Source of the DNA: Nemertoderma westbladi
Taxonomy: Eukaryota; Animalia; Xenacoelomorpha
NCBI GenBank assembly: GCA_032718475.1
Contig: JAUCBJ010008890.1
Coordinates: forward strand, 124,001 to 188,000
Direction: 5' to 3'
Length of the DNA: 64,000 bases
In this document: piece by piece, positions 1 to 64,000 of the stretch
Position numbering within the stretch: the stretch's first letter is position 1
How the letters are laid out: each line of letters begins with the position of its first letter
Translations under genes and position numbers: made by a program
Notes under the pieces: generated by a model
What the model saw: the letters and a program-made list of their open reading frames with translations, nothing else
Told to the model about the DNA's origin: nothing
The model's database searches: none

Positions 1-486
1 TTTACCGTATTTAGGCGTATTTAGGTCGCCTTGCTGTAGACTAACCAGAGAGGAATAGTAATAGACATCAGCATTCTTTAAATTCACTATAAATGTTGTA
101 TTGCTATCTCAGGTGAATGACAGATATCATAACATAAATACTATCCATGGCATGGCTGTTGTGTAGGCTTCTGAAATAGTTTATTCCACAATGTATATGT
201 CTGGTTATTTTTTAATTGAATTTTTGCAAAGTAGTAAAATTAATGTTCTTAAAAATAATATTATTATTTTATATGTAACCTAGGAAATTAGCTACATTTT
301 TTCGCTGCAGCTTTAAGAGTGTACATTAATTTAATATTATTTCAATACCCATATTACTACATCGGCATAAGATGCGTTGGCGTTGTATCACACATCTCCA
401 CATATCACACATATCCACATAGATGTATCAACAGTTACTCGCACAGTTTCGAAACTTCGCATAGTTATAACTGTATAAAGATCGTC

Positions 487-766
487 AGTCTGCGTTTAGG
501 AAAAATATTTTATAACAAAACAGGACAAGCGACGAGCGCAACGAGGCATATAATGAAGACGAGTACTGCGTTGACTAAATTATTATATAAACCACCTGGC
601 TTCACATATTGATCGCATCCCTAGTTATTATTATTATAAAGAACGTCCTAGCCTGCGTTTAAGAAATATATTTAAATACAAAACAGGACGAACGCAACGA
701 GGCTTATAATGAATACGAGTACTGCGTTTATTATATTCCTATAAACCACCTGGCTTTGCATATTGA
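487..766. repeat. Diverged direct tandem duplication, ~163-bp period (2 copies)
   Basis: CTGCGTTTA...ACAAAACAGGAC...GCAACGAGGC...ACGAGTACTGCGTT...TATAAACCACCTGGCTT...CATATTGA seen at ~487-612 and ~650-766. Confidence 0.8.
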
Positions 767-1094
767 ACGTGCGATTGGAAATAAGTTCGTGCTACCCTTC
801 CGTGGGTGGTAGATGTCGCGGTTATGTATTGGTGGTTGGGAAGGGTGGGGGGGGGGGGGGGGATTAAAAGGGGTGAACACGTACTGTCCCCCTTTCTTTG
901 ATTGATTGGTGGTGTGGGTAAATTTCTCAAAACCTGATTTTGTGATACAGTCGCTCAATTTTAATTTGTATCTCATAACTGGGCCTCGTGCTGCGCGAAG
1001 GCCCCACGAACGTGTAGTATGGGAGATCTATCGTCTATGTCTGCTCCTCGCATTTCTTACAGAACTCCGGATGATATGGTATGTAATAGTCATG

Positions 1095-1330
1095 GGATGA
1101 ACATATTAATTCAGTTGTGCAAATTATCTAATCTTGTGAATCTAAGTTAATCGACTATAGCAGGAAGGATACATGGTGGGAAATTAAATTTTAGGCAGAA
1201 ATCAGGTTTCATCCAAACCTGATCGATGCCTGGTTAGCAGACAATCGCCACATCTATTACAAAATTCGATACCATATTAGAAAATTTACCCTCCGATCAT
1301 GCACCCTTAGAAATATTAATCAACTTGGAG
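1095..1330 (+). pseudogene. Decayed LINE APE-type endonuclease remnant
   Basis: Hand translation across frameshifts gives ILIQLCKLSNLVNL, SKPDRCLVS and LPSDHAPLEILI (SDH motif ending APE domains). Confidence 0.5.
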
Positions 1331-1415
1331 AATGAAATCAATTTAGTTTTACTCGAGAAAAGCACGATCTTGTTGGGTAAATGCAGGAATCAAAATGCAG
1401 GTATCAAATCCAACA

Positions 1416-1697
1416 GGTTCCACCTTGGTGTAGTGGTTGCATTGAATTCACATCTCCTGTAGGTCGTGGGTTCGATCCTCACATGGGCCAGGGCAGTTTT
1501 CGTTTCGGCACGAATGCTTTAAAGGGACCAGCCAGGGCGCATCTCTGCCTTGCATCCTTAAGTGGTAGCTAAAAGAGTACTGGAGTTTCCTCTGGGGAGT
1601 AAAGTTCTGGGGGGACCGCACTGGAAATAAGTCGTCAGACTTTGTGCGTAATCCCTGACCTAGCGGCCGAAGAAAATTTACTTTACTTACTTTACTT
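1416..1697 (+). mobile_element. tRNA-derived SINE with conserved central domain
   Basis: A box TGGTGTAGTGG (1426-1436), B box GGTTCGATCC (1469-1478), core CTCTGCCTTGCATCC...AAAAGAGTAC related to the SINE at 32121, (TTTAC)n tail. Confidence 0.75.
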
Positions 1698-2030
1698 AAC
1701 ACTCTATGTAAGGTCGGGTTTACAGAAGCTTTAGGTACACCAACTGCTTTTGAACATAATTGATCACAGGGCACAACCCTCATATCGACACTTTGGTAGA
1801 ATGTTTCACCAACCATATCTATTCAACAGCCAATGTAAAGAAATACAAAATTCCTGTACCTACAAGACAACTGAATCGCCATCCCTCTGTGGTACGACAG
1901 TGAGACGAGCTGGCTACCCCAGGCTACAAAACATATTTATGGCATCAGATTGGTTGGAAAGGGGATTTGAGTTGACAGACGGGCCAGACAGCTCTGACAC
2001 ATCATCAGTCACAGATTTCAAATCGCATTT

Positions 2031-2493
2031 ATAATGTAATAGGACAATATGATAATGCTCTCAATACCGAAAAATATTAACCGACCCTATTGGGGCTCGA
2101 ACCCGGTACCTAGGTTTCAAACTTCCGGTTATCATCAGCCGGGTGTGTATCCTGAGCTACCAGGACGGTAAAATATTTCGCTATGGAGTGGGATATCATA
2201 TTTAGGCCAACTAATCACTCGAAGGAAAGTACGACGTTATTCCCGTGCTCTGCCAGAAATGGCAACCATGCCTCAAAGAATAACTATTATACAATGTTGT
2301 AGAAACCACTGTAACCCCGTATGCCTGGCTCAGGCTGTTAATTGATAATAATAAGTGAATTGTTGCGGGGTGAGTGACGGTGAATTAAATATATAATGTA
2401 ATAGGACAATATGATAATGCTCTCCATCGCGAAAAATATTAACCGACCCTATTGGGGCTTCAACCCGGTACCTAGGTTTCAAATTTCCGGTTA
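2031..2493 (-). mobile_element. Retrozyme-like repeat: 362-bp unit (1.3 copies) with Pol III A/B boxes and hammerhead
   Basis: ~100-bp direct repeat at 2031-2131 and 2393-2493; minus strand TGGTAGCTCAGG (A box) and GGTTCGAGCC (B box) bracket a hammerhead core. Confidence 0.65.
2101..2144 (-). ncRNA. Type I hammerhead ribozyme (GUA site)
   Basis: ACCCGG CUGAUGA UAACCGGAAGUUU GAAA CC UA GG U A CCGGGU: 6-bp stem I, exact core, palindromic minimal stem III; stem II weak (U-U at 10.1/11.1). Confidence 0.65.
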
Positions 2494-2517
2494 AAACTCT
2501 TTCGCCAATTCACTTAA

Positions 2518-3680
2518 CCCTTTGTTACACTTGTTGCTTTTAAGCAACAGTTCCATTATCGGTCTTATCTCATAGAAAAACCATCAACCAACCATTACTG
2601 CACCTTGTAGCTTATCGTAGGATAATTAAATTATCCAATAAAAACGAAGAGTCTTGGGTGGGAGGTTTAAATTGTGTTGTAAGTTAACATTCAAAAATGC
2701 TGATAGGAAAATTGATATTTTTAGTTTATAGGTGTCTTTAGGTCGGCTTTTTTTATTCTTGCGATAATTTTATGGTGCCAAAAAAAATACTAACGTATTT
2801 TCTTGTATATCCTGCGCCAATTACATGTATTTTTGCAAATATACAGGTTCATTTGTAATTCTAAGGCACAAAATAAGCCGTGTTGCTTATAAGCAACAGG
2901 GTGCAGTAAAGGAAAGTAGTGGAAAATGGAACTGAACTGTGTAATTAGGTTTTCCTTTTGTAAAAGCCTTATTGTTTGTACCTTCTAAGTAATTATTGAT
3001 AGTTATAGAAAGACAGAGTCATTTAGAGCTAATTAATGATTTAATTAGTTTAATTATTTGATAAGTGATTAGGCTAATTATTTAACTAGGTAATTAAATT
3101 ACAGTTGCGCAGGAAATTTTTTAAGTGTAGAAAATGGTCTTTCGATGATTTTAGTTAATTAATTGGGAGACTAATTATTGGTTATTACTAGTTAATTAGG
3201 TTAATTAATCACATTGATATGCTAATTATTTAAATAGGAAATGAATTTACTAAATAGTGGTACACAGAATAGGGAGGGAGGACCTTTGCAATTCGACCAC
3301 GCAGTTATACTGCGCAAAGTGCACAGAAGTAGCGTGTACGCATTTTCCTTTGCCTAACAACAAAGAAAAACTGCTTGCAAGACTTCCACCTTTAGGAACT
3401 ATTAGGAAATACTAGGGAACTATTAGATTATTAGGAATTATTATTATAGGAATTATTAGGATAATTTGTAAATAAATATGAACTGACATCACAAGGAACT
3501 CGATTTTAGAAACCAGACAGAAAACAGACAGACAGAAAGACAGACAAACAGACAGACAGAAAGACATGCATACAGACAGACTACTGACAGAGAGACAGAT
3601 AGACAGACCGATAAACCATCAAGCATGCAGACAGACAGAGAGAAATACCGACAGACAGACAAACTGATAGACAGACAGAC

Positions 3681-3767
<87 letters not shown>

Positions 3768-4055
3768 TAGATAGATAGACAGACAGACGAACAGACAGGT
3801 AGACAGGTAGATAGACATACAAACAGTTGAAAGAAGTGGAACAAAACAGACAGAAAAAACATTCACTCTATTTTTCTTCATTATTACGTTCCTTTGTCGC
3901 ACCGTGTTGCTTTTAAGCAACGTGTTGTGAAAACACACAAAATCATAAAATTTTGGCTTTTTTTGTTATATTTCACAGTATTGACACCATTTTATTACCA
4001 AAAAACATAAATTTAATTTTTTTCCTTAAAATCGTCTGCTCGGTGCAATAAAGGG
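2518..4055 (+). mobile_element. Internally deleted piggyBac-family DNA transposon
   Basis: TTAA at 2514-2517 and 4056-4059; TIR CCCTTTGTTACAC vs CCCTTTATTGCAC (11/13); remnant Cys-rich C-terminus TQLYCAKC..IFLCLTTKKNCLQDFHL* at ~3298-3395 across a frameshift. Confidence 0.85.
3513..3853. repeat. (GACA)n/(GATA)n microsatellite inside the piggyBac
   Basis: Direct reading; explains the SVCL-repeat ORFs. Confidence 0.95.
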
Positions 4056-4309
4056 TTAATATTATTATAAAATTGCATTTCGAGTCTCTTGGATATGAAA
4101 TTACCGATGTGTTACAGAACTCCATTGCGGATGATTCTCTCTACATCCTGATCTTACCTGGTCCACCGTTTGTAGGTAGCTACAAATAGCGGACTACATT
4201 ATTAGAAAGCGCTAATTCAAATTGACTGCCTGCCTTTCATTGCTTTGATCCGCTGTCCACTCTTCTGCTCTTTATACGCACCCCCCTATCAGCCTATGTA
4301 ACGTAGTAC

Positions 4310-6675
4310 TTTTTTTTTTTTATTTATTTAAAACATTCAGTTTAATTTTAAAGAATAAAATATAAACAGGGGGAACACCACCTAGGTACAAATACCTAAT
4401 TAGAAGTTATAATTAGATATATAAAATTACACTTACAGGTGGATAAAATACACATTTAAGTAGAAGGGCAAAGGCAACAGATAGAGGGATAAACGCTAAA
4501 ATACAAACAACAACAATAAAACTACAAGAATGACCAACGAAATAAAACCAAGTAAACAGAGATTATATCATCAAGTAAAAAAAACATAATTTGTTTCGAA
4601 AGCCATTGATCCTTTTTATAAAAATGACAAAAATATTAAAAACTATTTGGTAGATTAAATATAAATAAAAACAAATAAAAAATATATGTGGTTAATTTAA
4701 AAATCTGTTAAAATGACAATATGGCAATAGATCAACATCTTTCAATTTATCAGTAAAAATATTTACATTTACAGAATTGACAATTTCTTCGGGTAAGGAA
4801 TTCCAAATATCTACAGTTCTGTTTGAAAAAGAGTTTTTTACAATTTGTAGACGGCAAAACGATTTGAAAAGCTTACGGTTATGGCCTCTATTTCTAATAT
4901 TGGTACTTAAAGTGAAAAAGTCATTACAATTTAGATCAACATCATTATTAAAAATACTATACACCATTTCTAAATCATAAATATGCCTACGTACTTCTAG
5001 AGGTTGTAGCTTAAGAAAATTAAGAAAATTAATTCTCTCCATGTAACTACGGCTGCCGAGGTTACAGCGCTTAAAAAGACGCCGGGTGAAGTAACGCTGA
5101 ACCCGTTCGATTAAATCAATACTACCTAACGTAAATGGAGAGCAAACGGCAGTACAATATTCTAGTAATGGTCTGGCATATGACTTATACGCTGTACAAA
5201 TGGCTTTCAGGTTACCGGTATAAAAACACTTAAATAAAATATTCACTACTCTATACGCCTTCTTTACTTGTTCACGGTAGTGAAGATCAAATTTCAAATC
5301 GTGATTCACAATTACACCAAGATCTCTACAAAAGTCATCATTTTTTATAAGGTTACCATTAAGAAAGTATTGCACAGGTGACACCTTTATACAAGTTGTA
5401 GATAAATGAACTACTGAACATTTGTGTGCAGCTATCTTGACCTGCCACTCATTTGCCCAAGTCTCTAGTGATTTGAGAGCTTCTGCCAATGAATGGATGT
5501 CTGATGATTTGCTGTACAACTTGAGATCGTCAGCGAATAAATTACAACAGGTGCCGGTACCTATAATATCAGGTAAATCATTAACATAGAGTAAAAATAA
5601 TAATGGCCCTAAAACGCTTCCTTGAATTGTACCTGATATAACTTTGCTTACTACAGAAATAGTATTACCAACCAAGACTTGTTGGGTACGATTACATAGA
5701 AAAGCACCAATCCACAATAACAAGTGACCCGAGATACCGTAGCTAGCAAGTTTAGCCAAAAGTTTACAGTGAACGACAGAATCAAACGCCTTGGCGAAAT
5801 CTATGTATATAACGTCTATAGAGCTGCGACTGTCAAGCAGCTTAAACCATTTATTAGTACTGTCAAGCAATTGAGTACAAGTACTGCGACGTTTCATAAA
5901 TCCATGTTGCGACTTACTAATAATATTATGCAACCTTAAGTACAATAATACATCATTTTTGATACATAACTCCATTATTTTACATGTTACACATGTAAGC
6001 GAAATGGGGCGGTAGTTATAGGGATTAGTGTGGCTGCCCTTCTTAAAGAGGGGGATAATGTTAGCAGTGAGCCATATAGAGGGTAAAGCGTGAGATTCAA
6101 ATGATACTTTAAATAAAATAGACAACGGAACAGATAAACATTTAGGTAGTTTCGCAAAAATAAAACTGGGAAAACCATCTGGAGTTTTTCCACATTTAGC
6201 CTTAATATTCTTAAGTACAGAATAAACAGCACCAGGGGAAAAATCTACAGTGGAAATGTGTACACCATTAGCTACTCTACGGTTAAAAATAGGCATTGAT
6301 TCATTATCCTTTGTAAAATTCTCAGAAAAAACTTCAGAAAATATATGTGCTTTAGTAGTGTCATCAATTATTACTTTGCCATTCATTTTAAACGCAGATA
6401 TACCCGATCTGACTTTACGTTTGCTATTAACATAAGTAAAAATAGCGTTAGGCTTGCCAGATGTTAATATTTTGTTTTCACGTGCACAAGCCACTCTAAA
6501 GATGCCTTTAGAAACGGCCTTGGCACATTTCTTATACTCCTCTTGGCCGTTTTCTGTGTGGCGACGACGCCATAACAATTTCTTTCGCTTTTGTAATTTC
6601 GTTATAAAGCGCGGATGTGATTTATTACTTGAAATTTTAGTGAAAGGTACAAATTTTTCGATACCGGATTTCACT
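4310..6675 (-). mobile_element. 5'-truncated CR1-type LINE
   Basis: Poly(A) tail (poly-T from 4310 on +), candidate 7-bp TSD GTAGTAC at 4303-4309 and 6676-6682, uninterrupted RT ORF. Confidence 0.85.
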
Positions 6676-6749
6676 GTAGTACTGTAGTACAGTACAGCAG
6701 TAGGCCTACTGAACAACAACAACGGTACTTCTGTACTACATGTCTGCAT
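4692..6749 (-). CDS. Non-LTR (CR1/L2 group) reverse transcriptase lacking the APE domain
   Basis: NYRPISLT, QHGF, IDFAKAFDSV, QGSVLGPLLF, FADD, RDLGV, RPLLEY, WNSLP motifs; first ~25 aa derive from flanking DNA. Confidence 0.9.
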   Translation of the reverse strand: MQTCSTEVPLLLFSRPTAVLYYSTTVKSGIEKFVPFTKISSNKSHPRFITKLQKRKKLLWRRRHTENGQEEYKKCAKAVSKGIFRVACARENKILTSGKPNAIFTYVNSKRKVRSGISAFKMNGKVIIDDTTKAHIFSEVFSENFTKDNESMPIFNRRVANGVHISTVDFSPGAVYSVLKNIKAKCGKTPDGFPSFIFAKLPKCLSVPLSILFKVSFESHALPSIWLTANIIPLFKKGSHTNPYNYRPISLTCVTCKIMELCIKNDVLLYLRLHNIISKSQHGFMKRRSTCTQLLDSTNKWFKLLDSRSSIDVIYIDFAKAFDSVVHCKLLAKLASYGISGHLLLWIGAFLCNRTQQVLVGNTISVVSKVISGTIQGSVLGPLLFLLYVNDLPDIIGTGTCCNLFADDLKLYSKSSDIHSLAEALKSLETWANEWQVKIAAHKCSVVHLSTTCIKVSPVQYFLNGNLIKNDDFCRDLGVIVNHDLKFDLHYREQVKKAYRVVNILFKCFYTGNLKAICTAYKSYARPLLEYCTAVCSPFTLGSIDLIERVQRYFTRRLFKRCNLGSRSYMERINFLNFLKLQPLEVRRHIYDLEMVYSIFNNDVDLNCNDFFTLSTNIRNRGHNRKLFKSFCRLQIVKNSFSNRTVDIWNSLPEEIVNSVNVNIFTDKLKDVDLLPYCHFNRFLN

Positions 6750-6906
6750 GTATATGTACTACATTGACCTTCCTGCACTGTTGGCATACAGGACAGGCAT
6801 AGGCCTATTACAATATTAGTCCTGCTACTAATACTGCAATACTGAAATCCAGAAATCAAATACAGAAATCAGGAAATAACAGATTAATTGCAGAATTGGA
6901 TAAAGG

Positions 6907-7416
6907 ATGACGCGAGTTGGCGGGGACTACGTCCTCGGTAGTACGACCGAATCGACGCTCGTTAAAACTGCCGGCGATTACGTTCCCCGCTACGCATCCC
7001 GAGCGGACCCTCGGGGACTGGTACTGAAACCCGCGCTGGACCCCTACGCAAAGTACGACCCGCAAACCCTGAAGGAAATCCTTGCGTACAAAGCCAAGAT
7101 CCGGGAGCGATACAAATTGGAGTTCCAGAAGCAACGGACTGAGGTGTTCCTGGGGCTTCGACGAATTGTTTCCGACCCCGCACACATCCGACACACCATG
7201 GCGTTCTACGGACGGGAAGATCTTGTACCAAAGTTCAGTTTACGGATGTTCGCCGGTCTGTTCTTGGGTATATTTCTCCCGGTATTTGTCCTGAAATACG
7301 CCCTGCAGAACAGCGTGAAGGAACGCGCGGGTTTCGTACAGACTTACTCTCTTTTCGGGGGTTGGTTGACCCCCAAACAGAGACAATTAGCCATGGATAA
7401 TTTACAGCGGAAATGA
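6907..7416 (+). CDS. NDUFB4: NADH:ubiquinone oxidoreductase B15/NDUFB4-like subunit (intronless, divergent)
   Basis: GC-rich 169-aa ORF; LDP..Y, KAKIRERYKLEFQKQ, IVSDPAHIRH, single C-terminal hydrophobic helix then YALQNSVKER parallels the recalled NDUFB4 pattern (LDP.EY, RxxIRxxLKREY, IENPALLRW, TM helix). Confidence 0.6.
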   Translation: MTRVGGDYVLGSTTESTLVKTAGDYVPRYASRADPRGLVLKPALDPYAKYDPQTLKEILAYKAKIRERYKLEFQKQRTEVFLGLRRIVSDPAHIRHTMAFYGREDLVPKFSLRMFAGLFLGIFLPVFVLKYALQNSVKERAGFVQTYSLFGGWLTPKQRQLAMDNLQRK

Positions 7417-8176
7417 ATTCCGTTTAGTAAACAGTCGGATATATATTCTTCTAATTATATTTACACGATAGGCCTATTAGTTCCGTAGTTAGTGCATTTT
7501 GGATTATTAAGTCCTTAACAACGGGTATTGCTATTTTTACTTTCTTGTTTCTTACTATTAATAATTACCTCGCTAACGTTACTCTACCATTCTTACGTAG
7601 TTAATCCAAGTAAAGTATTCGGAAACTCCAAATTTATCTTACATTGCGAGTGGCGTCTTTAGTTGTTACAAACTTTTTATTCCTATTTTTACTTACTTTA
7701 TTACAGTATAGCTACTTTACGTTGACGTTACAGCGTTCCGTGCTGCCGTTAACATAAACTGAGTGATGTTAAGTTTATAAGTTGAGTTACGTTTACACAG
7801 TATTACCAGAACGCTTGTAAATAATGTTAGGATTAAATGCGTCATTGATTGTTTCTGCGTAATTATTTGCAATTTTATCGTGATATACACGAACAGTTGG
7901 ATAAATCATAATGTAATCCAACACAGCCCTAGTGTAGTAACACAACGTTAGTTACGATAACTTCACACCAAAACGAACAGACCCTTTCGCTTTCACCCAA
8001 CATTGTCTTAGTGTTACATGGAACTAGCATTGTCCATCGAAGTTTACAAAATATTCGATCTATTTTTCTGAAATTTTCGCGATTATTACCAATGTAAAAT
8101 ATTTTTTAATTATCTATTGAGTACCATACTATGAGAGGCCATATACTGGTATTTGGTCCGTGGACCAAATACCTTT

Positions 8177-8395
8177 GGGTAGGTGTAAAACGCGGTTCCG
8201 GGTCCGGATTCCAAAATTATCAATTAAAGGAAAGGAGCAGGTTACAGTGGCACGTTATTTTAAACAAAACAATAAACTAAAGTCAATAGAACAGGTTATA
8301 GTTATATTTTTGGGAGTTATAAAAATGTAAAAAAAATCGACTTCCGTAGGGACAATGTTAAATGTAGAATCCAGATCCGCGTTTTACTCTGACCC
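8177..8395. mobile_element. MITE, Mutator-like (9-bp TSD)
   Basis: Imperfect TIRs GGGTAGGTGTAAAACGCGG / CCGCGTTTTACTCTGACCC; AATACCTTT duplicated at 8168-8176 and 8396-8404. Confidence 0.8.
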
Positions 8396-9139
8396 AATAC
8401 CTTTTCGGGCAAAGGCTATTTATTTTAGCCTTTGCCCGATTGGCAAAGCCATTTAAAGGAGCAGGTTAGTAAAGAAGCAGGTTTCATTCAGAAGCGTGTT
8501 GGGGGGAACCAAAACAATTAACATTGAATTCTCTGCATTTACTTTATTCCAGTACCCCAGTCCACGGACCACAAGCCATCAATATAATGCCCTATAAGAA
8601 AGATTTTCATTGTAAAAAGAAGATAATAAATGTTTAATATTTCAAAAAAATTTATATGTGAAAAGTGGCACTTTACAGAGTGCTGTTAAGAGCGGTTTGT
8701 TGCATTAAGTTAAATAATGAATGGATTAAGAGAGTACTAATGCAGATATGAGTACCGTACGTATGTACCGTTGTATGTACCGTACGTATAGACTAATATA
8801 TTCATTGTAATATCATAATTAATACAGTATAGCATTAATATAGTAATTTGATTCGATAAAATCATGTATTGGAAAGATAATACGAACTATTCTTATTCTC
8901 TCTGACTCCTAAGTGTAATCCTTCAGCGACACCAAGAAGGGGTGGAATCATGGGGGCGCAACTCCTCTTAAAACAACCTTTTGGAACGTGCTAATTATAT
9001 AGGAAGACCATGCGGATCTTGGGACGACTATCATACGAATACCTATGTGCCGAATAATGGACAGTCTGAATAGCGTCCGCAGATTTATATATATCTATCT
9101 ATATGGCACGCCATTAATTGGTGGGGGTGGGGGGATCGC

Positions 9140-9420
9140 CATACATTCCGATATTAGATGATGATTTGATTTCAGTGAGCGGGAGCTCGCAGATACGGTG
9201 AGCAATCTTAAGATAAACAAGGGGTACATTGGTATATCGTTTAATTAATTTGTACCTAGCCAGTTGTGGTTTAAGTAAACTGGTTACTTTATTTAAGTCT
9301 GGTGAACGATCACTATGTAGTGACTACCGAGCTATATCCATTTTGGATACACTGGCCAAAGTGTATGATATGTTGCTAAATTCCAGACTGTTAGCAAGGT
9401 GCGCATTTGATAAATATGAA
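9140..9420 (+). pseudogene. Decayed non-LTR RT N-terminal fragment
   Basis: YIPILDD...LKINKGYIG then LVTLFKSG..CSDYRAISILDTLAKVYDMLLNSRL (RT domains 0-1). Confidence 0.7.
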
Positions 9421-9714
9421 AACAATAAAATAGGACATGGGGTCTTATTCCCTCAGATATTACCTAGTATTTAGGGCCACTTGGGCCACTGTTAGTACTC
9501 AGGCACTAGGCCCATCAAAAAACAAAATACCAAATCGATTTTAGTGCTACATAACCCAACCCAACTACCACAAGAAAAAGTACACCAAACCATACAGTAA
9601 CTATAGGTTCCGGTAAGTATTGCACGAAATAGGCTATCCCATAAATTACGAAAAATATAGGACATTTTGTCCGCCGAAAAGGTAAGTCTAAGTAATAAAT
9701 TTTATAAAAATAAA

Positions 9715-9783
9715 AGGGTTTCGGAGATTTAAACACTGAACCCTGGGATTCGTGGTTCTCCTCATCAGCAGTGTGCCACGAAC
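9715..9783 (-). ncRNA. Hammerhead ribozyme, non-circularly permuted strand order with extra helix
   Basis: UUCGUGG c ACACUG CUGAUGA GGAGA a CCACGAA uccc AGGGU U CAGUGU uuaaa UCUCC GAAA CCCU; perfect stem I (6 bp), II (5 bp), III (5 bp), extra 7-bp helix. Confidence 0.8.
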
Positions 9784-10063
9784 CCCACCCCTAACCTAAC
9801 AAAACTGACCACTAAATTAAGACAATGAATGACCAATAAATTAGAAATCCTACCGTACCACCGAACAGAGTTGAAACCACCCACCCCCAATGTATGTTAC
9901 CATCAGCCCCAATTGCATAAACATGATTCCCCACTGAATGCAACCAACTGATTTTTTTAAAAACTGATCATATATCTGTACATACCGGTAGGTGCTAAGG
10001 GAGATGCGAGGATACGTGGCCATTGACCCGGACATCCGTTACGTATTACGTCCGAATTACGTA

Positions 10064-10198
10064 TTACATGGGAAAAAAACGTAGAACATTTTTTTCCATA
10101 TTCTCTCGACTATTCTCTTTATTAACCTAGCTGACGCTCGGTAAATAAAATGCCTCCAGAATAATGAAAAAAAGTTCTACTTTTTGTTCCCACGTAAT
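10064..10198. mobile_element. Small inverted-repeat element (MITE-like)
   Basis: ATTACATGGGAAAAAAACGTAGAAC...TTTTTT pairs with AAAAAAAGTTCTAC...TTCCCACGTAAT. Confidence 0.6.
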
Positions 10199-10373
10199 AA
10201 ATAATTATTTGGTGGATAAACATAATAAACAATTATTTTAAATATTATTATAAAAAATATTTCATGGTGGTTTTTGTAGTTTAAGCGGCTTTCTGGTTAT
10301 GTAATAAATATTCGAGAACATTGAATTATTAGAGTTAAGCAACAAAAAGTAACAATCTAATAATAAAATTTTT

Positions 10374-10954
10374 CGAGTTAGAAAATAACCCAAATAACGA
10401 GTTAGAAAATAACCCAAATAACGAGTTAGAAAATAACCCAAATAACGAGTTAGAAAATAACCCAAATAACGAGTTAGAAAATAACCCAAATAACGAGTTA
10501 GAAAATAACCCAAATAACGAGTTAGAAAATAACCCTAAGTCAACCCAAATAACGAGTTAGAAAATAACCCCAAGTTGTAACCTAAATAACGAGTTAGAAA
10601 ATAACCCAAATAACGAGTTATAAAATAACCCCAAGTCAACCCAAATAACGAGTTAGAAGATAACCCCAAGTCAACCCAAATAACGAGTTAGAAAATAACC
10701 CCATGTCAACCCAAATAACGAGTTAGAAAATAACCCCAAGTCAACCCAAATAACGAGTTAGAAAATAACCCCGAGTCAACCCAAATAACGAGTTAGAAAA
10801 TAACCCCGAGTCAACCCAAATAACGAGTTAGAAAATAACCCCATGTCAACCCAAATAACGAGTTAGAAAATAACCCCGAGTCAACCCAAATAACGAGTTA
10901 GAAAATAACCCCATGTCAACCCAAATAACGAGTTAGAAAATAACCCCAAGTCAA
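10374..10954. repeat. Minisatellite, 24-bp unit grading into 35-bp unit
   Basis: AAATAACGAGTTAGAAAATAACCC, later copies carry an extra CAAGTCAACCC-type 11-mer. Confidence 0.95.
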
Positions 10955-12649
10955 ATTGACATAATATCAAAATAATAACAAAATTATTGTTTTGGAAAAA
11001 ATTATGGGGGTTTTATTATGTTCGGGATATATTTTGGGAATCTAATATTTTGCAAGAGAAATAGGGTGGCAGTTACAAAATCGGGTCTAGAAGATCCAAA
11101 TGGCAAATTTTTTACAAAACCAATACCCACGATTGTAGCCTTAAAGCTGCTGAATATTTTGGTATATGTTTGATGACAATTGTGCAAAAAATAAAAAAGT
11201 AGTGAATTAAGTAGGGAATTTAGTTATGAAAAAAGTGAAAATAGAAAACTTAGAAAAGGGTTGTTTTATTCAGAGATTCATGAATATCAGCTATTAATAC
11301 TGTTGTTGAAAAGTGCAGTTTTGTGGTCAAAATGGGCAGTTTTGTGGTCAAAATATCATTCAATTGTGAAAACCGATATCACCACATGTAAGCCCTTCTA
11401 GCAAACTACAAAAACAGATAACAGATGAATAAAACAGATTAAAGTTTTGTAAATTTTCGAAAATGTAACTTCCGTTGGGGGTAATGGTCCCCTTAATAAA
11501 CAATATAATAAAAAATGTGTTAACGATAGATAACTAACTAATTCCTAACTAACTAAGTCCGGGCTTGTGCGGGGCAGTGGCACCGCACAGGTTGAAAACT
11601 ATAAGTCAGTCTTTGTTCGTAATAAATATGGGCCTTTTCTGAGATTACTGCGGCAATGAAATCAACAACTAAACTACAATATCTAATTTATGATAAAATA
11701 TGTGTCTTGTGTTAGGAGAGTTAACTCTGGTTAATGTTTGTGCGAACTTATGTAGCTTTTGCCTGGCTACTAATCTCATTAAGTAGCAGCAGTGATGTGT
11801 GACTAATCGATATATTTAGTTTTCCCTTAACAAGACACTGGCACAATATTAAGGGTTCACCTATAGTGATTGACCCCTGTGCAATCTATGCACAATGGAT
11901 AAACAATATATAATAAGTTGACTCTATGACAATTTATAGATTGCGCAACACGTGATCTTGGCTGGTTTGGCCGTGAGGCCCTATGGCTACCTTAACTATT
12001 ATTAGGTCACAATCCCCTTATTGGTGGGTGATAATTATTCCCATTAAATGCTTCTGGAGTGGCGAAGTGTATATAAGGAAAATCCCGTAACACCTGGAAA
12101 CCGAACAGTTTATAAGGTAGGAGAACACAAGTAGAACAGAAGGAAAAACTCCTGAAAATGGTGAGAATAATAACAAGAAATAAATTTTAACAATAAAATG
12201 GTTACAATTGGTAATTTTAAATGTACTTTTAGTGCCCAGCTAAGAAAAACCGTAGTGAAACAGTAAAAAGGGGGAAAACACTCTTAAACTGATGGAAAAC
12301 AGAATACAGTGAAAACAGGTAAAACTGTCAAGTTAATGAAAAATAACAAATAAATAAAAAATTTCCTAAGAAAGTCTCACTACAAATTTTAATAATAACA
12401 ATATATCAACATCAAACAAAATCCTACACATGTATACTGTACATATACTTACTACATCCGATTGCCTTAAAACTAACTAATTATTCTCCATTCGAAACGT
12501 CTGTAACCCAACATGGCTACACTGTCATACAAAATATACAACAATATCAGCCGGTCTACTTGTGTGGTTATAATTGAGAAAAAGCACATTGAAACTTAAG
12601 ATATGGTGCAGATTGTAGTCATGATGTGACAAAAAGATGCATAATAATG

Positions 12650-12850
12650 GTTATGTGGGGCGAGCCACGCAATAAAAGGGAGCCTTAGCGCACAATTATA
12701 ATTAGAAAATATGGCAAAATTTCATGTCCGTCTTTCTGTCTGTCTCTGTCCGTCCGTCTGTAATGAAAAATTCATTCGTAAATAACTTTTGAAGATTTTA
12801 ACCATTTTCAACAAATTTTGTATGGGCATACTAGAGAAAAAGATCCAAGA
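12650..12850 (+). mobile_element. DINE-1/Helentron-like non-autonomous element 5' module (fragment)
   Basis: GC hairpin (GTGG..CCAC), (GTCY)n microsatellite, then AATAACTTTTGAA...ATTTTCAACAAATTT block typical of such elements. Confidence 0.45.
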
Positions 12851-12959
12851 GAAAACACGCAACATCTTTATTAATCAAAAATCACTAAAAAAAAACCCAC
12901 CACCAGAACAACCAATCAAATGCAGTATAAATAACAGACAGACATACAGACAATTAAAA

Positions 12960-14345
12960 TTTGACGTGGGAAATTTAAACTGTAAAACATATCGTCCAAC
13001 CTATAGACCTACAACTACACCCAACCAACCGACCAGCCACCTGGCTACGGCTGTGAAGGTAGGCCGGCCCCATCCTCCAGTCCCAGGCCGCTGCGCCACT
13101 TGGTGCGAGACCCGCACAGGCAGTGGGAGGTCCCACGGACAACCGCAAACAGCACTCGCGAGCGTACCCAACCCATGACAGACGAGTAAGGCTTACCCCA
13201 TGAGCGGTGCAATCTGTCCGTGATTATCCGCAGGAATTTGTTCGCCTGTGGGGTCAACACACCATCGCAGGAACCACGAAAGGCGAGAAGTCTCCATGAC
13301 GAGCGGTTACTGCGGCTAAATAAAGCTGTTTCTTCTCGTCTTCCACGGATTCCAACACGGACATGGATGCGCGGTTTACGTACGACCCAGTGTCAAGATT
13401 GGTTGATCGAATATCAAACAACGCCTGAGTCTGTATGTTAAACACGCCCCGCACCCCCACGTCACACCGCAGCCCAGCCACGTCTCCCCACTCCAGCTGC
13501 TCCCGCACAACGGGCTCCAACGTGACGTTGCGTGGCCCAAACGCGAGCGCAGCGAGGTCGCCAACGGTGTCCTGCAACTCGTTGTGACGTTGGATCACGA
13601 GGCCGCCCTTCTTGCAGTTCAACCCATGGCTCAGGTCGAACGCGGCCCCGCACCCGTCACAACGGCTCGGCACTCCCAGGAGGGGTCTACCGTACCGCAC
13701 TGCCAGACCGTCACGGAACTCCTGTGGAGACATGTCGTAATGGTGTTCAGTCAGTGGGAGAGTCGACGTCCAGCTGGCGGTTTTAAACTCGACAGCTCTC
13801 TGGATAGTCTGCTGACGCCTCTCCGACATCCTCTCAAGGGCATCCTCGAACTCCCCCACCTCCACCGTTTTCCGCTCGTCCCACTCCGCCTTCCGAGCCA
13901 ATGCCAGGCACTCCTTGTGGGCCGCCATATCAAACGCAGCCTCACCCACCATCGCCTTACCGAGGAACTAAGAAGGATTGGTTGGCCTCGGCAACCGGGT
14001 TATGTAAACCCAGGCTGCCTCTCTGCGGGGACAACGCGAATAGTTGGCGCTCCGACGGGGAGACACTACCACCAAGGATGGCGGGGAGGAAACGTTGGGC
14101 AAGGGCTTCTTCCAACCCAGTAAACTCGGGGGCGCAGTCTGGCGTAACGCACTGGAGGTAGGCCCACTCACGTTGCAAGGAGCAGATCAATGCCGAGAAC
14201 GCCGCCTGTGGCTGGGCCTCGGCCATCTCCGCCATCTTATCCACAGCGTCCACCCACGCCGCCACCTTAGCACCTACGAACTGACATCTCCCACCTGCGT
14301 CGCCAAGAAAACCTCCTAGGAACCGGTGGCCAGAGACTATCTTCA
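12960..14345 (-). mobile_element. CRE-clade non-LTR retrotransposon, 3' part (RT thumb, CCHC knuckle, REL endonuclease), frameshifted
   Basis: RFLGGFLG, RGSLGL, CDGCGAAFDLSHGLNC, RHN, RCDV..G, FDIR, EKKQLY, FSPFVV, WGKPYSSVMGWVRSR in ORFs 13957-14520, 13254-13952, 13045-13260. Confidence 0.85.
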
Positions 14346-15733
14346 CAGTAAACTTTATAGAAGTAAAAGTGTCTGAGTCTGTACTCCCAGATATTCCCAT
14401 TGGCGATATCTCCTTTGCAGAAGTGAAGGCTGCTGCAAAGAGCATTAAGACCAATCGTGCCAGTGGAGTAGATGGTGTTCCCCCTGAGGTCTTTAAAATA
14501 CCTGAGTGTTTAAAGCTCATCTATCCCATCATAGTAGACATGTACCGAACAACAAGAGTCCCACAAGAAATGAAAACAAATAAGTTGGTGCCAGTTCCCA
14601 AGAAGGGCAACCTAACACTCTATGGTTCTTTTCGGGGAATCTAAATGATCTCGATTGCTGCAAAGCTATACAATAGGATTCTATTAAATCGCATCAGGGA
14701 TCCCATTGAGAGACTGCTCCGTGGAAATCAGAATGGGTTCCGTAAAGGTCGTGGGACCATGGAGCCCATTTTGGCACTTAGAAAGATAATTGAAGAGTTA
14801 TCAAAAAAGAAAGACAGGCATCTGGCTGTTATCTTTGTTGACTTCTTCAAGGCCTTTGATTCAGTCTCTCGCTCACGTATGTTCAGCATACTTCCATTAT
14901 ATGGGATTCCTGATGAAATTATTGCAGCAATCAGATCAGTATACGATGGTTCGACAACATTTGTGTCTACTGTTGACGGTGACACAGAACCATTTGAGGT
15001 GTTATGGGGCGTCCTCCAAGGAGACACACTTGCACCATTCTTGTGCATTATTGTGGTTGACTATGTTCTACGCATGTCCTTAGATCATTATAATGATGAT
15101 GGGGTGATGATAACTCCACCTACTGGCTCCAGAAGTCGAGGAAATCCTGCCAAGTACCTAACTGATCTAGACTTTGCTGATGACTTAGGAGTACTCTCAG
15201 AATCATTAGAGGGAGCCCAACGGCTCCTCAGCTCATTAGAACATGCTGCTTCTAGTGTTGGTCTTTTTAATAACTCCAGAAAGACCAAAATTCTGACAGT
15301 TAACTTTGAAAGTCCTCAGCAAGTCTCTGATCGGATGAGCATAAGCTCAAAGGATGGTATGCTTGAGCATGTGGACGACTTCTGTTACCTGGGATCATGG
15401 ATCCGGAAGTCAGGTGAGGACCTTCGAATACGTAAGGGAAAGGCATGGGCAGCCTTGAATAGGCTTTCCAGGATTTGGAAGTCACCGATAATTAATCGGA
15501 AACTTAAGGTCCGATTATTTAGAGCAGCAGTAGTTCCAGTACTCCTCTACGGGAGTCCATGCTGGGCTCTAACTGCTGAGGACACCAAATCTCTGGATGG
15601 CACATTCACAAGAATGCTACGCCGGGTTCATTGTGTCAAGTACAATGCACACATCTCCAACCAGACACTATATAACATTGGAGGTGTCTCATTGGTTCCC
15701 CCAAGCTTGACACTAGAACAAAATAGAACAAAA
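14346..15733 (+). pseudogene. RTE-type LINE reverse transcriptase fragment
   Basis: ASGVDGVPPE, PVPKKG, QNGFRKGR, DFFKAFDSV, GVLQGDTLAPFL, LDFADD, FCYLGS, LLYGS; in-frame stop at 14642-14644; truncated at both ends. Confidence 0.9.
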
Positions 15734-16760
15734 CTAGAACAAGGCACAGACAGAGGGACACACAACGTGGATTGGGCGGCACGCGACACATACTGGGGGG
15801 CACTTGTCACATACTGGGGGGCACCCGACATATACTGGGGGGCACCCGACACATACTGGGGGCACCTGACACATACTGGGGGGCACCCGACACATACTGG
15901 GTGGCGTCCAGCTGGCGGGAACCCAATATAGATAGGGGAGCACCCGACACAGGTAGGGGGAAGCACGACATGGATTGGGGGGCAATCAATACGGGCTGGG
16001 GAGCACCTGACTCAGACAGGGGGGAGCCTGGCACAGACTGGGAGACACCCGGTTCAGATATGGGGACACCCATCGCAGACTGGGGAGAGCCCGACTCGGA
16101 TTCCATGAGGTAGTCGAGTTCATCCAGAGTTCAGTTTATTTGTGGTGTCTCACTTGGTGCCTGGACCCTGCCCTTTTTCGTTGTTGTAGCCTGGCTCGTC
16201 CGCGGCGAGTTGGTTAACATGTAGTCAAGTACGACGTGGCCCACAGACCCGCTGTAACCGGGAGGCATCACGATGGGAACGGATTCTGAGGCTGTGTGAA
16301 ACGGGGTCGCTGTCCTATTGGGTAGCTGAAAGATGATGAAGCCAGGGTTATGAAGCCGGGGAGATGAAGCCAGGGTTATATCATGGTCTACCAGGGTCTC
16401 GTCGCCATCTTCTCCTGTTGATGATGTGGCAGTCGGTTGGGATGCACTGCTGTTTTTGGAAGGCGATATGTCACGCGAAGTGCCGGAGACGACTGGCTGC
16501 GAACTGACAGCTCCCAGTGCGTTACAACAACGCCCACTCGCCATCGGAGCACAGGAGGCGCATGGCAATCCCGACCTCGCACACGAACAACGAACGCAGC
16601 GACCAGATCTAGGGTTGCAACCACAGCAAGCAGGCATCGCGACAGACGGATACTCCAAGAGGGAGAGAGAGAGAAGGATCGGACAAACTTGCTATTAAAC
16701 CAGACACAGGCAGAATTGTATTAGGCAAGTTAGAACTCGTACAGTCCCGTCAGTACGTCA
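15734..16760 (-). mobile_element. CRE-clade element 5' part with Cys-rich N-terminus
   Basis: CCGCNPRSGRCVRCSCARSGLPCASCAP..GRCCN resembles N-termini of metazoan CRE ORFs; same strand and GC level as the 3' part; 5' boundary approximate. Confidence 0.6.
15786..16100. repeat. 21-bp tandem repeat (PQYVSGA heptads on - strand), decaying rightwards
   Basis: GACACATACTGGGGGGCACCC repeats. Confidence 0.85.
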
Positions 16761-17541
16761 GTAGTCAATCTACAGAATCAGTACAATAATAACGATAATA
16801 AGTTCCAATATTTTTGAAAGTTACGAGTAAATACCTCTCGAACTTTTGACTACAGATCAAATCGAACTTGTTTCGAACTTTCTCAAGTTCGCGTGCTGCG
16901 CGACGCCCCACAAACGTGTTATATATCGCCTATAGTAAGTAATCTATTTGGCCAACTTCCAGACTTTGATCCTTTAAGTTGCGTTACAATCATTCCACAA
17001 CACCACCGTTCCCTTATTGGTAATATTTTTCCGAATATGAGTGCGCGTTTTCGAAATACTTCTGGCAGTTTTGAAGATGTTATTGCGGAGTGTAGCACTA
17101 AACTGTGAGCCATTGTGAGCTGGCCTGGATATATCAGTTTAACTTAAATGCATCAGAACCAGTAGCAGCTGTAAATAGTTTCAACAGCACAGCTCCATGA
17201 TATCTTGATAACATATCAATCCTATCATTGTTAAAATATATTGAATATGGGAACAAATTGCACTCCAAAGTCGAATCAAAATTCGAATCAAATCGTCAAA
17301 TCAAATCAATAGTCGAATCAAAATTGAGAACCATCAGTGAATGGTTTTAATTATGGCGGTTTTCCAATAGTCTGTGTGTGTGTTGGATTGAGGGGTGGGG
17401 GGGGGGGGGGGGGGGGGGGTGTTGTTGAGTGTTGGAAGCCAATATACAGTATAACTAGCTATAGTATAATGCTAACTGTAACATGATAGCTTGTAGTTTT
17501 GCTGCATGGAGGCCCCGCAGCCCGTTGGTAATGGACCAGGT

Positions 17542-18780
17542 TTATTCCTTATATCTTCTTATAAATATGTTGCGATTAACTGCCTTTCGGAAATTTCCAA
17601 CAAATATATGCATGAGATAAAAGTTTAGACTGAAGACAATACCAAACATATTAGATATATGACCTGCAATATATTGGATAACTAACATTTTTTCATAAGC
17701 AGAAATTTCATCCATTGTAGATAAAGGATGTAGATTTCCTGATATATTCACAAGAATAGTTCTTATAATGTGCCAGATTATACGGGCACAATCTTTTGCA
17801 CACATTAGTGTTCCAGTAACGAGCATCATATTTACAGCGGCAGATATTCTATGATTGGCTGGTGGATTTGGGTTAGCCCTCATTAGCTTTCTTAACTTAT
17901 AAATTAAGAGACCGTTTATAGCAAATACTCCTACAATTTGAATAGATTTTCTTATAGGAATGAAATAGTCCAGAAACTGATACGCCCTAATGAAGTGGAC
18001 ATTATATGAACCCCAATACATATATAAAGCCCAATATTGCTTTTCGCCATTTACATATCGAATCTCACCCTTATACATAACTACATAAGGCCAGTACAGA
18101 CACGCTGTGTAAATAAATATAACTACAATAATCCCATATATCATGTTATTATTCTTTAATTTTGTATCCTTATACCATACCGGGAAATAAAGGGCTGCAA
18201 TACGCTCTGCGCCCATAATTAAGGTGAGTGTAGAATCTCCATATTGTACACACCCTACAAATATCGGCCAATAACACTGGCATAACCATGAAACAACGTT
18301 ATAACAATGAAGTTTCCAAATTGTATTGTTGTTTACTATCAATGAATCATATTCAAAATAGAACCATTCCGAATTATGACCACATTGCAGCAGTTGGCCA
18401 AACGAGATAAGAATATCGAAAACAGACTTTAACACCAACATTCTATAAAATAGAGTACTGAATGATTTCTCCATTGCAATTGTTACAATAATTAATATAT
18501 TTCCAATCAGACCAAATAAATTATATGTTGATATATATGGCGTTAGAATAAAATGGGAAATGAAATCGCCAGCGTTGAGATAAAACTCATATCCTTGCAA
18601 TATCTCTTCATAATCAGATTGGAGAATAGTTTTATAAAACTTGTGGTACAGATTTGATTCGGTTGTGTTACTTGTGTTCCCATTAACTATTGGGTTGATA
18701 CCATCGGTAGCATCAGAAACAAAGACAAAAATACAAGTAAAATACAATAACAATTGAATGAGAAAGTTTGTTACAAACAT
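17542..18780 (-). CDS. Intronless rhodopsin-like (class A) GPCR, peptide-receptor/chemoreceptor-like
   Basis: Signal peptide, N-glycosylation sequons, GLIGNILII (TM1), VFD (TM2), ERIAALYFP (DRY-equivalent), SLNFYL (TM7), FRKAV helix 8. Confidence 0.85.
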   Translation of the reverse strand: MFVTNFLIQLLLYFTCIFVFVSDATDGINPIVNGNTSNTTESNLYHKFYKTILQSDYEEILQGYEFYLNAGDFISHFILTPYISTYNLFGLIGNILIIVTIAMEKSFSTLFYRMLVLKSVFDILISFGQLLQCGHNSEWFYFEYDSLIVNNNTIWKLHCYNVVSWLCQCYWPIFVGCVQYGDSTLTLIMGAERIAALYFPVWYKDTKLKNNNMIYGIIVVIFIYTACLYWPYVVMYKGEIRYVNGEKQYWALYMYWGSYNVHFIRAYQFLDYFIPIRKSIQIVGVFAINGLLIYKLRKLMRANPNPPANHRISAAVNMMLVTGTLMCAKDCARIIWHIIRTILVNISGNLHPLSTMDEISAYEKMLVIQYIAGHISNMFGIVFSLNFYLMHIFVGNFRKAVNRNIFIRRYKE

Positions 18781-19042
18781 GTTTTCGTAAGTCGAAATAA
18801 CATAAGGCTAAAACCAATGAATTTGTAGATTATACTTCCACAGTTGACATTAACATAAAATTTCACATGAGACTTTCAATATGGTTCAATTTGTTATTAG
18901 GCCTACTGATTTATGTTTTTTCCCGTGCAGGTACATGTAATAAGGTACTGTACAAGTCAATAACTGTTAATTTTAAAATATGTGGGAATATTAAAAAGCG
19001 TGATTGAATAAATTGTTGGAAGAGGGATAATTCTGAAAGAGT

Positions 19043-19418
19043 GCAATTGTATGGGGCGCCGTGGGCTTCAAAAATATTAAAATGTCGGCGACTGGTTCAG
19101 ATTCTCGGCGACTGGTTTAGATTCTCGGCGACTGGTTTAGATTTCGGCCTAGATTTCGGCCAAGATTTCGGCTTAGATTTCGGCCAAGATTTCGGCTTAG
19201 ATTTCGGCCAAGATTTCGGCTTAGATTTCGGCCAAGATTTCGGCTTAGATTTCGGCCAAGATTCTAAGCCGAAATCTTGGCCGAAATCTAGGCAAAAATC
19301 TAAACCAGTCGCCGAGAATCTAAACCAGTCGCCGAGAATCTGAACCAGTCGCCGAGAATATGAACCAGTCGCCGACATTTTGATATTTTTTGAAGCCCAC
19401 GGCGCCCCATACAATTGC
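19043..19418. mobile_element. Palindromic foldback/MITE with internal 21-bp and 24-bp tandem repeats
   Basis: GCAATTGTATGGGGCGCCGTGGGCTTCAAAAA at left, reverse complement at right; arms extend to centre ~19262. Confidence 0.85.
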
Positions 19419-20351
19419 CGAAAGCTAACGAAACTTATGCGAAAGTTATCGAAAAGGTTGAAGTAGGGGTGAAAGCTATCCATTAAATGATAGTGGGCAC
19501 ATTTCGCACTTTCCGGGTTCGATAGTATTTATAAACAAAAAAAATACGAGCTATAATTCAAATAATTGCCATTTAATTCCAAATATCTCTTCGCTAAATA
19601 TAAATTCACTGACACAGTAAAGGCTAAATGTACCTTCATTCCGTTACTGGGCCAGTAGTCAGTACAGCAGAAGCAGTTGGCTACTGCGGCCCCTACCATG
19701 CTACCATCAGACCAGCCACCGTCTGACCGCGTGGCGGCGCATTACATCATTGAGAATGGCCTATAGCCTACATTTCAAACTCTTATAATATTTTTAAAGC
19801 TATATTCGATTCCGGTACTGATAACGGCGATAGTAATAGCTGTAGGTTTCACCTCAATACTACAGCACCGTCCCACGTCACTTTATTACCAGTAGGCCTA
19901 CTCAGTTTGTACTGTAATCCATTCTTCAGTCTTTAATGCAGTAATACGCAACACCGCGGTCAGACGGTAGCAGGTTAGCCCGCCGACAGGCCGATGCGGT
20001 GAGCCGGATGCGGTCATTTTTTTAGCAACACCTTCAACCCAAGGCAATAATCCATCAGTGATTTTGGAGACAGAAAATTATCCAATCAAGATAATAACAA
20101 CAATTAACGGTGATAAATGTAAAAATACTTTAAATATATTTTACAAAATCATTTATTAAAACACCGCAATACAATAATGATAGGGTTGTTGGTGCGCGAG
20201 GAAATTATTAATTTGGGTTAAAAACCATTGAATAATGAAAATAACAAGGTGCCCTTGATCAATTGATGATGTGTGTTTTTTGTAAAGAGATGTGGAAAAT
20301 GTTGAACACAATTTTGAAAATCGGCTGTCTTTGGCTATTGAAGAAATTACA

Positions 20352-21034
20352 TGTGACGGGATCCTAAGATCCCGACCGGGTTAGATTTGTACGCGTCACC
20401 GTTCTGCTGGGCAGTTATGCACTGAGTCGCTTTGGCCGAAGGCCGTCGGGGAAAATAATAGAGTTTCTGTTTCTCGATGTTGATACTCAGAGCGATAATA
20501 GCACAATCGGTAAATCGGTAGATCAGTAATGATCACGACATATAATGAGCAGCAGAATACACAGATATTAAATTGCTGATGTTGGTGGCGGTGACGGTCA
20601 TAAACTATGACTGGTCTGCAACTGAGTAACTAATGAACTGACCGGTAAATCAGTAATGCAGAATAATATATGATTAACACACTCGGATATTGATTTCACC
20701 TCTTGCTGTACTTGGCCCTCTGTACCCAGTGGATGCTTTCCTATCTCTAACCACGTGCTTCCCTCCCCGCTATTGGCTAATACATTAATTGTCACTTTGG
20801 CACTCCCTGTGAGTGTTTCCCCCCGCTGCACTGGTAGCCTCTACTAGCTGTATCTCCCTCCGAGGTGGTTTGACCCTCCCTCTCTGTGGCTTTAGGGCTT
20901 GTGTCGCCCCCCCCCCCCCAATGTTGGTTATGAGACGAGATTAATATTGGTAATTTCGTATCCCCAACTTATTGGTGAAATGCCACTGGTCCCATTTTCT
21001 GGTGGGTAATGAAGTAGAATTGAACCCACTTACA
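20352..21034 (-). repeat. 3' LTR (683 bp)
   Basis: TGTGAC...CTTACA, homologous to 30492-31167; preceded on - strand by a G-run polypurine tract at 21035-21043. Confidence 0.95.
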
Positions 21035-22153
21035 CTCCCCCCCATGCTATCTTCCCGGTGAGAAGATAGCATCAACCTTAAGTGCGCTTCAATTCCGCTG
21101 GAACCCAATCTAATATCGGGTGTGGGGTGGAGTTCTTTTCTCGGGGTCGGCTTCCCTGACCGCCCCCCCTGGGTATGTTATTACTACCCCTCCTTGGTGC
21201 AATTGCGAGCTATGCTGCACCAAGGTATCTGGCGTCTCTGTTCGAGACAATTGTGCTCTCTCTTCACACAATTTTCTACGTCCTCGCTCTAATCTCACTC
21301 TCGGAAATCTCTGTCACTTACTCTCTCTCTCACAGACCTCATTGTCCCTTTGTCTCTCTCTTACTGCTCATTGCCCACACTTGAATTGCACTCCTCTCAC
21401 TCCCTCACGTGTCAACACATCCTCTCCGTACTTCCCCCAATTCCCCATTTTCGTTTTCATTCTCAATATACTTGATTACGTCCCACGCATGTGCGCATCA
21501 TGTTAGTGGGGTCCGTCTAAGTCTCGTCCTGCCATTCTAGTCAATTAGTCCCCTAACTTTATTTTATTATTTTTTTTTGTTCCCCCCTGTCTGTGCTATT
21601 ATCGTATCTACCTTCCTACTTACTTACGTGGCGCCCTCAGTGCCCACAACTTCTAACTCTTATGGTACTACGTATCCTACTACTACTCCTATGGTATACC
21701 TATATACCATACCCCCTACTCTCTTACTATGTGGTGCTCTCGCTGCCCACAACTTCTGACTCCCACGGTACTATGTACCCCGACTACTACTCTCATGGTA
21801 TGTCTATATACCACACTCCATACTTCTCTAACTTCTAACTCTCCTCTTACTCTTACTAACTTCTAACTAGCTTTCTAACTTCGTTACTTCTGTACTAACT
21901 GCTTACTAACTCTCGTAACTAACTTTCTAACTTCTTACTTCTTACTAACTCTTACTAACTTCTAACTAACTTTCTAATTTTCTTACTTCCTTACTAACTG
22001 CTTACGTAACTTCTACACTAACTTTCTAACTTTCAAATATCTCGCTTCTTATTTTTATTATTTGCTTATTATTTTTTTTTATATTTTTATGTGGGAAGGG
22101 CGTCTCACCCTCATTCCCACCCCCCTTAGTCCAACATATTGGACGACTAAACT

Positions 22154-23457
22154 CTAAGGTGCCCCTTCCAATACGCAGAACTTTCCCACAGCCCTCCTGT
22201 AGGTCTTCCTATCTTTGGCTCCTATCTTGCCTCCTATCCTCACTTCCACCGACCGGACTCTTCCGTCCTCGTCGGGGTAAGTATCTACCACCCTCGCTAG
22301 TCTCCATTGGTTATTGATAATTGTGTCGTCAGTGACGATTACCCAGTCACCCTTCTTCAACTCCCTATTGGTGTTTCTCCACTTACTTCTCCTATGCAAC
22401 ATCGTAAGATATTCTTCTACCCATCTCCTCAAATACTCCGCACTTATTGCCTTGGCGACTTTCCAGCTTTGATGGGAATGTATGTCATCTGGGTCCACTC
22501 CCCGCATGTCGATTGTCGCCGGCCTCTCCATTAGAAAATGTCCTGGTGTTAGCACATCCAGTGATTCCGGGTCGTCATTCTCTGGATATAGCGGTCTGCT
22601 ATTAATGATTCCCTCGCAATTGGCTAGCACCGTTCTTAATATATCCTCTGTGACCATGTGGTTGTTCATCAACTTGGTCATTAAACGTTTGGAACTTCCG
22701 ACAAGTCTCTCTACACACCCTAACGTATGTGGCGCATACGACATTCTCCTTTCCCACTTTACTTGCTGTTTACTCATAGCCGCCCTGACATCTTCTCCCT
22801 CTAGGATGTCGAAGGCCTCGGCCAACTTGTTCTCCGCTCCCACGAAGTTGGTCCCGTTATCCGAATATATCACCTTGAGCGTTCCCCCTTTGCAGCTTAC
22901 AAACCTTTCTAAGGCATTAATAAATGCCGATGCCGTAGCGTCCTGCGCAAGTTCTATTCCCACCGCTCTTGTGTTGTTGCAGACAAAGATAATGCCGTAG
23001 CATTTCTCCATGTTCCGCATAACCTTTATCTTAATCGGCCCGAACATGTCCACGCCGCAGTGCGTGAATGGCGGGTCGTGTTGTCTCACTCTGTTGGCCG
23101 GTAATGGCGCCATCTCTTGTACGGCCCTCTCCTTTCTCGTCCGTCTGCAGGTCTGGCACACTTCCCCACTACCGCCTTCACCTTCTTCCTAAGTTGGGTG
23201 ATCCAGAATGTCCTTCGTATCTCCGTGAGGGTCTGATTTGTGCCTCCGTGTAGTATCGATTTATGTGAGTCCCATATAATCTGGTGGACTATTGGTGATT
23301 TATTGGGGATTATTATGGGTTTTGGTGGGATAATTAAGCTGTTGTTGTTCACCACTCTGGAATTCATCACCAGAATCCTGTCATCGTTCAACTGCGGGGA
23401 CAGTGTGTTGAGTTCGCTGTCTCGACGAAGGTGTTGTTGCTCGCTGACTCTATCCAC
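22154..23457 (-). pseudogene. BEL/Pao integrase (frameshifted)
   Basis: H..H.G, C..C, PPFTHCGVDMFGP, SDNGTNFVGA, ERLVG, INSRPL, LTPGHFL, W.LARV...PD.DGRVRSV. Confidence 0.92.
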
Positions 23458-23592
23458 TTCGTCGGCGTATTCCTTTCTTTGCTCATACAGTATTATGGCT
23501 TTAGCCGCTCCTTCCAGATCGATGGTTGGTTTCCTTTTGGCATCCTTGCCAACTCCCCTAAGGAAATCCCCGTAGGCCCTCCAATATGCTAC

Positions 23593-26200
23593 CTACTTCT
23601 GAGTCTTATACCAGCTGGAGCTGTAACTGCGCAACCTGTCCGTCGGATTTTCGCATGGTTCTTCTGATTTCGGTGGCACTTCCTTGATCTCCTTCACCAA
23701 CTGGCTGTATATCTCTTCCCCTACTGAAACCTCCCCCTCCTCTTCTGCTACTACCTCCTCTGAGCCCAGGTCCACCTTCCTCATTGGTGGCCAGGCTGAC
23801 CTATCGCTCAGGAAGTGTGGCCCGCGCTGCCACAACTCTTCCTTCTTTGAGAAAGTGTGGCGTGCAACGCCCCTCGATAATAGATCTGCTGGATTGTCGT
23901 CGGTAAGCCAATAATGCCACCTTTCTAGGTCAGTCGTCGCCCTTATCTCGTCTACCCTATTCGCGACGAATATAGGGTATCTCGTCTTCTCATTATGTAG
24001 CCACCCTAGCACTACCATGGAGTCCATCCAGTAGTGTGTCTCCACTATGTTGGGTATAGTGTCCATCAAGTAAGCTGTGGCCCTTACTCCTAACCTCGCA
24101 GCTGTCAGCTCGAGTTTCGGCACTGACGCTGAATCTGGTGGCGTCCACTTCGCTTTACTAAATGCAAGTCTGGGCTTATGAGCCCCCTTTCGCTGTACCA
24201 AATAAAGCGCCGCTCCATATGCTTCCAAGGATGCATTGGAAAACATGTGTAGATCCAGGTCCATCATGTCTCCGTCCGGGAAATACACGTGTGGTATGCT
24301 GTACGTCCCCATCTCCTCTAGACTTCCCGTCCACTTACTCCACTGTCTACTTATTTCTTCCGGGACCTCCGTAGTCCGTATCCCACTCATCCTTTAACTT
24401 GTATACTTTCTTTAGTATTTGCTTCCCCGTGACTAACAATGGGGATGCTAGGCCTAGGGGATCGTATATCCTTGCTATGTACAATACATAGCCCCGCTTA
24501 GTGTGGATCTCTGCACCCTCTTGGCTCAGTTGATACTCCAACTCGTCCGTCTCCCGGTTCCACACGATCCCTAGCGCCTTTTGCTGAGACTCAACTCTCT
24601 TGTTTGCCATATCCTGTCCCTTTGCTGTTGTGGGGTTGTCCATGGTCGACTCTGGTCACTTGTCTTCTATGGCTTTCATGAATTTGTCGGAGCTGGACTG
24701 GAACTTAGTGAGGTTGAACCCGGATCCTTTTAGGATGTCGCGAACCTCGCGCCCTATCTCCAGTATTTCTTCAACCGTGTTTCCAGATCCCATTCCATCA
24801 TCGACATAGAAACTGCATCGAATCATGTCGATCGCCTTCGCACTATACTCTCCTTCCTTGCCCTCTAACGTATCTCTCACAGCCATAGTTGTTGTAAATG
24901 AGGACGACTTGGCCCCCATGTTTTGCACCACCATTTTGTACATCGGTATCTCAGACGGTTCTTCATCGCCGTTGTACCATAGGAAGCGCTGACTGTCGCT
25001 GTCCTCTTCCGTCACATGGACATGGTTGAACATGCCTTCAATGTCGCACATGAAGGCGGCCTCCCATTTCTGAATCTCAACAGGACCTCTATCCCCGAGT
25101 TGTAGATGTTGGGGCCCTCTAGCAGATAGTTGTTCATGCTTTTGCCATTCGATTTGGCCGACGCGTCAACCACCATCCGCAGTTTACCCTTCTTTGGATC
25201 TAAAGCCACGTGCAGTGGCAGATAGTAGGTTCTGTCTGTGTTTGGCTCGTCGACCGGTAACTCAACGGCCCATCCCTTCTCAACGTACTTCCTGATTGTC
25301 TTATGGATGTACTCGTCCTTCTCGGGGCTCCGTCTGAGCATCTGTTTCAGTTTGCGAAGCCTCGTGAGTACCATCCCTTTGTTATCCGGTAACGGTATCT
25401 TTGGTTGTTTCCACACCATTCCTATGGTGTACCATCCCACTTCGCACTTCATCGATTCCTTTACGCTCTCTATAGCTTGTTTATCTTCTACCGAGGTTCC
25501 GACCCCGGCCTCCTTTAGTCCTTCGAAGTCCTGCTTCAACAGCCTCTTAAGCTGCTCCTCTGCTCCTTCATCCTCCATCTCCCTCATTGTCCCTGCGAAC
25601 ATGCACCCTGATGTCTCCAACACCCTGAATGGAATTTTGGCTTTAATTGGGCCGCTAAGCATCCATCCGAACGGCGTGAGAATCGCCATCTGATCGCGCT
25701 GCCTGTTCTCTCCGAATATGGTCCGTACTCTCTCGTGGGCCGTCGGACAATCCATTCCCACTATGATGGATACCTTCGAGATGTCCACTTCCGATATTGA
25801 TAAATCGATATCGTCCAGGAACCGGTATTGCTCGACCTCGATCCTAGTGGGTCGCCTGGCATTTATATTAATCGATTCTATTATTTGAATGGGGTCGATG
25901 GTCGCCCCATAATCATATCCTGGTGCTATTGCTGATATCTCGCACCGTCCCGTTCTCATCTCCAGGACCTCATCCTTGCTCGAGATGGTAGTTACCGCCA
26001 TCCTACTCGGCCTCGTCTGTAACCCTATCTCCTCGGCCACCCAATTCTCCACCAGCATGAAGGCTGCTCCTCTGTCGACCAGCATCAGTGTCGTGACTGA
26101 TCAGCCACTTTCTCCTATCACCCTCACTGGTACCACCCCGAGTAATACCGTTCCCCTTCTCTTCGCTCCTATGGTGCTTGTCGCCATCGTTTGACCTTTG
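23593..26200 (-). pseudogene. BEL/Pao protease, RT and RNase H (fragmented)
   Basis: LVDRGA, KLRMVVDAS, DIEGMF, YVDD, YDPLGL, FSNAS, PKLEL, DSMVVL, NPADLLSRG; several stops and frameshifts. Confidence 0.92.
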
Positions 26201-26209
26201 CCTTGACCG

Positions 26210-27396
26210 AATCTTATTGGCGTCTCCTCACACTGTTCAACTTTATGTCCGCCTACCACACATCAATGACAGATTCCACTTCTGTCCGCATATTCTACCT
26301 GATCTTGTTTGGGCAATGCCTGCCAATACTTGCAGTTCATAGTCTGATGGAGTGCATTCGAGTGTAATTGGCATTTGTTTCTCGGATTATAGCCTTCTCT
26401 ATACAGCACATTGCGTATTGCACGTATATTTATACTTAGCTGTCTAGTGTTCTTATTGTTTGGGTTTGGCCTACTGGGCGTGTTGGGGTTATATTTGTTC
26501 GTGTTATTATTTTGTCCCTGTTCATGCCACGGTGTGGCCCTACCCCCGGCTATCTGTGGACTTGCAGTCCCCTGCGTCGCCGCATATGGTAGCGACTGTC
26601 TTAACTTTAGTAACACATTTGCCGCACTATGTTCTGGTTTCAGTCTGTTGTATTCGGTCCTCGGCGCCCTCCCCAGACTATCCTCGCTGTAGACTGGGTC
26701 CGTGATTAGTTCTGCCTTGTAATTGAGGAAGTTCGACATTTCCTCTAGGCCCGGTTCCGCACCTTTCTTCTCCCGGGTGGAGAAGGCGATCTTCCTCCAC
26801 TTATTTCGTAGCCAGATCGGCAGTGCCTGCGCTATTGTGGTGATGTTATTCGATGCGTTGAGTTCATAAGGCGCATCCAAGGTCTTCAGCACAATCGAAA
26901 CACAATCAGCGCCTTTTCGACTTTATTCATGAAAGTCTTGATGCTGACAGGGTTATCTTGTAGTCCACCTGATGTTATTCCCCTCAAGGTTTGCCGGATG
27001 ATCTTGGCAGGGTGTCTGAATTCCCTGTCTAGGGCCCGCCATGCAGTCGTGAATCCGCCCTCGATACCTTGGTACTGCCTTACGATGTCTTGTTTGTCAT
27101 GTCGATTTGAACGGCTCCACTGGTGGCAGCTCGATCCTGGTCTTAAGCGCATCGATGAGTGTCGCCATTCCCATTGCCTGTACTTCTAGTGCACTCGACA
27201 GATGCTGTACAGATTCCCCTGCTACTGGGTGCGGTTCACCCGTAGGGCCTGTCGACCTCCTTTGCGTCGGATATATCATTGGGGGTAACAGTCCCCTCCA
27301 TATCTCTGTATCACACGATCTATTTTGGTCCGAGGGGTTTGGGGGTTTTGTTCTTGGTTGAGTATATTGCTGATATTGTAATGGGGGAATGTCACC

Positions 27397-27427
<31 letters not shown>

Positions 27428-27759
27428 ACCGGTGCTATATTTGGTATTGGGGTTGATGTTACCATGTTAGGGCCTAAACATCTATCGGCAATAGCTCCCC
27501 CCTCCCCTGGGTATATGTTATATCCCTGCATATTATAGTCATACTGGTGTGCAGGTACCGGTATAGCCCTATCCACGTCTTGCCTACCTGCTGGTATGTA
27601 TGCCGCGACTTCCGGATCTAATGCCGTTGTCCTCACTACCCTATCGCCTACACTATCTCTTTCAGCATGGCCTATAGTATGTGTAGTAAGGCCTACAGTA
27701 TGTCCTGCAGTCTGCCTGTGTCCTTCCGTACTGAAGTTTAATCTTCTCGAATATTCCAA
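26210..27759 (-). pseudogene. BEL/Pao Gag (fragmented)
   Basis: AWRALDREF, LPIWLRNKW, C..H....H....C and further Cys/His knuckle remnants. Confidence 0.75.
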
Positions 27760-27807
27760 GAAGTCCTCCCCGCGACTACCGTACTCTCGATCGGCAGCTA
27801 TATCCCA

Positions 27808-30450
27808 TCAGGAAGTTTCTCTTCGATCCCCTCTCCTGTCCTCGTCCTCGCACCAGTACATCCTGTACCCTTCTCCTGGTGTGTGGTATATCTCACCAGG
27901 CTGCGTCTCTCCGGGGCGACAGCAATCTTCCAGAGTTCGACCCCACTGACTCTCTAACTCCATCTCTGCTACCGACGGTTCACTGTCCATCCTTCCCCTC
28001 TGGTTGCTCGTAGCAACGCTTCTTCTATTCTCTTCACTTCTTCTCTCTTCAGTGTAGCGATCCCCTTCGTGAGATCTCTCTTCAACCTCCCGGATAAACT
28101 CCACTGTTCTTCTTCCGTCTTCCGACTGGGCTAAACGCTTGCCCGCTCACGGCACCAACCTCTCTCTCTCTACCCGGTTGGACGCTCTTGGGGATACTCG
28201 CAATCCCCCTACTATTCTCTGTCGTCGGGTACCGCAGTTCACCTAACTCGCCGCGCGCATTGTCCGCCGTTCCCCCGCGCGCATTGTCCCCCCCCCCTCT
28301 TGCCACTAATCTCTCGTGGTGGGGTGCCCGTAGCCCCCCCCCCCCATTCATCACCTCTTACTTCACTACCTCCTGCTTCGCTTCTACGTCCCTCTCTAGT
28401 CAACGCACTATCTCTACCCTGGCTGGTCTACTCACCCCCACCTCTCCCTGTGCAACTGCGTGGCCTTGCAGGCTCCCGTTGGGTTGACTCACTCCCGCTA
28501 CTCCCTGCGTAACTATGTGGCGTTGCAGGCTCCCATTCGGTTGACTCACCCCCGCTACTCCCTGCGTAACTACGTGGCCTTGCAGGTTCCCATTGGGTTG
28601 ACTCACCCCCGCTACTCCCTGCGTAACTACGTGGCCTTGCAGGCTCCCACTGGCCGGACCACCTGTCTCCCCTACGTTTGTATTAATTGCACCGCTATTG
28701 ATAACATTATTTTGATTAATTTCCCCGGGATTATTATCCAACACAACATTGTTACCTAAGTTATTATTTAAATTATTTAAATTATTTTGTTCAGAATTAG
28801 GGTTATTATTTGGATTATTCTGCACATTTAAATTAGGATTATTATTTGGATTATTTTGCACCTTTAAATTAGAATTATTATTTAGATTATTTTGCACATT
28901 TAAATTAGAATTATTATTTAGATTATTTTGCACATTTAAATTAGGATTGTTATCTGGATTATTTTGCACATTTAAATTAGAATTAGTATTACCAGGTAAA
29001 ATATTATTTCCTGCAACAAAAGTTTGATTAGGGTTGTCTATTACGGTACTATTAATATTAATTCCTTCTAACGTATTATTATTACCCCCCCCTCCCACCC
29101 CCCGCCCGTACAGTTACACCAGTCCTGGGTCTGTCGTCCAGTACCTGTAAGTGGGGTATTAACAAACGTTTCCATTACTTCTGGCTCCTCGGAAATACTA
29201 CCCGAACCAGCCTCACTCTCCGATAATCCCAACTTTGCCAGTTCTAACCGGCGCTTTTGCTTCGCCTGGTATTGCATAAGTCCCCTCAACCGGGTATGCA
29301 TATCATCCCGCATACGCTTTCCCGCTCTCTCTCTTTCTCTGTCCTCTCTCAAACTTTGGTCGGCCAACTCTCTCTCTCTCGCCTCCCGCTCTCTACGCAC
29401 GTTCTCTATTCTCGCCTCCCGCTCTCTACGTTCGTTCGTTTCCCTCTCTACCCTCGCTGTCTCTTTCGCTTCTCGCTCTTTGCGCTCTTTCTCTACTCTC
29501 GCCACCCGCTCCTCTCCCTTGTTTATCTCTCTCTCCTCTCGCTCCTTATAGTTTCTCGCCACCCTCTCGGCCCTCTCTTAACATTCCCTCAGTAACTCTC
29601 TCTCTCTAATAATGTGGTTCCCTCGTCTAGTTGCCTCTCCAACTCCTTCTGATCCAGCGCCACAATGTCTAGTTGACACGCCATCGGTCATGACACTTAT
29701 CGGTCGCGATGGACTCCCAACGTATCTCTGTCCTACTAACTTTCCCCCGCTTTCTGGGGTTCTCGCTGACCGACGACACCGAATCCTCGGGGTTAACCTC
29801 GGGTTCGCCGTGGTGTGGGTCCGCCCATCCCACTAACTTAATTCCCCTTGCATCCACTAAGTAAGGCCCTACATACACTACGTCTGGCTCCATTACCCCG
29901 GATCGCCACAATTCAAATACTTCCGTGGCGATCCCCCTTGCTCTCTCACTCGCCAGTTCTCCCTGTCCAAAACGGACTAAATAGCGAAAATTCTTATTCG
30001 ACTCACCTAGCCTCTGGTATAGTTTAGGCTGATCTACCTTCCTCCTCTCCTTGGCCTCTTTAAGTAGTTTCTTGGTGGCGTTGTAGGCCCGTCATAACCG
30101 ATCACTTGTCCTGACGTCCTCTTCATCGACTCCGCCTCCTCTCCTTGTCCGGCGTCGTACCGGCGGCCCCACTGTCGCTGCTCCGGTGGGCCGTCCGTCG
30201 CCCTCGGCCTGTGGCTGGCGGCGACTTCGGTACTCCGACCGCCGCCGTGCGTCGACTCGTCTCTCCCTCGTGGTTGGCGGCCGCCCTCCGCTTGGGCCAT
30301 CGGATCGTCCCTGGTTGGCCAATCCGGTATGGCGGGCCGATACCGTCTCGTTGCGGCCTCTCTCGGATCGTTTGGTTGGTGTCATCTGGGGTCCGCGGCG
30401 GCGTCCTCTCTCCCTCTGAATCTCTGGGATCCAGATCGCTCATCTCTGTT
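27808..30450 (-). pseudogene. Long low-complexity ORF segments upstream of Gag (Arg/Glu coiled coil, Asn-rich 33-bp repeats, 57-bp repeats)
   Basis: ORFs 29068-29562, 28400-29098 and neighbours on the gag strand, broken near poly-C runs. Confidence 0.55.
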
Positions 30451-30481
30451 TCTTGGCAGTCACAGTTTGTTGTAGCTGGTG

Positions 30482-30491
30482 AGTTTATGAC
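30482..30491 (-). promoter_or_regulatory. Candidate self-priming PBS GTCATAAACT
   Basis: Abuts the 5' LTR with no gap; exact complement AGTTTATGAC (- strand) inside both LTRs at 30730-30739 and 20597-20606; no TGG tRNA PBS. Confidence 0.55.
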
Positions 30492-31167
30492 TGTGACAGG
30501 ATCCTAAGATCCCGACTGGGTTAGATTTGTACGCGTCACCGTTCCGCTGGGCAGTTGCACTGGGTCGGTTTGGCCAAAGGCCATCAGGGAAAAATAATAG
30601 AGTTTCTGATTCTCAATGTTTATACTCCGAGCGATAATAGCACAATCGGTAAATCTGTGATGAATATCACGACATATAATGACAGCAGAATACACAGATA
30701 TTAAATTGTTAATGTTGGTAGCAGTGATGGTCATAAACTATGACCGGTCTGCAACTGAGTAACTAATAAACTGACCAGTAAATCAGTAATGCAGAATAAT
30801 ATATGATTAACACACACGGATATTGATTTCACCTCTTACTGTACTTGGCCCTCTGTACCCAGTGGATGCTTTCCTATCTCTAACCACGTGCTTCCCTCCC
30901 CGCTATTGGCTAATACATTAATTGTCACTTTGGCACTCCCTGTGAGTGTTTCCCCCCGCTGCTAGCCTCTACTAGCTGTTCTCCCTCCGAGGTTGTTTGA
31001 CCTCTCACCTTTCTCTGTGGCTTTAGGGCTTGTGTCGCCCCCCCCCCCCCAAAGTTGGTTATGAGGCGAGATTAATTATTGGTAATCTCGTATCCCCAAC
31101 TATATTAGTAAAATGCCACTGGTCCCATTTTCTGGTGGGTAATGAAGTGGAATTGAATCTGCTTACA
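30492..31167 (-). repeat. 5' LTR (676 bp)
   Basis: TGTGAC...CTTACA followed by TSD TTACA. Confidence 0.95.
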
Positions 31168-31609
31168 TTACATCACACGGCTTATTAATCATTTTACACC
31201 TGGTTTATTATATCAATTGATAACAGATCATCTTGCGAGTCTTTTGACACCTAAATTAATTAAATTAAAGAAGAGGAACGTTGAGAAAAATGTTTGCAAT
31301 AGCAAACAGCAGATTTCCAGCGGAATTCCCGAGAACACACCGCTTGAAGGTGCTGATTCTGATATTGAGAAGTGCAATTTAATATTTGAAAATATGGACA
31401 TCAATAAATTTAAGTTCGTTCTGGTGCGTTTGGGGGTTATAGAAGATGGGAATCCTCAACTACTGTAATCATTATTTCATTACCACCAGGTGCGCCTAAC
31501 TGTACGGATATTTTGGGGCGAGTCAATACTGCGAGCCATTAACGAACTGTTATAATTATACTATAAAAGTATAATCATATCATTCTGAATGATTATTTTG
31601 ATGATTATT

Positions 31610-33476
31610 GATTTTCATATAAATCTACCCCAGCCTCATGGCGTTTAAAATTTTGCAAAATTTGCCAAATTTAGCCCTAAAAATACAGCAAACCTACTTC
31701 GTAGTCTGTATAGTTGAAATCGACTTACTGGGGTTTGGAGTTCTTCCTGAGTGAAAACCAAGTCCACTGATTTGATGACAACTATATTTCAATACTAGAA
31801 ACCCAGCTAGCTGGCTGTGAATTTGCCTTTGGATCAAATTCCCAATAAGTATATTATAAATAAACAAGAGTAGGCCTAGGTCTAGGAAGAAGGATAATTC
31901 TAAATTAGGAAAACACTAGAAAAACACTAGAAAATACTGAAAACACCCGGAAAACATTAAAATTATTGATCAACAGGAAATTTAATACATCGATTACACT
32001 GAATTGGTAATCTTAAATGTACTCCTCGCATAGCACACGTTAAGTAATCTCCGTAAAACATAGGGAAAACTCTATAAACCCTCTGGATAACAGTGAAATT
32101 TTACCTATATTTCGCTAGAAAGCGGGGTAGCTCAATTGGCTGACGCCAGGCCTGCAATCGATTGGTTGTAGGTTCAGCCCCACCAGGGTCCACTCAGCCG
32201 CCTTTCATCCACTGGGGTCGATAAATTGAATACCAGTTAAATAACTGGGAGCAAATCTTGGGATAATAGTAGCGCCCACCCCTACCCTGGGTAGCATCTA
32301 TCGAAAGAGGAGCCTTCGGGTCGCCTCAACTGTTTGCTTGATATGCTGCTAATAATACTAGGTGAAAGAAGAAATAATCAGCATGCAGTTCAGCACTATC
32401 CTTGTTTTACTGGTCAGCCAGTAGTACCAGTGTTGCTGTATTCTGGTATTACATAGTGTATTCCAGTATTGTTAGTGTTAGGTCAATTCATCTGCTAAAT
32501 GTTGGCAGTTGAAGTGCAGAAGCTGTGGTATTTATTATTAAGGATACCATTCATACCAGAAAACCGAACTGACTAGAAAATCATGTGTGATGTGTTCTAG
32601 ATCTTGCATCCGCGCTTCTAGCCACACTGGTATGCCACTTCAATACAGTATCACTGTAGGTAGGACCTAACTGTGGCCCTCTTGCTGTCTTAATATTAAA
32701 TACCGCATCATCTGCACTTTAACTGTTCAACATTTAGCAGATGACAAGATCCAACACTAACAATACTTGAATACTGGAATACACTAATACCAGAATACAC
32801 CATTAATGTGCCTCTACCGGCTGACCAGTAAAACTGTTGAAATGCATGCTGATTGGTTACTGTTCCTTGGTTGCCGGGCAACAATGGTTTCTGTGCAGTA
32901 TTAGACACTTTCAACTTATTTTTTAGCAGCATATTAGGTAAAATTTAATGCTATTTAATGCCAATCATTTTTTCACTATTTTCTGGACAGTTTATACTGT
33001 ACTGGTTCCTTTTTTTTTTACGGAGATTACTTAATGGTGTGCTATGCGAGGAGTACATTTAAGATTACCAATTCAGTGTAATACATGTATTAAATTTCCT
33101 GTTGATCAATATTTTTACTTTTTCCGGGTGCTTTACAGTGTTTTTCATATGTTTTTCTAGTGTTTCACTGTTTTACTAGTGTTTTCCTAATTTAGAATTA
33201 TCCTTCTTCCTATACCTACTGTTGTTTATAATATACTTATTGGGAATTTGATCCAAAGGTAAATTCACAGCCAGCTAGCTGGGTTTCTAGTATTGAAATA
33301 TAGTTGTAATCAAATCAGGGGACTTGGTTTTCACTCAGGAAGAACTCCAAACCCCAGTAAATCGATTTAAACTATAGAGACTACGAAGTAGGTTTGCTGT
33401 ATTTTAAGGGTGAAATTTGGCAAATTTTGCAAAATTTTAAAGGCCATGAGGCTGGGGTAGATTTAAATGAAAATCA
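31610..33476. mobile_element. Large foldback structure with nested inverted arms
   Basis: ~31610-32058 is the reverse complement of ~33015-33476; inner arms ~32340-32520 vs ~32710-32934. Confidence 0.85.
32121..32330 (+). mobile_element. tRNA-derived SINE inserted in left arm of the foldback
   Basis: A box TAGCTCAATTGG, degenerate B box GGTTCAGCCC, core CCACTCAGCC..TTTCATCC..GGGGTCGATAAATTGAATACCAG; absent from the right arm. Confidence 0.75.
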
Positions 33477-34999
33477 CAATTTCACATTTAGTGTTTGTTT
33501 CCAACCTATTGGACAATAAATATTTGCATCTTCCTTAACTTTTATCAAAAATACAAAATATCTGGGATTTTCAAAACTGGCATTGCCTTCTCAAAAATTT
33601 GAAATTTTCAAGTGTCATGAGGCCCGCCTAGAATTTTTCGAAATCAAAATTTTATTTTTGCAAAGTTAGTTTAGACCGATTTGGCATCAGAAAAATAGTG
33701 CTTCCCTTAAAAATAAAGAAAAAAATTTTTTTCACTCCACCCTAATGATTAATCTTCGAAAAGTCTGTGGGGGGGGGGGGGGGGGGGGGGGTGTCGGAAG
33801 CCAAGATATAACTAGCCATAGTATAATTATAATTGTTCGCTAAGATGACTTGTAGCTTTTGCTGCACGAAGGCCCCACTGGCACTCGTGTTATTTCTTCA
33901 AAGAATTTGAAGAAGAAACAAGGCTTTGAAAAGATCTTAATTAAAGTAGACATTCACCGAGTGATTTGGTTAGAGTACAAATGACTTGCCAGATGCCAAG
34001 GAGTGGTCGAGAGCAGATAGCCAGGGTAGTAATGTATAGGGAAATGTGTTTTAGTCGATGGAGTTTTAATTGATTTCCACAATCCAATTTTTAGCTACTC
34101 ACCACAATAAAACTTACTCTAGATTATTTTCTGGAATGTTGGCGAGAAAAAATATTAGGGAATAAAAATTAGTGATTGGACCCTGTTGGGCTGAGGGTAT
34201 AGGAGTGGGACGCTGGGATTGGCCGAAACTGAAACTCGATAAATCTCGACTTGACATAAACGAAGCATAGGTCTATGTAAGTTTTTAGCACGATCGAAGC
34301 GAGTGTTAAAATGCCAACGAATGGAAAACTCAAACACTAGGGCAGAATAACTGAATTTTGCTAAAGAAAATGAGTGGAAAATAGTGTTTTCCGTTACGTT
34401 TTGATATCGAATATATAGTTTTATTTGAAAAAAATTACCAGCGTTATAATTGTTTACGACGTATAATACTTTATTAATGCTGCCCACGCTTTCAGATACC
34501 GGTAGATATATCCTAAGTCAGTAGCTCCGAAAACATCGCGCCATCTTGCTCATTCAAGTTTTCGAGCACGCACAGATCGCCAATATTTAGGCCTACCACC
34601 AGGTCCAGTACTGCTAGCAGCCATTCTGTAGGATCTGAGGATGAGACAGGTCTATCCACTATCACCAATTCCAGTATTCAGATAGTACTGTGCAGTCAGA
34701 CAGTACTAGGCCAACTGTGTTACCACATATAAGTACCGGTAGCGGTACTGTACAGAGGGAAGATTGTGTGAGCCATCTGTATAGTAAGCTAAAATTAGTT
34801 TAAAAAATACTTTCTTTAACTAATTTTCCATAAAATTAGTTTAAAAATTTTTTAACTAATTTTCCAAAATAATAGTTTAAAAAAGTAAAAAATTAGTTAA
34901 AAAAGAATTTTTTAAAATTAATTTTCGGGAAATTAGTGAAAAAAGTTAGATTATTTAACTCAATTGTAAAAATATTTGTGAGAAAAAGAGCCCTTTTCA

Positions 35000-35300
35000 A
35001 ATAAATACAGTTATTTATAAGGCGCCGTTTTCTGTTAAGGTTCAAAGGTGCTAAGTAAATACAAAAGTGAAATGCACAGAAAATATCATAAAATATAATT
35101 TATTACAAAATAAATTATTAGAGTTATTTGAAGGCCCTATCTAATAAACATATTTTTAATTGTCGTTTAAATTAGTACAAATTTGAGCAAGTCCTTAAAC
35201 TATTTATTATTCTTATTGTAAAAAGACTCAAATCTAAAATATTCAAGAATCCAAAGTTGATTGAATTGAGGAATTGGAATAAATAATGTAATCCTAATAT
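35000..35300 (-). pseudogene. L2-type LINE 3' end remnant
   Basis: RTCSNLY*FKRQLKICLLDRAF C-terminus and AGCACCTTTG...GGCGCCTTATAAATA tail hairpin. Confidence 0.55.
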
Positions 35301-35616
35301 ATTCTAAGGGAATGGATTTGTAAAAGTTTGGTCAACCAATAAGAGTCCAAGTTATGGGGTGTTCTGTTCAGCAACATGCTTGCTCGATTTCTCTACATTA
35401 TTGTGGTTGGTGGAATATGCAATGCGAATAGCTGGCTCTTGGTCGGTGTTAAATTGGGATCCATATGACTCGGGAGATTTACCTACGAAACGTGCGAATT
35501 ACTTTTAGAGATTTTTGTTAATTAAATCTGTTTGAATATTATTTATTATACAGTAGTTCTTAAAAGAAATTTACAGTAGAATTTCACATAATGGTATAAT
35601 CTATGTACGTACTGTA

Positions 35617-36184
35617 CACCATGTCCGGGAATATAGTGTCGTTTTTCAGTTACCTGCCCCCCCCCCCCCCCACCCCCCAAAAAAAAATTGTCTACAAATC
35701 TTAATGAGATTGCATGAAACTTGAAACAGATATAGTTTCACCTACCTCCTCATCCTCCGTGAGTGAGCCAGAATTTTTATTTTTGCTTTAAATATTTAGC
35801 TAAAAGTGTTTGAAAAAAGTGTCTCCGGCGATATTTCACAGGTCACAGTGTAATCATTATTCAACTGTTCTATTCAATTATTCTATGGTACCAATAGAAA
35901 GCTTCCCTTGCCCTTGCTTTCCACTGTACCTACAAATCACTATAAGGTTGAAGAATGACTTTGCTCTCTAACTGTTGCAATATCGGCTTAGACACTTTTT
36001 TAAAACGCTTGTAGCTAAAGAACGAAAGCAAAAATAAAAATTCTGGCTCACCCAGCAAGGAGGAGGCGAAACTATCTATGTTTCAAATGTCATGCAATCT
36101 CATTAAGATTTGTAGAAAAATTTGGCGGGGGGGGGGGGGGGGGTCATGTACCTGAATTACGACACTATATTCCAGGGTATGGTG
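35617..36184. mobile_element. MITE with long TIRs and TA target duplication (Tc1/mariner-like)
   Basis: TA|CACCATG..GGAATATAGTGTCGT vs ACGACACTATATTCC..ATGGTG|TA; arms ~200 bp including poly-C/poly-G. Confidence 0.8.
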
Positions 36185-36431
36185 TAATGTACGATGTATT
36201 CGATACATACTTTTAAAACAACCTTCCAATGACAGTTATACAGTAGTAGAGGTGGAGGAAAACCACCAATACTGTTGACAGGATCACGAAGTTTATGATG
36301 GTCGTTGACAAGTGTTGGTTGATCTAGATAGTGATCAGTATCTGAAATCTACGTTCAGTGTGTAAAAGTATGGCTTCCTATATTTTATGGGCCATCAGTG
36401 CATTGATCGATGCATTACCCCGTGAGTCCCG

Positions 36432-39400
36432 ATATCCTATCCCGCACTGAACACTGAACGTGGTTTATTTATAAAATATCCTATCCCACACTGAACTTGG
36501 TTTATTTATAAAATATCCTATCCCACACTGAACACTGAATTTGGTTTATTTATAAAATATCCTATCCCACACTGAACTTGGTTTATTTATAAAATATCCT
36601 ATCCCACACTGAACACTGAATTGGTTTATTTATAAAATATCCTATCCCACACTGAACTTGGTTTATTTATAAAATATCCTATCCCACACTGAACTTGGTT
36701 TATTTATAAAATATCCTATCCCACACTGAACACTGAACTTGGTTTATTTATAAAATATCCTATCTCACACTGACCTTGGTTTATTTATAAAATATCCTAT
36801 CCCACAGTGAACTTGGTTTATTTATAAAATATCCTATCCCACAGTGAACTTGGTTTATTTATAAAATATCCTATCCCACACTGAACACTGAACTTGGTTT
36901 ATTTATAAAATATCCTATCCCACACTGAACACTGAACTTGGTTTATTTATAAAATATCCTATCCCACACTGAACTTGGTTTATTTATAAAATATCCTATC
37001 CCACACTGAACTTGGTTTATTTATAAAATATCCTATCCCACACTGAACTTGGTTTATTTATAAAATATCATATCCCACACTGAACTTGGTTTATTTATAA
37101 AATATCATATCCCACACTGAATTTGGTTTATTTATAAAATATCCTATCCCCCACTGAACTTGGTTTATTTATAAAATATCCTATCCCACACTGAACTTGG
37201 TTTATTTATAAAATATCCTATCCCACACTGAACTTGGTTTATTTATAAAATATCATATCCCACACTGAACTTGGTTTATTTATAAAATATCCTATCCCAC
37301 ACTGAACTTGGTTTATTTATAAAATATCCTATCCCACACTGAACTTGGTTTATTTATAAAATATCCTATCCCACACTGAACTTGGTTTATTTATAAAATA
37401 TCCTATCCTACACTGAACTTGGTTTATTTATAAAATATCCTATCCCACACTGAACACTGAACTTGGTTTATTTATAAAATATCCTATCCCACACTGAACA
37501 CTGAACTTGGTTTATTTATAAAATATCCTATCCCACACTGAACACTGAACTTGGTTTATTTATAAAATATCCTATCCCACACTGAACACTGAACTTGGTT
37601 TATTTATAAAATATCCTATCCCACACTGAACACTGAACTTGGTTTATTTATAAAATATCCTATCCCACACTGAACTTGGTTTATTTATAAAATATCCTAT
37701 CCCACACTGAACTTGGTTTATTTATAAAATATCCTATCCCACACTGAACACTGAACTTGGTTTATTTATAAAATATCCTATCCCACACTGAACTTGGTTT
37801 ATTTATAAAATATCATATCCCACACTGAATTTGGTTTATTTATAAAATATCCTATCCCACACTGAACTTGGTTTATTTATAAAATATCATATCCCACACT
37901 GAACTTGGTTTATATATAAAATATCCTATCCCACACTGAACTTGGTTTATTTATAAAATATCATATCCCACACTGAACTTGGTTTATTTATAAAATATCC
38001 TATCCCACACTGAACTTGGTTTATTTATAAAATATCCTATCCCACACTGAACTTGGTTTATTTGTAAAATATCCTATCCCACACTGAACTTGGTTTATTT
38101 ATAAAATATCCTATCCCACACTGAACTTGGTTTATTTATAAAATATCCTATCCCACTCTGAACTTGGTTTATTTATAAAATATCCTATCCCACAGTGAAC
38201 TTGGTTTATTTATAAAATATCCTATCCCACACTGAACTTGGTTTATTTTTAAAATATCCTATCCCGCACTGAACACTGAACGTGGTTTATTTATAAAATA
38301 TCCTATCCCACACTGAACTTGGTTTATTTATAAAATATCCTATCCCGCACTGAACACTGAACGTGGTTTATTTATAAAATATCCTATCCCACACTGAACT
38401 TGGTTTATTTATAAAATATCCTATCCCACACTGAACTTGGTTTATTTATAAAATATCCTATCCCACAGTGAACTTGATTTATTTATAAAATATCCTATCC
38501 CACACTGAACTTGATTTATTTATAAAATATCCTATCCCACACTGAACTTGGTTTATTTAAAAAATATCCTATCCCACACTGAACTTGGTTTATTTATAAA
38601 ATATCCTATCCCACACTGAACTTGGTTTATTTATAAAATATCCTATCCCACACTGAACTTGGTTTATTTATAAAATATCCTATCCCACACTGAACTTGGT
38701 TTATTTATAAAATATCCTATCCCACACTGAACTTGGTTTATTTATAAAATATCCTATCCCACACTGAACTTGGTTTTTTTATAAAATATCCTATCCCACA
38801 CTGAACACTGAACTTGGTTTATTTATAAAATATCCTATCCCGCACTGAACACTGAACGTTGTTTATTTATAAAATATCCTATCCCACACTGAACTTGGTT
38901 TATTTATAAAATATCCTATCCCACACTGAACTTGGTTTATTTATAAAATATCCTATCCCACACTGAACTTGGTTTATTTATAAAATATCCTATCCCACAC
39001 TGAACTTGGTTTATTTATAAAATATCCTATCCCACACTGAACTTGGTTTATTTATAAAATATCCTATCCCACAGTGAACTTGGTTTATTTATAAAATATC
39101 CTATCCCACACTGAACACTGAACTTGGTTTATTTATAAAATATCCTATCCCACAGTGAACTTGGTTTATTTATAAAATATCCTATCCCACACTGAACACT
39201 GAACTTGGTTTATTTATAAAATATCCTATCCCACACTGAACTTGGTTTATATATAAAATATCCTATCCCACACTGAACTTGGTTTATTTATAAAATATCC
39301 TATCCCACACTGAACTTGGTTTATTTATAAAATATCCTATCCCACACTGAACTTGGTTTATTTATAAAATATCCTATCCCACACTGAACACTGAACTTGG

Positions 39401-42400
39401 TTTATTTATAAAATATCCTATCTCACACTGACCTTGGTTTATTTATAAAATATCCTATCCCACAGTGAACTTGGTTTATTTATAAAATATCCTATCCCAC
39501 AGTGAACTTGGTTTATTTATAAAATATCCTATCCCACACTGAACACTGAACTTGGTTTATTTATAAAATATCCTATCCCACACTGAACACTGAACTTGGT
39601 TTATTTATAAAATATCCTATCCCACACTGAACTTGGTTTATTTATAAAATATCCTATCCCACACTGAACTTGGTTTATTTATAAAATATCCTATCCCACA
39701 CTGAACTTGGTTTATTTATAAAATATCATATCCCACACTGAACTTGGTTTATTTATAAAATATCATATCCCACACTGAATTTGGTTTATTTATAAAATAT
39801 CCTATCCCCCACTGAACTTGGTTTATTTATAAAATATCCTATCCCACACTGAACTTGGTTTATTTATAAAATATCCTATCCCACACTGAACTTGGTTTAT
39901 TTATAAAATATCATATCCCACACTGAACTTGGTTTATTTATAAAATATCCTATCCCACACTGAACTTGGTTTATTTATAAAATATCCTATCCCACACTGA
40001 ACTTGGTTTATTTATAAAATATCCTATCCCACACTGAACTTGGTTTATTTATAAAATATCCTATCCTACACTGAACTTGGTTTATTTATAAAATATCCTA
40101 TCCCACACTGAACACTGAACTTGGTTTATTTATAAAATATCCTATCCCACACTGAACACTGAACTTGGTTTATTTATAAAATATCCTATCCCACACTGAA
40201 CACTGAACTTGGTTTATTTATAAAATATCCTATCCCACACTGAACACTGAACTTGGTTTATTTATAAAATATCCTATCCCACACTGAACACTGAACTTGG
40301 TTTATTTATAAAATATCCTATCCCACACTGAACTTGGTTTATTTATAAAATATCCTATCCCACACTGAACTTGGTTTATTTATAAAATATCCTATCCCAC
40401 ACTGAACACTGAACTTGGTTTATTTATAAAATATCCTATCCCACACTGAACTTGGTTTATTTATAAAATATCATATCCCACACTGAATTTGGTTTATTTA
40501 TAAAATATCCTATCCCACACTGAACTTGGTTTATTTATAAAATATCATATCCCACACTGAACTTGGTTTATATATAAAATATCCTATCCCACACTGAACT
40601 TGGTTTATTTATAAAATATCATATCCCACACTGAACTTGGTTTATTTATAAAATATCCTATCCCACACTGAACTTGGTTTATTTATAAAATATCCTATCC
40701 CACACTGAACTTGGTTTATTTGTAAAATATCCTATCCCACACTGAACTTGGTTTATTTATAAAATATCCTATCCCACACTGAACTTGGTTTATTTATAAA
40801 ATATCCTATCCCACTCTGAACTTGGTTTATTTATAAAATATCCTATCCCACAGTGAACTTGGTTTATTTATAAAATATCCTATCCCACACTGAACTTGGT
40901 TTATTTTTAAAATATCCTATCCCGCACTGAACACTGAACGTGGTTTATTTATAAAATATCCTATCCCACACTGAACTTGGTTTATTTATAAAATATCCTA
41001 TCCCGCACTGAACACTGAACGTGGTTTATTTATAAAATATCCTATCCCACACTGAACTTGGTTTATTTATAAAATATCCTATCCCACACTGAACTTGGTT
41101 TATTTATAAAATATCCTATCCCACAGTGAACTTGATTTATTTATAAAATATCCTATCCCACACTGAACTTGATTTATTTATAAAATATCCTATCCCACAC
41201 TGAACTTGGTTTATTTAAAAAATATCCTATCCCACACTGAACTTGGTTTATTTATAAAATATCCTATCCCACACTGAACTTGGTTTATTTATAAAATATC
41301 CTATCCCACACTGAACTTGGTTTATTTATAAAATATCCTATCCCACACTGAACTTGGTTTATTTATAAAATATCCTATCCCACACTGAACTTGGTTTATT
41401 TATAAAATATCCTATCCCACACTGAACTTGGTTTTTTTATAAAATATCCTATCCCACACTGAACACTGAACTTGGTTTATTTATAAAATATCCTATCCCG
41501 CACTGAACACTGAACGTTGTTTATTTATAAAATATCCTATCCCACACTGAACTTGGTTTATTTATAAAATATCCTATCCCACACTGAACTTGGTTTATTT
41601 ATAAAATATCCTATCCCACACTGAACTTGGTTTATTTATAAAATATCCTATCCCACACTGAACTTGGTTTATTTATAAAATATCCTATCCCACACTGAAC
41701 TTGGTTTATTTATAAAATATCCTATCCCACAGTGAACTTGGTTTATTTATAAAATATCCTATCCCACACTGAACACTGAACTTGGTTTATTTATAAAATA
41801 TCCTATCCCACAGTGAACTTGGTTTATTTATAAAATATCCTATCCCACACTGAACACTGAACTTGGTTTATTTATAAAATATCCTATCCCACACTGAACT
41901 TGGTTTATATATAAAATATCCTATCCCACACTGAACTTAGTTTATTTATAAAATATCCTATCCCACACTGAACTTGGTTTATTTATAAAATATCCTATCC
42001 CACACTGAACGTGGTTTATTTATAAAATATCCTATCCCACACTGAACTTGGTTTATTTATAAAATATCCTATCCCACACTGAACTTGGTTTATTTATAAA
42101 ATATCCTATCCCACACTGAACTTGGTTTATTTATAAAACATCCTATCCCACACTGAACTTGGTTTATTTATAAAATATCCTATCCCACACTGAACTTGGT
42201 TTATTTATAAAATATCCTATCCCACACTGAACACTGAACTTGGTTTATTTATAAAATATCCTATCCCACACTGAACTTGGTTTATTTATAAAACATCCTA
42301 TCCCACACTGAACTTGGTTTATTTATAAAATATCCTATCCCACACTGAACACTGAACTTGGTTTATTTATAAAATATCCTATCCCACACTGAACACTGTA

Positions 42401-45400
42401 CTTGGTTTATTTATAAAATATCCTATCCCACACTGAACTTGGTTTATTTATAAAATATCCTATCCCACACTGAACTTGGTTTATTTATAAAATATCCTAT
42501 CCCACACTGAACTTGGTTTATTTATAAAACATCCTATCCCACACTGAACTTGGTTTATTTATAAAATATCCTATCCCACACTGAACACTGAACTTGGTTT
42601 ATTTATAAAATATCCTATCCCACACTGAACACTGTACTTGGTTTATTTATAAAATATCCTATCCCACACTGAACTTGGTTTATTTATAAAATATCCTATC
42701 CCACACTGAACACTGAACTTGGTTTATTTATAAAATATCCTATCCCACACTGAACACTAAACTTGGTTTATTTATAAAATATCCTATCCCACACTGAACT
42801 TGGTTTATTTATAAAATATCCTATCCCACACTGAACACTGAACTTGGTTTATTTATAAAATATCCTAACCCACACTGAACACTGAACTTGGTTTATTTAT
42901 AAAATATCCTATCCCACACTGAACACTGAACTTGGTTTATTTATAAAATATCCTATCCCACACTGAACACTGAACTTGGTTTATTTATAAAATATCCTAT
43001 CCCACACTGAACTTGGTTTATTTATAAAATATCCTATCCCACACTGAACTTGGTTTATTTATAAAATATCCTATCCCACACTGAACTTGGTTTATTTATA
43101 AAATATCCTATCCCACACTGAACTTGGTTTATTTATAAAATATCCTATCCCACACTGAACACTGAACTTGGTTTATTTATAAAATATCCTATCCCACACT
43201 GAACTTGGTTTATTTATAAAATATCCTATCCCACACTGAACACTGAACTTGGTTTATTTATAAAATATCCTATCCCACACTGAACACTGAACACTGAACT
43301 TGGTTTATTTATAAAATATCCTATCCCACACTGAACACTGAACTTGGATTTATTTATAAAATATCCTATCCCACACTGAACACTGAACTTGGTTTATTTA
43401 TAAAATATCCTATCCCACACTGAACTTGGTTTATTTATAAAATATCCTATCCCACACTGAACTTGGTTTATTTATAAAATATCCTATCCCACACTGAACT
43501 TGGTTTATTTATAAAATATCCTATCCCACACTGAACTTGGTTTATTTATAAAATATCCTATCCCACACTGAACTTGGTTTATTTATAAAATATCCTATCC
43601 CACACTGAACTTGGTTTATTTATAAAACATCCTAACCCACACTGAACTTGGTTTATTTATAAAATATCCTATCCCACACTGAACTTGGTTTATTTATAAA
43701 ATATCCTATCCCACACTGAACACTTAACTTGGTTTATTTATAAAATATCCTATCCCACACTGAAATTGGTTTATTTATAAAACATCCTATCCCACACTGA
43801 ACTTGGTTTATTTATAAAATATCCTATCCCACACTGAACTTGGTTTATTTATAAAATATCCTATCCCACACTGAACTTGGTTTATTTATAAAACATCCTA
43901 TCCCACACTGAACTTGGTTTATTTATAAAATATCCTATCCCACACTGAACTTGGTTTATTTATAAAACATCCTATCCCACACTGAACTTGGTTTATTTAT
44001 AAAATATCCTATCCCACACTGAACACTGAACTTGGTTTATTTATAAAATATCCTATCCCACACTGAACTTGGTTTATTTATAAAATATCCTATCCCACAC
44101 TGAACACTGAACTTGGTTTATTTATAAAATATCCTATCCCACACTGAACTTGGTTTATTTATAACACATCCTATCCCACACTGAACATGGTTTATTTATA
44201 AAATATCCTATCCCACACTGAACTTGGTTTATTTATAAAATATCCTATCCCACACTGAACTTGGTTTATTTATAAAACATCCTATCCCACACTGAACTTG
44301 GTTTATTTATAAAATATCCTATCCCACACTGAACTTGGTTTATTTATAAAACATCCTATCCCACACTGAACTTGGTTTATTTATAAAATATCCTATCCCA
44401 CACTGAACACTGAACTTGGTTTATTTATAAAATATCCTATCCCACACTGAACTTGGTTTATTTATAAAATATCCTATCCAACACTGAACACTGAACTTGG
44501 TTTATTTATAAAATATCCTATCCCACACTGAACTTGGTTTATTTATAAAATATCCTATCCCACACTGAACTTGGTTTATTTATAAAATATCCTATCCCAC
44601 ACTGAACACTGAACTTGGTTTATTTATAAAATATCCTATCCCACACTGAACTTGGTTTATTTATAAAACATCCTATCCCACACTGAACTTGGTTTATTTA
44701 TAAAATATCCTATCCCACACTGAACTTGGTTTATTTATAAAATATCCTATCCCACACTGAACTTGGTTTATTTATAAAATATCCTATCCCAAACTGAACA
44801 CTGAACTTGGTTTATTTATAAAATATCCTATCCCACACTGAACTTGGTTTATTTATAAAACATCCTATCCCGCACTGAACACTGAACTTGGTTTATTTAT
44901 AAAACATCCTATCCCACACTGAACTTGGTTTATTTATAAAATATCCTATCCCACACTGAACTTGGTTTATTTATAAAATATCCTATCCCACACTGAACTT
45001 GGTTTATTTATAAAATATCCTATCCCAAACTGAACACTGAACTTGGTTTATTTATAAAATATCCTATCCCACACTGAACTTGGTTTATTTATAAAACATC
45101 CTATCCCGCACTGAACACTGAACTTGGTTTATTTATAAAATATCCTATCCCACACTGAACACTGAACTTGGTTTATTTATAAAATATCCTATCCCACACT
45201 GAACACTGAACTTGGTTTATTTATAAAATATCCTATCCCACACTGAACACTGTACTTGGTTTATTTATAAAATATCCTATCCCACACTGAACTTGGTTTA
45301 TTTATAAAATATCCTATCCCACACTGAACTTGGTTTATTTATAAAATATCCTATCCCACACTGAACTTGGTTTATTTATAAAACATCCTATCCCACACTG

Positions 45401-48400
45401 AACTTGGTTTATTTATAAAATATCCTATCCCACACTGAACACTGAACTTGGTTTATTTATAAAATATCCTATCCCACACTGAACACTGTACTTGGTTTAT
45501 TTATAAAATATCCTATCCCACACTGAACTTGGTTTATTTATAAAATATCCTATCCCACACTGAACACTGAACTTGGTTTATTTATAAAATATCCTATCCC
45601 ACACTGAACTTGGTTTATTTATAAAATATCCTATCCCACACTGAACTTGGTTTATTTATAAAATATCCTATCCCACACTGAACTTGGTTTATTTATAAAA
45701 TATCCTATCCCACACTGAACTTGGTTTATTTATAAAATATCCTATCCCACACTGAACTTGGTTTATTTATAAAATATCCTATCCCACACTGAACTTGGTT
45801 TATTTATAAAATATCCTATCCCACACTGAACTTGGTTTATTTATAAAATATCATATCCCACACTGAACTTGGTTTATATATAAAATATCATATCCCACAC
45901 TGAACTTGGTTTATTTATAAAATATCATATCCCACACTGAACTTGGTTTATTTATAAAATATCCTATCCCCCACTGAACTTGGTTTATTTATAAAATATC
46001 CTATCCCACACTGAACTTGGTTTATTTATAAAATATCCTATCCCACACTGAACTTGGTTTATTTATAAAATATCATATCCCACACTGAACTTGGTTTATT
46101 TATAAAATATCCTATCCCACACTGAACTTGGTTTATTTATAAAATATCCTATCCCACACTGAACTTGGTTTATTTATAAAATATCCTATCCCACACTGAA
46201 CTTGGTTTATTTATAAAATATCCTATCCTACACTGAACTTGGTTTATTTATAAAATATCCTATCCCACACTGAACACTGAACTTGGTTTATTTATAAAAT
46301 ATCCTATCCCACACTGAACACTGAACTTGGTTTATTTATAAAATATCCTATCCCACACTGAACACTGAACTTGGTTTATTTATAAAATATCCTATCCCAC
46401 ACTGAACACTGAACTTGGTTTATTTATAAAATATCCTATCCCACACTGAACACTGAACTTGGTTTATTTATAAAATATCCTATCCCACACTGAACTTGGT
46501 TTATTTATAAAATATCCTATCCCACACTGAACTTGGTTTATTTATAAAATATCCTATCCCACACTGAACACTGAACTTGGTTTATTTATAAAATATCCTA
46601 TCCCACACTGAACTTGGTTTATTTATAAAATATCATATCCCACACTGAATTTGGTTTATTTATAAAATATCCTATCCCACACTGAACTTGGTTTATTTAT
46701 AAAATATCATATCCCACACTGAACTTGGTTTATATATAAAATATCCTATCCCACACTGAACTTGGTTTATTTATAAAATATCATATCCCACACTGAACTT
46801 GGTTTATTTATAAAATATCCTATCCCACACTGAACTTGGTTTATTTATAAAATATCCTATCCCACACTGAACTTGGTTTATTTGTAAAATATCCTATCCC
46901 ACACTGAACTTGGTTTATTTATAAAATATCCTATCCCACACTGAACTTGGTTTATTTATAAAATATCCTATCCCACTCTGAACTTGGTTTATTTATAAAA
47001 TATCCTATCCCACAGTGAACTTGGTTTATTTATAAAATATCCTATCCCACACTGAACTTGGTTTATTTTTAAAATATCCTATCCCGCACTGAACACTGAA
47101 CGTGGTTTATTTATAAAATATCCTATCCCACACTGAACTTGGTTTATTTATAAAATATCCTATCCCGCACTGAACACTGAACGTGGTTTATTTATAAAAT
47201 ATCCTATCCCACACTGAACTTGGTTTATTTATAAAATATCCTATCCCACACTGAACTTGGTTTATTTATAAAATATCCTATCCCACAGTGAACTTGATTT
47301 ATTTATAAAATATCCTATCCCACACTGAACTTGATTTATTTATAAAATATCCTATCCCACACTGAACTTGGTTTATTTAAAAAATATCCTATCCCACACT
47401 GAACTTGGTTTATTTATAAAATATCCTATCCCACACTGAACTTGGTTTATTTATAAAATATCCTATCCCACACTGAACTTGGTTTATTTATAAAATATCC
47501 TATCCCACACTGAACTTGGTTTATTTATAAAATATCCTATCCCACACTGAACTTGATTTATTTATAAAATATCCTATCCCACACTGAACTTGGTTTATTT
47601 AAAAAATATCCTATCCCACACTGAACTTGGTTTATTTATAAAATATCCTATCCCACACTGAACTTGGTTTATTTATAAAATATCCTATCCCACACTGAAC
47701 TTGGTTTATTTATAAAATATCCTATCCCACACTGAACTTGGTTTATTTATAAAATATCCTATCCCACACTGAACTTGGTTTATTTATAAAATATCCTATC
47801 CCACACTGAACTTGGTTTTTTTATAAAATATCCTATCCCACACTGAACACTGAACTTGGTTTATTTATAAAATATCCTATCCCGCACTGAACACTGAACG
47901 TTGTTTATTTATAAAATATCCTATCCCACACTGAACTTGGTTTATTTATAAAATATCCTATCCCACACTGAACTTGGTTTATTTATAAAATATCCTATCC
48001 CACACTGAACTTGGTTTATTTATAAAATATCCTATCCCACACTGAACTTGGTTTATTTATAAAATATCCTATCCCACACTGAACTTGGTTTATTTATAAA
48101 ATATCCTATCCCACAGTGAACTTGGTTTATTTATAAAATATCCTATCCCACACTGAACACTGAACTTGGTTTATTTATAAAATATCCTATCCCACAGTGA
48201 ACTTGGTTTATTTATAAAATATCCTATCCCACACTGAACACTGAACTTGGTTTATTTATAAAATATCCTATCCCACACTGAACTTGGTTTATATATAAAA
48301 TATCCTATCCCACACTGAACTTAGTTTATTTATAAAATATCCTATCCCACACTGAACTTGGTTTATTTATAAAATATCCTATCCCACACTGAACGTGGTT

Positions 48401-51400
48401 TATTTATAAAATATCCTATCCCACACTGAACTTGGTTTATTTATAAAATATCCTATCCCACACTGAACTTGGTTTATTTATAAAATATCCTATCCCACAC
48501 TGAACTTGGTTTATTTATAAAACATCCTATCCCACACTGAACTTGGTTTATTTATAAAATATCCTATCCCACACTGAACTTGGTTTATTTATAAAATATC
48601 CTATCCCACACTGAACACTGAACTTGGTTTATTTATAAAATATCCTATCCCACACTGAACTTGGTTTATTTATAAAACATCCTATCCCACACTGAACTTG
48701 GTTTATTTATAAAATATCCTATCCCACACTGAACACTGAACTTGGTTTATTTATAAAATATCCTATCCCACACTGAACACTGTACTTGGTTTATTTATAA
48801 AATATCCTATCCCACACTGAACTTGGTTTATTTATAAAATATCCTATCCCACACTGAACTTGGTTTATTTATAAAATATCCTATCCCACACTGAACTTGG
48901 TTTATTTATAAAACATCCTATCCCACACTGAACTTGGTTTATTTATAAAATATCCTATCCCACACTGAACACTGAACTTGGTTTATTTATAAAATATCCT
49001 ATCCCACACTGAACACTGTACTTGGTTTATTTATAAAATATCCTATCCCACACTGAACTTGGTTTATTTATAAAATATCCTATCCCACACTGAACACTGA
49101 ACTTGGTTTATTTATAAAATATCCTATCCCACACTGAACACTAAACTTGGTTTATTTATAAAATATCCTATCCCACACTGAACTTGGTTTATTTATAAAA
49201 TATCCTATCCCACACTGAACACTGAACTTGGTTTATTTATAAAATATCCTAACCCACACTGAACACTGAACTTGGTTTATTTATAAAATATCCTATCCCA
49301 CACTGAACACTGAACTTGGTTTATTTATAAAATATCCTATCCCACACTGAACACTGAACTTGGTTTATTTATAAAATATCCTATCCCACACTGAACTTGG
49401 TTTATTTATAAAATATCCTATCCCACACTGAACTTGGTTTATTTATAAAATATCCTATCCCACACTGAACTTGGTTTATTTATAAAATATCCTATCCCAC
49501 ACTGAACTTGGTTTATTTATAAAATATCCTATCCCACACTGAACACTGAACTTGGTTTATTTATAAAATATCCTATCCCACACTGAACTTGGTTTATTTA
49601 TAAAATATCCTATCCCACACTGAACACTGAACTTGGTTTATTTATAAAATATCCTATCCCACACTGAACACTGAACACTGAACTTGGTTTATTTATAAAA
49701 TATCCTATCCCACACTGAACACTGAACTTGGATTTATTTATAAAATATCCTATCCCACACTGAACACTGAACTTGGTTTATTTATAAAATATCCTATCCC
49801 ACACTGAACTTGGTTTATTTATAAAATATCCTATCCCACACTGAACTTGGTTTATTTATAAAATATCCTATCCCACACTGAACTTGGTTTATTTATAAAA
49901 TATCCTATCCCACACTGAACTTGGTTTATTTATAAAATATCCTATCCCACACTGAACTTGGTTTATTTATAAAATATCCTATCCCACACTGAACTTGGTT
50001 TATTTATAAAACATCCTAACCCACACTGAACTTGGTTTATTTATAAAATATCCTATCCCACACTGAACTTGGTTTATTTATAAAATATCCTATCCCACAC
50101 TGAACACTTAACTTGGTTTATTTATAAAATATCCTATCCCACACTGAAATTGGTTTATTTATAAAACATCCTATCCCACACTGAACTTGGTTTATTTATA
50201 AAATATCCTATCCCACACTGAACTTGGTTTATTTATAAAATATCCTATCCCACACTGAACTTGGTTTATTTATAAAACATCCTATCCCACACTGAACTTG
50301 GTTTATTTATAAAATATCCTATCCCACACTGAACTTGGTTTATTTATAAAACATCCTATCCCACACTGAACTTGGTTTATTTATAAAATATCCTATCCCA
50401 CACTGAACACTGAACTTGGTTTATTTATAAAATATCCTATCCCACACTGAACTTGGTTTATTTATAAAATATCCTATCCCACACTGAACACTGAACTTGG
50501 TTTATTTATAAAATATCCTATCCCACACTGAACTTGGTTTATTTATAACACATCCTATCCCACACTGAACATGGTTTATTTATAAAATATCCTATCCCAC
50601 ACTGAACTTGGTTTATTTATAAAATATCCTATCCCACACTGAACTTGGTTTATTTATAAAACATCCTATCCCACACTGAACTTGGTTTATTTATAAAATA
50701 TCCTATCCCACACTGAACTTGGTTTATTTATAAAACATCCTATCCCACACTGAACTTGGTTTATTTATAAAATATCCTATCCCACACTGAACACTGAACT
50801 TGGTTTATTTATAAAATATCCTATCCCACACTGAACTTGGTTTATTTATAAAATATCCTATCCAACACTGAACACTGAACTTGGTTTATTTATAAAATAT
50901 CCTATCCCACACTGAACTTGGTTTATTTATAAAATATCCTATCCCACACTGAACTTGGTTTATTTATAAAATATCCTATCCCACACTGAACACTGAACTT
51001 GGTTTATTTATAAAATATCCTATCCCACACTGAACTTGGTTTATTTATAAAACATCCTATCCCACACTGAACTTGGTTTATTTATAAAATATCCTATCCC
51101 ACACTGAACTTGGTTTATTTATAAAATATCCTATCCCACACTGAACTTGGTTTATTTATAAAATATCCTATCCCAAACTGAACACTGAACTTGGTTTATT
51201 TATAAAATATCCTATCCCACACTGAACTTGGTTTATTTATAAAACATCCTATCCCGCACTGAACACTGAACTTGGTTTATTTATAAAACATCCTATCCCA
51301 CACTGAACTTGGTTTATTTATAAAATATCCTATCCCACACTGAACTTGGTTTATTTATAAAATATCCTATCCCACACTGAACTTGGTTTATTTATAAAAT

Positions 51401-54400
51401 ATCCTATCCCAAACTGAACACTGAACTTGGTTTATTTATAAAATATCCTATCCCACACTGAACTTGGTTTATTTATAAAACATCCTATCCCGCACTGAAC
51501 ACTGAACTTGGTTTATTTATAAAATATCCTATCCCACACTGAACACTGAACTTGGTTTATTTATAAAATATCCTATCCCACACTGAACACTGAACTTGGT
51601 TTATTTATAAAATATCCTATCCCACACTGAACACTGTACTTGGTTTATTTATAAAATATCCTATCCCACACTGAACTTGGTTTATTTATAAAATATCCTA
51701 TCCCACACTGAACTTGGTTTATTTATAAAATATCCTATCCCACACTGAACTTGGTTTATTTATAAAACATCCTATCCCACACTGAACTTGGTTTATTTAT
51801 AAAATATCCTATCCCACACTGAACACTGAACTTGGTTTATTTATAAAATATCCTATCCCACACTGAACACTGTACTTGGTTTATTTATAAAATATCCTAT
51901 CCCACACTGAACTTGGTTTATTTATAAAATATCCTATCCCACACTGAACACTGAACTTGGTTTATTTATAAAATATCCTATCCCACACTGAACACTGAAC
52001 TTGGTTTATTTATAAAATATCCTATCCCACACTGAACTTGGTTTATTTATAAAATATCCTATCCCACACTGAACTTGGTTTATTTATAAAATATCCTATC
52101 CCACACTGAACTTGGTTTATTTATAAAATATCCTATCCCACACTGAACTTGGTTTATTTATAAAATATCCTATCCCACACTGAACTTGGTTTATTTATAA
52201 AATATCCTATCCCACACTGAACTTGGTTTATTTATAAAATATCCTATCCCACACTGAACTTGGTTTATTTATAAAATATCATATCCCACACTGAACTTGG
52301 TTTATATATAAAATATCATATCCCACACTGAACTTGGTTTATTTATAAAATATCATATCCCACACTGAACTTGGTTTATTTATAAAATATCCTATCCCCC
52401 ACTGAACTTGGTTTATTTATAAAATATCCTATCCCACACTGAACTTGGTTTATTTATAAAATATCCTATCCCACACTGAACTTGGTTTATTTATAAAATA
52501 TCATATCCCACACTGAACTTGGTTTATTTATAAAATATCCTATCCCACACTGAACTTGGTTTATTTATAAAATATCCTATCCCACACTGAACTTGGTTTA
52601 TTTATAAAATATCCTATCCCACACTGAACTTGGTTTATTTATAAAATATCCTATCCTACACTGAACTTGGTTTATTTATAAAATATCCTATCCCACACTG
52701 AACACTGAACTTGGTTTATTTATAAAATATCCTATCCCACACTGAACACTGAACTTGGTTTATTTATAAAATATCCTATCCCACACTGAACACTGAACTT
52801 GGTTTATTTATAAAATATCCTATCCCACACTGAACACTGAACTTGGTTTATTTATAAAATATCCTATCCCACACTGAACACTGAACTTGGTTTATTTATA
52901 AAATATCCTATCCCACACTGAACTTGGTTTATTTATAAAATATCCTATCCCACACTGAACTTGGTTTATTTATAAAATATCCTATCCCACACTGAACACT
53001 GAACTTGGTTTATTTATAAAATATCCTATCCCACACTGAACTTGGTTTATTTATAAAATATCATATCCCACACTGAATTTGGTTTATTTATAAAATATCC
53101 TATCCCACACTGAACTTGGTTTATTTATAAAATATCATATCCCACACTGAACTTGGTTTATATATAAAATATCCTATCCCACACTGAACTTGGTTTATTT
53201 ATAAAATATCATATCCCACACTGAACTTGGTTTATTTATAAAATATCCTATCCCACACTGAACTTGGTTTATTTATAAAATATCCTATCCCACACTGAAC
53301 TTGGTTTATTTGTAAAATATCCTATCCCACACTGAACTTGGTTTATTTATAAAATATCCTATCCCACACTGAACTTGGTTTATTTATAAAATATCCTATC
53401 CCACTCTGAACTTGGTTTATTTATAAAATATCCTATCCCACAGTGAACTTGGTTTATTTATAAAATATCCTATCCCACACTGAACTTGGTTTATTTTTAA
53501 AATATCCTATCCCGCACTGAACACTGAACGTGGTTTATTTATAAAATATCCTATCCCACACTGAACTTGGTTTATTTATAAAATATCCTATCCCGCACTG
53601 AACACTGAACGTGGTTTATTTATAAAATATCCTATCCCACACTGAACTTGGTTTATTTATAAAATATCCTATCCCACACTGAACTTGGTTTATTTATAAA
53701 ATATCCTATCCCACAGTGAACTTGATTTATTTATAAAATATCCTATCCCACACTGAACTTGATTTATTTATAAAATATCCTATCCCACACTGAACTTGGT
53801 TTATTTAAAAAATATCCTATCCCACACTGAACTTGGTTTATTTTTAAAATATCCTATCCCACACTGAACTTGGTTTATTTATAAAATATCCTATCCCACA
53901 CTGAACTTGGTTTATTTATAAAATATCCTATCCCACACTGAACTTGGTTTATTTATAAAATATCCTATCCCACACTGAACTTGGTTTATTTATAAAATAT
54001 CCTATCCCACACTGAACTTGGTTTTTTTATAAAATATCCTATCCCACACTGAACACTGAACTTGGTTTATTTATAAAATATCCTATCCCGCACTGAACAC
54101 TGAACGTTGTTTATTTATAAAATATCCTATCCCACACTGAACTTGGTTTATTTATAAAATATCCTATCCCACACTGAACTTGGTTTATTTATAAAATATC
54201 CTATCCCACACTGAACTTGGTTTATTTATAAAATATCCTATCCCACACTGAACTTGGTTTATTTATAAAATATCCTATCCCACACTGAACTTGGTTTATT
54301 TATAAAATATCCTATCCCACAGTGAACTTGGTTTATTTATAAAATATCCTATCCCACACTGAACACTGAACTTGGTTTATTTATAAAATATCCTATCCCA

Positions 54401-57400
54401 CAGTGAACTTGGTTTATTTATAAAATATCCTATCCCACACTGAACACTGAACTTGGTTTATTTATAAAATATCCTATCCCACACTGAACTTGGTTTATAT
54501 ATAAAATATCCTATCCCACACTGAACTTAGTTTATTTATAAAATATCCTATCCCACACTGAACTTGGTTTATTTATAAAATATCCTATCCCACACTGAAC
54601 GTGGTTTATTTATAAAATATCCTATCCCACACTGAACTTGGTTTATTTATAAAATATCCTATCCCACACTGAACTTGGTTTATTTATAAAATATCCTATC
54701 CCACACTGAACTTGGTTTATTTATAAAACATCCTATCCCACACTGAACTTGGTTTATTTATAAAATATCCTATCCCACACTGAACTTGGTTTATTTATAA
54801 AATATCCTATCCCACACTGAACACTGAACTTGGTTTATTTATAAAATATCCTATCCCACACTGAACTTGGTTTATTTATAAAACATCCTATCCCACACTG
54901 AACTTGGTTTATTTATAAAATATCCTATCCCACACTGAACACTGAACTTGGTTTATTTATAAAATATCCTATCCCACACTGAACACTGTACTTGGTTTAT
55001 TTATAAAATATCCTATCCCACACTGAACTTGGTTTATTTATAAAATATCCTATCCCACACTGAACTTGGTTTATTTATAAAATATCCTATCCCACACTGA
55101 ACTTGGTTTATTTATAAAACATCCTATCCCACACTGAACTTGGTTTATTTATAAAATATCCTATCCCACACTGAACACTGTACTTGGTTTATTTATAAAA
55201 TATCCTATCCCACACTGAACTTGGTTTATTTATAAAATATCCTATCCCACACTGAACACTGAACTTGGTTTATTTATAAAATATCCTATCCCACACTGAA
55301 CACTAAACTTGGTTTATTTATAAAATATCCTATCCCACACTGAACTTGGTTTATTTATAAAATATCCTATCCCACACTGAACACTGAACTTGGTTTATTT
55401 ATAAAATATCCTAACCCACACTGAACACTGAACTTGGTTTATTTATAAAATATCCTATCCCACACTGAACACTGAACTTGGTTTATTTATAAAATATCCT
55501 ATCCCACACTGAACACTGAACTTGGTTTATTTATAAAATATCCTATCCCACACTGAACTTGGTTTATTTATAAAATATCCTATCCCACACTGAACTTGGT
55601 TTATTTATAAAATATCCTATCCCACACTGAACTTGGTTTATTTATAAAATATCCTATCCCACACTGAACTTGGTTTATTTATAAAATATCCTATCCCACA
55701 CTGAACACTGAACTTGGTTTATTTATAAAATATCCTATCCCACACTGAACTTGGTTTATTTATAAAATATCCTATCCCACACTGAACACTGAACTTGGTT
55801 TATTTATAAAATATCCTATCCCACACTGAACACTGAACTTGGTTTATTTATAAAATATCCTATCCCACACTGAACACTGAACTTGGATTTATTTATAAAA
55901 TATCCTATCCCACACTGAACACTGAACTTGGTTTATTTATAAAATATCCTATCCCACACTGAACTTGGTTTATTTATAAAATATCCTATCCCACACTGAA
56001 CTTGGTTTATTTATAAAATATCCTATCCCACACTGAACTTGGTTTATTTATAAAATATCCTATCCCACACTGAACTTGGTTTATTTATAAAATATCCTAT
56101 CCCACACTGAACTTGGTTTATTTATAAAATATCCTATCCCACACTGAACTTGGTTTATTTATAAAACATCCTAACCCACACTGAACTTGGTTTATTTATA
56201 AAATATCCTATCCCACACTGAACTTGGTTTATTTATAAAATATCCTATCCCACACTGAACACTTAACTTGGTTTATTTATAAAATATCCTATCCCACACT
56301 GAACTTGGTTTATTTATAAAACATCCTATCCCACACTGAACTTGGTTTATTTATAAAATATCCTATCCCACACTGAACTTGGTTTATTTATAAAATATCC
56401 TATCCCACACTGAACTTGGTTTATTTATAAAACATCCTATCCCACACTGAACTTGGTTTATTTATAAAATATCCTATCCCACACTGAACTTGGTTTATTT
56501 ATAAAACATCCTATCCCACACTGAACTTGGTTTATTTATAAAATATCCTATCCCACACTGAACACTGAACTTGGTTTATTTATAAAATATCCTATCCCAC
56601 ACTGAACTTGGTTTATTTATAAAATATCCTATCCCACACTGAACACTGAACTTGGTTTATTTATAAAATATCCTATCCCACACTGAACTTGGTTTATTTA
56701 TAACACATCCTATCCCACACTGAACTTGGTTTATTTATAAAATATCCTATCCCACACTGAACTTGGTTTATTTATAAAATATCCTATCCCACACTGAACT
56801 TGGTTTATTTATAAAACATCCTATCCCACACTGAACTTGGTTTATTTATAAAATATCCTATCCCACACTGAACTTGGTTTATTTATAAAACATCCTATCC
56901 CACACTGAACTTGGTTTATTTATAAAATATCCTATCCCACACTGAACACTGAACTTGGTTTATTTATAAAATATCCTATCCCACACTGAACTTGGTTTAT
57001 TTATAAAATATCCTATCCAACACTGAACACTGAACTTGGTTTATTTATAAAATATCCTATCCCACACTGAACTTGGTTTATTTATAAAATATCCTATCCC
57101 ACACTGAACTTGGTTTATTTATAAAATATCCTATCCCACACTGAACACTGAACTTGGTTTATTTATAAAATATCCTACCCCACACTGAACTTGGTTTATT
57201 TATAAAACATCCTATCCCACACTGAACTTGGTTTATTTATAAAATATCCTATCCCACACTGAACTTGGTTTATTTATAAAATATCCTATCCCACACTGAA
57301 CTTGGTTTATTTATAAAATATCCTATCCCAAACTGAACACTGAACTTGGTTTATTTATAAAATATCCTATCCCACACTGAACTTGGTTTATTTATAAAAC

Positions 57401-59937
57401 ATCCTATCCCGCACTGAACACTGAACTTGGTTTATTTATAAAACATCCTATCCCACACTGAACTTGGTTTATTTATAAAATATCCTATCCCACACTGAAC
57501 TTGGTTTATTTATAAAATATCCTATCCCACACTGAACTTGGTTTATTTATAAAATATCCTATCCCAAACTGAACACTGAACTTGGTTTATTTATAAAATA
57601 TCCTATCCCACACTGAACTTGGTTTATTTATAAAACATCCTATCCCGCACTGAACACTGAACTTGGTTTATTTATAAAATATCCTATCCCACACTGAACA
57701 CTGAACTTGGTTTATTTATAAAATATCCTATCCCACACTGAACACTGAACTTGGTTTATTTATAAAATATCCTATCCCACACTGAACACTGTACTTGGTT
57801 TATTTATAAAATATCCTATCCCACACTGAACTTGGTTTATTTATAAAATATCCTATCCCACACTGAACTTGGTTTATTTATAAAATATCCTATCCCACAC
57901 TGAACTTGGTTTATTTATAAAACATCCTATCCCACACTGAACTTGGTTTATTTATAAAATATCCTATCCCACACTGAACACTGAACTTGGTTTATTTATA
58001 AAATATCCTATCCCACACTGAACACTGTACTTGGTTTATTTATAAAATATCCTATCCCACACTGAACTTGGTTTATTTATAAAATATCCTATCCCACACT
58101 GAACTTGGTTTATTTATAAAATATCCTATCCCACACTGAACACTGAACTTGGTTTATTTATAAAATATCCTATCCCACACTGAACTTGGTTTATTTATAA
58201 AATATCCTATCCCACACTGAACTTGGTTTATTTATAAAATATCCTATCCCACACTGAACTTGGTTTATTTATAAAATATCCTATCCCACACTGAACTTGG
58301 TTTATTTATAAAATATCCTATCCCACACTGAACTTGGTTTATTTATAAAATATCCTATCCCACACTGAACTTGGTTTATTTATAAAATATCCTATCCCAC
58401 ACTGAACTTGGTTTATTTATAAAATATCATATCCCACACTGAACTTGGTTTATATATAAAATATCATATCCCACACTGAACTTGGTTTATTTATAAAATA
58501 TCATATCCCACACTGAACTTGGTTTATTTATAAAATATCCTATCCCACACTGAACTTGGTTTATTTATAAAATATCCTATCCCACACTGAACGTGGTTTA
58601 TTTATAAAATATCCTATCCCACACTGAACTTGGTTTATTTATAAAATATCCTATCCCACACTGAACTTGGTTTATTTATAAAATATCCTATCCCACACTG
58701 AACTTGGTTTATTTATAAAATATCCTATCCCACACTGAACTTGGTTTATTTATAAAATATCCTATCCCACACTGAACGTGGTTTATTTATAAAATATCCT
58801 ATCCCACACTGAACTTGGTTTATTTATAAAATATCATATCCCACACTGAGCTTGGTTTATATATAAAATATCATATCCCACACTGAACTTGGTTTATTTA
58901 TAAAATATCATATCCCACACTGAACTTGGTTTATTTATAAAATATCCTATCCCACACTGAACTTGGTTTATTTATAAAATATCCTATCCCACACTGAACT
59001 TGGTTTATTTATAAAATATCCTATCCCACACTGAACTTGGTTTATTTATAAAATATCCTATCCCACACTGAACTTGGTTTATTTATAAAATATCCTATCC
59101 CACACTGAACTTGGTTTATTTATAAAATATCCTATCCTACACTGAACTTGGTTTATTTATAAAATATCCTATCCCACACTGAACTTGGTTTATTTATAAA
59201 ATATCCTATCCCACACTGAACACTGAACTTGGTTTATTTATAAAATATCCTATCCCACACTGAACACTGAACTTGGTTTATTTATAAAATATCCTATCCC
59301 ACACTGAACACTGAACTTGGTTTATTTATAAAATATCCTATCCCACACTGAACTTGGTTTATTTATAAAATATCCTATCCCACACTGAACACTGTACTTG
59401 GTTTATTTATAAAATATCATATCCCACACTGAACTTGGTTTATATATAAAATATCCTATCCCACACTGAACTTGGTTTATTTATAAAATATCCTATCCCA
59501 CACTGAACTTGGTTTATTTATAAAATATCCTATCCCACACTGAACTTGGTTTATTTATAAAATATCCTATCCCACACTGAACTTGGTTTATTTATAAAAT
59601 ATCATATCCCACACTGAACTTGGTTTATTTATAAAATATCCTATCCCACACTGAACTTGGTTTATTTATAAAATATCCTATCCCACACTGAACTTGGTTT
59701 ATTTATAAAATATCCTATCCCACACTGAACTTGGTTTATTTATAAAATATCCTATCCCACACTGAACTTGGTTTATTTATAAAATATCCTATCCCACACT
59801 GAACTTGGTTTATTTATAAAATATCCTATCCTACACTGAACTTGGTTTATTTATAAAATATCCTATCCCACACTGAACTTGGTTTATTTATAAAATATCC
59901 TATCCCACACTGAACACTAAATTTGGTTTATTTATAA
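36432..59937. repeat. Satellite array ~23.5 kb, 37-bp unit with 44-bp variant, higher-order structure
   Basis: ATCCTATCCCACACTGAACTTGGTTTATTTATAAAAT; variant duplicates ACACTGA; roughly 600 units estimated from length. Confidence 0.99.
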
Positions 59938-60225
59938 CTTCAAAGAAAATAATATATTATTACAATCTTTATTTAGAATTTATCTTATTGAGCTGCGTCG
60001 ATTGATATAACTTTCATTGACGGACGAGCTATAGCTTCGGAGGAGTTCATCTGGCTGATATACATACATACATACATACATACATACATACATACATACA
60101 TACATACATACATACATACATACATACATACATACATACATACATACATAGATAGATAAATAGTGAATACTTTTACAGTAACGGTCTTCTAATAAGCTTC
60201 AGTGGAACTAAGCGAGTAGAATTAA
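59938..60225 (-). mobile_element. DINE-1/Helentron-like terminal module with (TACA)n microsatellite
   Basis: TAGCTTCGGAGGAGTT block, (TACA)n 60061-60150, imperfect terminal hairpin TTCTA..GCTT..AAGC..TAGAA. Confidence 0.55.
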
Positions 60226-60544
60226 TATATTTTAAAATTAATTAATGTTGGTGAAACACATCATCATCAACTGCAGCTTGACAATCCAAACTAAATTTGT
60301 GAGCATCTACAGTGGTATCTACAGTATTAATAGATACTATAAATACTAATGTAGAAGCCAGACGCGCGAAGCGTTATGGCTGTGTTTATGCCGTAATAAT
60401 TGGCTTTTAATGGTTTGTAGGCAGACCCAAGTGTAAAGCAAAGCAAGAAACCCGTTACAATATAATGTATAATCTATGAGAGATAGAAATAAAATAAAAT
60501 ATTGAGGGTCTTTAGCTGGTTATATTATATTAAATAAAGATACA

Positions 60545-60584
60545 ATAGTAAACGTTTTCGACCTACCGGTCTGCATCAGACTAT
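60545..60584 (-). ncRNA. Degenerate minimal type I hammerhead (Penelope-like style)
   Basis: AUAGU CUGAUGCA GACC GGUA GGUC GAAA ACGU U U ACUAU; stems I and II perfect, palindromic stem III, core deviates from CUGAUGA. Confidence 0.6.
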
Positions 60585-60809
60585 GTACTGGCAACTAACA
60601 GGAAAAGGTGGGGGTCTATATACTGTAATAGTATATCTTAAGTAAAGCTTCTCATTGGGTCATGTGTTAATGGCTATTCTGAACCGGAGGGAAATTTCCC
60701 CAGATACTTCTATATCTAAAGCTCAAATTGTGTATGTATGTACCGGTATGTATGTTTGTATTGCGCGCCTGGCATGCTAGTGGCATACCTACAGTACAAT
60801 GGTGTAGGC

Positions 60810-61101
60810 CTGTAGTGTCTGGTGGATATGAATGCATTGTACATGATACATAGAACCCACGTAGCATTCCCGTGTTATGTGCCATCCGAAGATTTGGTGT
60901 CCTCGGCAGTTAGAGCACAACATGGACTCCCATGTGGGAGCACTGGTACTACTGCAGCTCTAAATAATTTAATCTAAATTTACGGCATATTCTGTGTGAC
61001 TTCCAAATCCTGGAAAGCCCATCCACTGCTGCCCAGGCCTTTCCCTTAAGTATTCAAAGGTGACTCAATACTTTGAAGGCTCACCTGACTTCCAGATCCA
61101 T
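60810..61101 (-). pseudogene. Diverged fragment of the same RTE-type family as 14346-15733
   Basis: Reverse complement matches ~15396-15670 (CATGGATC.GGAAGTCAGGTGAG, GCTTTCCAGGATTTGGAAGTCAC, GCTCTAACTGC.GAGGACACCAAATCT). Confidence 0.85.
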
Positions 61102-61354
61102 GTTATAGGTATATAAGTTAAAAAATAAATACATAAATTAATTTTATAAATTATAATATAAAAAACATATGGTTCATTTTATAATAATTTAATGTTATTA
61201 ATTATACGTAATTGCAAATTAGTAACTTTAAAATTGATTATTATTATTATTACAGTATATTTTTTATTGATATTGATAATATTATTAATTTATTATTATT
61301 GCAATAGTATTTTTTATTATTATTATTACAGTTTTTGTAATGATGTTTAGCTTT

Positions 61355-63997
61355 TTACTCCAAATCACCATTAATAATATAATGATATACAAACACCCGA
61401 TCTAACTGTGTTTCCGTTATCACCATTGTCCCTTTATACGCTGCAATGCCTCCTATCTGAGAATGACCTACCGCTACCGTCCCCAGGTACAGGCCGTTGT
61501 GTGTGTAAGCGTGCACCGAAGTCATATCCTCTAATTCCCTATCGACCACTTTACTTTTAGTCGCAAAGAAATATACACCTTTTTCATCGATGGCTAGTTT
61601 ATAAGCTCCCAGTATCTTACCAATGTGGCCTGAAAGCGGTTGTATATTTTTCTCTTCTGTTGTGACTCTCTGAGAAGTAAACATCTCTGTTGTTAATGAG
61701 GAAAGTTGCGAGTTATATCTTTTCACAATCTCGGTGGAACCAGAGGTTTTGTATTTCTGCAAGGCCTTTAACGATTTACATTTTCCGCAAAAGGCTATAT
61801 CGAGTGTCCCACTACCAAAATAAGCTAGCTTGGATATTCCTTTAACTCTAGGCATGCGATTATCTGCTGTCCATATTTGAGTACCTTCTATTGCCACGCG
61901 TTTCTGTGCATTCAATTTGTACGATCGTTCTGGTAAATCATTCTTGATCTTAATTATAGTGTCTCCTCTGTCCCCTATAATGTAAATAAACCCATCAGTG
62001 TCTTCACCAATACCTCCAGCTACACCCCTAAACCCTCGCTTACCGAGTTTATCGTTATTAAAGCGTTTCTTGCATCGTAAAATAAAGTTGACCTTTTTTT
62101 CTCTTCCAATCCGCTTTATTGACGTGTCTCCACTAACCAGGAAATCTCCCCCCGCTATCCCCCCGATGTGCTTCGCTTTACCTCCGACTGGAATCACATC
62201 AACGACTTCACCATCGAAACTCACAACCTGAATCCGACTGTTGCCGCTGTCTATGACCGCGAAGCCATTGAGTTCGGAACACACAGCCACCCCGGATGGA
62301 GATTTAAAGTTCCCTCGTCCTGCACCTCGATCTGATAAACAGCGTCGAATTATACTTGTAATGTGTATGATTCTACCAGGTTGGATAACATCCTCAGTTA
62401 AATGCAATTTGAGATTATTAATCTGTTGATCCGACAATGGAGCTAAGTGAATATTTATTAAGGATGATGTTGGAGTTGCTGTGTAGCTGTATGTCGATGG
62501 GGTGGTGCAGCTGGTAGCTGTTGTCGGTACTACTGGAGTATTGACCTCACTGGACAAGGTCACAATATTTCTGCTCACATTAGGCCTAAAATTTGCAAGT
62601 ATGTTTGAAATTTGCGCCGATTGAGACTGTAGAAAGGTTGATGTCTCTGTATCCCTAGTCACTTGACTGTCGTTACTTAAATTATTAGATTCACCAGCTG
62701 GTTCACCAGTGTCTTCTGTACTTGACGTAGTTACTGGAAATAAGTTAACCCAAGTGCAAAAGTTGTCGGGTCTACTGGAAGCCGTTGTTACTACTGCTGA
62801 CGTCGATTCGTTACTTGGTAAGTTTATGGATAAGGCAATGGAATTAGAGGAAATAGATGATGAAGTAATGCTGTCAGTTACAGTTACTGGTGTTGTTGCT
62901 GAAATGACATCAGATGATGATGTTGTAGTGTCAGTCACTTGCGCTGGTTCTGAAATTACATCAGATGGTGAAGTTGTGGTGTCGGTTACAGACCTTGTTG
63001 TGGATATGAGGTCAGATGATGAGGTTGTGGTGTGATTTACTTGCGCTGGTGCTGAAATGACATCAGAAGATGAAGTTGTGCTGTCAGTTACTGGGTGTGT
63101 TGCAGAAATGACATCAGATGGTGACATTGTGCTGTCAGTTACTGACCTTGTTGTTGATATGAGGTCAGATGATGAGGTTTTGGTGTGATTTACTTGCGCT
63201 GGTGCTGAAATGACATCAGAAGATGAAGTTGTGCAGTCAGTTACTGGGTGTGTTGCAGAAATGACATCAGATGGTGACATTGTGCTGTCAGTTACTGACC
63301 TTGTTGTTGATATGAGGTCAGATGATGAGGTTGTGGTGTGATTTACTTGCGCTGGTGCTGAAATGACATCAGAAGACGAAGTTGTGCTGTCAGTTACTGG
63401 GTGTGTTGCAGAAATGACATCAGATGGTGACATTGTGCTGTCAGTTACTGACCTTGTTATTGATATGAGGTCAGATGATGAGGTTGTGGTGTGATTTACT
63501 TGCGCTGGTGCTGAAATGACATCAGAAGATGAAGTTGTGCTGTCAGTTACTGGGTGTGTTGCAGAAATGACATCAGATGGTGACATTGTGCTGTCAGTTA
63601 CTGACCTTGTTGTTGATATGAGGTCAGATGATGAGGTTGTAGTGTGATTTACTTGCGCTGGTGCTGAAATTACATCAGAAGATGAAGTTGTGGTGTCAGT
63701 TACTGGTGGTGTTGCTGAAATGACATCAGATGGTGACATTGTGCTGTCGGTTACAGACCTTGTTGTTGATATGAGGTCAGATGATGAGGTTGTGGTGCGA
63801 TTTACTTGCGCTGGTACTGAAATGACAACAGAAGAAGAAGTTGTGCTGTCAGTTACTGGGGGTGTTGCAGAAATGACGTCTGATGATGACGTTGTGGGGT
63901 CGGTTACAGACCTTGTTGTTGTAATGAGATCAGATGATGAGGTTGTGGGGCTTGTGGTGTAATTTACTAACGTTGTTGGTGAAATTACAACATGCAT
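61355..63997 (-). CDS. Ser/Thr-rich repeat protein with C-terminal NHL/beta-propeller domain (probably 5'-partial)
   Basis: 880-aa ORF open at window edge; GAGRGNFKSPSGVAV...VIDSGNSRIQVV is an NHL repeat; further FRGVA..FIYI, LAIDEKG, IGGIAAY..ITETQLDRVFVY blades. Confidence 0.8.
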   Translation of the reverse strand: MHVVISPTTLVNYTTSPTTSSSDLITTTRSVTDPTTSSSDVISATPPVTDSTTSSSVVISVPAQVNRTTTSSSDLISTTRSVTDSTMSPSDVISATPPVTDTTTSSSDVISAPAQVNHTTTSSSDLISTTRSVTDSTMSPSDVISATHPVTDSTTSSSDVISAPAQVNHTTTSSSDLISITRSVTDSTMSPSDVISATHPVTDSTTSSSDVISAPAQVNHTTTSSSDLISTTRSVTDSTMSPSDVISATHPVTDCTTSSSDVISAPAQVNHTKTSSSDLISTTRSVTDSTMSPSDVISATHPVTDSTTSSSDVISAPAQVNHTTTSSSDLISTTRSVTDTTTSPSDVISEPAQVTDTTTSSSDVISATTPVTVTDSITSSSISSNSIALSINLPSNESTSAVVTTASSRPDNFCTWVNLFPVTTSSTEDTGEPAGESNNLSNDSQVTRDTETSTFLQSQSAQISNILANFRPNVSRNIVTLSSEVNTPVVPTTATSCTTPSTYSYTATPTSSLINIHLAPLSDQQINNLKLHLTEDVIQPGRIIHITSIIRRCLSDRGAGRGNFKSPSGVAVCSELNGFAVIDSGNSRIQVVSFDGEVVDVIPVGGKAKHIGGIAGGDFLVSGDTSIKRIGREKKVNFILRCKKRFNNDKLGKRGFRGVAGGIGEDTDGFIYIIGDRGDTIIKIKNDLPERSYKLNAQKRVAIEGTQIWTADNRMPRVKGISKLAYFGSGTLDIAFCGKCKSLKALQKYKTSGSTEIVKRYNSQLSSLTTEMFTSQRVTTEEKNIQPLSGHIGKILGAYKLAIDEKGVYFFATKSKVVDRELEDMTSVHAYTHNGLYLGTVAVGHSQIGGIAAYKGTMVITETQLDRVFVYHYIINGDLE
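62880..63990 (-). repeat. Coding tandem repeat, 51-bp subunit in 153-bp higher-order unit
   Basis: 17-aa SD(V/L)IS... subunits; 51-aa unit repeated near-identically. Confidence 0.92.
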
Positions 63998-64000
63998 TGA

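Follow-up and report, generated by a model that had tools for sequence, protein, structure and literature searches.

The window analyzed here, a 64,000-nucleotide stretch of one Nemertoderma westbladi contig (JAUCBJ010008890.1), is animal DNA, with LINE-type reverse transcriptases, a Pao-type element, a GPCR-like open reading frame (ORF), and a 37-bp satellite. The two LINE-type reverse transcriptase ORFs lie at 4692-6749 and 14645-15931; the first has thousands of relatives, with up to ~45% identity, and the only species-named one among the 120 listed relatives of the LINE protein is from a nematode, at 38% identity. A fragmented Pao-type LTR retrotransposon with direct repeats ~10.1 kb apart occupies 20448-30962 on the minus strand. 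The GPCR-like ORF (17542-18780) is intronless, encodes 412 amino acids with a weak Srsx match, and has no relatives in the protein collection. An ORF at 61355-63997 encodes about seven Thr/Ser-rich repeats of 51 amino acids followed by an NHL-like region, and its relatives were likewise not found in the protein collection. The satellite (36451-59915) consists of ~606 copies with 91% matches, extends over 23.5 kb, and has a strong strand skew. Two elements resemble foldback elements or DNA transposons (19043-19418 and 31609-33476): one ends in perfect 32-bp terminal inverted repeats and has repeats of 12 and 20 bp inside, and the other has 255-bp arms at 95%. The unit of a minisatellite at 10374-10954 shifts from 24 bp to 35 bp.

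At 9715-9786, the minus strand carries a hammerhead ribozyme motif within a high-copy interspersed repeat (Table 1). A first-pass annotation of this DNA had quoted the minus-strand sequence and described a hammerhead with every element present; the quoted sequence is correct and the elements are complete. Stems I, II, and III contain 6 of 6, 5 of 5 (the first pair being G-C), and 5 of 5 Watson-Crick pairs, respectively, or 16 of 16 together, with 9744-9740 and 9719-9715 forming stem III. All three stems adjoin the core, which contains CUGAnGA, GAAA (9722-9719), an NUH site, G10.1-C11.1, and A15.1-U16.1. The strand order was annotated as CUGAUGA strand, cleavage strand, GAAA strand, belonging to none of types I to III, and the coordinates give the same order (blocks C-S-G), which departs from the circular orders C-G-S, S-C-G, and G-S-C and from the pseudoknot-free core of those types. 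The cleavage nucleotide U17 is at 9739, so that the cut is predicted between 9739 and 9738, after GUU, and the earlier prediction of this site agrees with the pairing coordinates. The site was placed by analogy with the published ribozymes CSG-1 and CSG-2, for which product sizes matched a prediction of the same style.

Table 1. Coordinates of the ribozyme motif, its parts, and the repeat that carries it
Feature	Position	Strand	Basis or remark
Type-CSG hammerhead ribozyme motif, whole	9715..9786	minus	Sequence, pairing, chance estimate, layout as in CSG-1/CSG-2
Bridging helix, 5' strand (joins stems I and II)	9776..9786	minus	11 bp with 9755-9745; pair probabilities 1.0
Bridging helix, 3' strand	9745..9755	minus	Abuts stem III, spacer 0 nt
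Stem I, 5' strand	9769..9774	minus	Pairs with 9738-9733
Block C core strand CUGAUGA	9762..9768	minus	Sequence and pairing coordinates
Stem II, 5' strand, first nucleotide G10.1	9757..9761	minus	Pairs with 9727-9723
Block S: stem III 5' strand and cleavage triplet GUU	9739..9744	minus	Predicted cut 9739/9738
Stem I, 3' strand; predicted 5' end of 3' product	9733..9738	minus	Pairing
Linker UUAAA, 5 nt, from stem I to stem II	9728..9732	minus	Letters as in published CSG-2
Block G: stem II 3' strand, GAAA, and stem III 3' strand	9715..9727	minus	Pairing
High-copy interspersed repeat with ribozyme	9417..9948	minus	Fixed end near 9417 is the 3' end on the ribozyme strand; boundary +/- ~10 bases
Segment in opposite orientation in other contigs, likely 5' inversion of the window copy	9955..9998	plus	Loose contig ends

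A further helix and a 5-nt linker had been annotated as tying stems I and II together. The linker is present, and the bridging helix exists and joins the two stems but is 11 to 12 bp long rather than the 7 bp first assigned to it. Its 11 bp include one G-U pair and form the longest inverted repeat in 9300-10100; an optional 12th pair, U9787-A9744, competes with stem III. Since the helix runs to 9745, the bridge and stem III are contiguous. All core nucleotides and the four paired helices are directly established, and the motif is almost certainly a hammerhead fold of the type known as CSG.

A loose descriptor of this layout (helices of 4, 4, and 4 bp, G-U pairs allowed, and gaps of up to 60) has a single match on both strands of the 64 kb, which is the ribozyme itself (9786-9715); second-order Markov sequence, 12 Mb in total, has no match. 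Calculated analytically, the observed helices would arise by chance 1.4e-7 times per window if the bridge is ignored and 4e-9 times if 7 bp of it are counted. An Rfam scan of the window returned nothing at the gathering score, and the Rfam hammerhead models gave no match in 9300-10100 up to an E value of 10; at low stringency, Rfam returned two chance matches (E values of 2.2 and 9.6). Standard hammerhead models therefore miss this ribozyme, as the first-pass annotation had anticipated. A single match to CTGATGA followed by GAAA within 30 bases, elsewhere in the window, is at chance level and was rejected as a type I to III hammerhead. Fixed-spacing CSG pattern scans gave 0 matches in viral contigs, 5 in metagenome contigs, and 8 in prokaryotic genomes, and all 13 were rejected as noise because their helices fail. 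The pattern demanded a TTAAW linker, so that Naiad-type linkers (see below) would escape it; the scanned collections hold little animal DNA, and the published CSG-1 and CSG-2 contigs are absent from the matches.

Nested folding gives stem III a probability of only ~0.4, because a G run at 9791-9788 can pair with the 3' strand of stem II. The z-score of nested folding is -1.4 for the ribozyme region and -0.04 and 0.24 for its flanks, values that are uninformative because the RNA is pseudoknotted. Most other copies of the repeat differ at 9790, which would weaken the rival fold of the G run, and the window copy may therefore cut less well than its family. The ribozyme family is likely to self-cleave.

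The repeat was characterized with contigs of four DNA runs (X1 to X4) from the same organism, representing three samples and three studies, which were compared over 7000-12500. Run X2 matches the unique flanks with 0 differences and could be where the window comes from, which leaves two studies. The summed depth of X1 to X3 is 8,700 to 59,000 in bins over 9392-9943 versus 20 to 43 in the unique-flank bins of 8840-9391; summed depth is no copy number, and a copy count in the hundreds or higher can fairly be read from it. The repeat nature of this segment, its one fixed end, and its several variable ends are observed directly. At the fixed end, the unique contigs break off at 9439-9441, pieces from other loci have their start or end at 9417 and 9420, and a joint leads into 9418. 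The variable ends, among the listed pieces, are at 9602 (X1 record 3), 9735 (X2 record 10 and X3 record 17), and 9948. The 9735 end has single-copy depth, is ~10% diverged, lies 3 bases from the predicted cut, and probably represents one locus. Summed depth drops stepwise from bin 9392-9575 to bin 9760-9943 in three of the four runs. In record 26 of X4, which covers 9523-9822, 9 letters differ from the window and 5 are gaps. The best-supported differences between the window copy and the bulk of the family, at 9468, 9604, and 9790, are all outside the helices, and none of the 40 differences listed (560 further rows exist) falls in 9715-9787.

The letters of loose ends at 9948, 9955, and 9998 equal the reverse complement of 9990-9998 and 9933-9948 (one to three contigs per loose end; the 9-mer has three matches in the window and the 16-mer one). 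The loose ends thus spell the opposite strand of the neighboring sequence, which places 9955-9998 in reversed orientation in other contigs, and they suggest that the repeat family extends upstream of the part in the window. Neither a second copy nor a tandem or direct repeat of the unit is present in the window, which has a single ribozyme, and no target-site duplication of at least 7 bases was found at the candidate ends. The repeat has no poly(A) tail, no AATAAA on the ribozyme strand, and no terminal inverted repeats. These signs of polarity, drawn from few contigs among the listed pieces of more than 22,000, agree with one another and suggest that the minus strand acts like the sense strand of a retrocopy whose 3' end lies near 9417 and whose 5' end is truncated and partly inverted. 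A mobile RNA or a retroelement terminus had been proposed for the ribozyme from the start, and the ribozyme does lie in an apparent retroelement end, whose 3' side is fixed and whose 5' side varies and seems to include an inversion, a pattern shared with Penelope-like retrocopies. We infer that the minus strand corresponds to the RNA of the element.

Other repeats surround this one. A MITE-like palindrome of ~150 bp (10055-10206) with very high summed depth adjoins the ribozyme repeat yet is separate from it. At 8104-8471, a repeat with many junctions reaches the highest summed depth found in the region, up to 499,000, and a joint from 8297 to 9418 in two runs suggests that the ribozyme repeat is inserted into this repeat elsewhere. 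In run X4, the depth over 7000-9400 ranges from 0 to ~2,000 or more where other runs are single copy, unlike a plain genomic library.

The closest animal counterparts of this arrangement are in Naiads, a group of Penelope-like elements that Craig 2021 (PMC8557442) describes as lacking canonical hammerheads. Some Naiads are nevertheless tagged there as "HHR_core" or "HHR_half_core", the latter with a second half 35 to 50 nt away; the corresponding spacing in the window ribozyme is 39 nt. Naiad insertions are also described as often truncated at the 5' end and accompanied by a neighboring inverted piece; partial tandems (pLTR) and a tail of 30-40 bp are further traits of the group. Of the 54 families in that study, 10 (8 nematode and 2 chelicerate) had their 3' ends inspected. 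By eye, a complete CSG layout is present on the sense strand, downstream of the ORF in the 3' untranslated region, in all eight nematode consensus sequences (Table 2), and in neither of the two chelicerate 3' ends (Naiad_Lpol and Naiad_Ptep). A non-nematode Naiad end in the supplement of the same study has GAAAC upstream of CUGACGA, an order other than CSG. The distance of the nematode ribozymes from the 3' end ranges from tens of bases to a few hundred, with a stem I-II linker of 2 to 5 nt, a bridge of 9 to 17 bp, and, in five of eight, a junction of 0 to 1 nt between bridge and stem III, as in the window copy. Four of the eight are labeled core or half-core in the paper and four are not.

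Table 2. Base pairs counted by eye in the CSG layouts of nematode Naiad consensus sequences, with their labels in Craig 2021
Naiad	Stem I/II/III/bridge	Remark
Ppac	6/5/12/11	Name inferred from file order; unlabeled in paper
Parc	6/5/12/11	Labeled half-core
Nbra-1	5/5/11/12	Unlabeled in paper
Nbra-2	5/5/6/12	Labeled core
Nbra-3	5/4/6/9	Labeled half-core
Hcon	6/5/11/15	Unlabeled in paper
Hpol	5/5/9/17	GUU triplet; labeled half-core
Asuum	6/5/11 of 12/10	Extra U before stem II; unlabeled in paper

The nematode Naiads and the window repeat have in common a CSG hammerhead, read by eye in the former, and a few contigs suggest for the window repeat the 5' truncation and partial inversion that are described for Naiad insertions. 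The nematode Naiads carry the Naiad ORF (N-terminal GIY-YIG endonuclease, CxC motif, and C-terminal reverse transcriptase), whereas neither this ORF nor a Penelope-type reverse transcriptase was seen in the window in a Pfam scan of 19 of the 37 ORFs or, by eye, in the ORFs of 8900-16700. This absence is as expected for a truncated 3' end. The likeness and the element class are drawn from ribozyme layout and polarity. The reverse transcriptase genes at 4692-6749 and 14645-15931 are LINE-like and were rejected as partners of the repeat. From these sequence features, mobilization of the repeat by Penelope/Naiad machinery appears likely.

The best explanation, which we consider probable, is that a type-CSG motif predicted to self-cut after the GUU at 9739 sits in a high-copy repeat that is likely the 3' end, truncated on its 5' side, of a Penelope-like retroelement of the Naiad type or of a non-coding derivative of one. 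During transcription, the 11-bp bridge would close first around block C and keep stems I and II joined at their outer ends; the three core stems would then form as crossing helices once blocks S and G emerge, giving an ordinary hammerhead active site. Hammerhead cleavage proceeds by attack of a 2'-OH and yields a 2',3'-cyclic phosphate and a 5'-OH. The predicted products would thus carry the cyclic phosphate on 9739 and the 5'-OH on 9738. The C-S-G order puts all three stems (16 bp) across the cut, whereas in types I to III only one stem joins the two products, and the CSG products should therefore stay bound and religate or circularize readily.

In the element's life cycle, cleavage at the terminal repeat would trim RNAs transcribed in tandem or by read-through, and transcript processing is the role hypothesized for the hammerheads of other Penelope-like elements in Craig 2021 (PMC8557442). 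The element's reverse transcriptase-endonuclease, provided by a different locus, would start at the 3' end of the RNA and copy it into new sites, and the copying would often halt early or flip the last piece, as seems to have happened in the window copy. RNA that is uncut or resealed would insert with the whole ribozyme, again as in the window copy, and cut RNA would give copies that start at 9738. For a canonical Penelope element, cleavage is described as dispensable for in vitro insertion, as requiring the element's protein, and as showing no RNA-seq read ends (PMC11167929).

Several other readings can be weighed against this one. The repeat may instead be a stand-alone retrozyme, that is, a non-coding RNA cut from tandem transcripts, circularized, and reinserted by a Penelope-type protein, with a CSG ribozyme replacing type I. 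The segment 9417-9998 contains no ORF of at least 100 amino acids, one other copy terminates 3 bases from the predicted cut, and animal non-LTR retrozymes, as described in bioRxiv 10.64898/2026.07.22.740005, are 51 to 972 bp long and related to Penelope-like terminal repeats. The window, however, has a single ribozyme of type CSG rather than type I, with no tandem or direct repeat of the unit, and the loose ends suggest a family that continues beyond the window's portion, which together make this reading unlikely. Most of its steps are also those of the best explanation, and the sole point of difference is the nature of the full element.

It is rather improbable that a real ribozyme is carried here by some other repeat unconnected to Naiads, such as a Helitron, a MITE, or the tail of a SINE or LINE. 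The region is full of repeats, including the MITE-like palindrome and the LINE-type reverse transcriptase genes, and LINE-driven copies also typically show 5' truncation and inversion. Against such a carrier, poly(A), AATAAA on the ribozyme strand, target-site duplication, and terminal inverted repeats were all unfound, and Naiads are the only animal elements in which the CSG layout could be read.

The fold could also be inherited but idle in the window copy or the whole family, as a passenger, through misfolding, or because it is too slow to matter. The competing pairing at 9791-9788 would fit, as would the low published CSG rates (PMC10085705), the eight of nine predicted frog retrozyme dimers that did not cleave (bioRxiv 10.64898/2026.07.22.740005), and the option, raised in Craig 2021 (PMC8557442), that hammerheads may simply parasitize these elements. 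The window copy nevertheless retains its core letters and all core-helix pairs, and the CSG layout is intact in eight divergent Naiads with differing helix sequences, which points to selection on structure; an idle ribozyme is accordingly very unlikely. Chance resemblance, in favor of which nothing was found, is negligible given an expectation of at most 1.4e-7 per window, the absence of matches in 12 Mb of random sequence, and the failing helices of all 13 matches in the prokaryotic and metagenome collections, which serve as a gauge of chance.

The novelty lies in the host, the probable element, and the helix covariation, with type CSG now in an animal genome and in a high-copy repeat; the fold itself is known. 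A literature search, with most subscription journals outside its scope, gave no report of type CSG in animals or in Naiads, PMC13725137 included. The window copy and the eight Naiad ends provide about nine divergent CSG examples that keep the four helices, together with a biological home for the type. Craig 2021 (PMC8557442) treats the absence of canonical hammerheads as a distinguishing trait of Naiads and uses it to question a ribozyme role in Penelope-type transposition. If Naiads carry scrambled hammerheads, as the inspected 3' ends suggest, this argument reverses, and, if true, the role of the ribozyme becomes testable by comparing insertion ends and RNA ends with the cut site. Searches limited to types I to III would also undercount ribozymes in animal genomes.

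A broader reading can be put forward tentatively, at somewhat short of an even chance. Type CSG would be the standard ribozyme of a whole animal retroelement branch, comprising the nematode-type Naiads and non-coding derivatives, with hundreds to thousands of copies per genome, and the soil-derived CSG-1 and CSG-2 would be fragments of these elements, from soil animals. It would have been overlooked because every search assumed circular permutations, and its wiring, with the cut spanned by each of the three core stems, would make it nick and reseal, or circularize, instead of merely cutting.

Among known systems, the nearest are the non-circularly permuted hammerheads of Eckert 2023 (PMC10085705), which recognizes three hammerhead blocks (C, G, and S) and describes three non-circular orders. 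The first-pass annotation had left open, pending a literature check, that the fold might be new; it is already published there as type CSG, and the window copy, on sequence comparison, is a divergent member. The published type comprises two unique sequences, five in all, from soil metagenome DNA, with no host or element assigned. Both CSG-1 and CSG-2 cleave at the predicted site, with kobs values of 0.004 and 0.026 per min, and the authors regard the evidence for biological relevance as weaker for CSG than for type SGC (PMC10085705).

CSG-1, CSG-2, and the window ribozyme have in common the C, S, G order with uninterrupted blocks, the lengths of stems I to III, a helix that connects stems I and II at their distal ends, a short stem I-II linker, and identical single nucleotides flanking the bridge, and CSG-2 also has the same 5-nt linker. 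They differ in the cleavage triplet, which is GUC in CSG-1 and CSG-2 and GUU in the window ribozyme, and in the bridge, which has 8 bp and a 2-nt spacer to stem III in the published sequences but 11 to 12 bp and no spacer in the window. The settings also differ, being soil metagenome DNA for the former and a high-copy repeat of an animal genome for the latter. Of 23 aligned pairs (6 + 5 + 5 plus 7 inner bridge pairs), 13 are changed on both sides relative to CSG-1 and 13 relative to CSG-2, and 0 are broken, as counted by eye on the published alignment; the eighth bridge pair, U-G in the published sequences, is replaced by an opposed C and A in the window ribozyme.

Type SGC (HRIMA-1 and variants) of Eckert 2023 (PMC10085705) is likewise non-circularly permuted, its stems I and II being connected by a helix and a short linker, and mutants showed that the helix equivalent to the bridge is required. 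It differs in block order and in its occurrence, with 583 metatranscriptome sequences tied to hairpin-ribozyme circular RNAs. The type I hammerheads of canonical Penelope-like elements and non-LTR retrozymes resemble the window ribozyme, on its probable assignment, in being terminal-repeat hammerheads of Penelope-type elements or their non-coding derivatives in animal genomes, but they have the circular order C-G-S, are often in tandem, and keep only stem I joining the products after cleavage (bioRxiv 10.64898/2026.07.22.740005; PMC11167929).

Follow-up and report, generated by a model that had tools for sequence, protein, structure and literature searches.

Self-priming of reverse transcription has been described for the Tf1/sushi group of LTR retrotransposons and for Tcn1 (excerpts of PMC6317226 and PMC3601003). 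In Tf1 the stretch that pairs with the primer-binding site (PBS) has 11 nt, and RNase H cuts the RNA between bases 11 and 12 (passages of PMC7175516 and PMC4600332). For the TAR lineage of plant Ty1/copia elements (Houba, Osr-1) self-priming was predicted from the complementarity between PBS and LTR (excerpt of PMC6317226). The fungal GalEa elements, also Ty1/copia, carry a conserved hairpin site at the junction of LTR and leader and, according to the same kind of partial source (PMC5445492), no complementary LTR sequence.

BEL/Pao elements, the Belpaoviridae of the ICTV, are described as tRNA-primed, with an 18-nt PBS for tRNA-Arg or tRNA-Gly; their replication is called 'poorly understood' (PMC8742986). 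They have LTRs of 0.2-1.2 kb, a polypurine tract (PPT), a gag-pol with the order PR-RT-RH-IN and a length of 4.2-10 kb (PMC8742986). By title and abstract we found no report of self-priming in this group; subscription journals, Repbase Reports, GyDB and supplements lay outside the search, so a prior remark is possible. Of two BEL/Pao papers searched by term, PMC3118150 does not mention PBS or tRNA and PMC554778 does not mention priming or tRNA; passages of PMC8220671 and PMC6934838 are silent on BEL priming.

The element described here lies in a stretch of 64,000 nucleotides (the window; all coordinates refer to it). Like Tf1 and Tf2 of Schizosaccharomyces pombe, Tj1 of S. japonicus, the Tf1/sushi group and Tcn1, as these are presented in the excerpts, it has no tRNA site, and its PBS pairs with its own LTR. 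It differs from the Tf1 group, which are Ty3/gypsy chromoviruses, in belonging to another superfamily, with Peptidase_A17 and DUF5641 and no chromodomain match. Compared with Tf1, the complement is 10 nt long, an overlapping hairpin repeats the start of the PBS, and the pairing segment is only a predicted transcript 5′ end. With the TAR lineage, as characterized in the excerpt, the element shares PBS-LTR complementarity outside Ty3/gypsy, whereas TAR elements have the Ty1/copia domain order and occur in plants. With GalEa, again as excerpted, it shares a short inverted repeat at the LTR-leader junction, but it additionally has the LTR complement. LTR size, TG...CA ends, the short target-site duplication, PPT and Pol order are those of Belpaoviridae, whereas the tRNA PBS is absent and the length of 10.8 kb is slightly above the ICTV range.

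Sequence comparison indicates, with a probability that we put at about 75%, that in the family of this element minus-strand DNA synthesis starts from a fragment of the element's own RNA and not from a host tRNA. This reading is preferred because the pairing between PBS and LTR persists, with different letters, in relatives that lack a tRNA-type site, and is not seen in tRNA-primed ones.

Architecture and classification of the element

The element occupies 31167-20352 on the minus strand. LTR alignment delimited a 5′ LTR of 676 bp (30492-31167) and a 3′ LTR of 683 bp (20352-21034), both of the form TG...CA and 95.1% identical (635 matches, 33 mismatches, 23 gap columns). Target-site duplications of 5 bp flank the element at 31168-31172 (5′ copy) and 20347-20351 (3′ copy), and the PPT (21035-21043) adjoins the 3′ LTR. 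The gag region (26266-30443) has a long repetitive 5′ part and is interrupted by stops and frameshifts. The pol region (22154-26100) consists of six pieces, in which Pfam profiles identified, from 26100 to 22154, protease, RT, RNase H (Peptidase_A17) and integrase (zinc finger, core and DUF5641), in the order found in BEL/Pao. The BEL-specific Pol profiles matched with E values of 7e-22 (Peptidase_A17) and 1e-22 (DUF5641), and DUF5641 was present in all of the best 120 protein matches to the element. A weak match to the BEL-type Gag profile DUF1759 (E 0.045) was found in a 99-aa piece (27185-26889). The Pfam search for the chromodomain of Ty3/gypsy chromovirus proteins found no match in the element.

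The named clades of BEL/Pao are BEL, Pao, Tas, Suzu, Sinbad, Dan and Flow. Because of its Pfam domains and their order the element is BEL/Pao-type by its predicted proteins, and not a tRNA-primed semotivirus as described; the BEL/Pao assignment had been made in a first-pass annotation of the window, and both the pol domains and the nearest proteins bear it out. The copy in the window has decayed and is dead, since stops and frameshifts break gag and pol; the LTR retrotransposon family that it comes from is of BEL/Pao type and present in high copy number. The coding region has an unusually long 5′ part (30443-27200) with 36-bp and 57-bp tandem repeats. The 3′ untranslated part of the element is a purine-rich segment of 1.1 kb with repeats of ~100 bp (22150-21050).

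The primer-binding site and its complement in the LTR

The 18-nt PBS for the 3′ end of a host tRNA, a BEL/Pao trait, is missing from the element: the leader contains no TGG within its first 48 nt, which reach to the likely start codon. The 10 nt that follow the 5′ LTR directly (PBS, 30482-30491, minus strand) instead pair without a mismatch with part of the element's own LTR, as in the Tf1/sushi group. This predicted self-primer segment lies at 30730-30739 on the same strand, and an identical copy is present in the 3′ LTR (20597-20606). The duplex would end precisely at the LTR boundary, with zero gap. The PBS starts with GT directly after ACA (ACA/GT, the stroke marking the LTR end). The first-pass annotation had reported the lack of a TGG-type PBS, the complement in both LTRs and the flush end of the duplex, and its coordinates for LTRs, PBS and complement all held.

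A 10-nt complement at offset 0 was obtained in one of 5000 dinucleotide shuffles of the LTR, and in 12 of 5000 when offsets 0-7 were allowed. Exact LTR complements exist for 14 of the 9447 internal 10-mers of the element, one of which is that at position 0. Scans for tRNA genes found none in the window; the 60 loci scanned contained two. An Rfam scan of 30300-31200, which is insensitive to 10-mers, returned five matches, all far below the gathering score and none of them tRNA-like.

Variation within the family

DNA contigs from three runs, representing two samples, hold many copies of the family. In run X1, 33 places between 30440 and 30800 differ in at least 8% of the depth. Among 29 of these 33 places, and among 40 of the 51 variant rows over all runs, none falls in the PBS, in the primer segment or anywhere in 30724-30753; in the rest of the LTR part, family contigs vary at about one place in ten. 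Since the PBS shows no variant among the copies thus compared, the odd PBS is a trait of the family and not the result of decay in a single copy. Insertions and deletions in the leader start at 30480, which is the 12th nucleotide and does not fit an 18-nt tRNA site; together with the unvaried PBS this indicates that the conserved part comprises ~10-11 nt and not 18. In run X2 a contig was found that carries indels at 30468, 30474 and 30480 while its PBS is unchanged. The invariance of PBS and primer is modest evidence: 20 invariant letters are expected about one time in eight if one place in ten is variable. No compensatory change was seen within the family in the contigs of the three runs.

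At 30507 the majority of loose ends in the three runs suggests a diverged subfamily with another LTR end and perhaps another third PBS base, a hint only, as these are majority cells over unlike contigs with an agreement of 0.61-0.67. Such a subfamily could supply the missing co-variation test.

tRNA-type and self-pairing relatives

Loci of relatives were collected with an integrase alignment: 80 were taken from at least 589 matching metagenome stretches, so that closer relatives may exist beyond this set, and 42 came from genome contigs. LTR pairs were refined in 43 loci and in the window; eight of the 44 pairs, in which an end was truncated or without TG/CA, were left out, and 36, the window element included, were scored by one rule. 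All 28 copies with a TGG-type PBS (~17 families by the tree) reached an LTR complement of only 4-8 nt. The genuine non-TGG relatives had longer complements: 11 nt in L081, L085 and L090 and 14 nt in L091. The fraction of shuffles that did as well was at most 0.01 for each of these four and for the window element. The complement is contiguous in L085 (offset 4), as in the window element (offset 0), whereas in L081, L090 and L091 it runs across the exon junction of an intron in the LTR. Three further candidates for non-TGG elements were discarded: in L054 and L099 the LTR end had been mis-called and a TGG-type site lies slightly further on, and the LTR pair called in L060 is probably not one.

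The splice-junction rule was framed after inspection of loci and was not set blind. L151, fetched later and thus out-of-sample, has an 11-nt complement across a junction (2 of 1000 shuffles). Among 33 partial loci without an independent LTR end, seven had a junction match of 11-15 nt; individually these matches are weak (0-9 of 40 shuffles), and in six of the seven GT directly follows ACA, which the scan did not demand. The other 26 had no junction match of at least 11 nt; five of them carry a TGG-type site and many are without an LTR part. In L008 and L018 the junction type was recognized by eye only. The intron-type relatives thus number 13 (L008, L018, L019, L025, L041, L044, L066, L081, L082, L086, L090, L091 and L151), and with the contiguous L085 they are the relatives whose PBS pairs with their own LTR. 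Some of the intron-type relatives are sister families, so there are fewer than 13 independent events.

Complements in self-pairing relatives measure 10-15 nt, the 10 nt of the window element being at the short end, and ACA/GT occurs in 10 of the 15 tabulated non-tRNA elements, the window element among them. The intron-type relatives resemble the window element in having a non-tRNA PBS with a 10-15 nt complement in their own LTR, mostly after ACA/GT. They differ from it and from L085 in that the complement exists only across the exon junction and the splice sites are strong. PBS letters vary between self-pairing families and the pairing is kept.

Protein identity between the intron-type relatives and the window element is at most 35%, and three protein searches yielded no integrase relative above 42% identity. 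In RT-RH-IN trees, computed without an outgroup and with no direction of change claimed, the window element has a long branch and falls outside the self-pairing clade. Its placement within that clade was rejected under LG+G4 (p-AU 0.014, 38 rows), but not under a mixture model (p-AU 0.57, 26 rows). Viral contigs contained no relative of the element, and in L146-L150 no LTR pair was found within the 13 kb fetched. L146-L149 belong to the same BEL family as L150, in which one in-frame stop lies between the gag frame (773 aa) and the pol frame (1391 aa), a possible read-through site (L150:3864-10361). The 42 BEL/Pao loci L081-L122, many of them complete with LTRs, come from records titled bacterial or archaeal genomes and are likely animal DNA left in bacterial or archaeal bins.

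Transcription start and RNA structure

Two positions were considered for the start of transcription. A TATA-like TATATT at 30803 lies 31 nt before the +1 position, 30772, of an initiator-like TCAGTT (30769-30803, minus strand; motif match only). Both motifs, as well as CCAAT and an E-box, are present in both LTRs. CCAAT, E-box, TATA and initiator are promoter motifs, and 31 nt is the usual distance between TATA and initiator, which favours 30772 over 30739, the first base of the predicted primer segment. The earlier caveat that no canonical TATA is found ~30 nt upstream holds for 30739; the TATA-like box lies before 30772. In two intron-type relatives AATAAA lies 0 and 7 nt after the predicted primer end (L081:1719-1733 and L082:3118-3139), which would leave a very short R region; neither AATAAA nor ATTAAA occurs in the LTRs of the window element.

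A supporting U5 stem-loop beside the PBS is a feature of the Tf1/sushi group. In the window element a 7-bp U5 hairpin and an 8-bp stem between U5 and leader are predicted, both dependent on the stretch that is folded. The hairpin (30729-30745, minus strand) is the small one noticed around the 10-mer in the first reading; it has 7 bp here and 6 bp in the 3′ LTR, and the first 6 nt of the PBS recur in its 5′ arm (~1% by chance). Folding predicts that it masks the primer in RNA starting upstream of 30745. The 8-bp stem (30497-30490 with 30466-30459, a 23-nt loop, minus strand) has a predicted energy of -9.3 kcal/mol and a probability of ~0.6 at 37 °C in longer RNA. It had been described as bracketing the PBS; the stem exists, though it also takes in the first 2 nt of that site.

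The duplex of PBS and primer has a predicted energy of -10.6 kcal/mol. In RNA starting at 30739 and cut at 30440 it is part of the minimum-energy fold (probability 0.82), and when the RNA is extended by 40 nt to 30400 its probability falls to 0.04. With starts upstream of 30745 the hairpin has a probability of 0.79-0.98 and the duplex one of 0.00-0.18. The computed folds reveal a competition between hairpin and duplex and, being too dependent on the folded stretch, are not proof of priming. Masking of the primer by the predicted hairpin favours a start at 30739.

For a start at 30772, which would give a 43-nt primer with an unpaired 5′ part, the chances appear roughly even. A start at 30739, with the exact Tf1 geometry, is a serious candidate at somewhat under even odds, and a start elsewhere is improbable. 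In the 13 intron-type relatives the pairing stretch spans an exon junction, and it is therefore unsafe to take it for the transcript's 5′ end. Pairing is required only of the primer's 3′ end, and the view of the first-pass annotation that a start elsewhere would refute self-priming is too strict. Of its Tf1-like reading, the BEL/Pao type and the absence of a tRNA-type PBS stand, and the contrast among relatives makes self-priming the best reading, whereas 30739 is a candidate start.

Alternative explanations

The element might use a spliced primer, like most self-pairing relatives. Removal of an intron from 30832 (or 31001) to 30738 would, under loose GT-AG rules, create an 11-nt junction match (8+3), which is the commonest length and split among the relatives; the segment begins with AG, and the PBS has the ACA/GT of intron-type elements. 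The splice sites argue otherwise. Splice matrices were built from 11 relatives, in part selected for pyrimidine-rich acceptors, and relatives were given leave-one-out scores. The window acceptor at 30738 scored -8.8 (24th of 49 AG sites), against 5.4-15.6 in 10 of the 11 relatives and -2.0 in one. The donor at 30832, present in both LTRs, scored 1.3, against 6.1-10.1. A fitting upstream donor (GAG-GT) is found in 44% of shuffles, and the TATA-like box and the initiator would sit inside the intron. The strong LTR-intron splice sites of the splice-junction type are thus lacking; with weak sites and a donor so readily found by chance, the window element belongs to the contiguous type. On these scores the spliced primer was rejected for the window element, and we consider it quite unlikely. 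Slightly less improbable, though still unlikely, is a host RNA primer such as a tRNA half or an internal tRNA fragment, the LTR match then being a structural element or a relic. PBSs for half-tRNAs and internal tRNA regions have been described in Ty1/copia (excerpts of PMC6317226 and PMC5445492), but such a primer leaves unexplained both the exact LTR complement, seen once in 5000 shuffles, and the restriction of such complements to non-TGG relatives. PBS letters vary freely among relatives, which a fixed set of tRNAs would not allow, and the Rfam scan, for what it can detect with 10-mers, found nothing tRNA-like around the 5′ LTR end.

The stability of the 8-bp stem would also suit a functional local hairpin at the LTR-leader junction, similar to that of GalEa, in which a hairpin replaces the PBS and the LTR has no complement to it (portion of PMC5445492); long-range pairing would then regulate packaging or translation and not priming. 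Against this, the X2 contig has its three indels in the loop region and an unchanged PBS, the duplex ends with zero gap at the LTR edge, as a primer requires, and the long-range pairing is kept in relatives. We consider a local function instead of priming quite unlikely, the odds being a shade below those of splicing. The least probable account is coincidence, or a match that short local duplications produced as a side effect in a decayed copy. Near-repeats of the segment do occur in the LTR (at 30772-30765 and in the hairpin arm), and the LTR end resembles the start of the PBS; but the shuffle frequencies at offset 0 and over the eight offsets, the absence of variation at PBS and primer positions among the family variants listed, and the same geometry in 14 relatives have largely refuted this explanation already.

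A model of self-priming and its implications

If the element self-primes in the manner of Tf1, the 5′ part of the transcript would loop back to form the 10-bp duplex, and the RNase H of the RT would cut the RNA after 30730. The new 3′ end would then prime at the edge of U5, and the effective R region would begin at ~30729. More tentatively, the hairpin at 30745-30729 may mask the primer segment in any context that includes sequence upstream of it, chiefly in the RNA's 3′ LTR, which would leave the 5′ copy of the segment as the sole possible primer. The hairpin would thus do in the window element what the intron does in the relatives. Alternatively, the conserved GT after CA could be a dinucleotide trimmed by integrase, the cut lying two bases inside the duplex.

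The sequence feature is real and probably reflects priming without tRNA, a variant of a known mechanism, in elements whose group is described as primed by tRNA. The window contributes the contiguous, hairpin-masked form in a lineage without a close relative, and the analysis an independent set of loci in which tRNA-type and self-pairing BEL elements are contrasted. A wider proposal, which we regard as speculative and rather doubtful, is that self-priming is the normal mode of a large and old part of BEL/Pao. It would come in two builds, an intron-split primer in the 13 relatives and a hairpin-hidden contiguous primer in the window lineage, both of which bar the 3′ LTR copy. On this view the family in the window would represent either a separate lineage of great depth or a second origin of priming without tRNA in the BEL elements of animals, and the choice of start site would be a replication switch. 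If a large part of BEL/Pao self-primes, tRNA-free priming would exist in all three LTR superfamilies, which would bear on whether self-priming is ancestral or was repeatedly invented. Regulation by tRNA-derived small RNAs that act at the PBS would presumably not reach such elements, and annotation software that relies on a tRNA PBS would overlook or misjudge them.

Other features of the window

A satellite array with a 37-bp unit and 44-bp variants, in more than 500 copies and with a GC skew of ~ -0.44, occupies 36400-60900. Two open frames with RVT_1 matches, at 4692-6758 (minus strand) and 14645-15931 (plus strand), are likely non-LTR retrotransposons; the latter also matches DUF6451. A 421-aa open frame at 17542-18807 (minus strand) has a weak 7TM GPCR match and is possibly an intronless host receptor gene. 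Long inverted repeats of MITE or foldback type, up to 255 nt long and 95% identical, were found at 31609-33476, 35608-36193 and 19070-19390.
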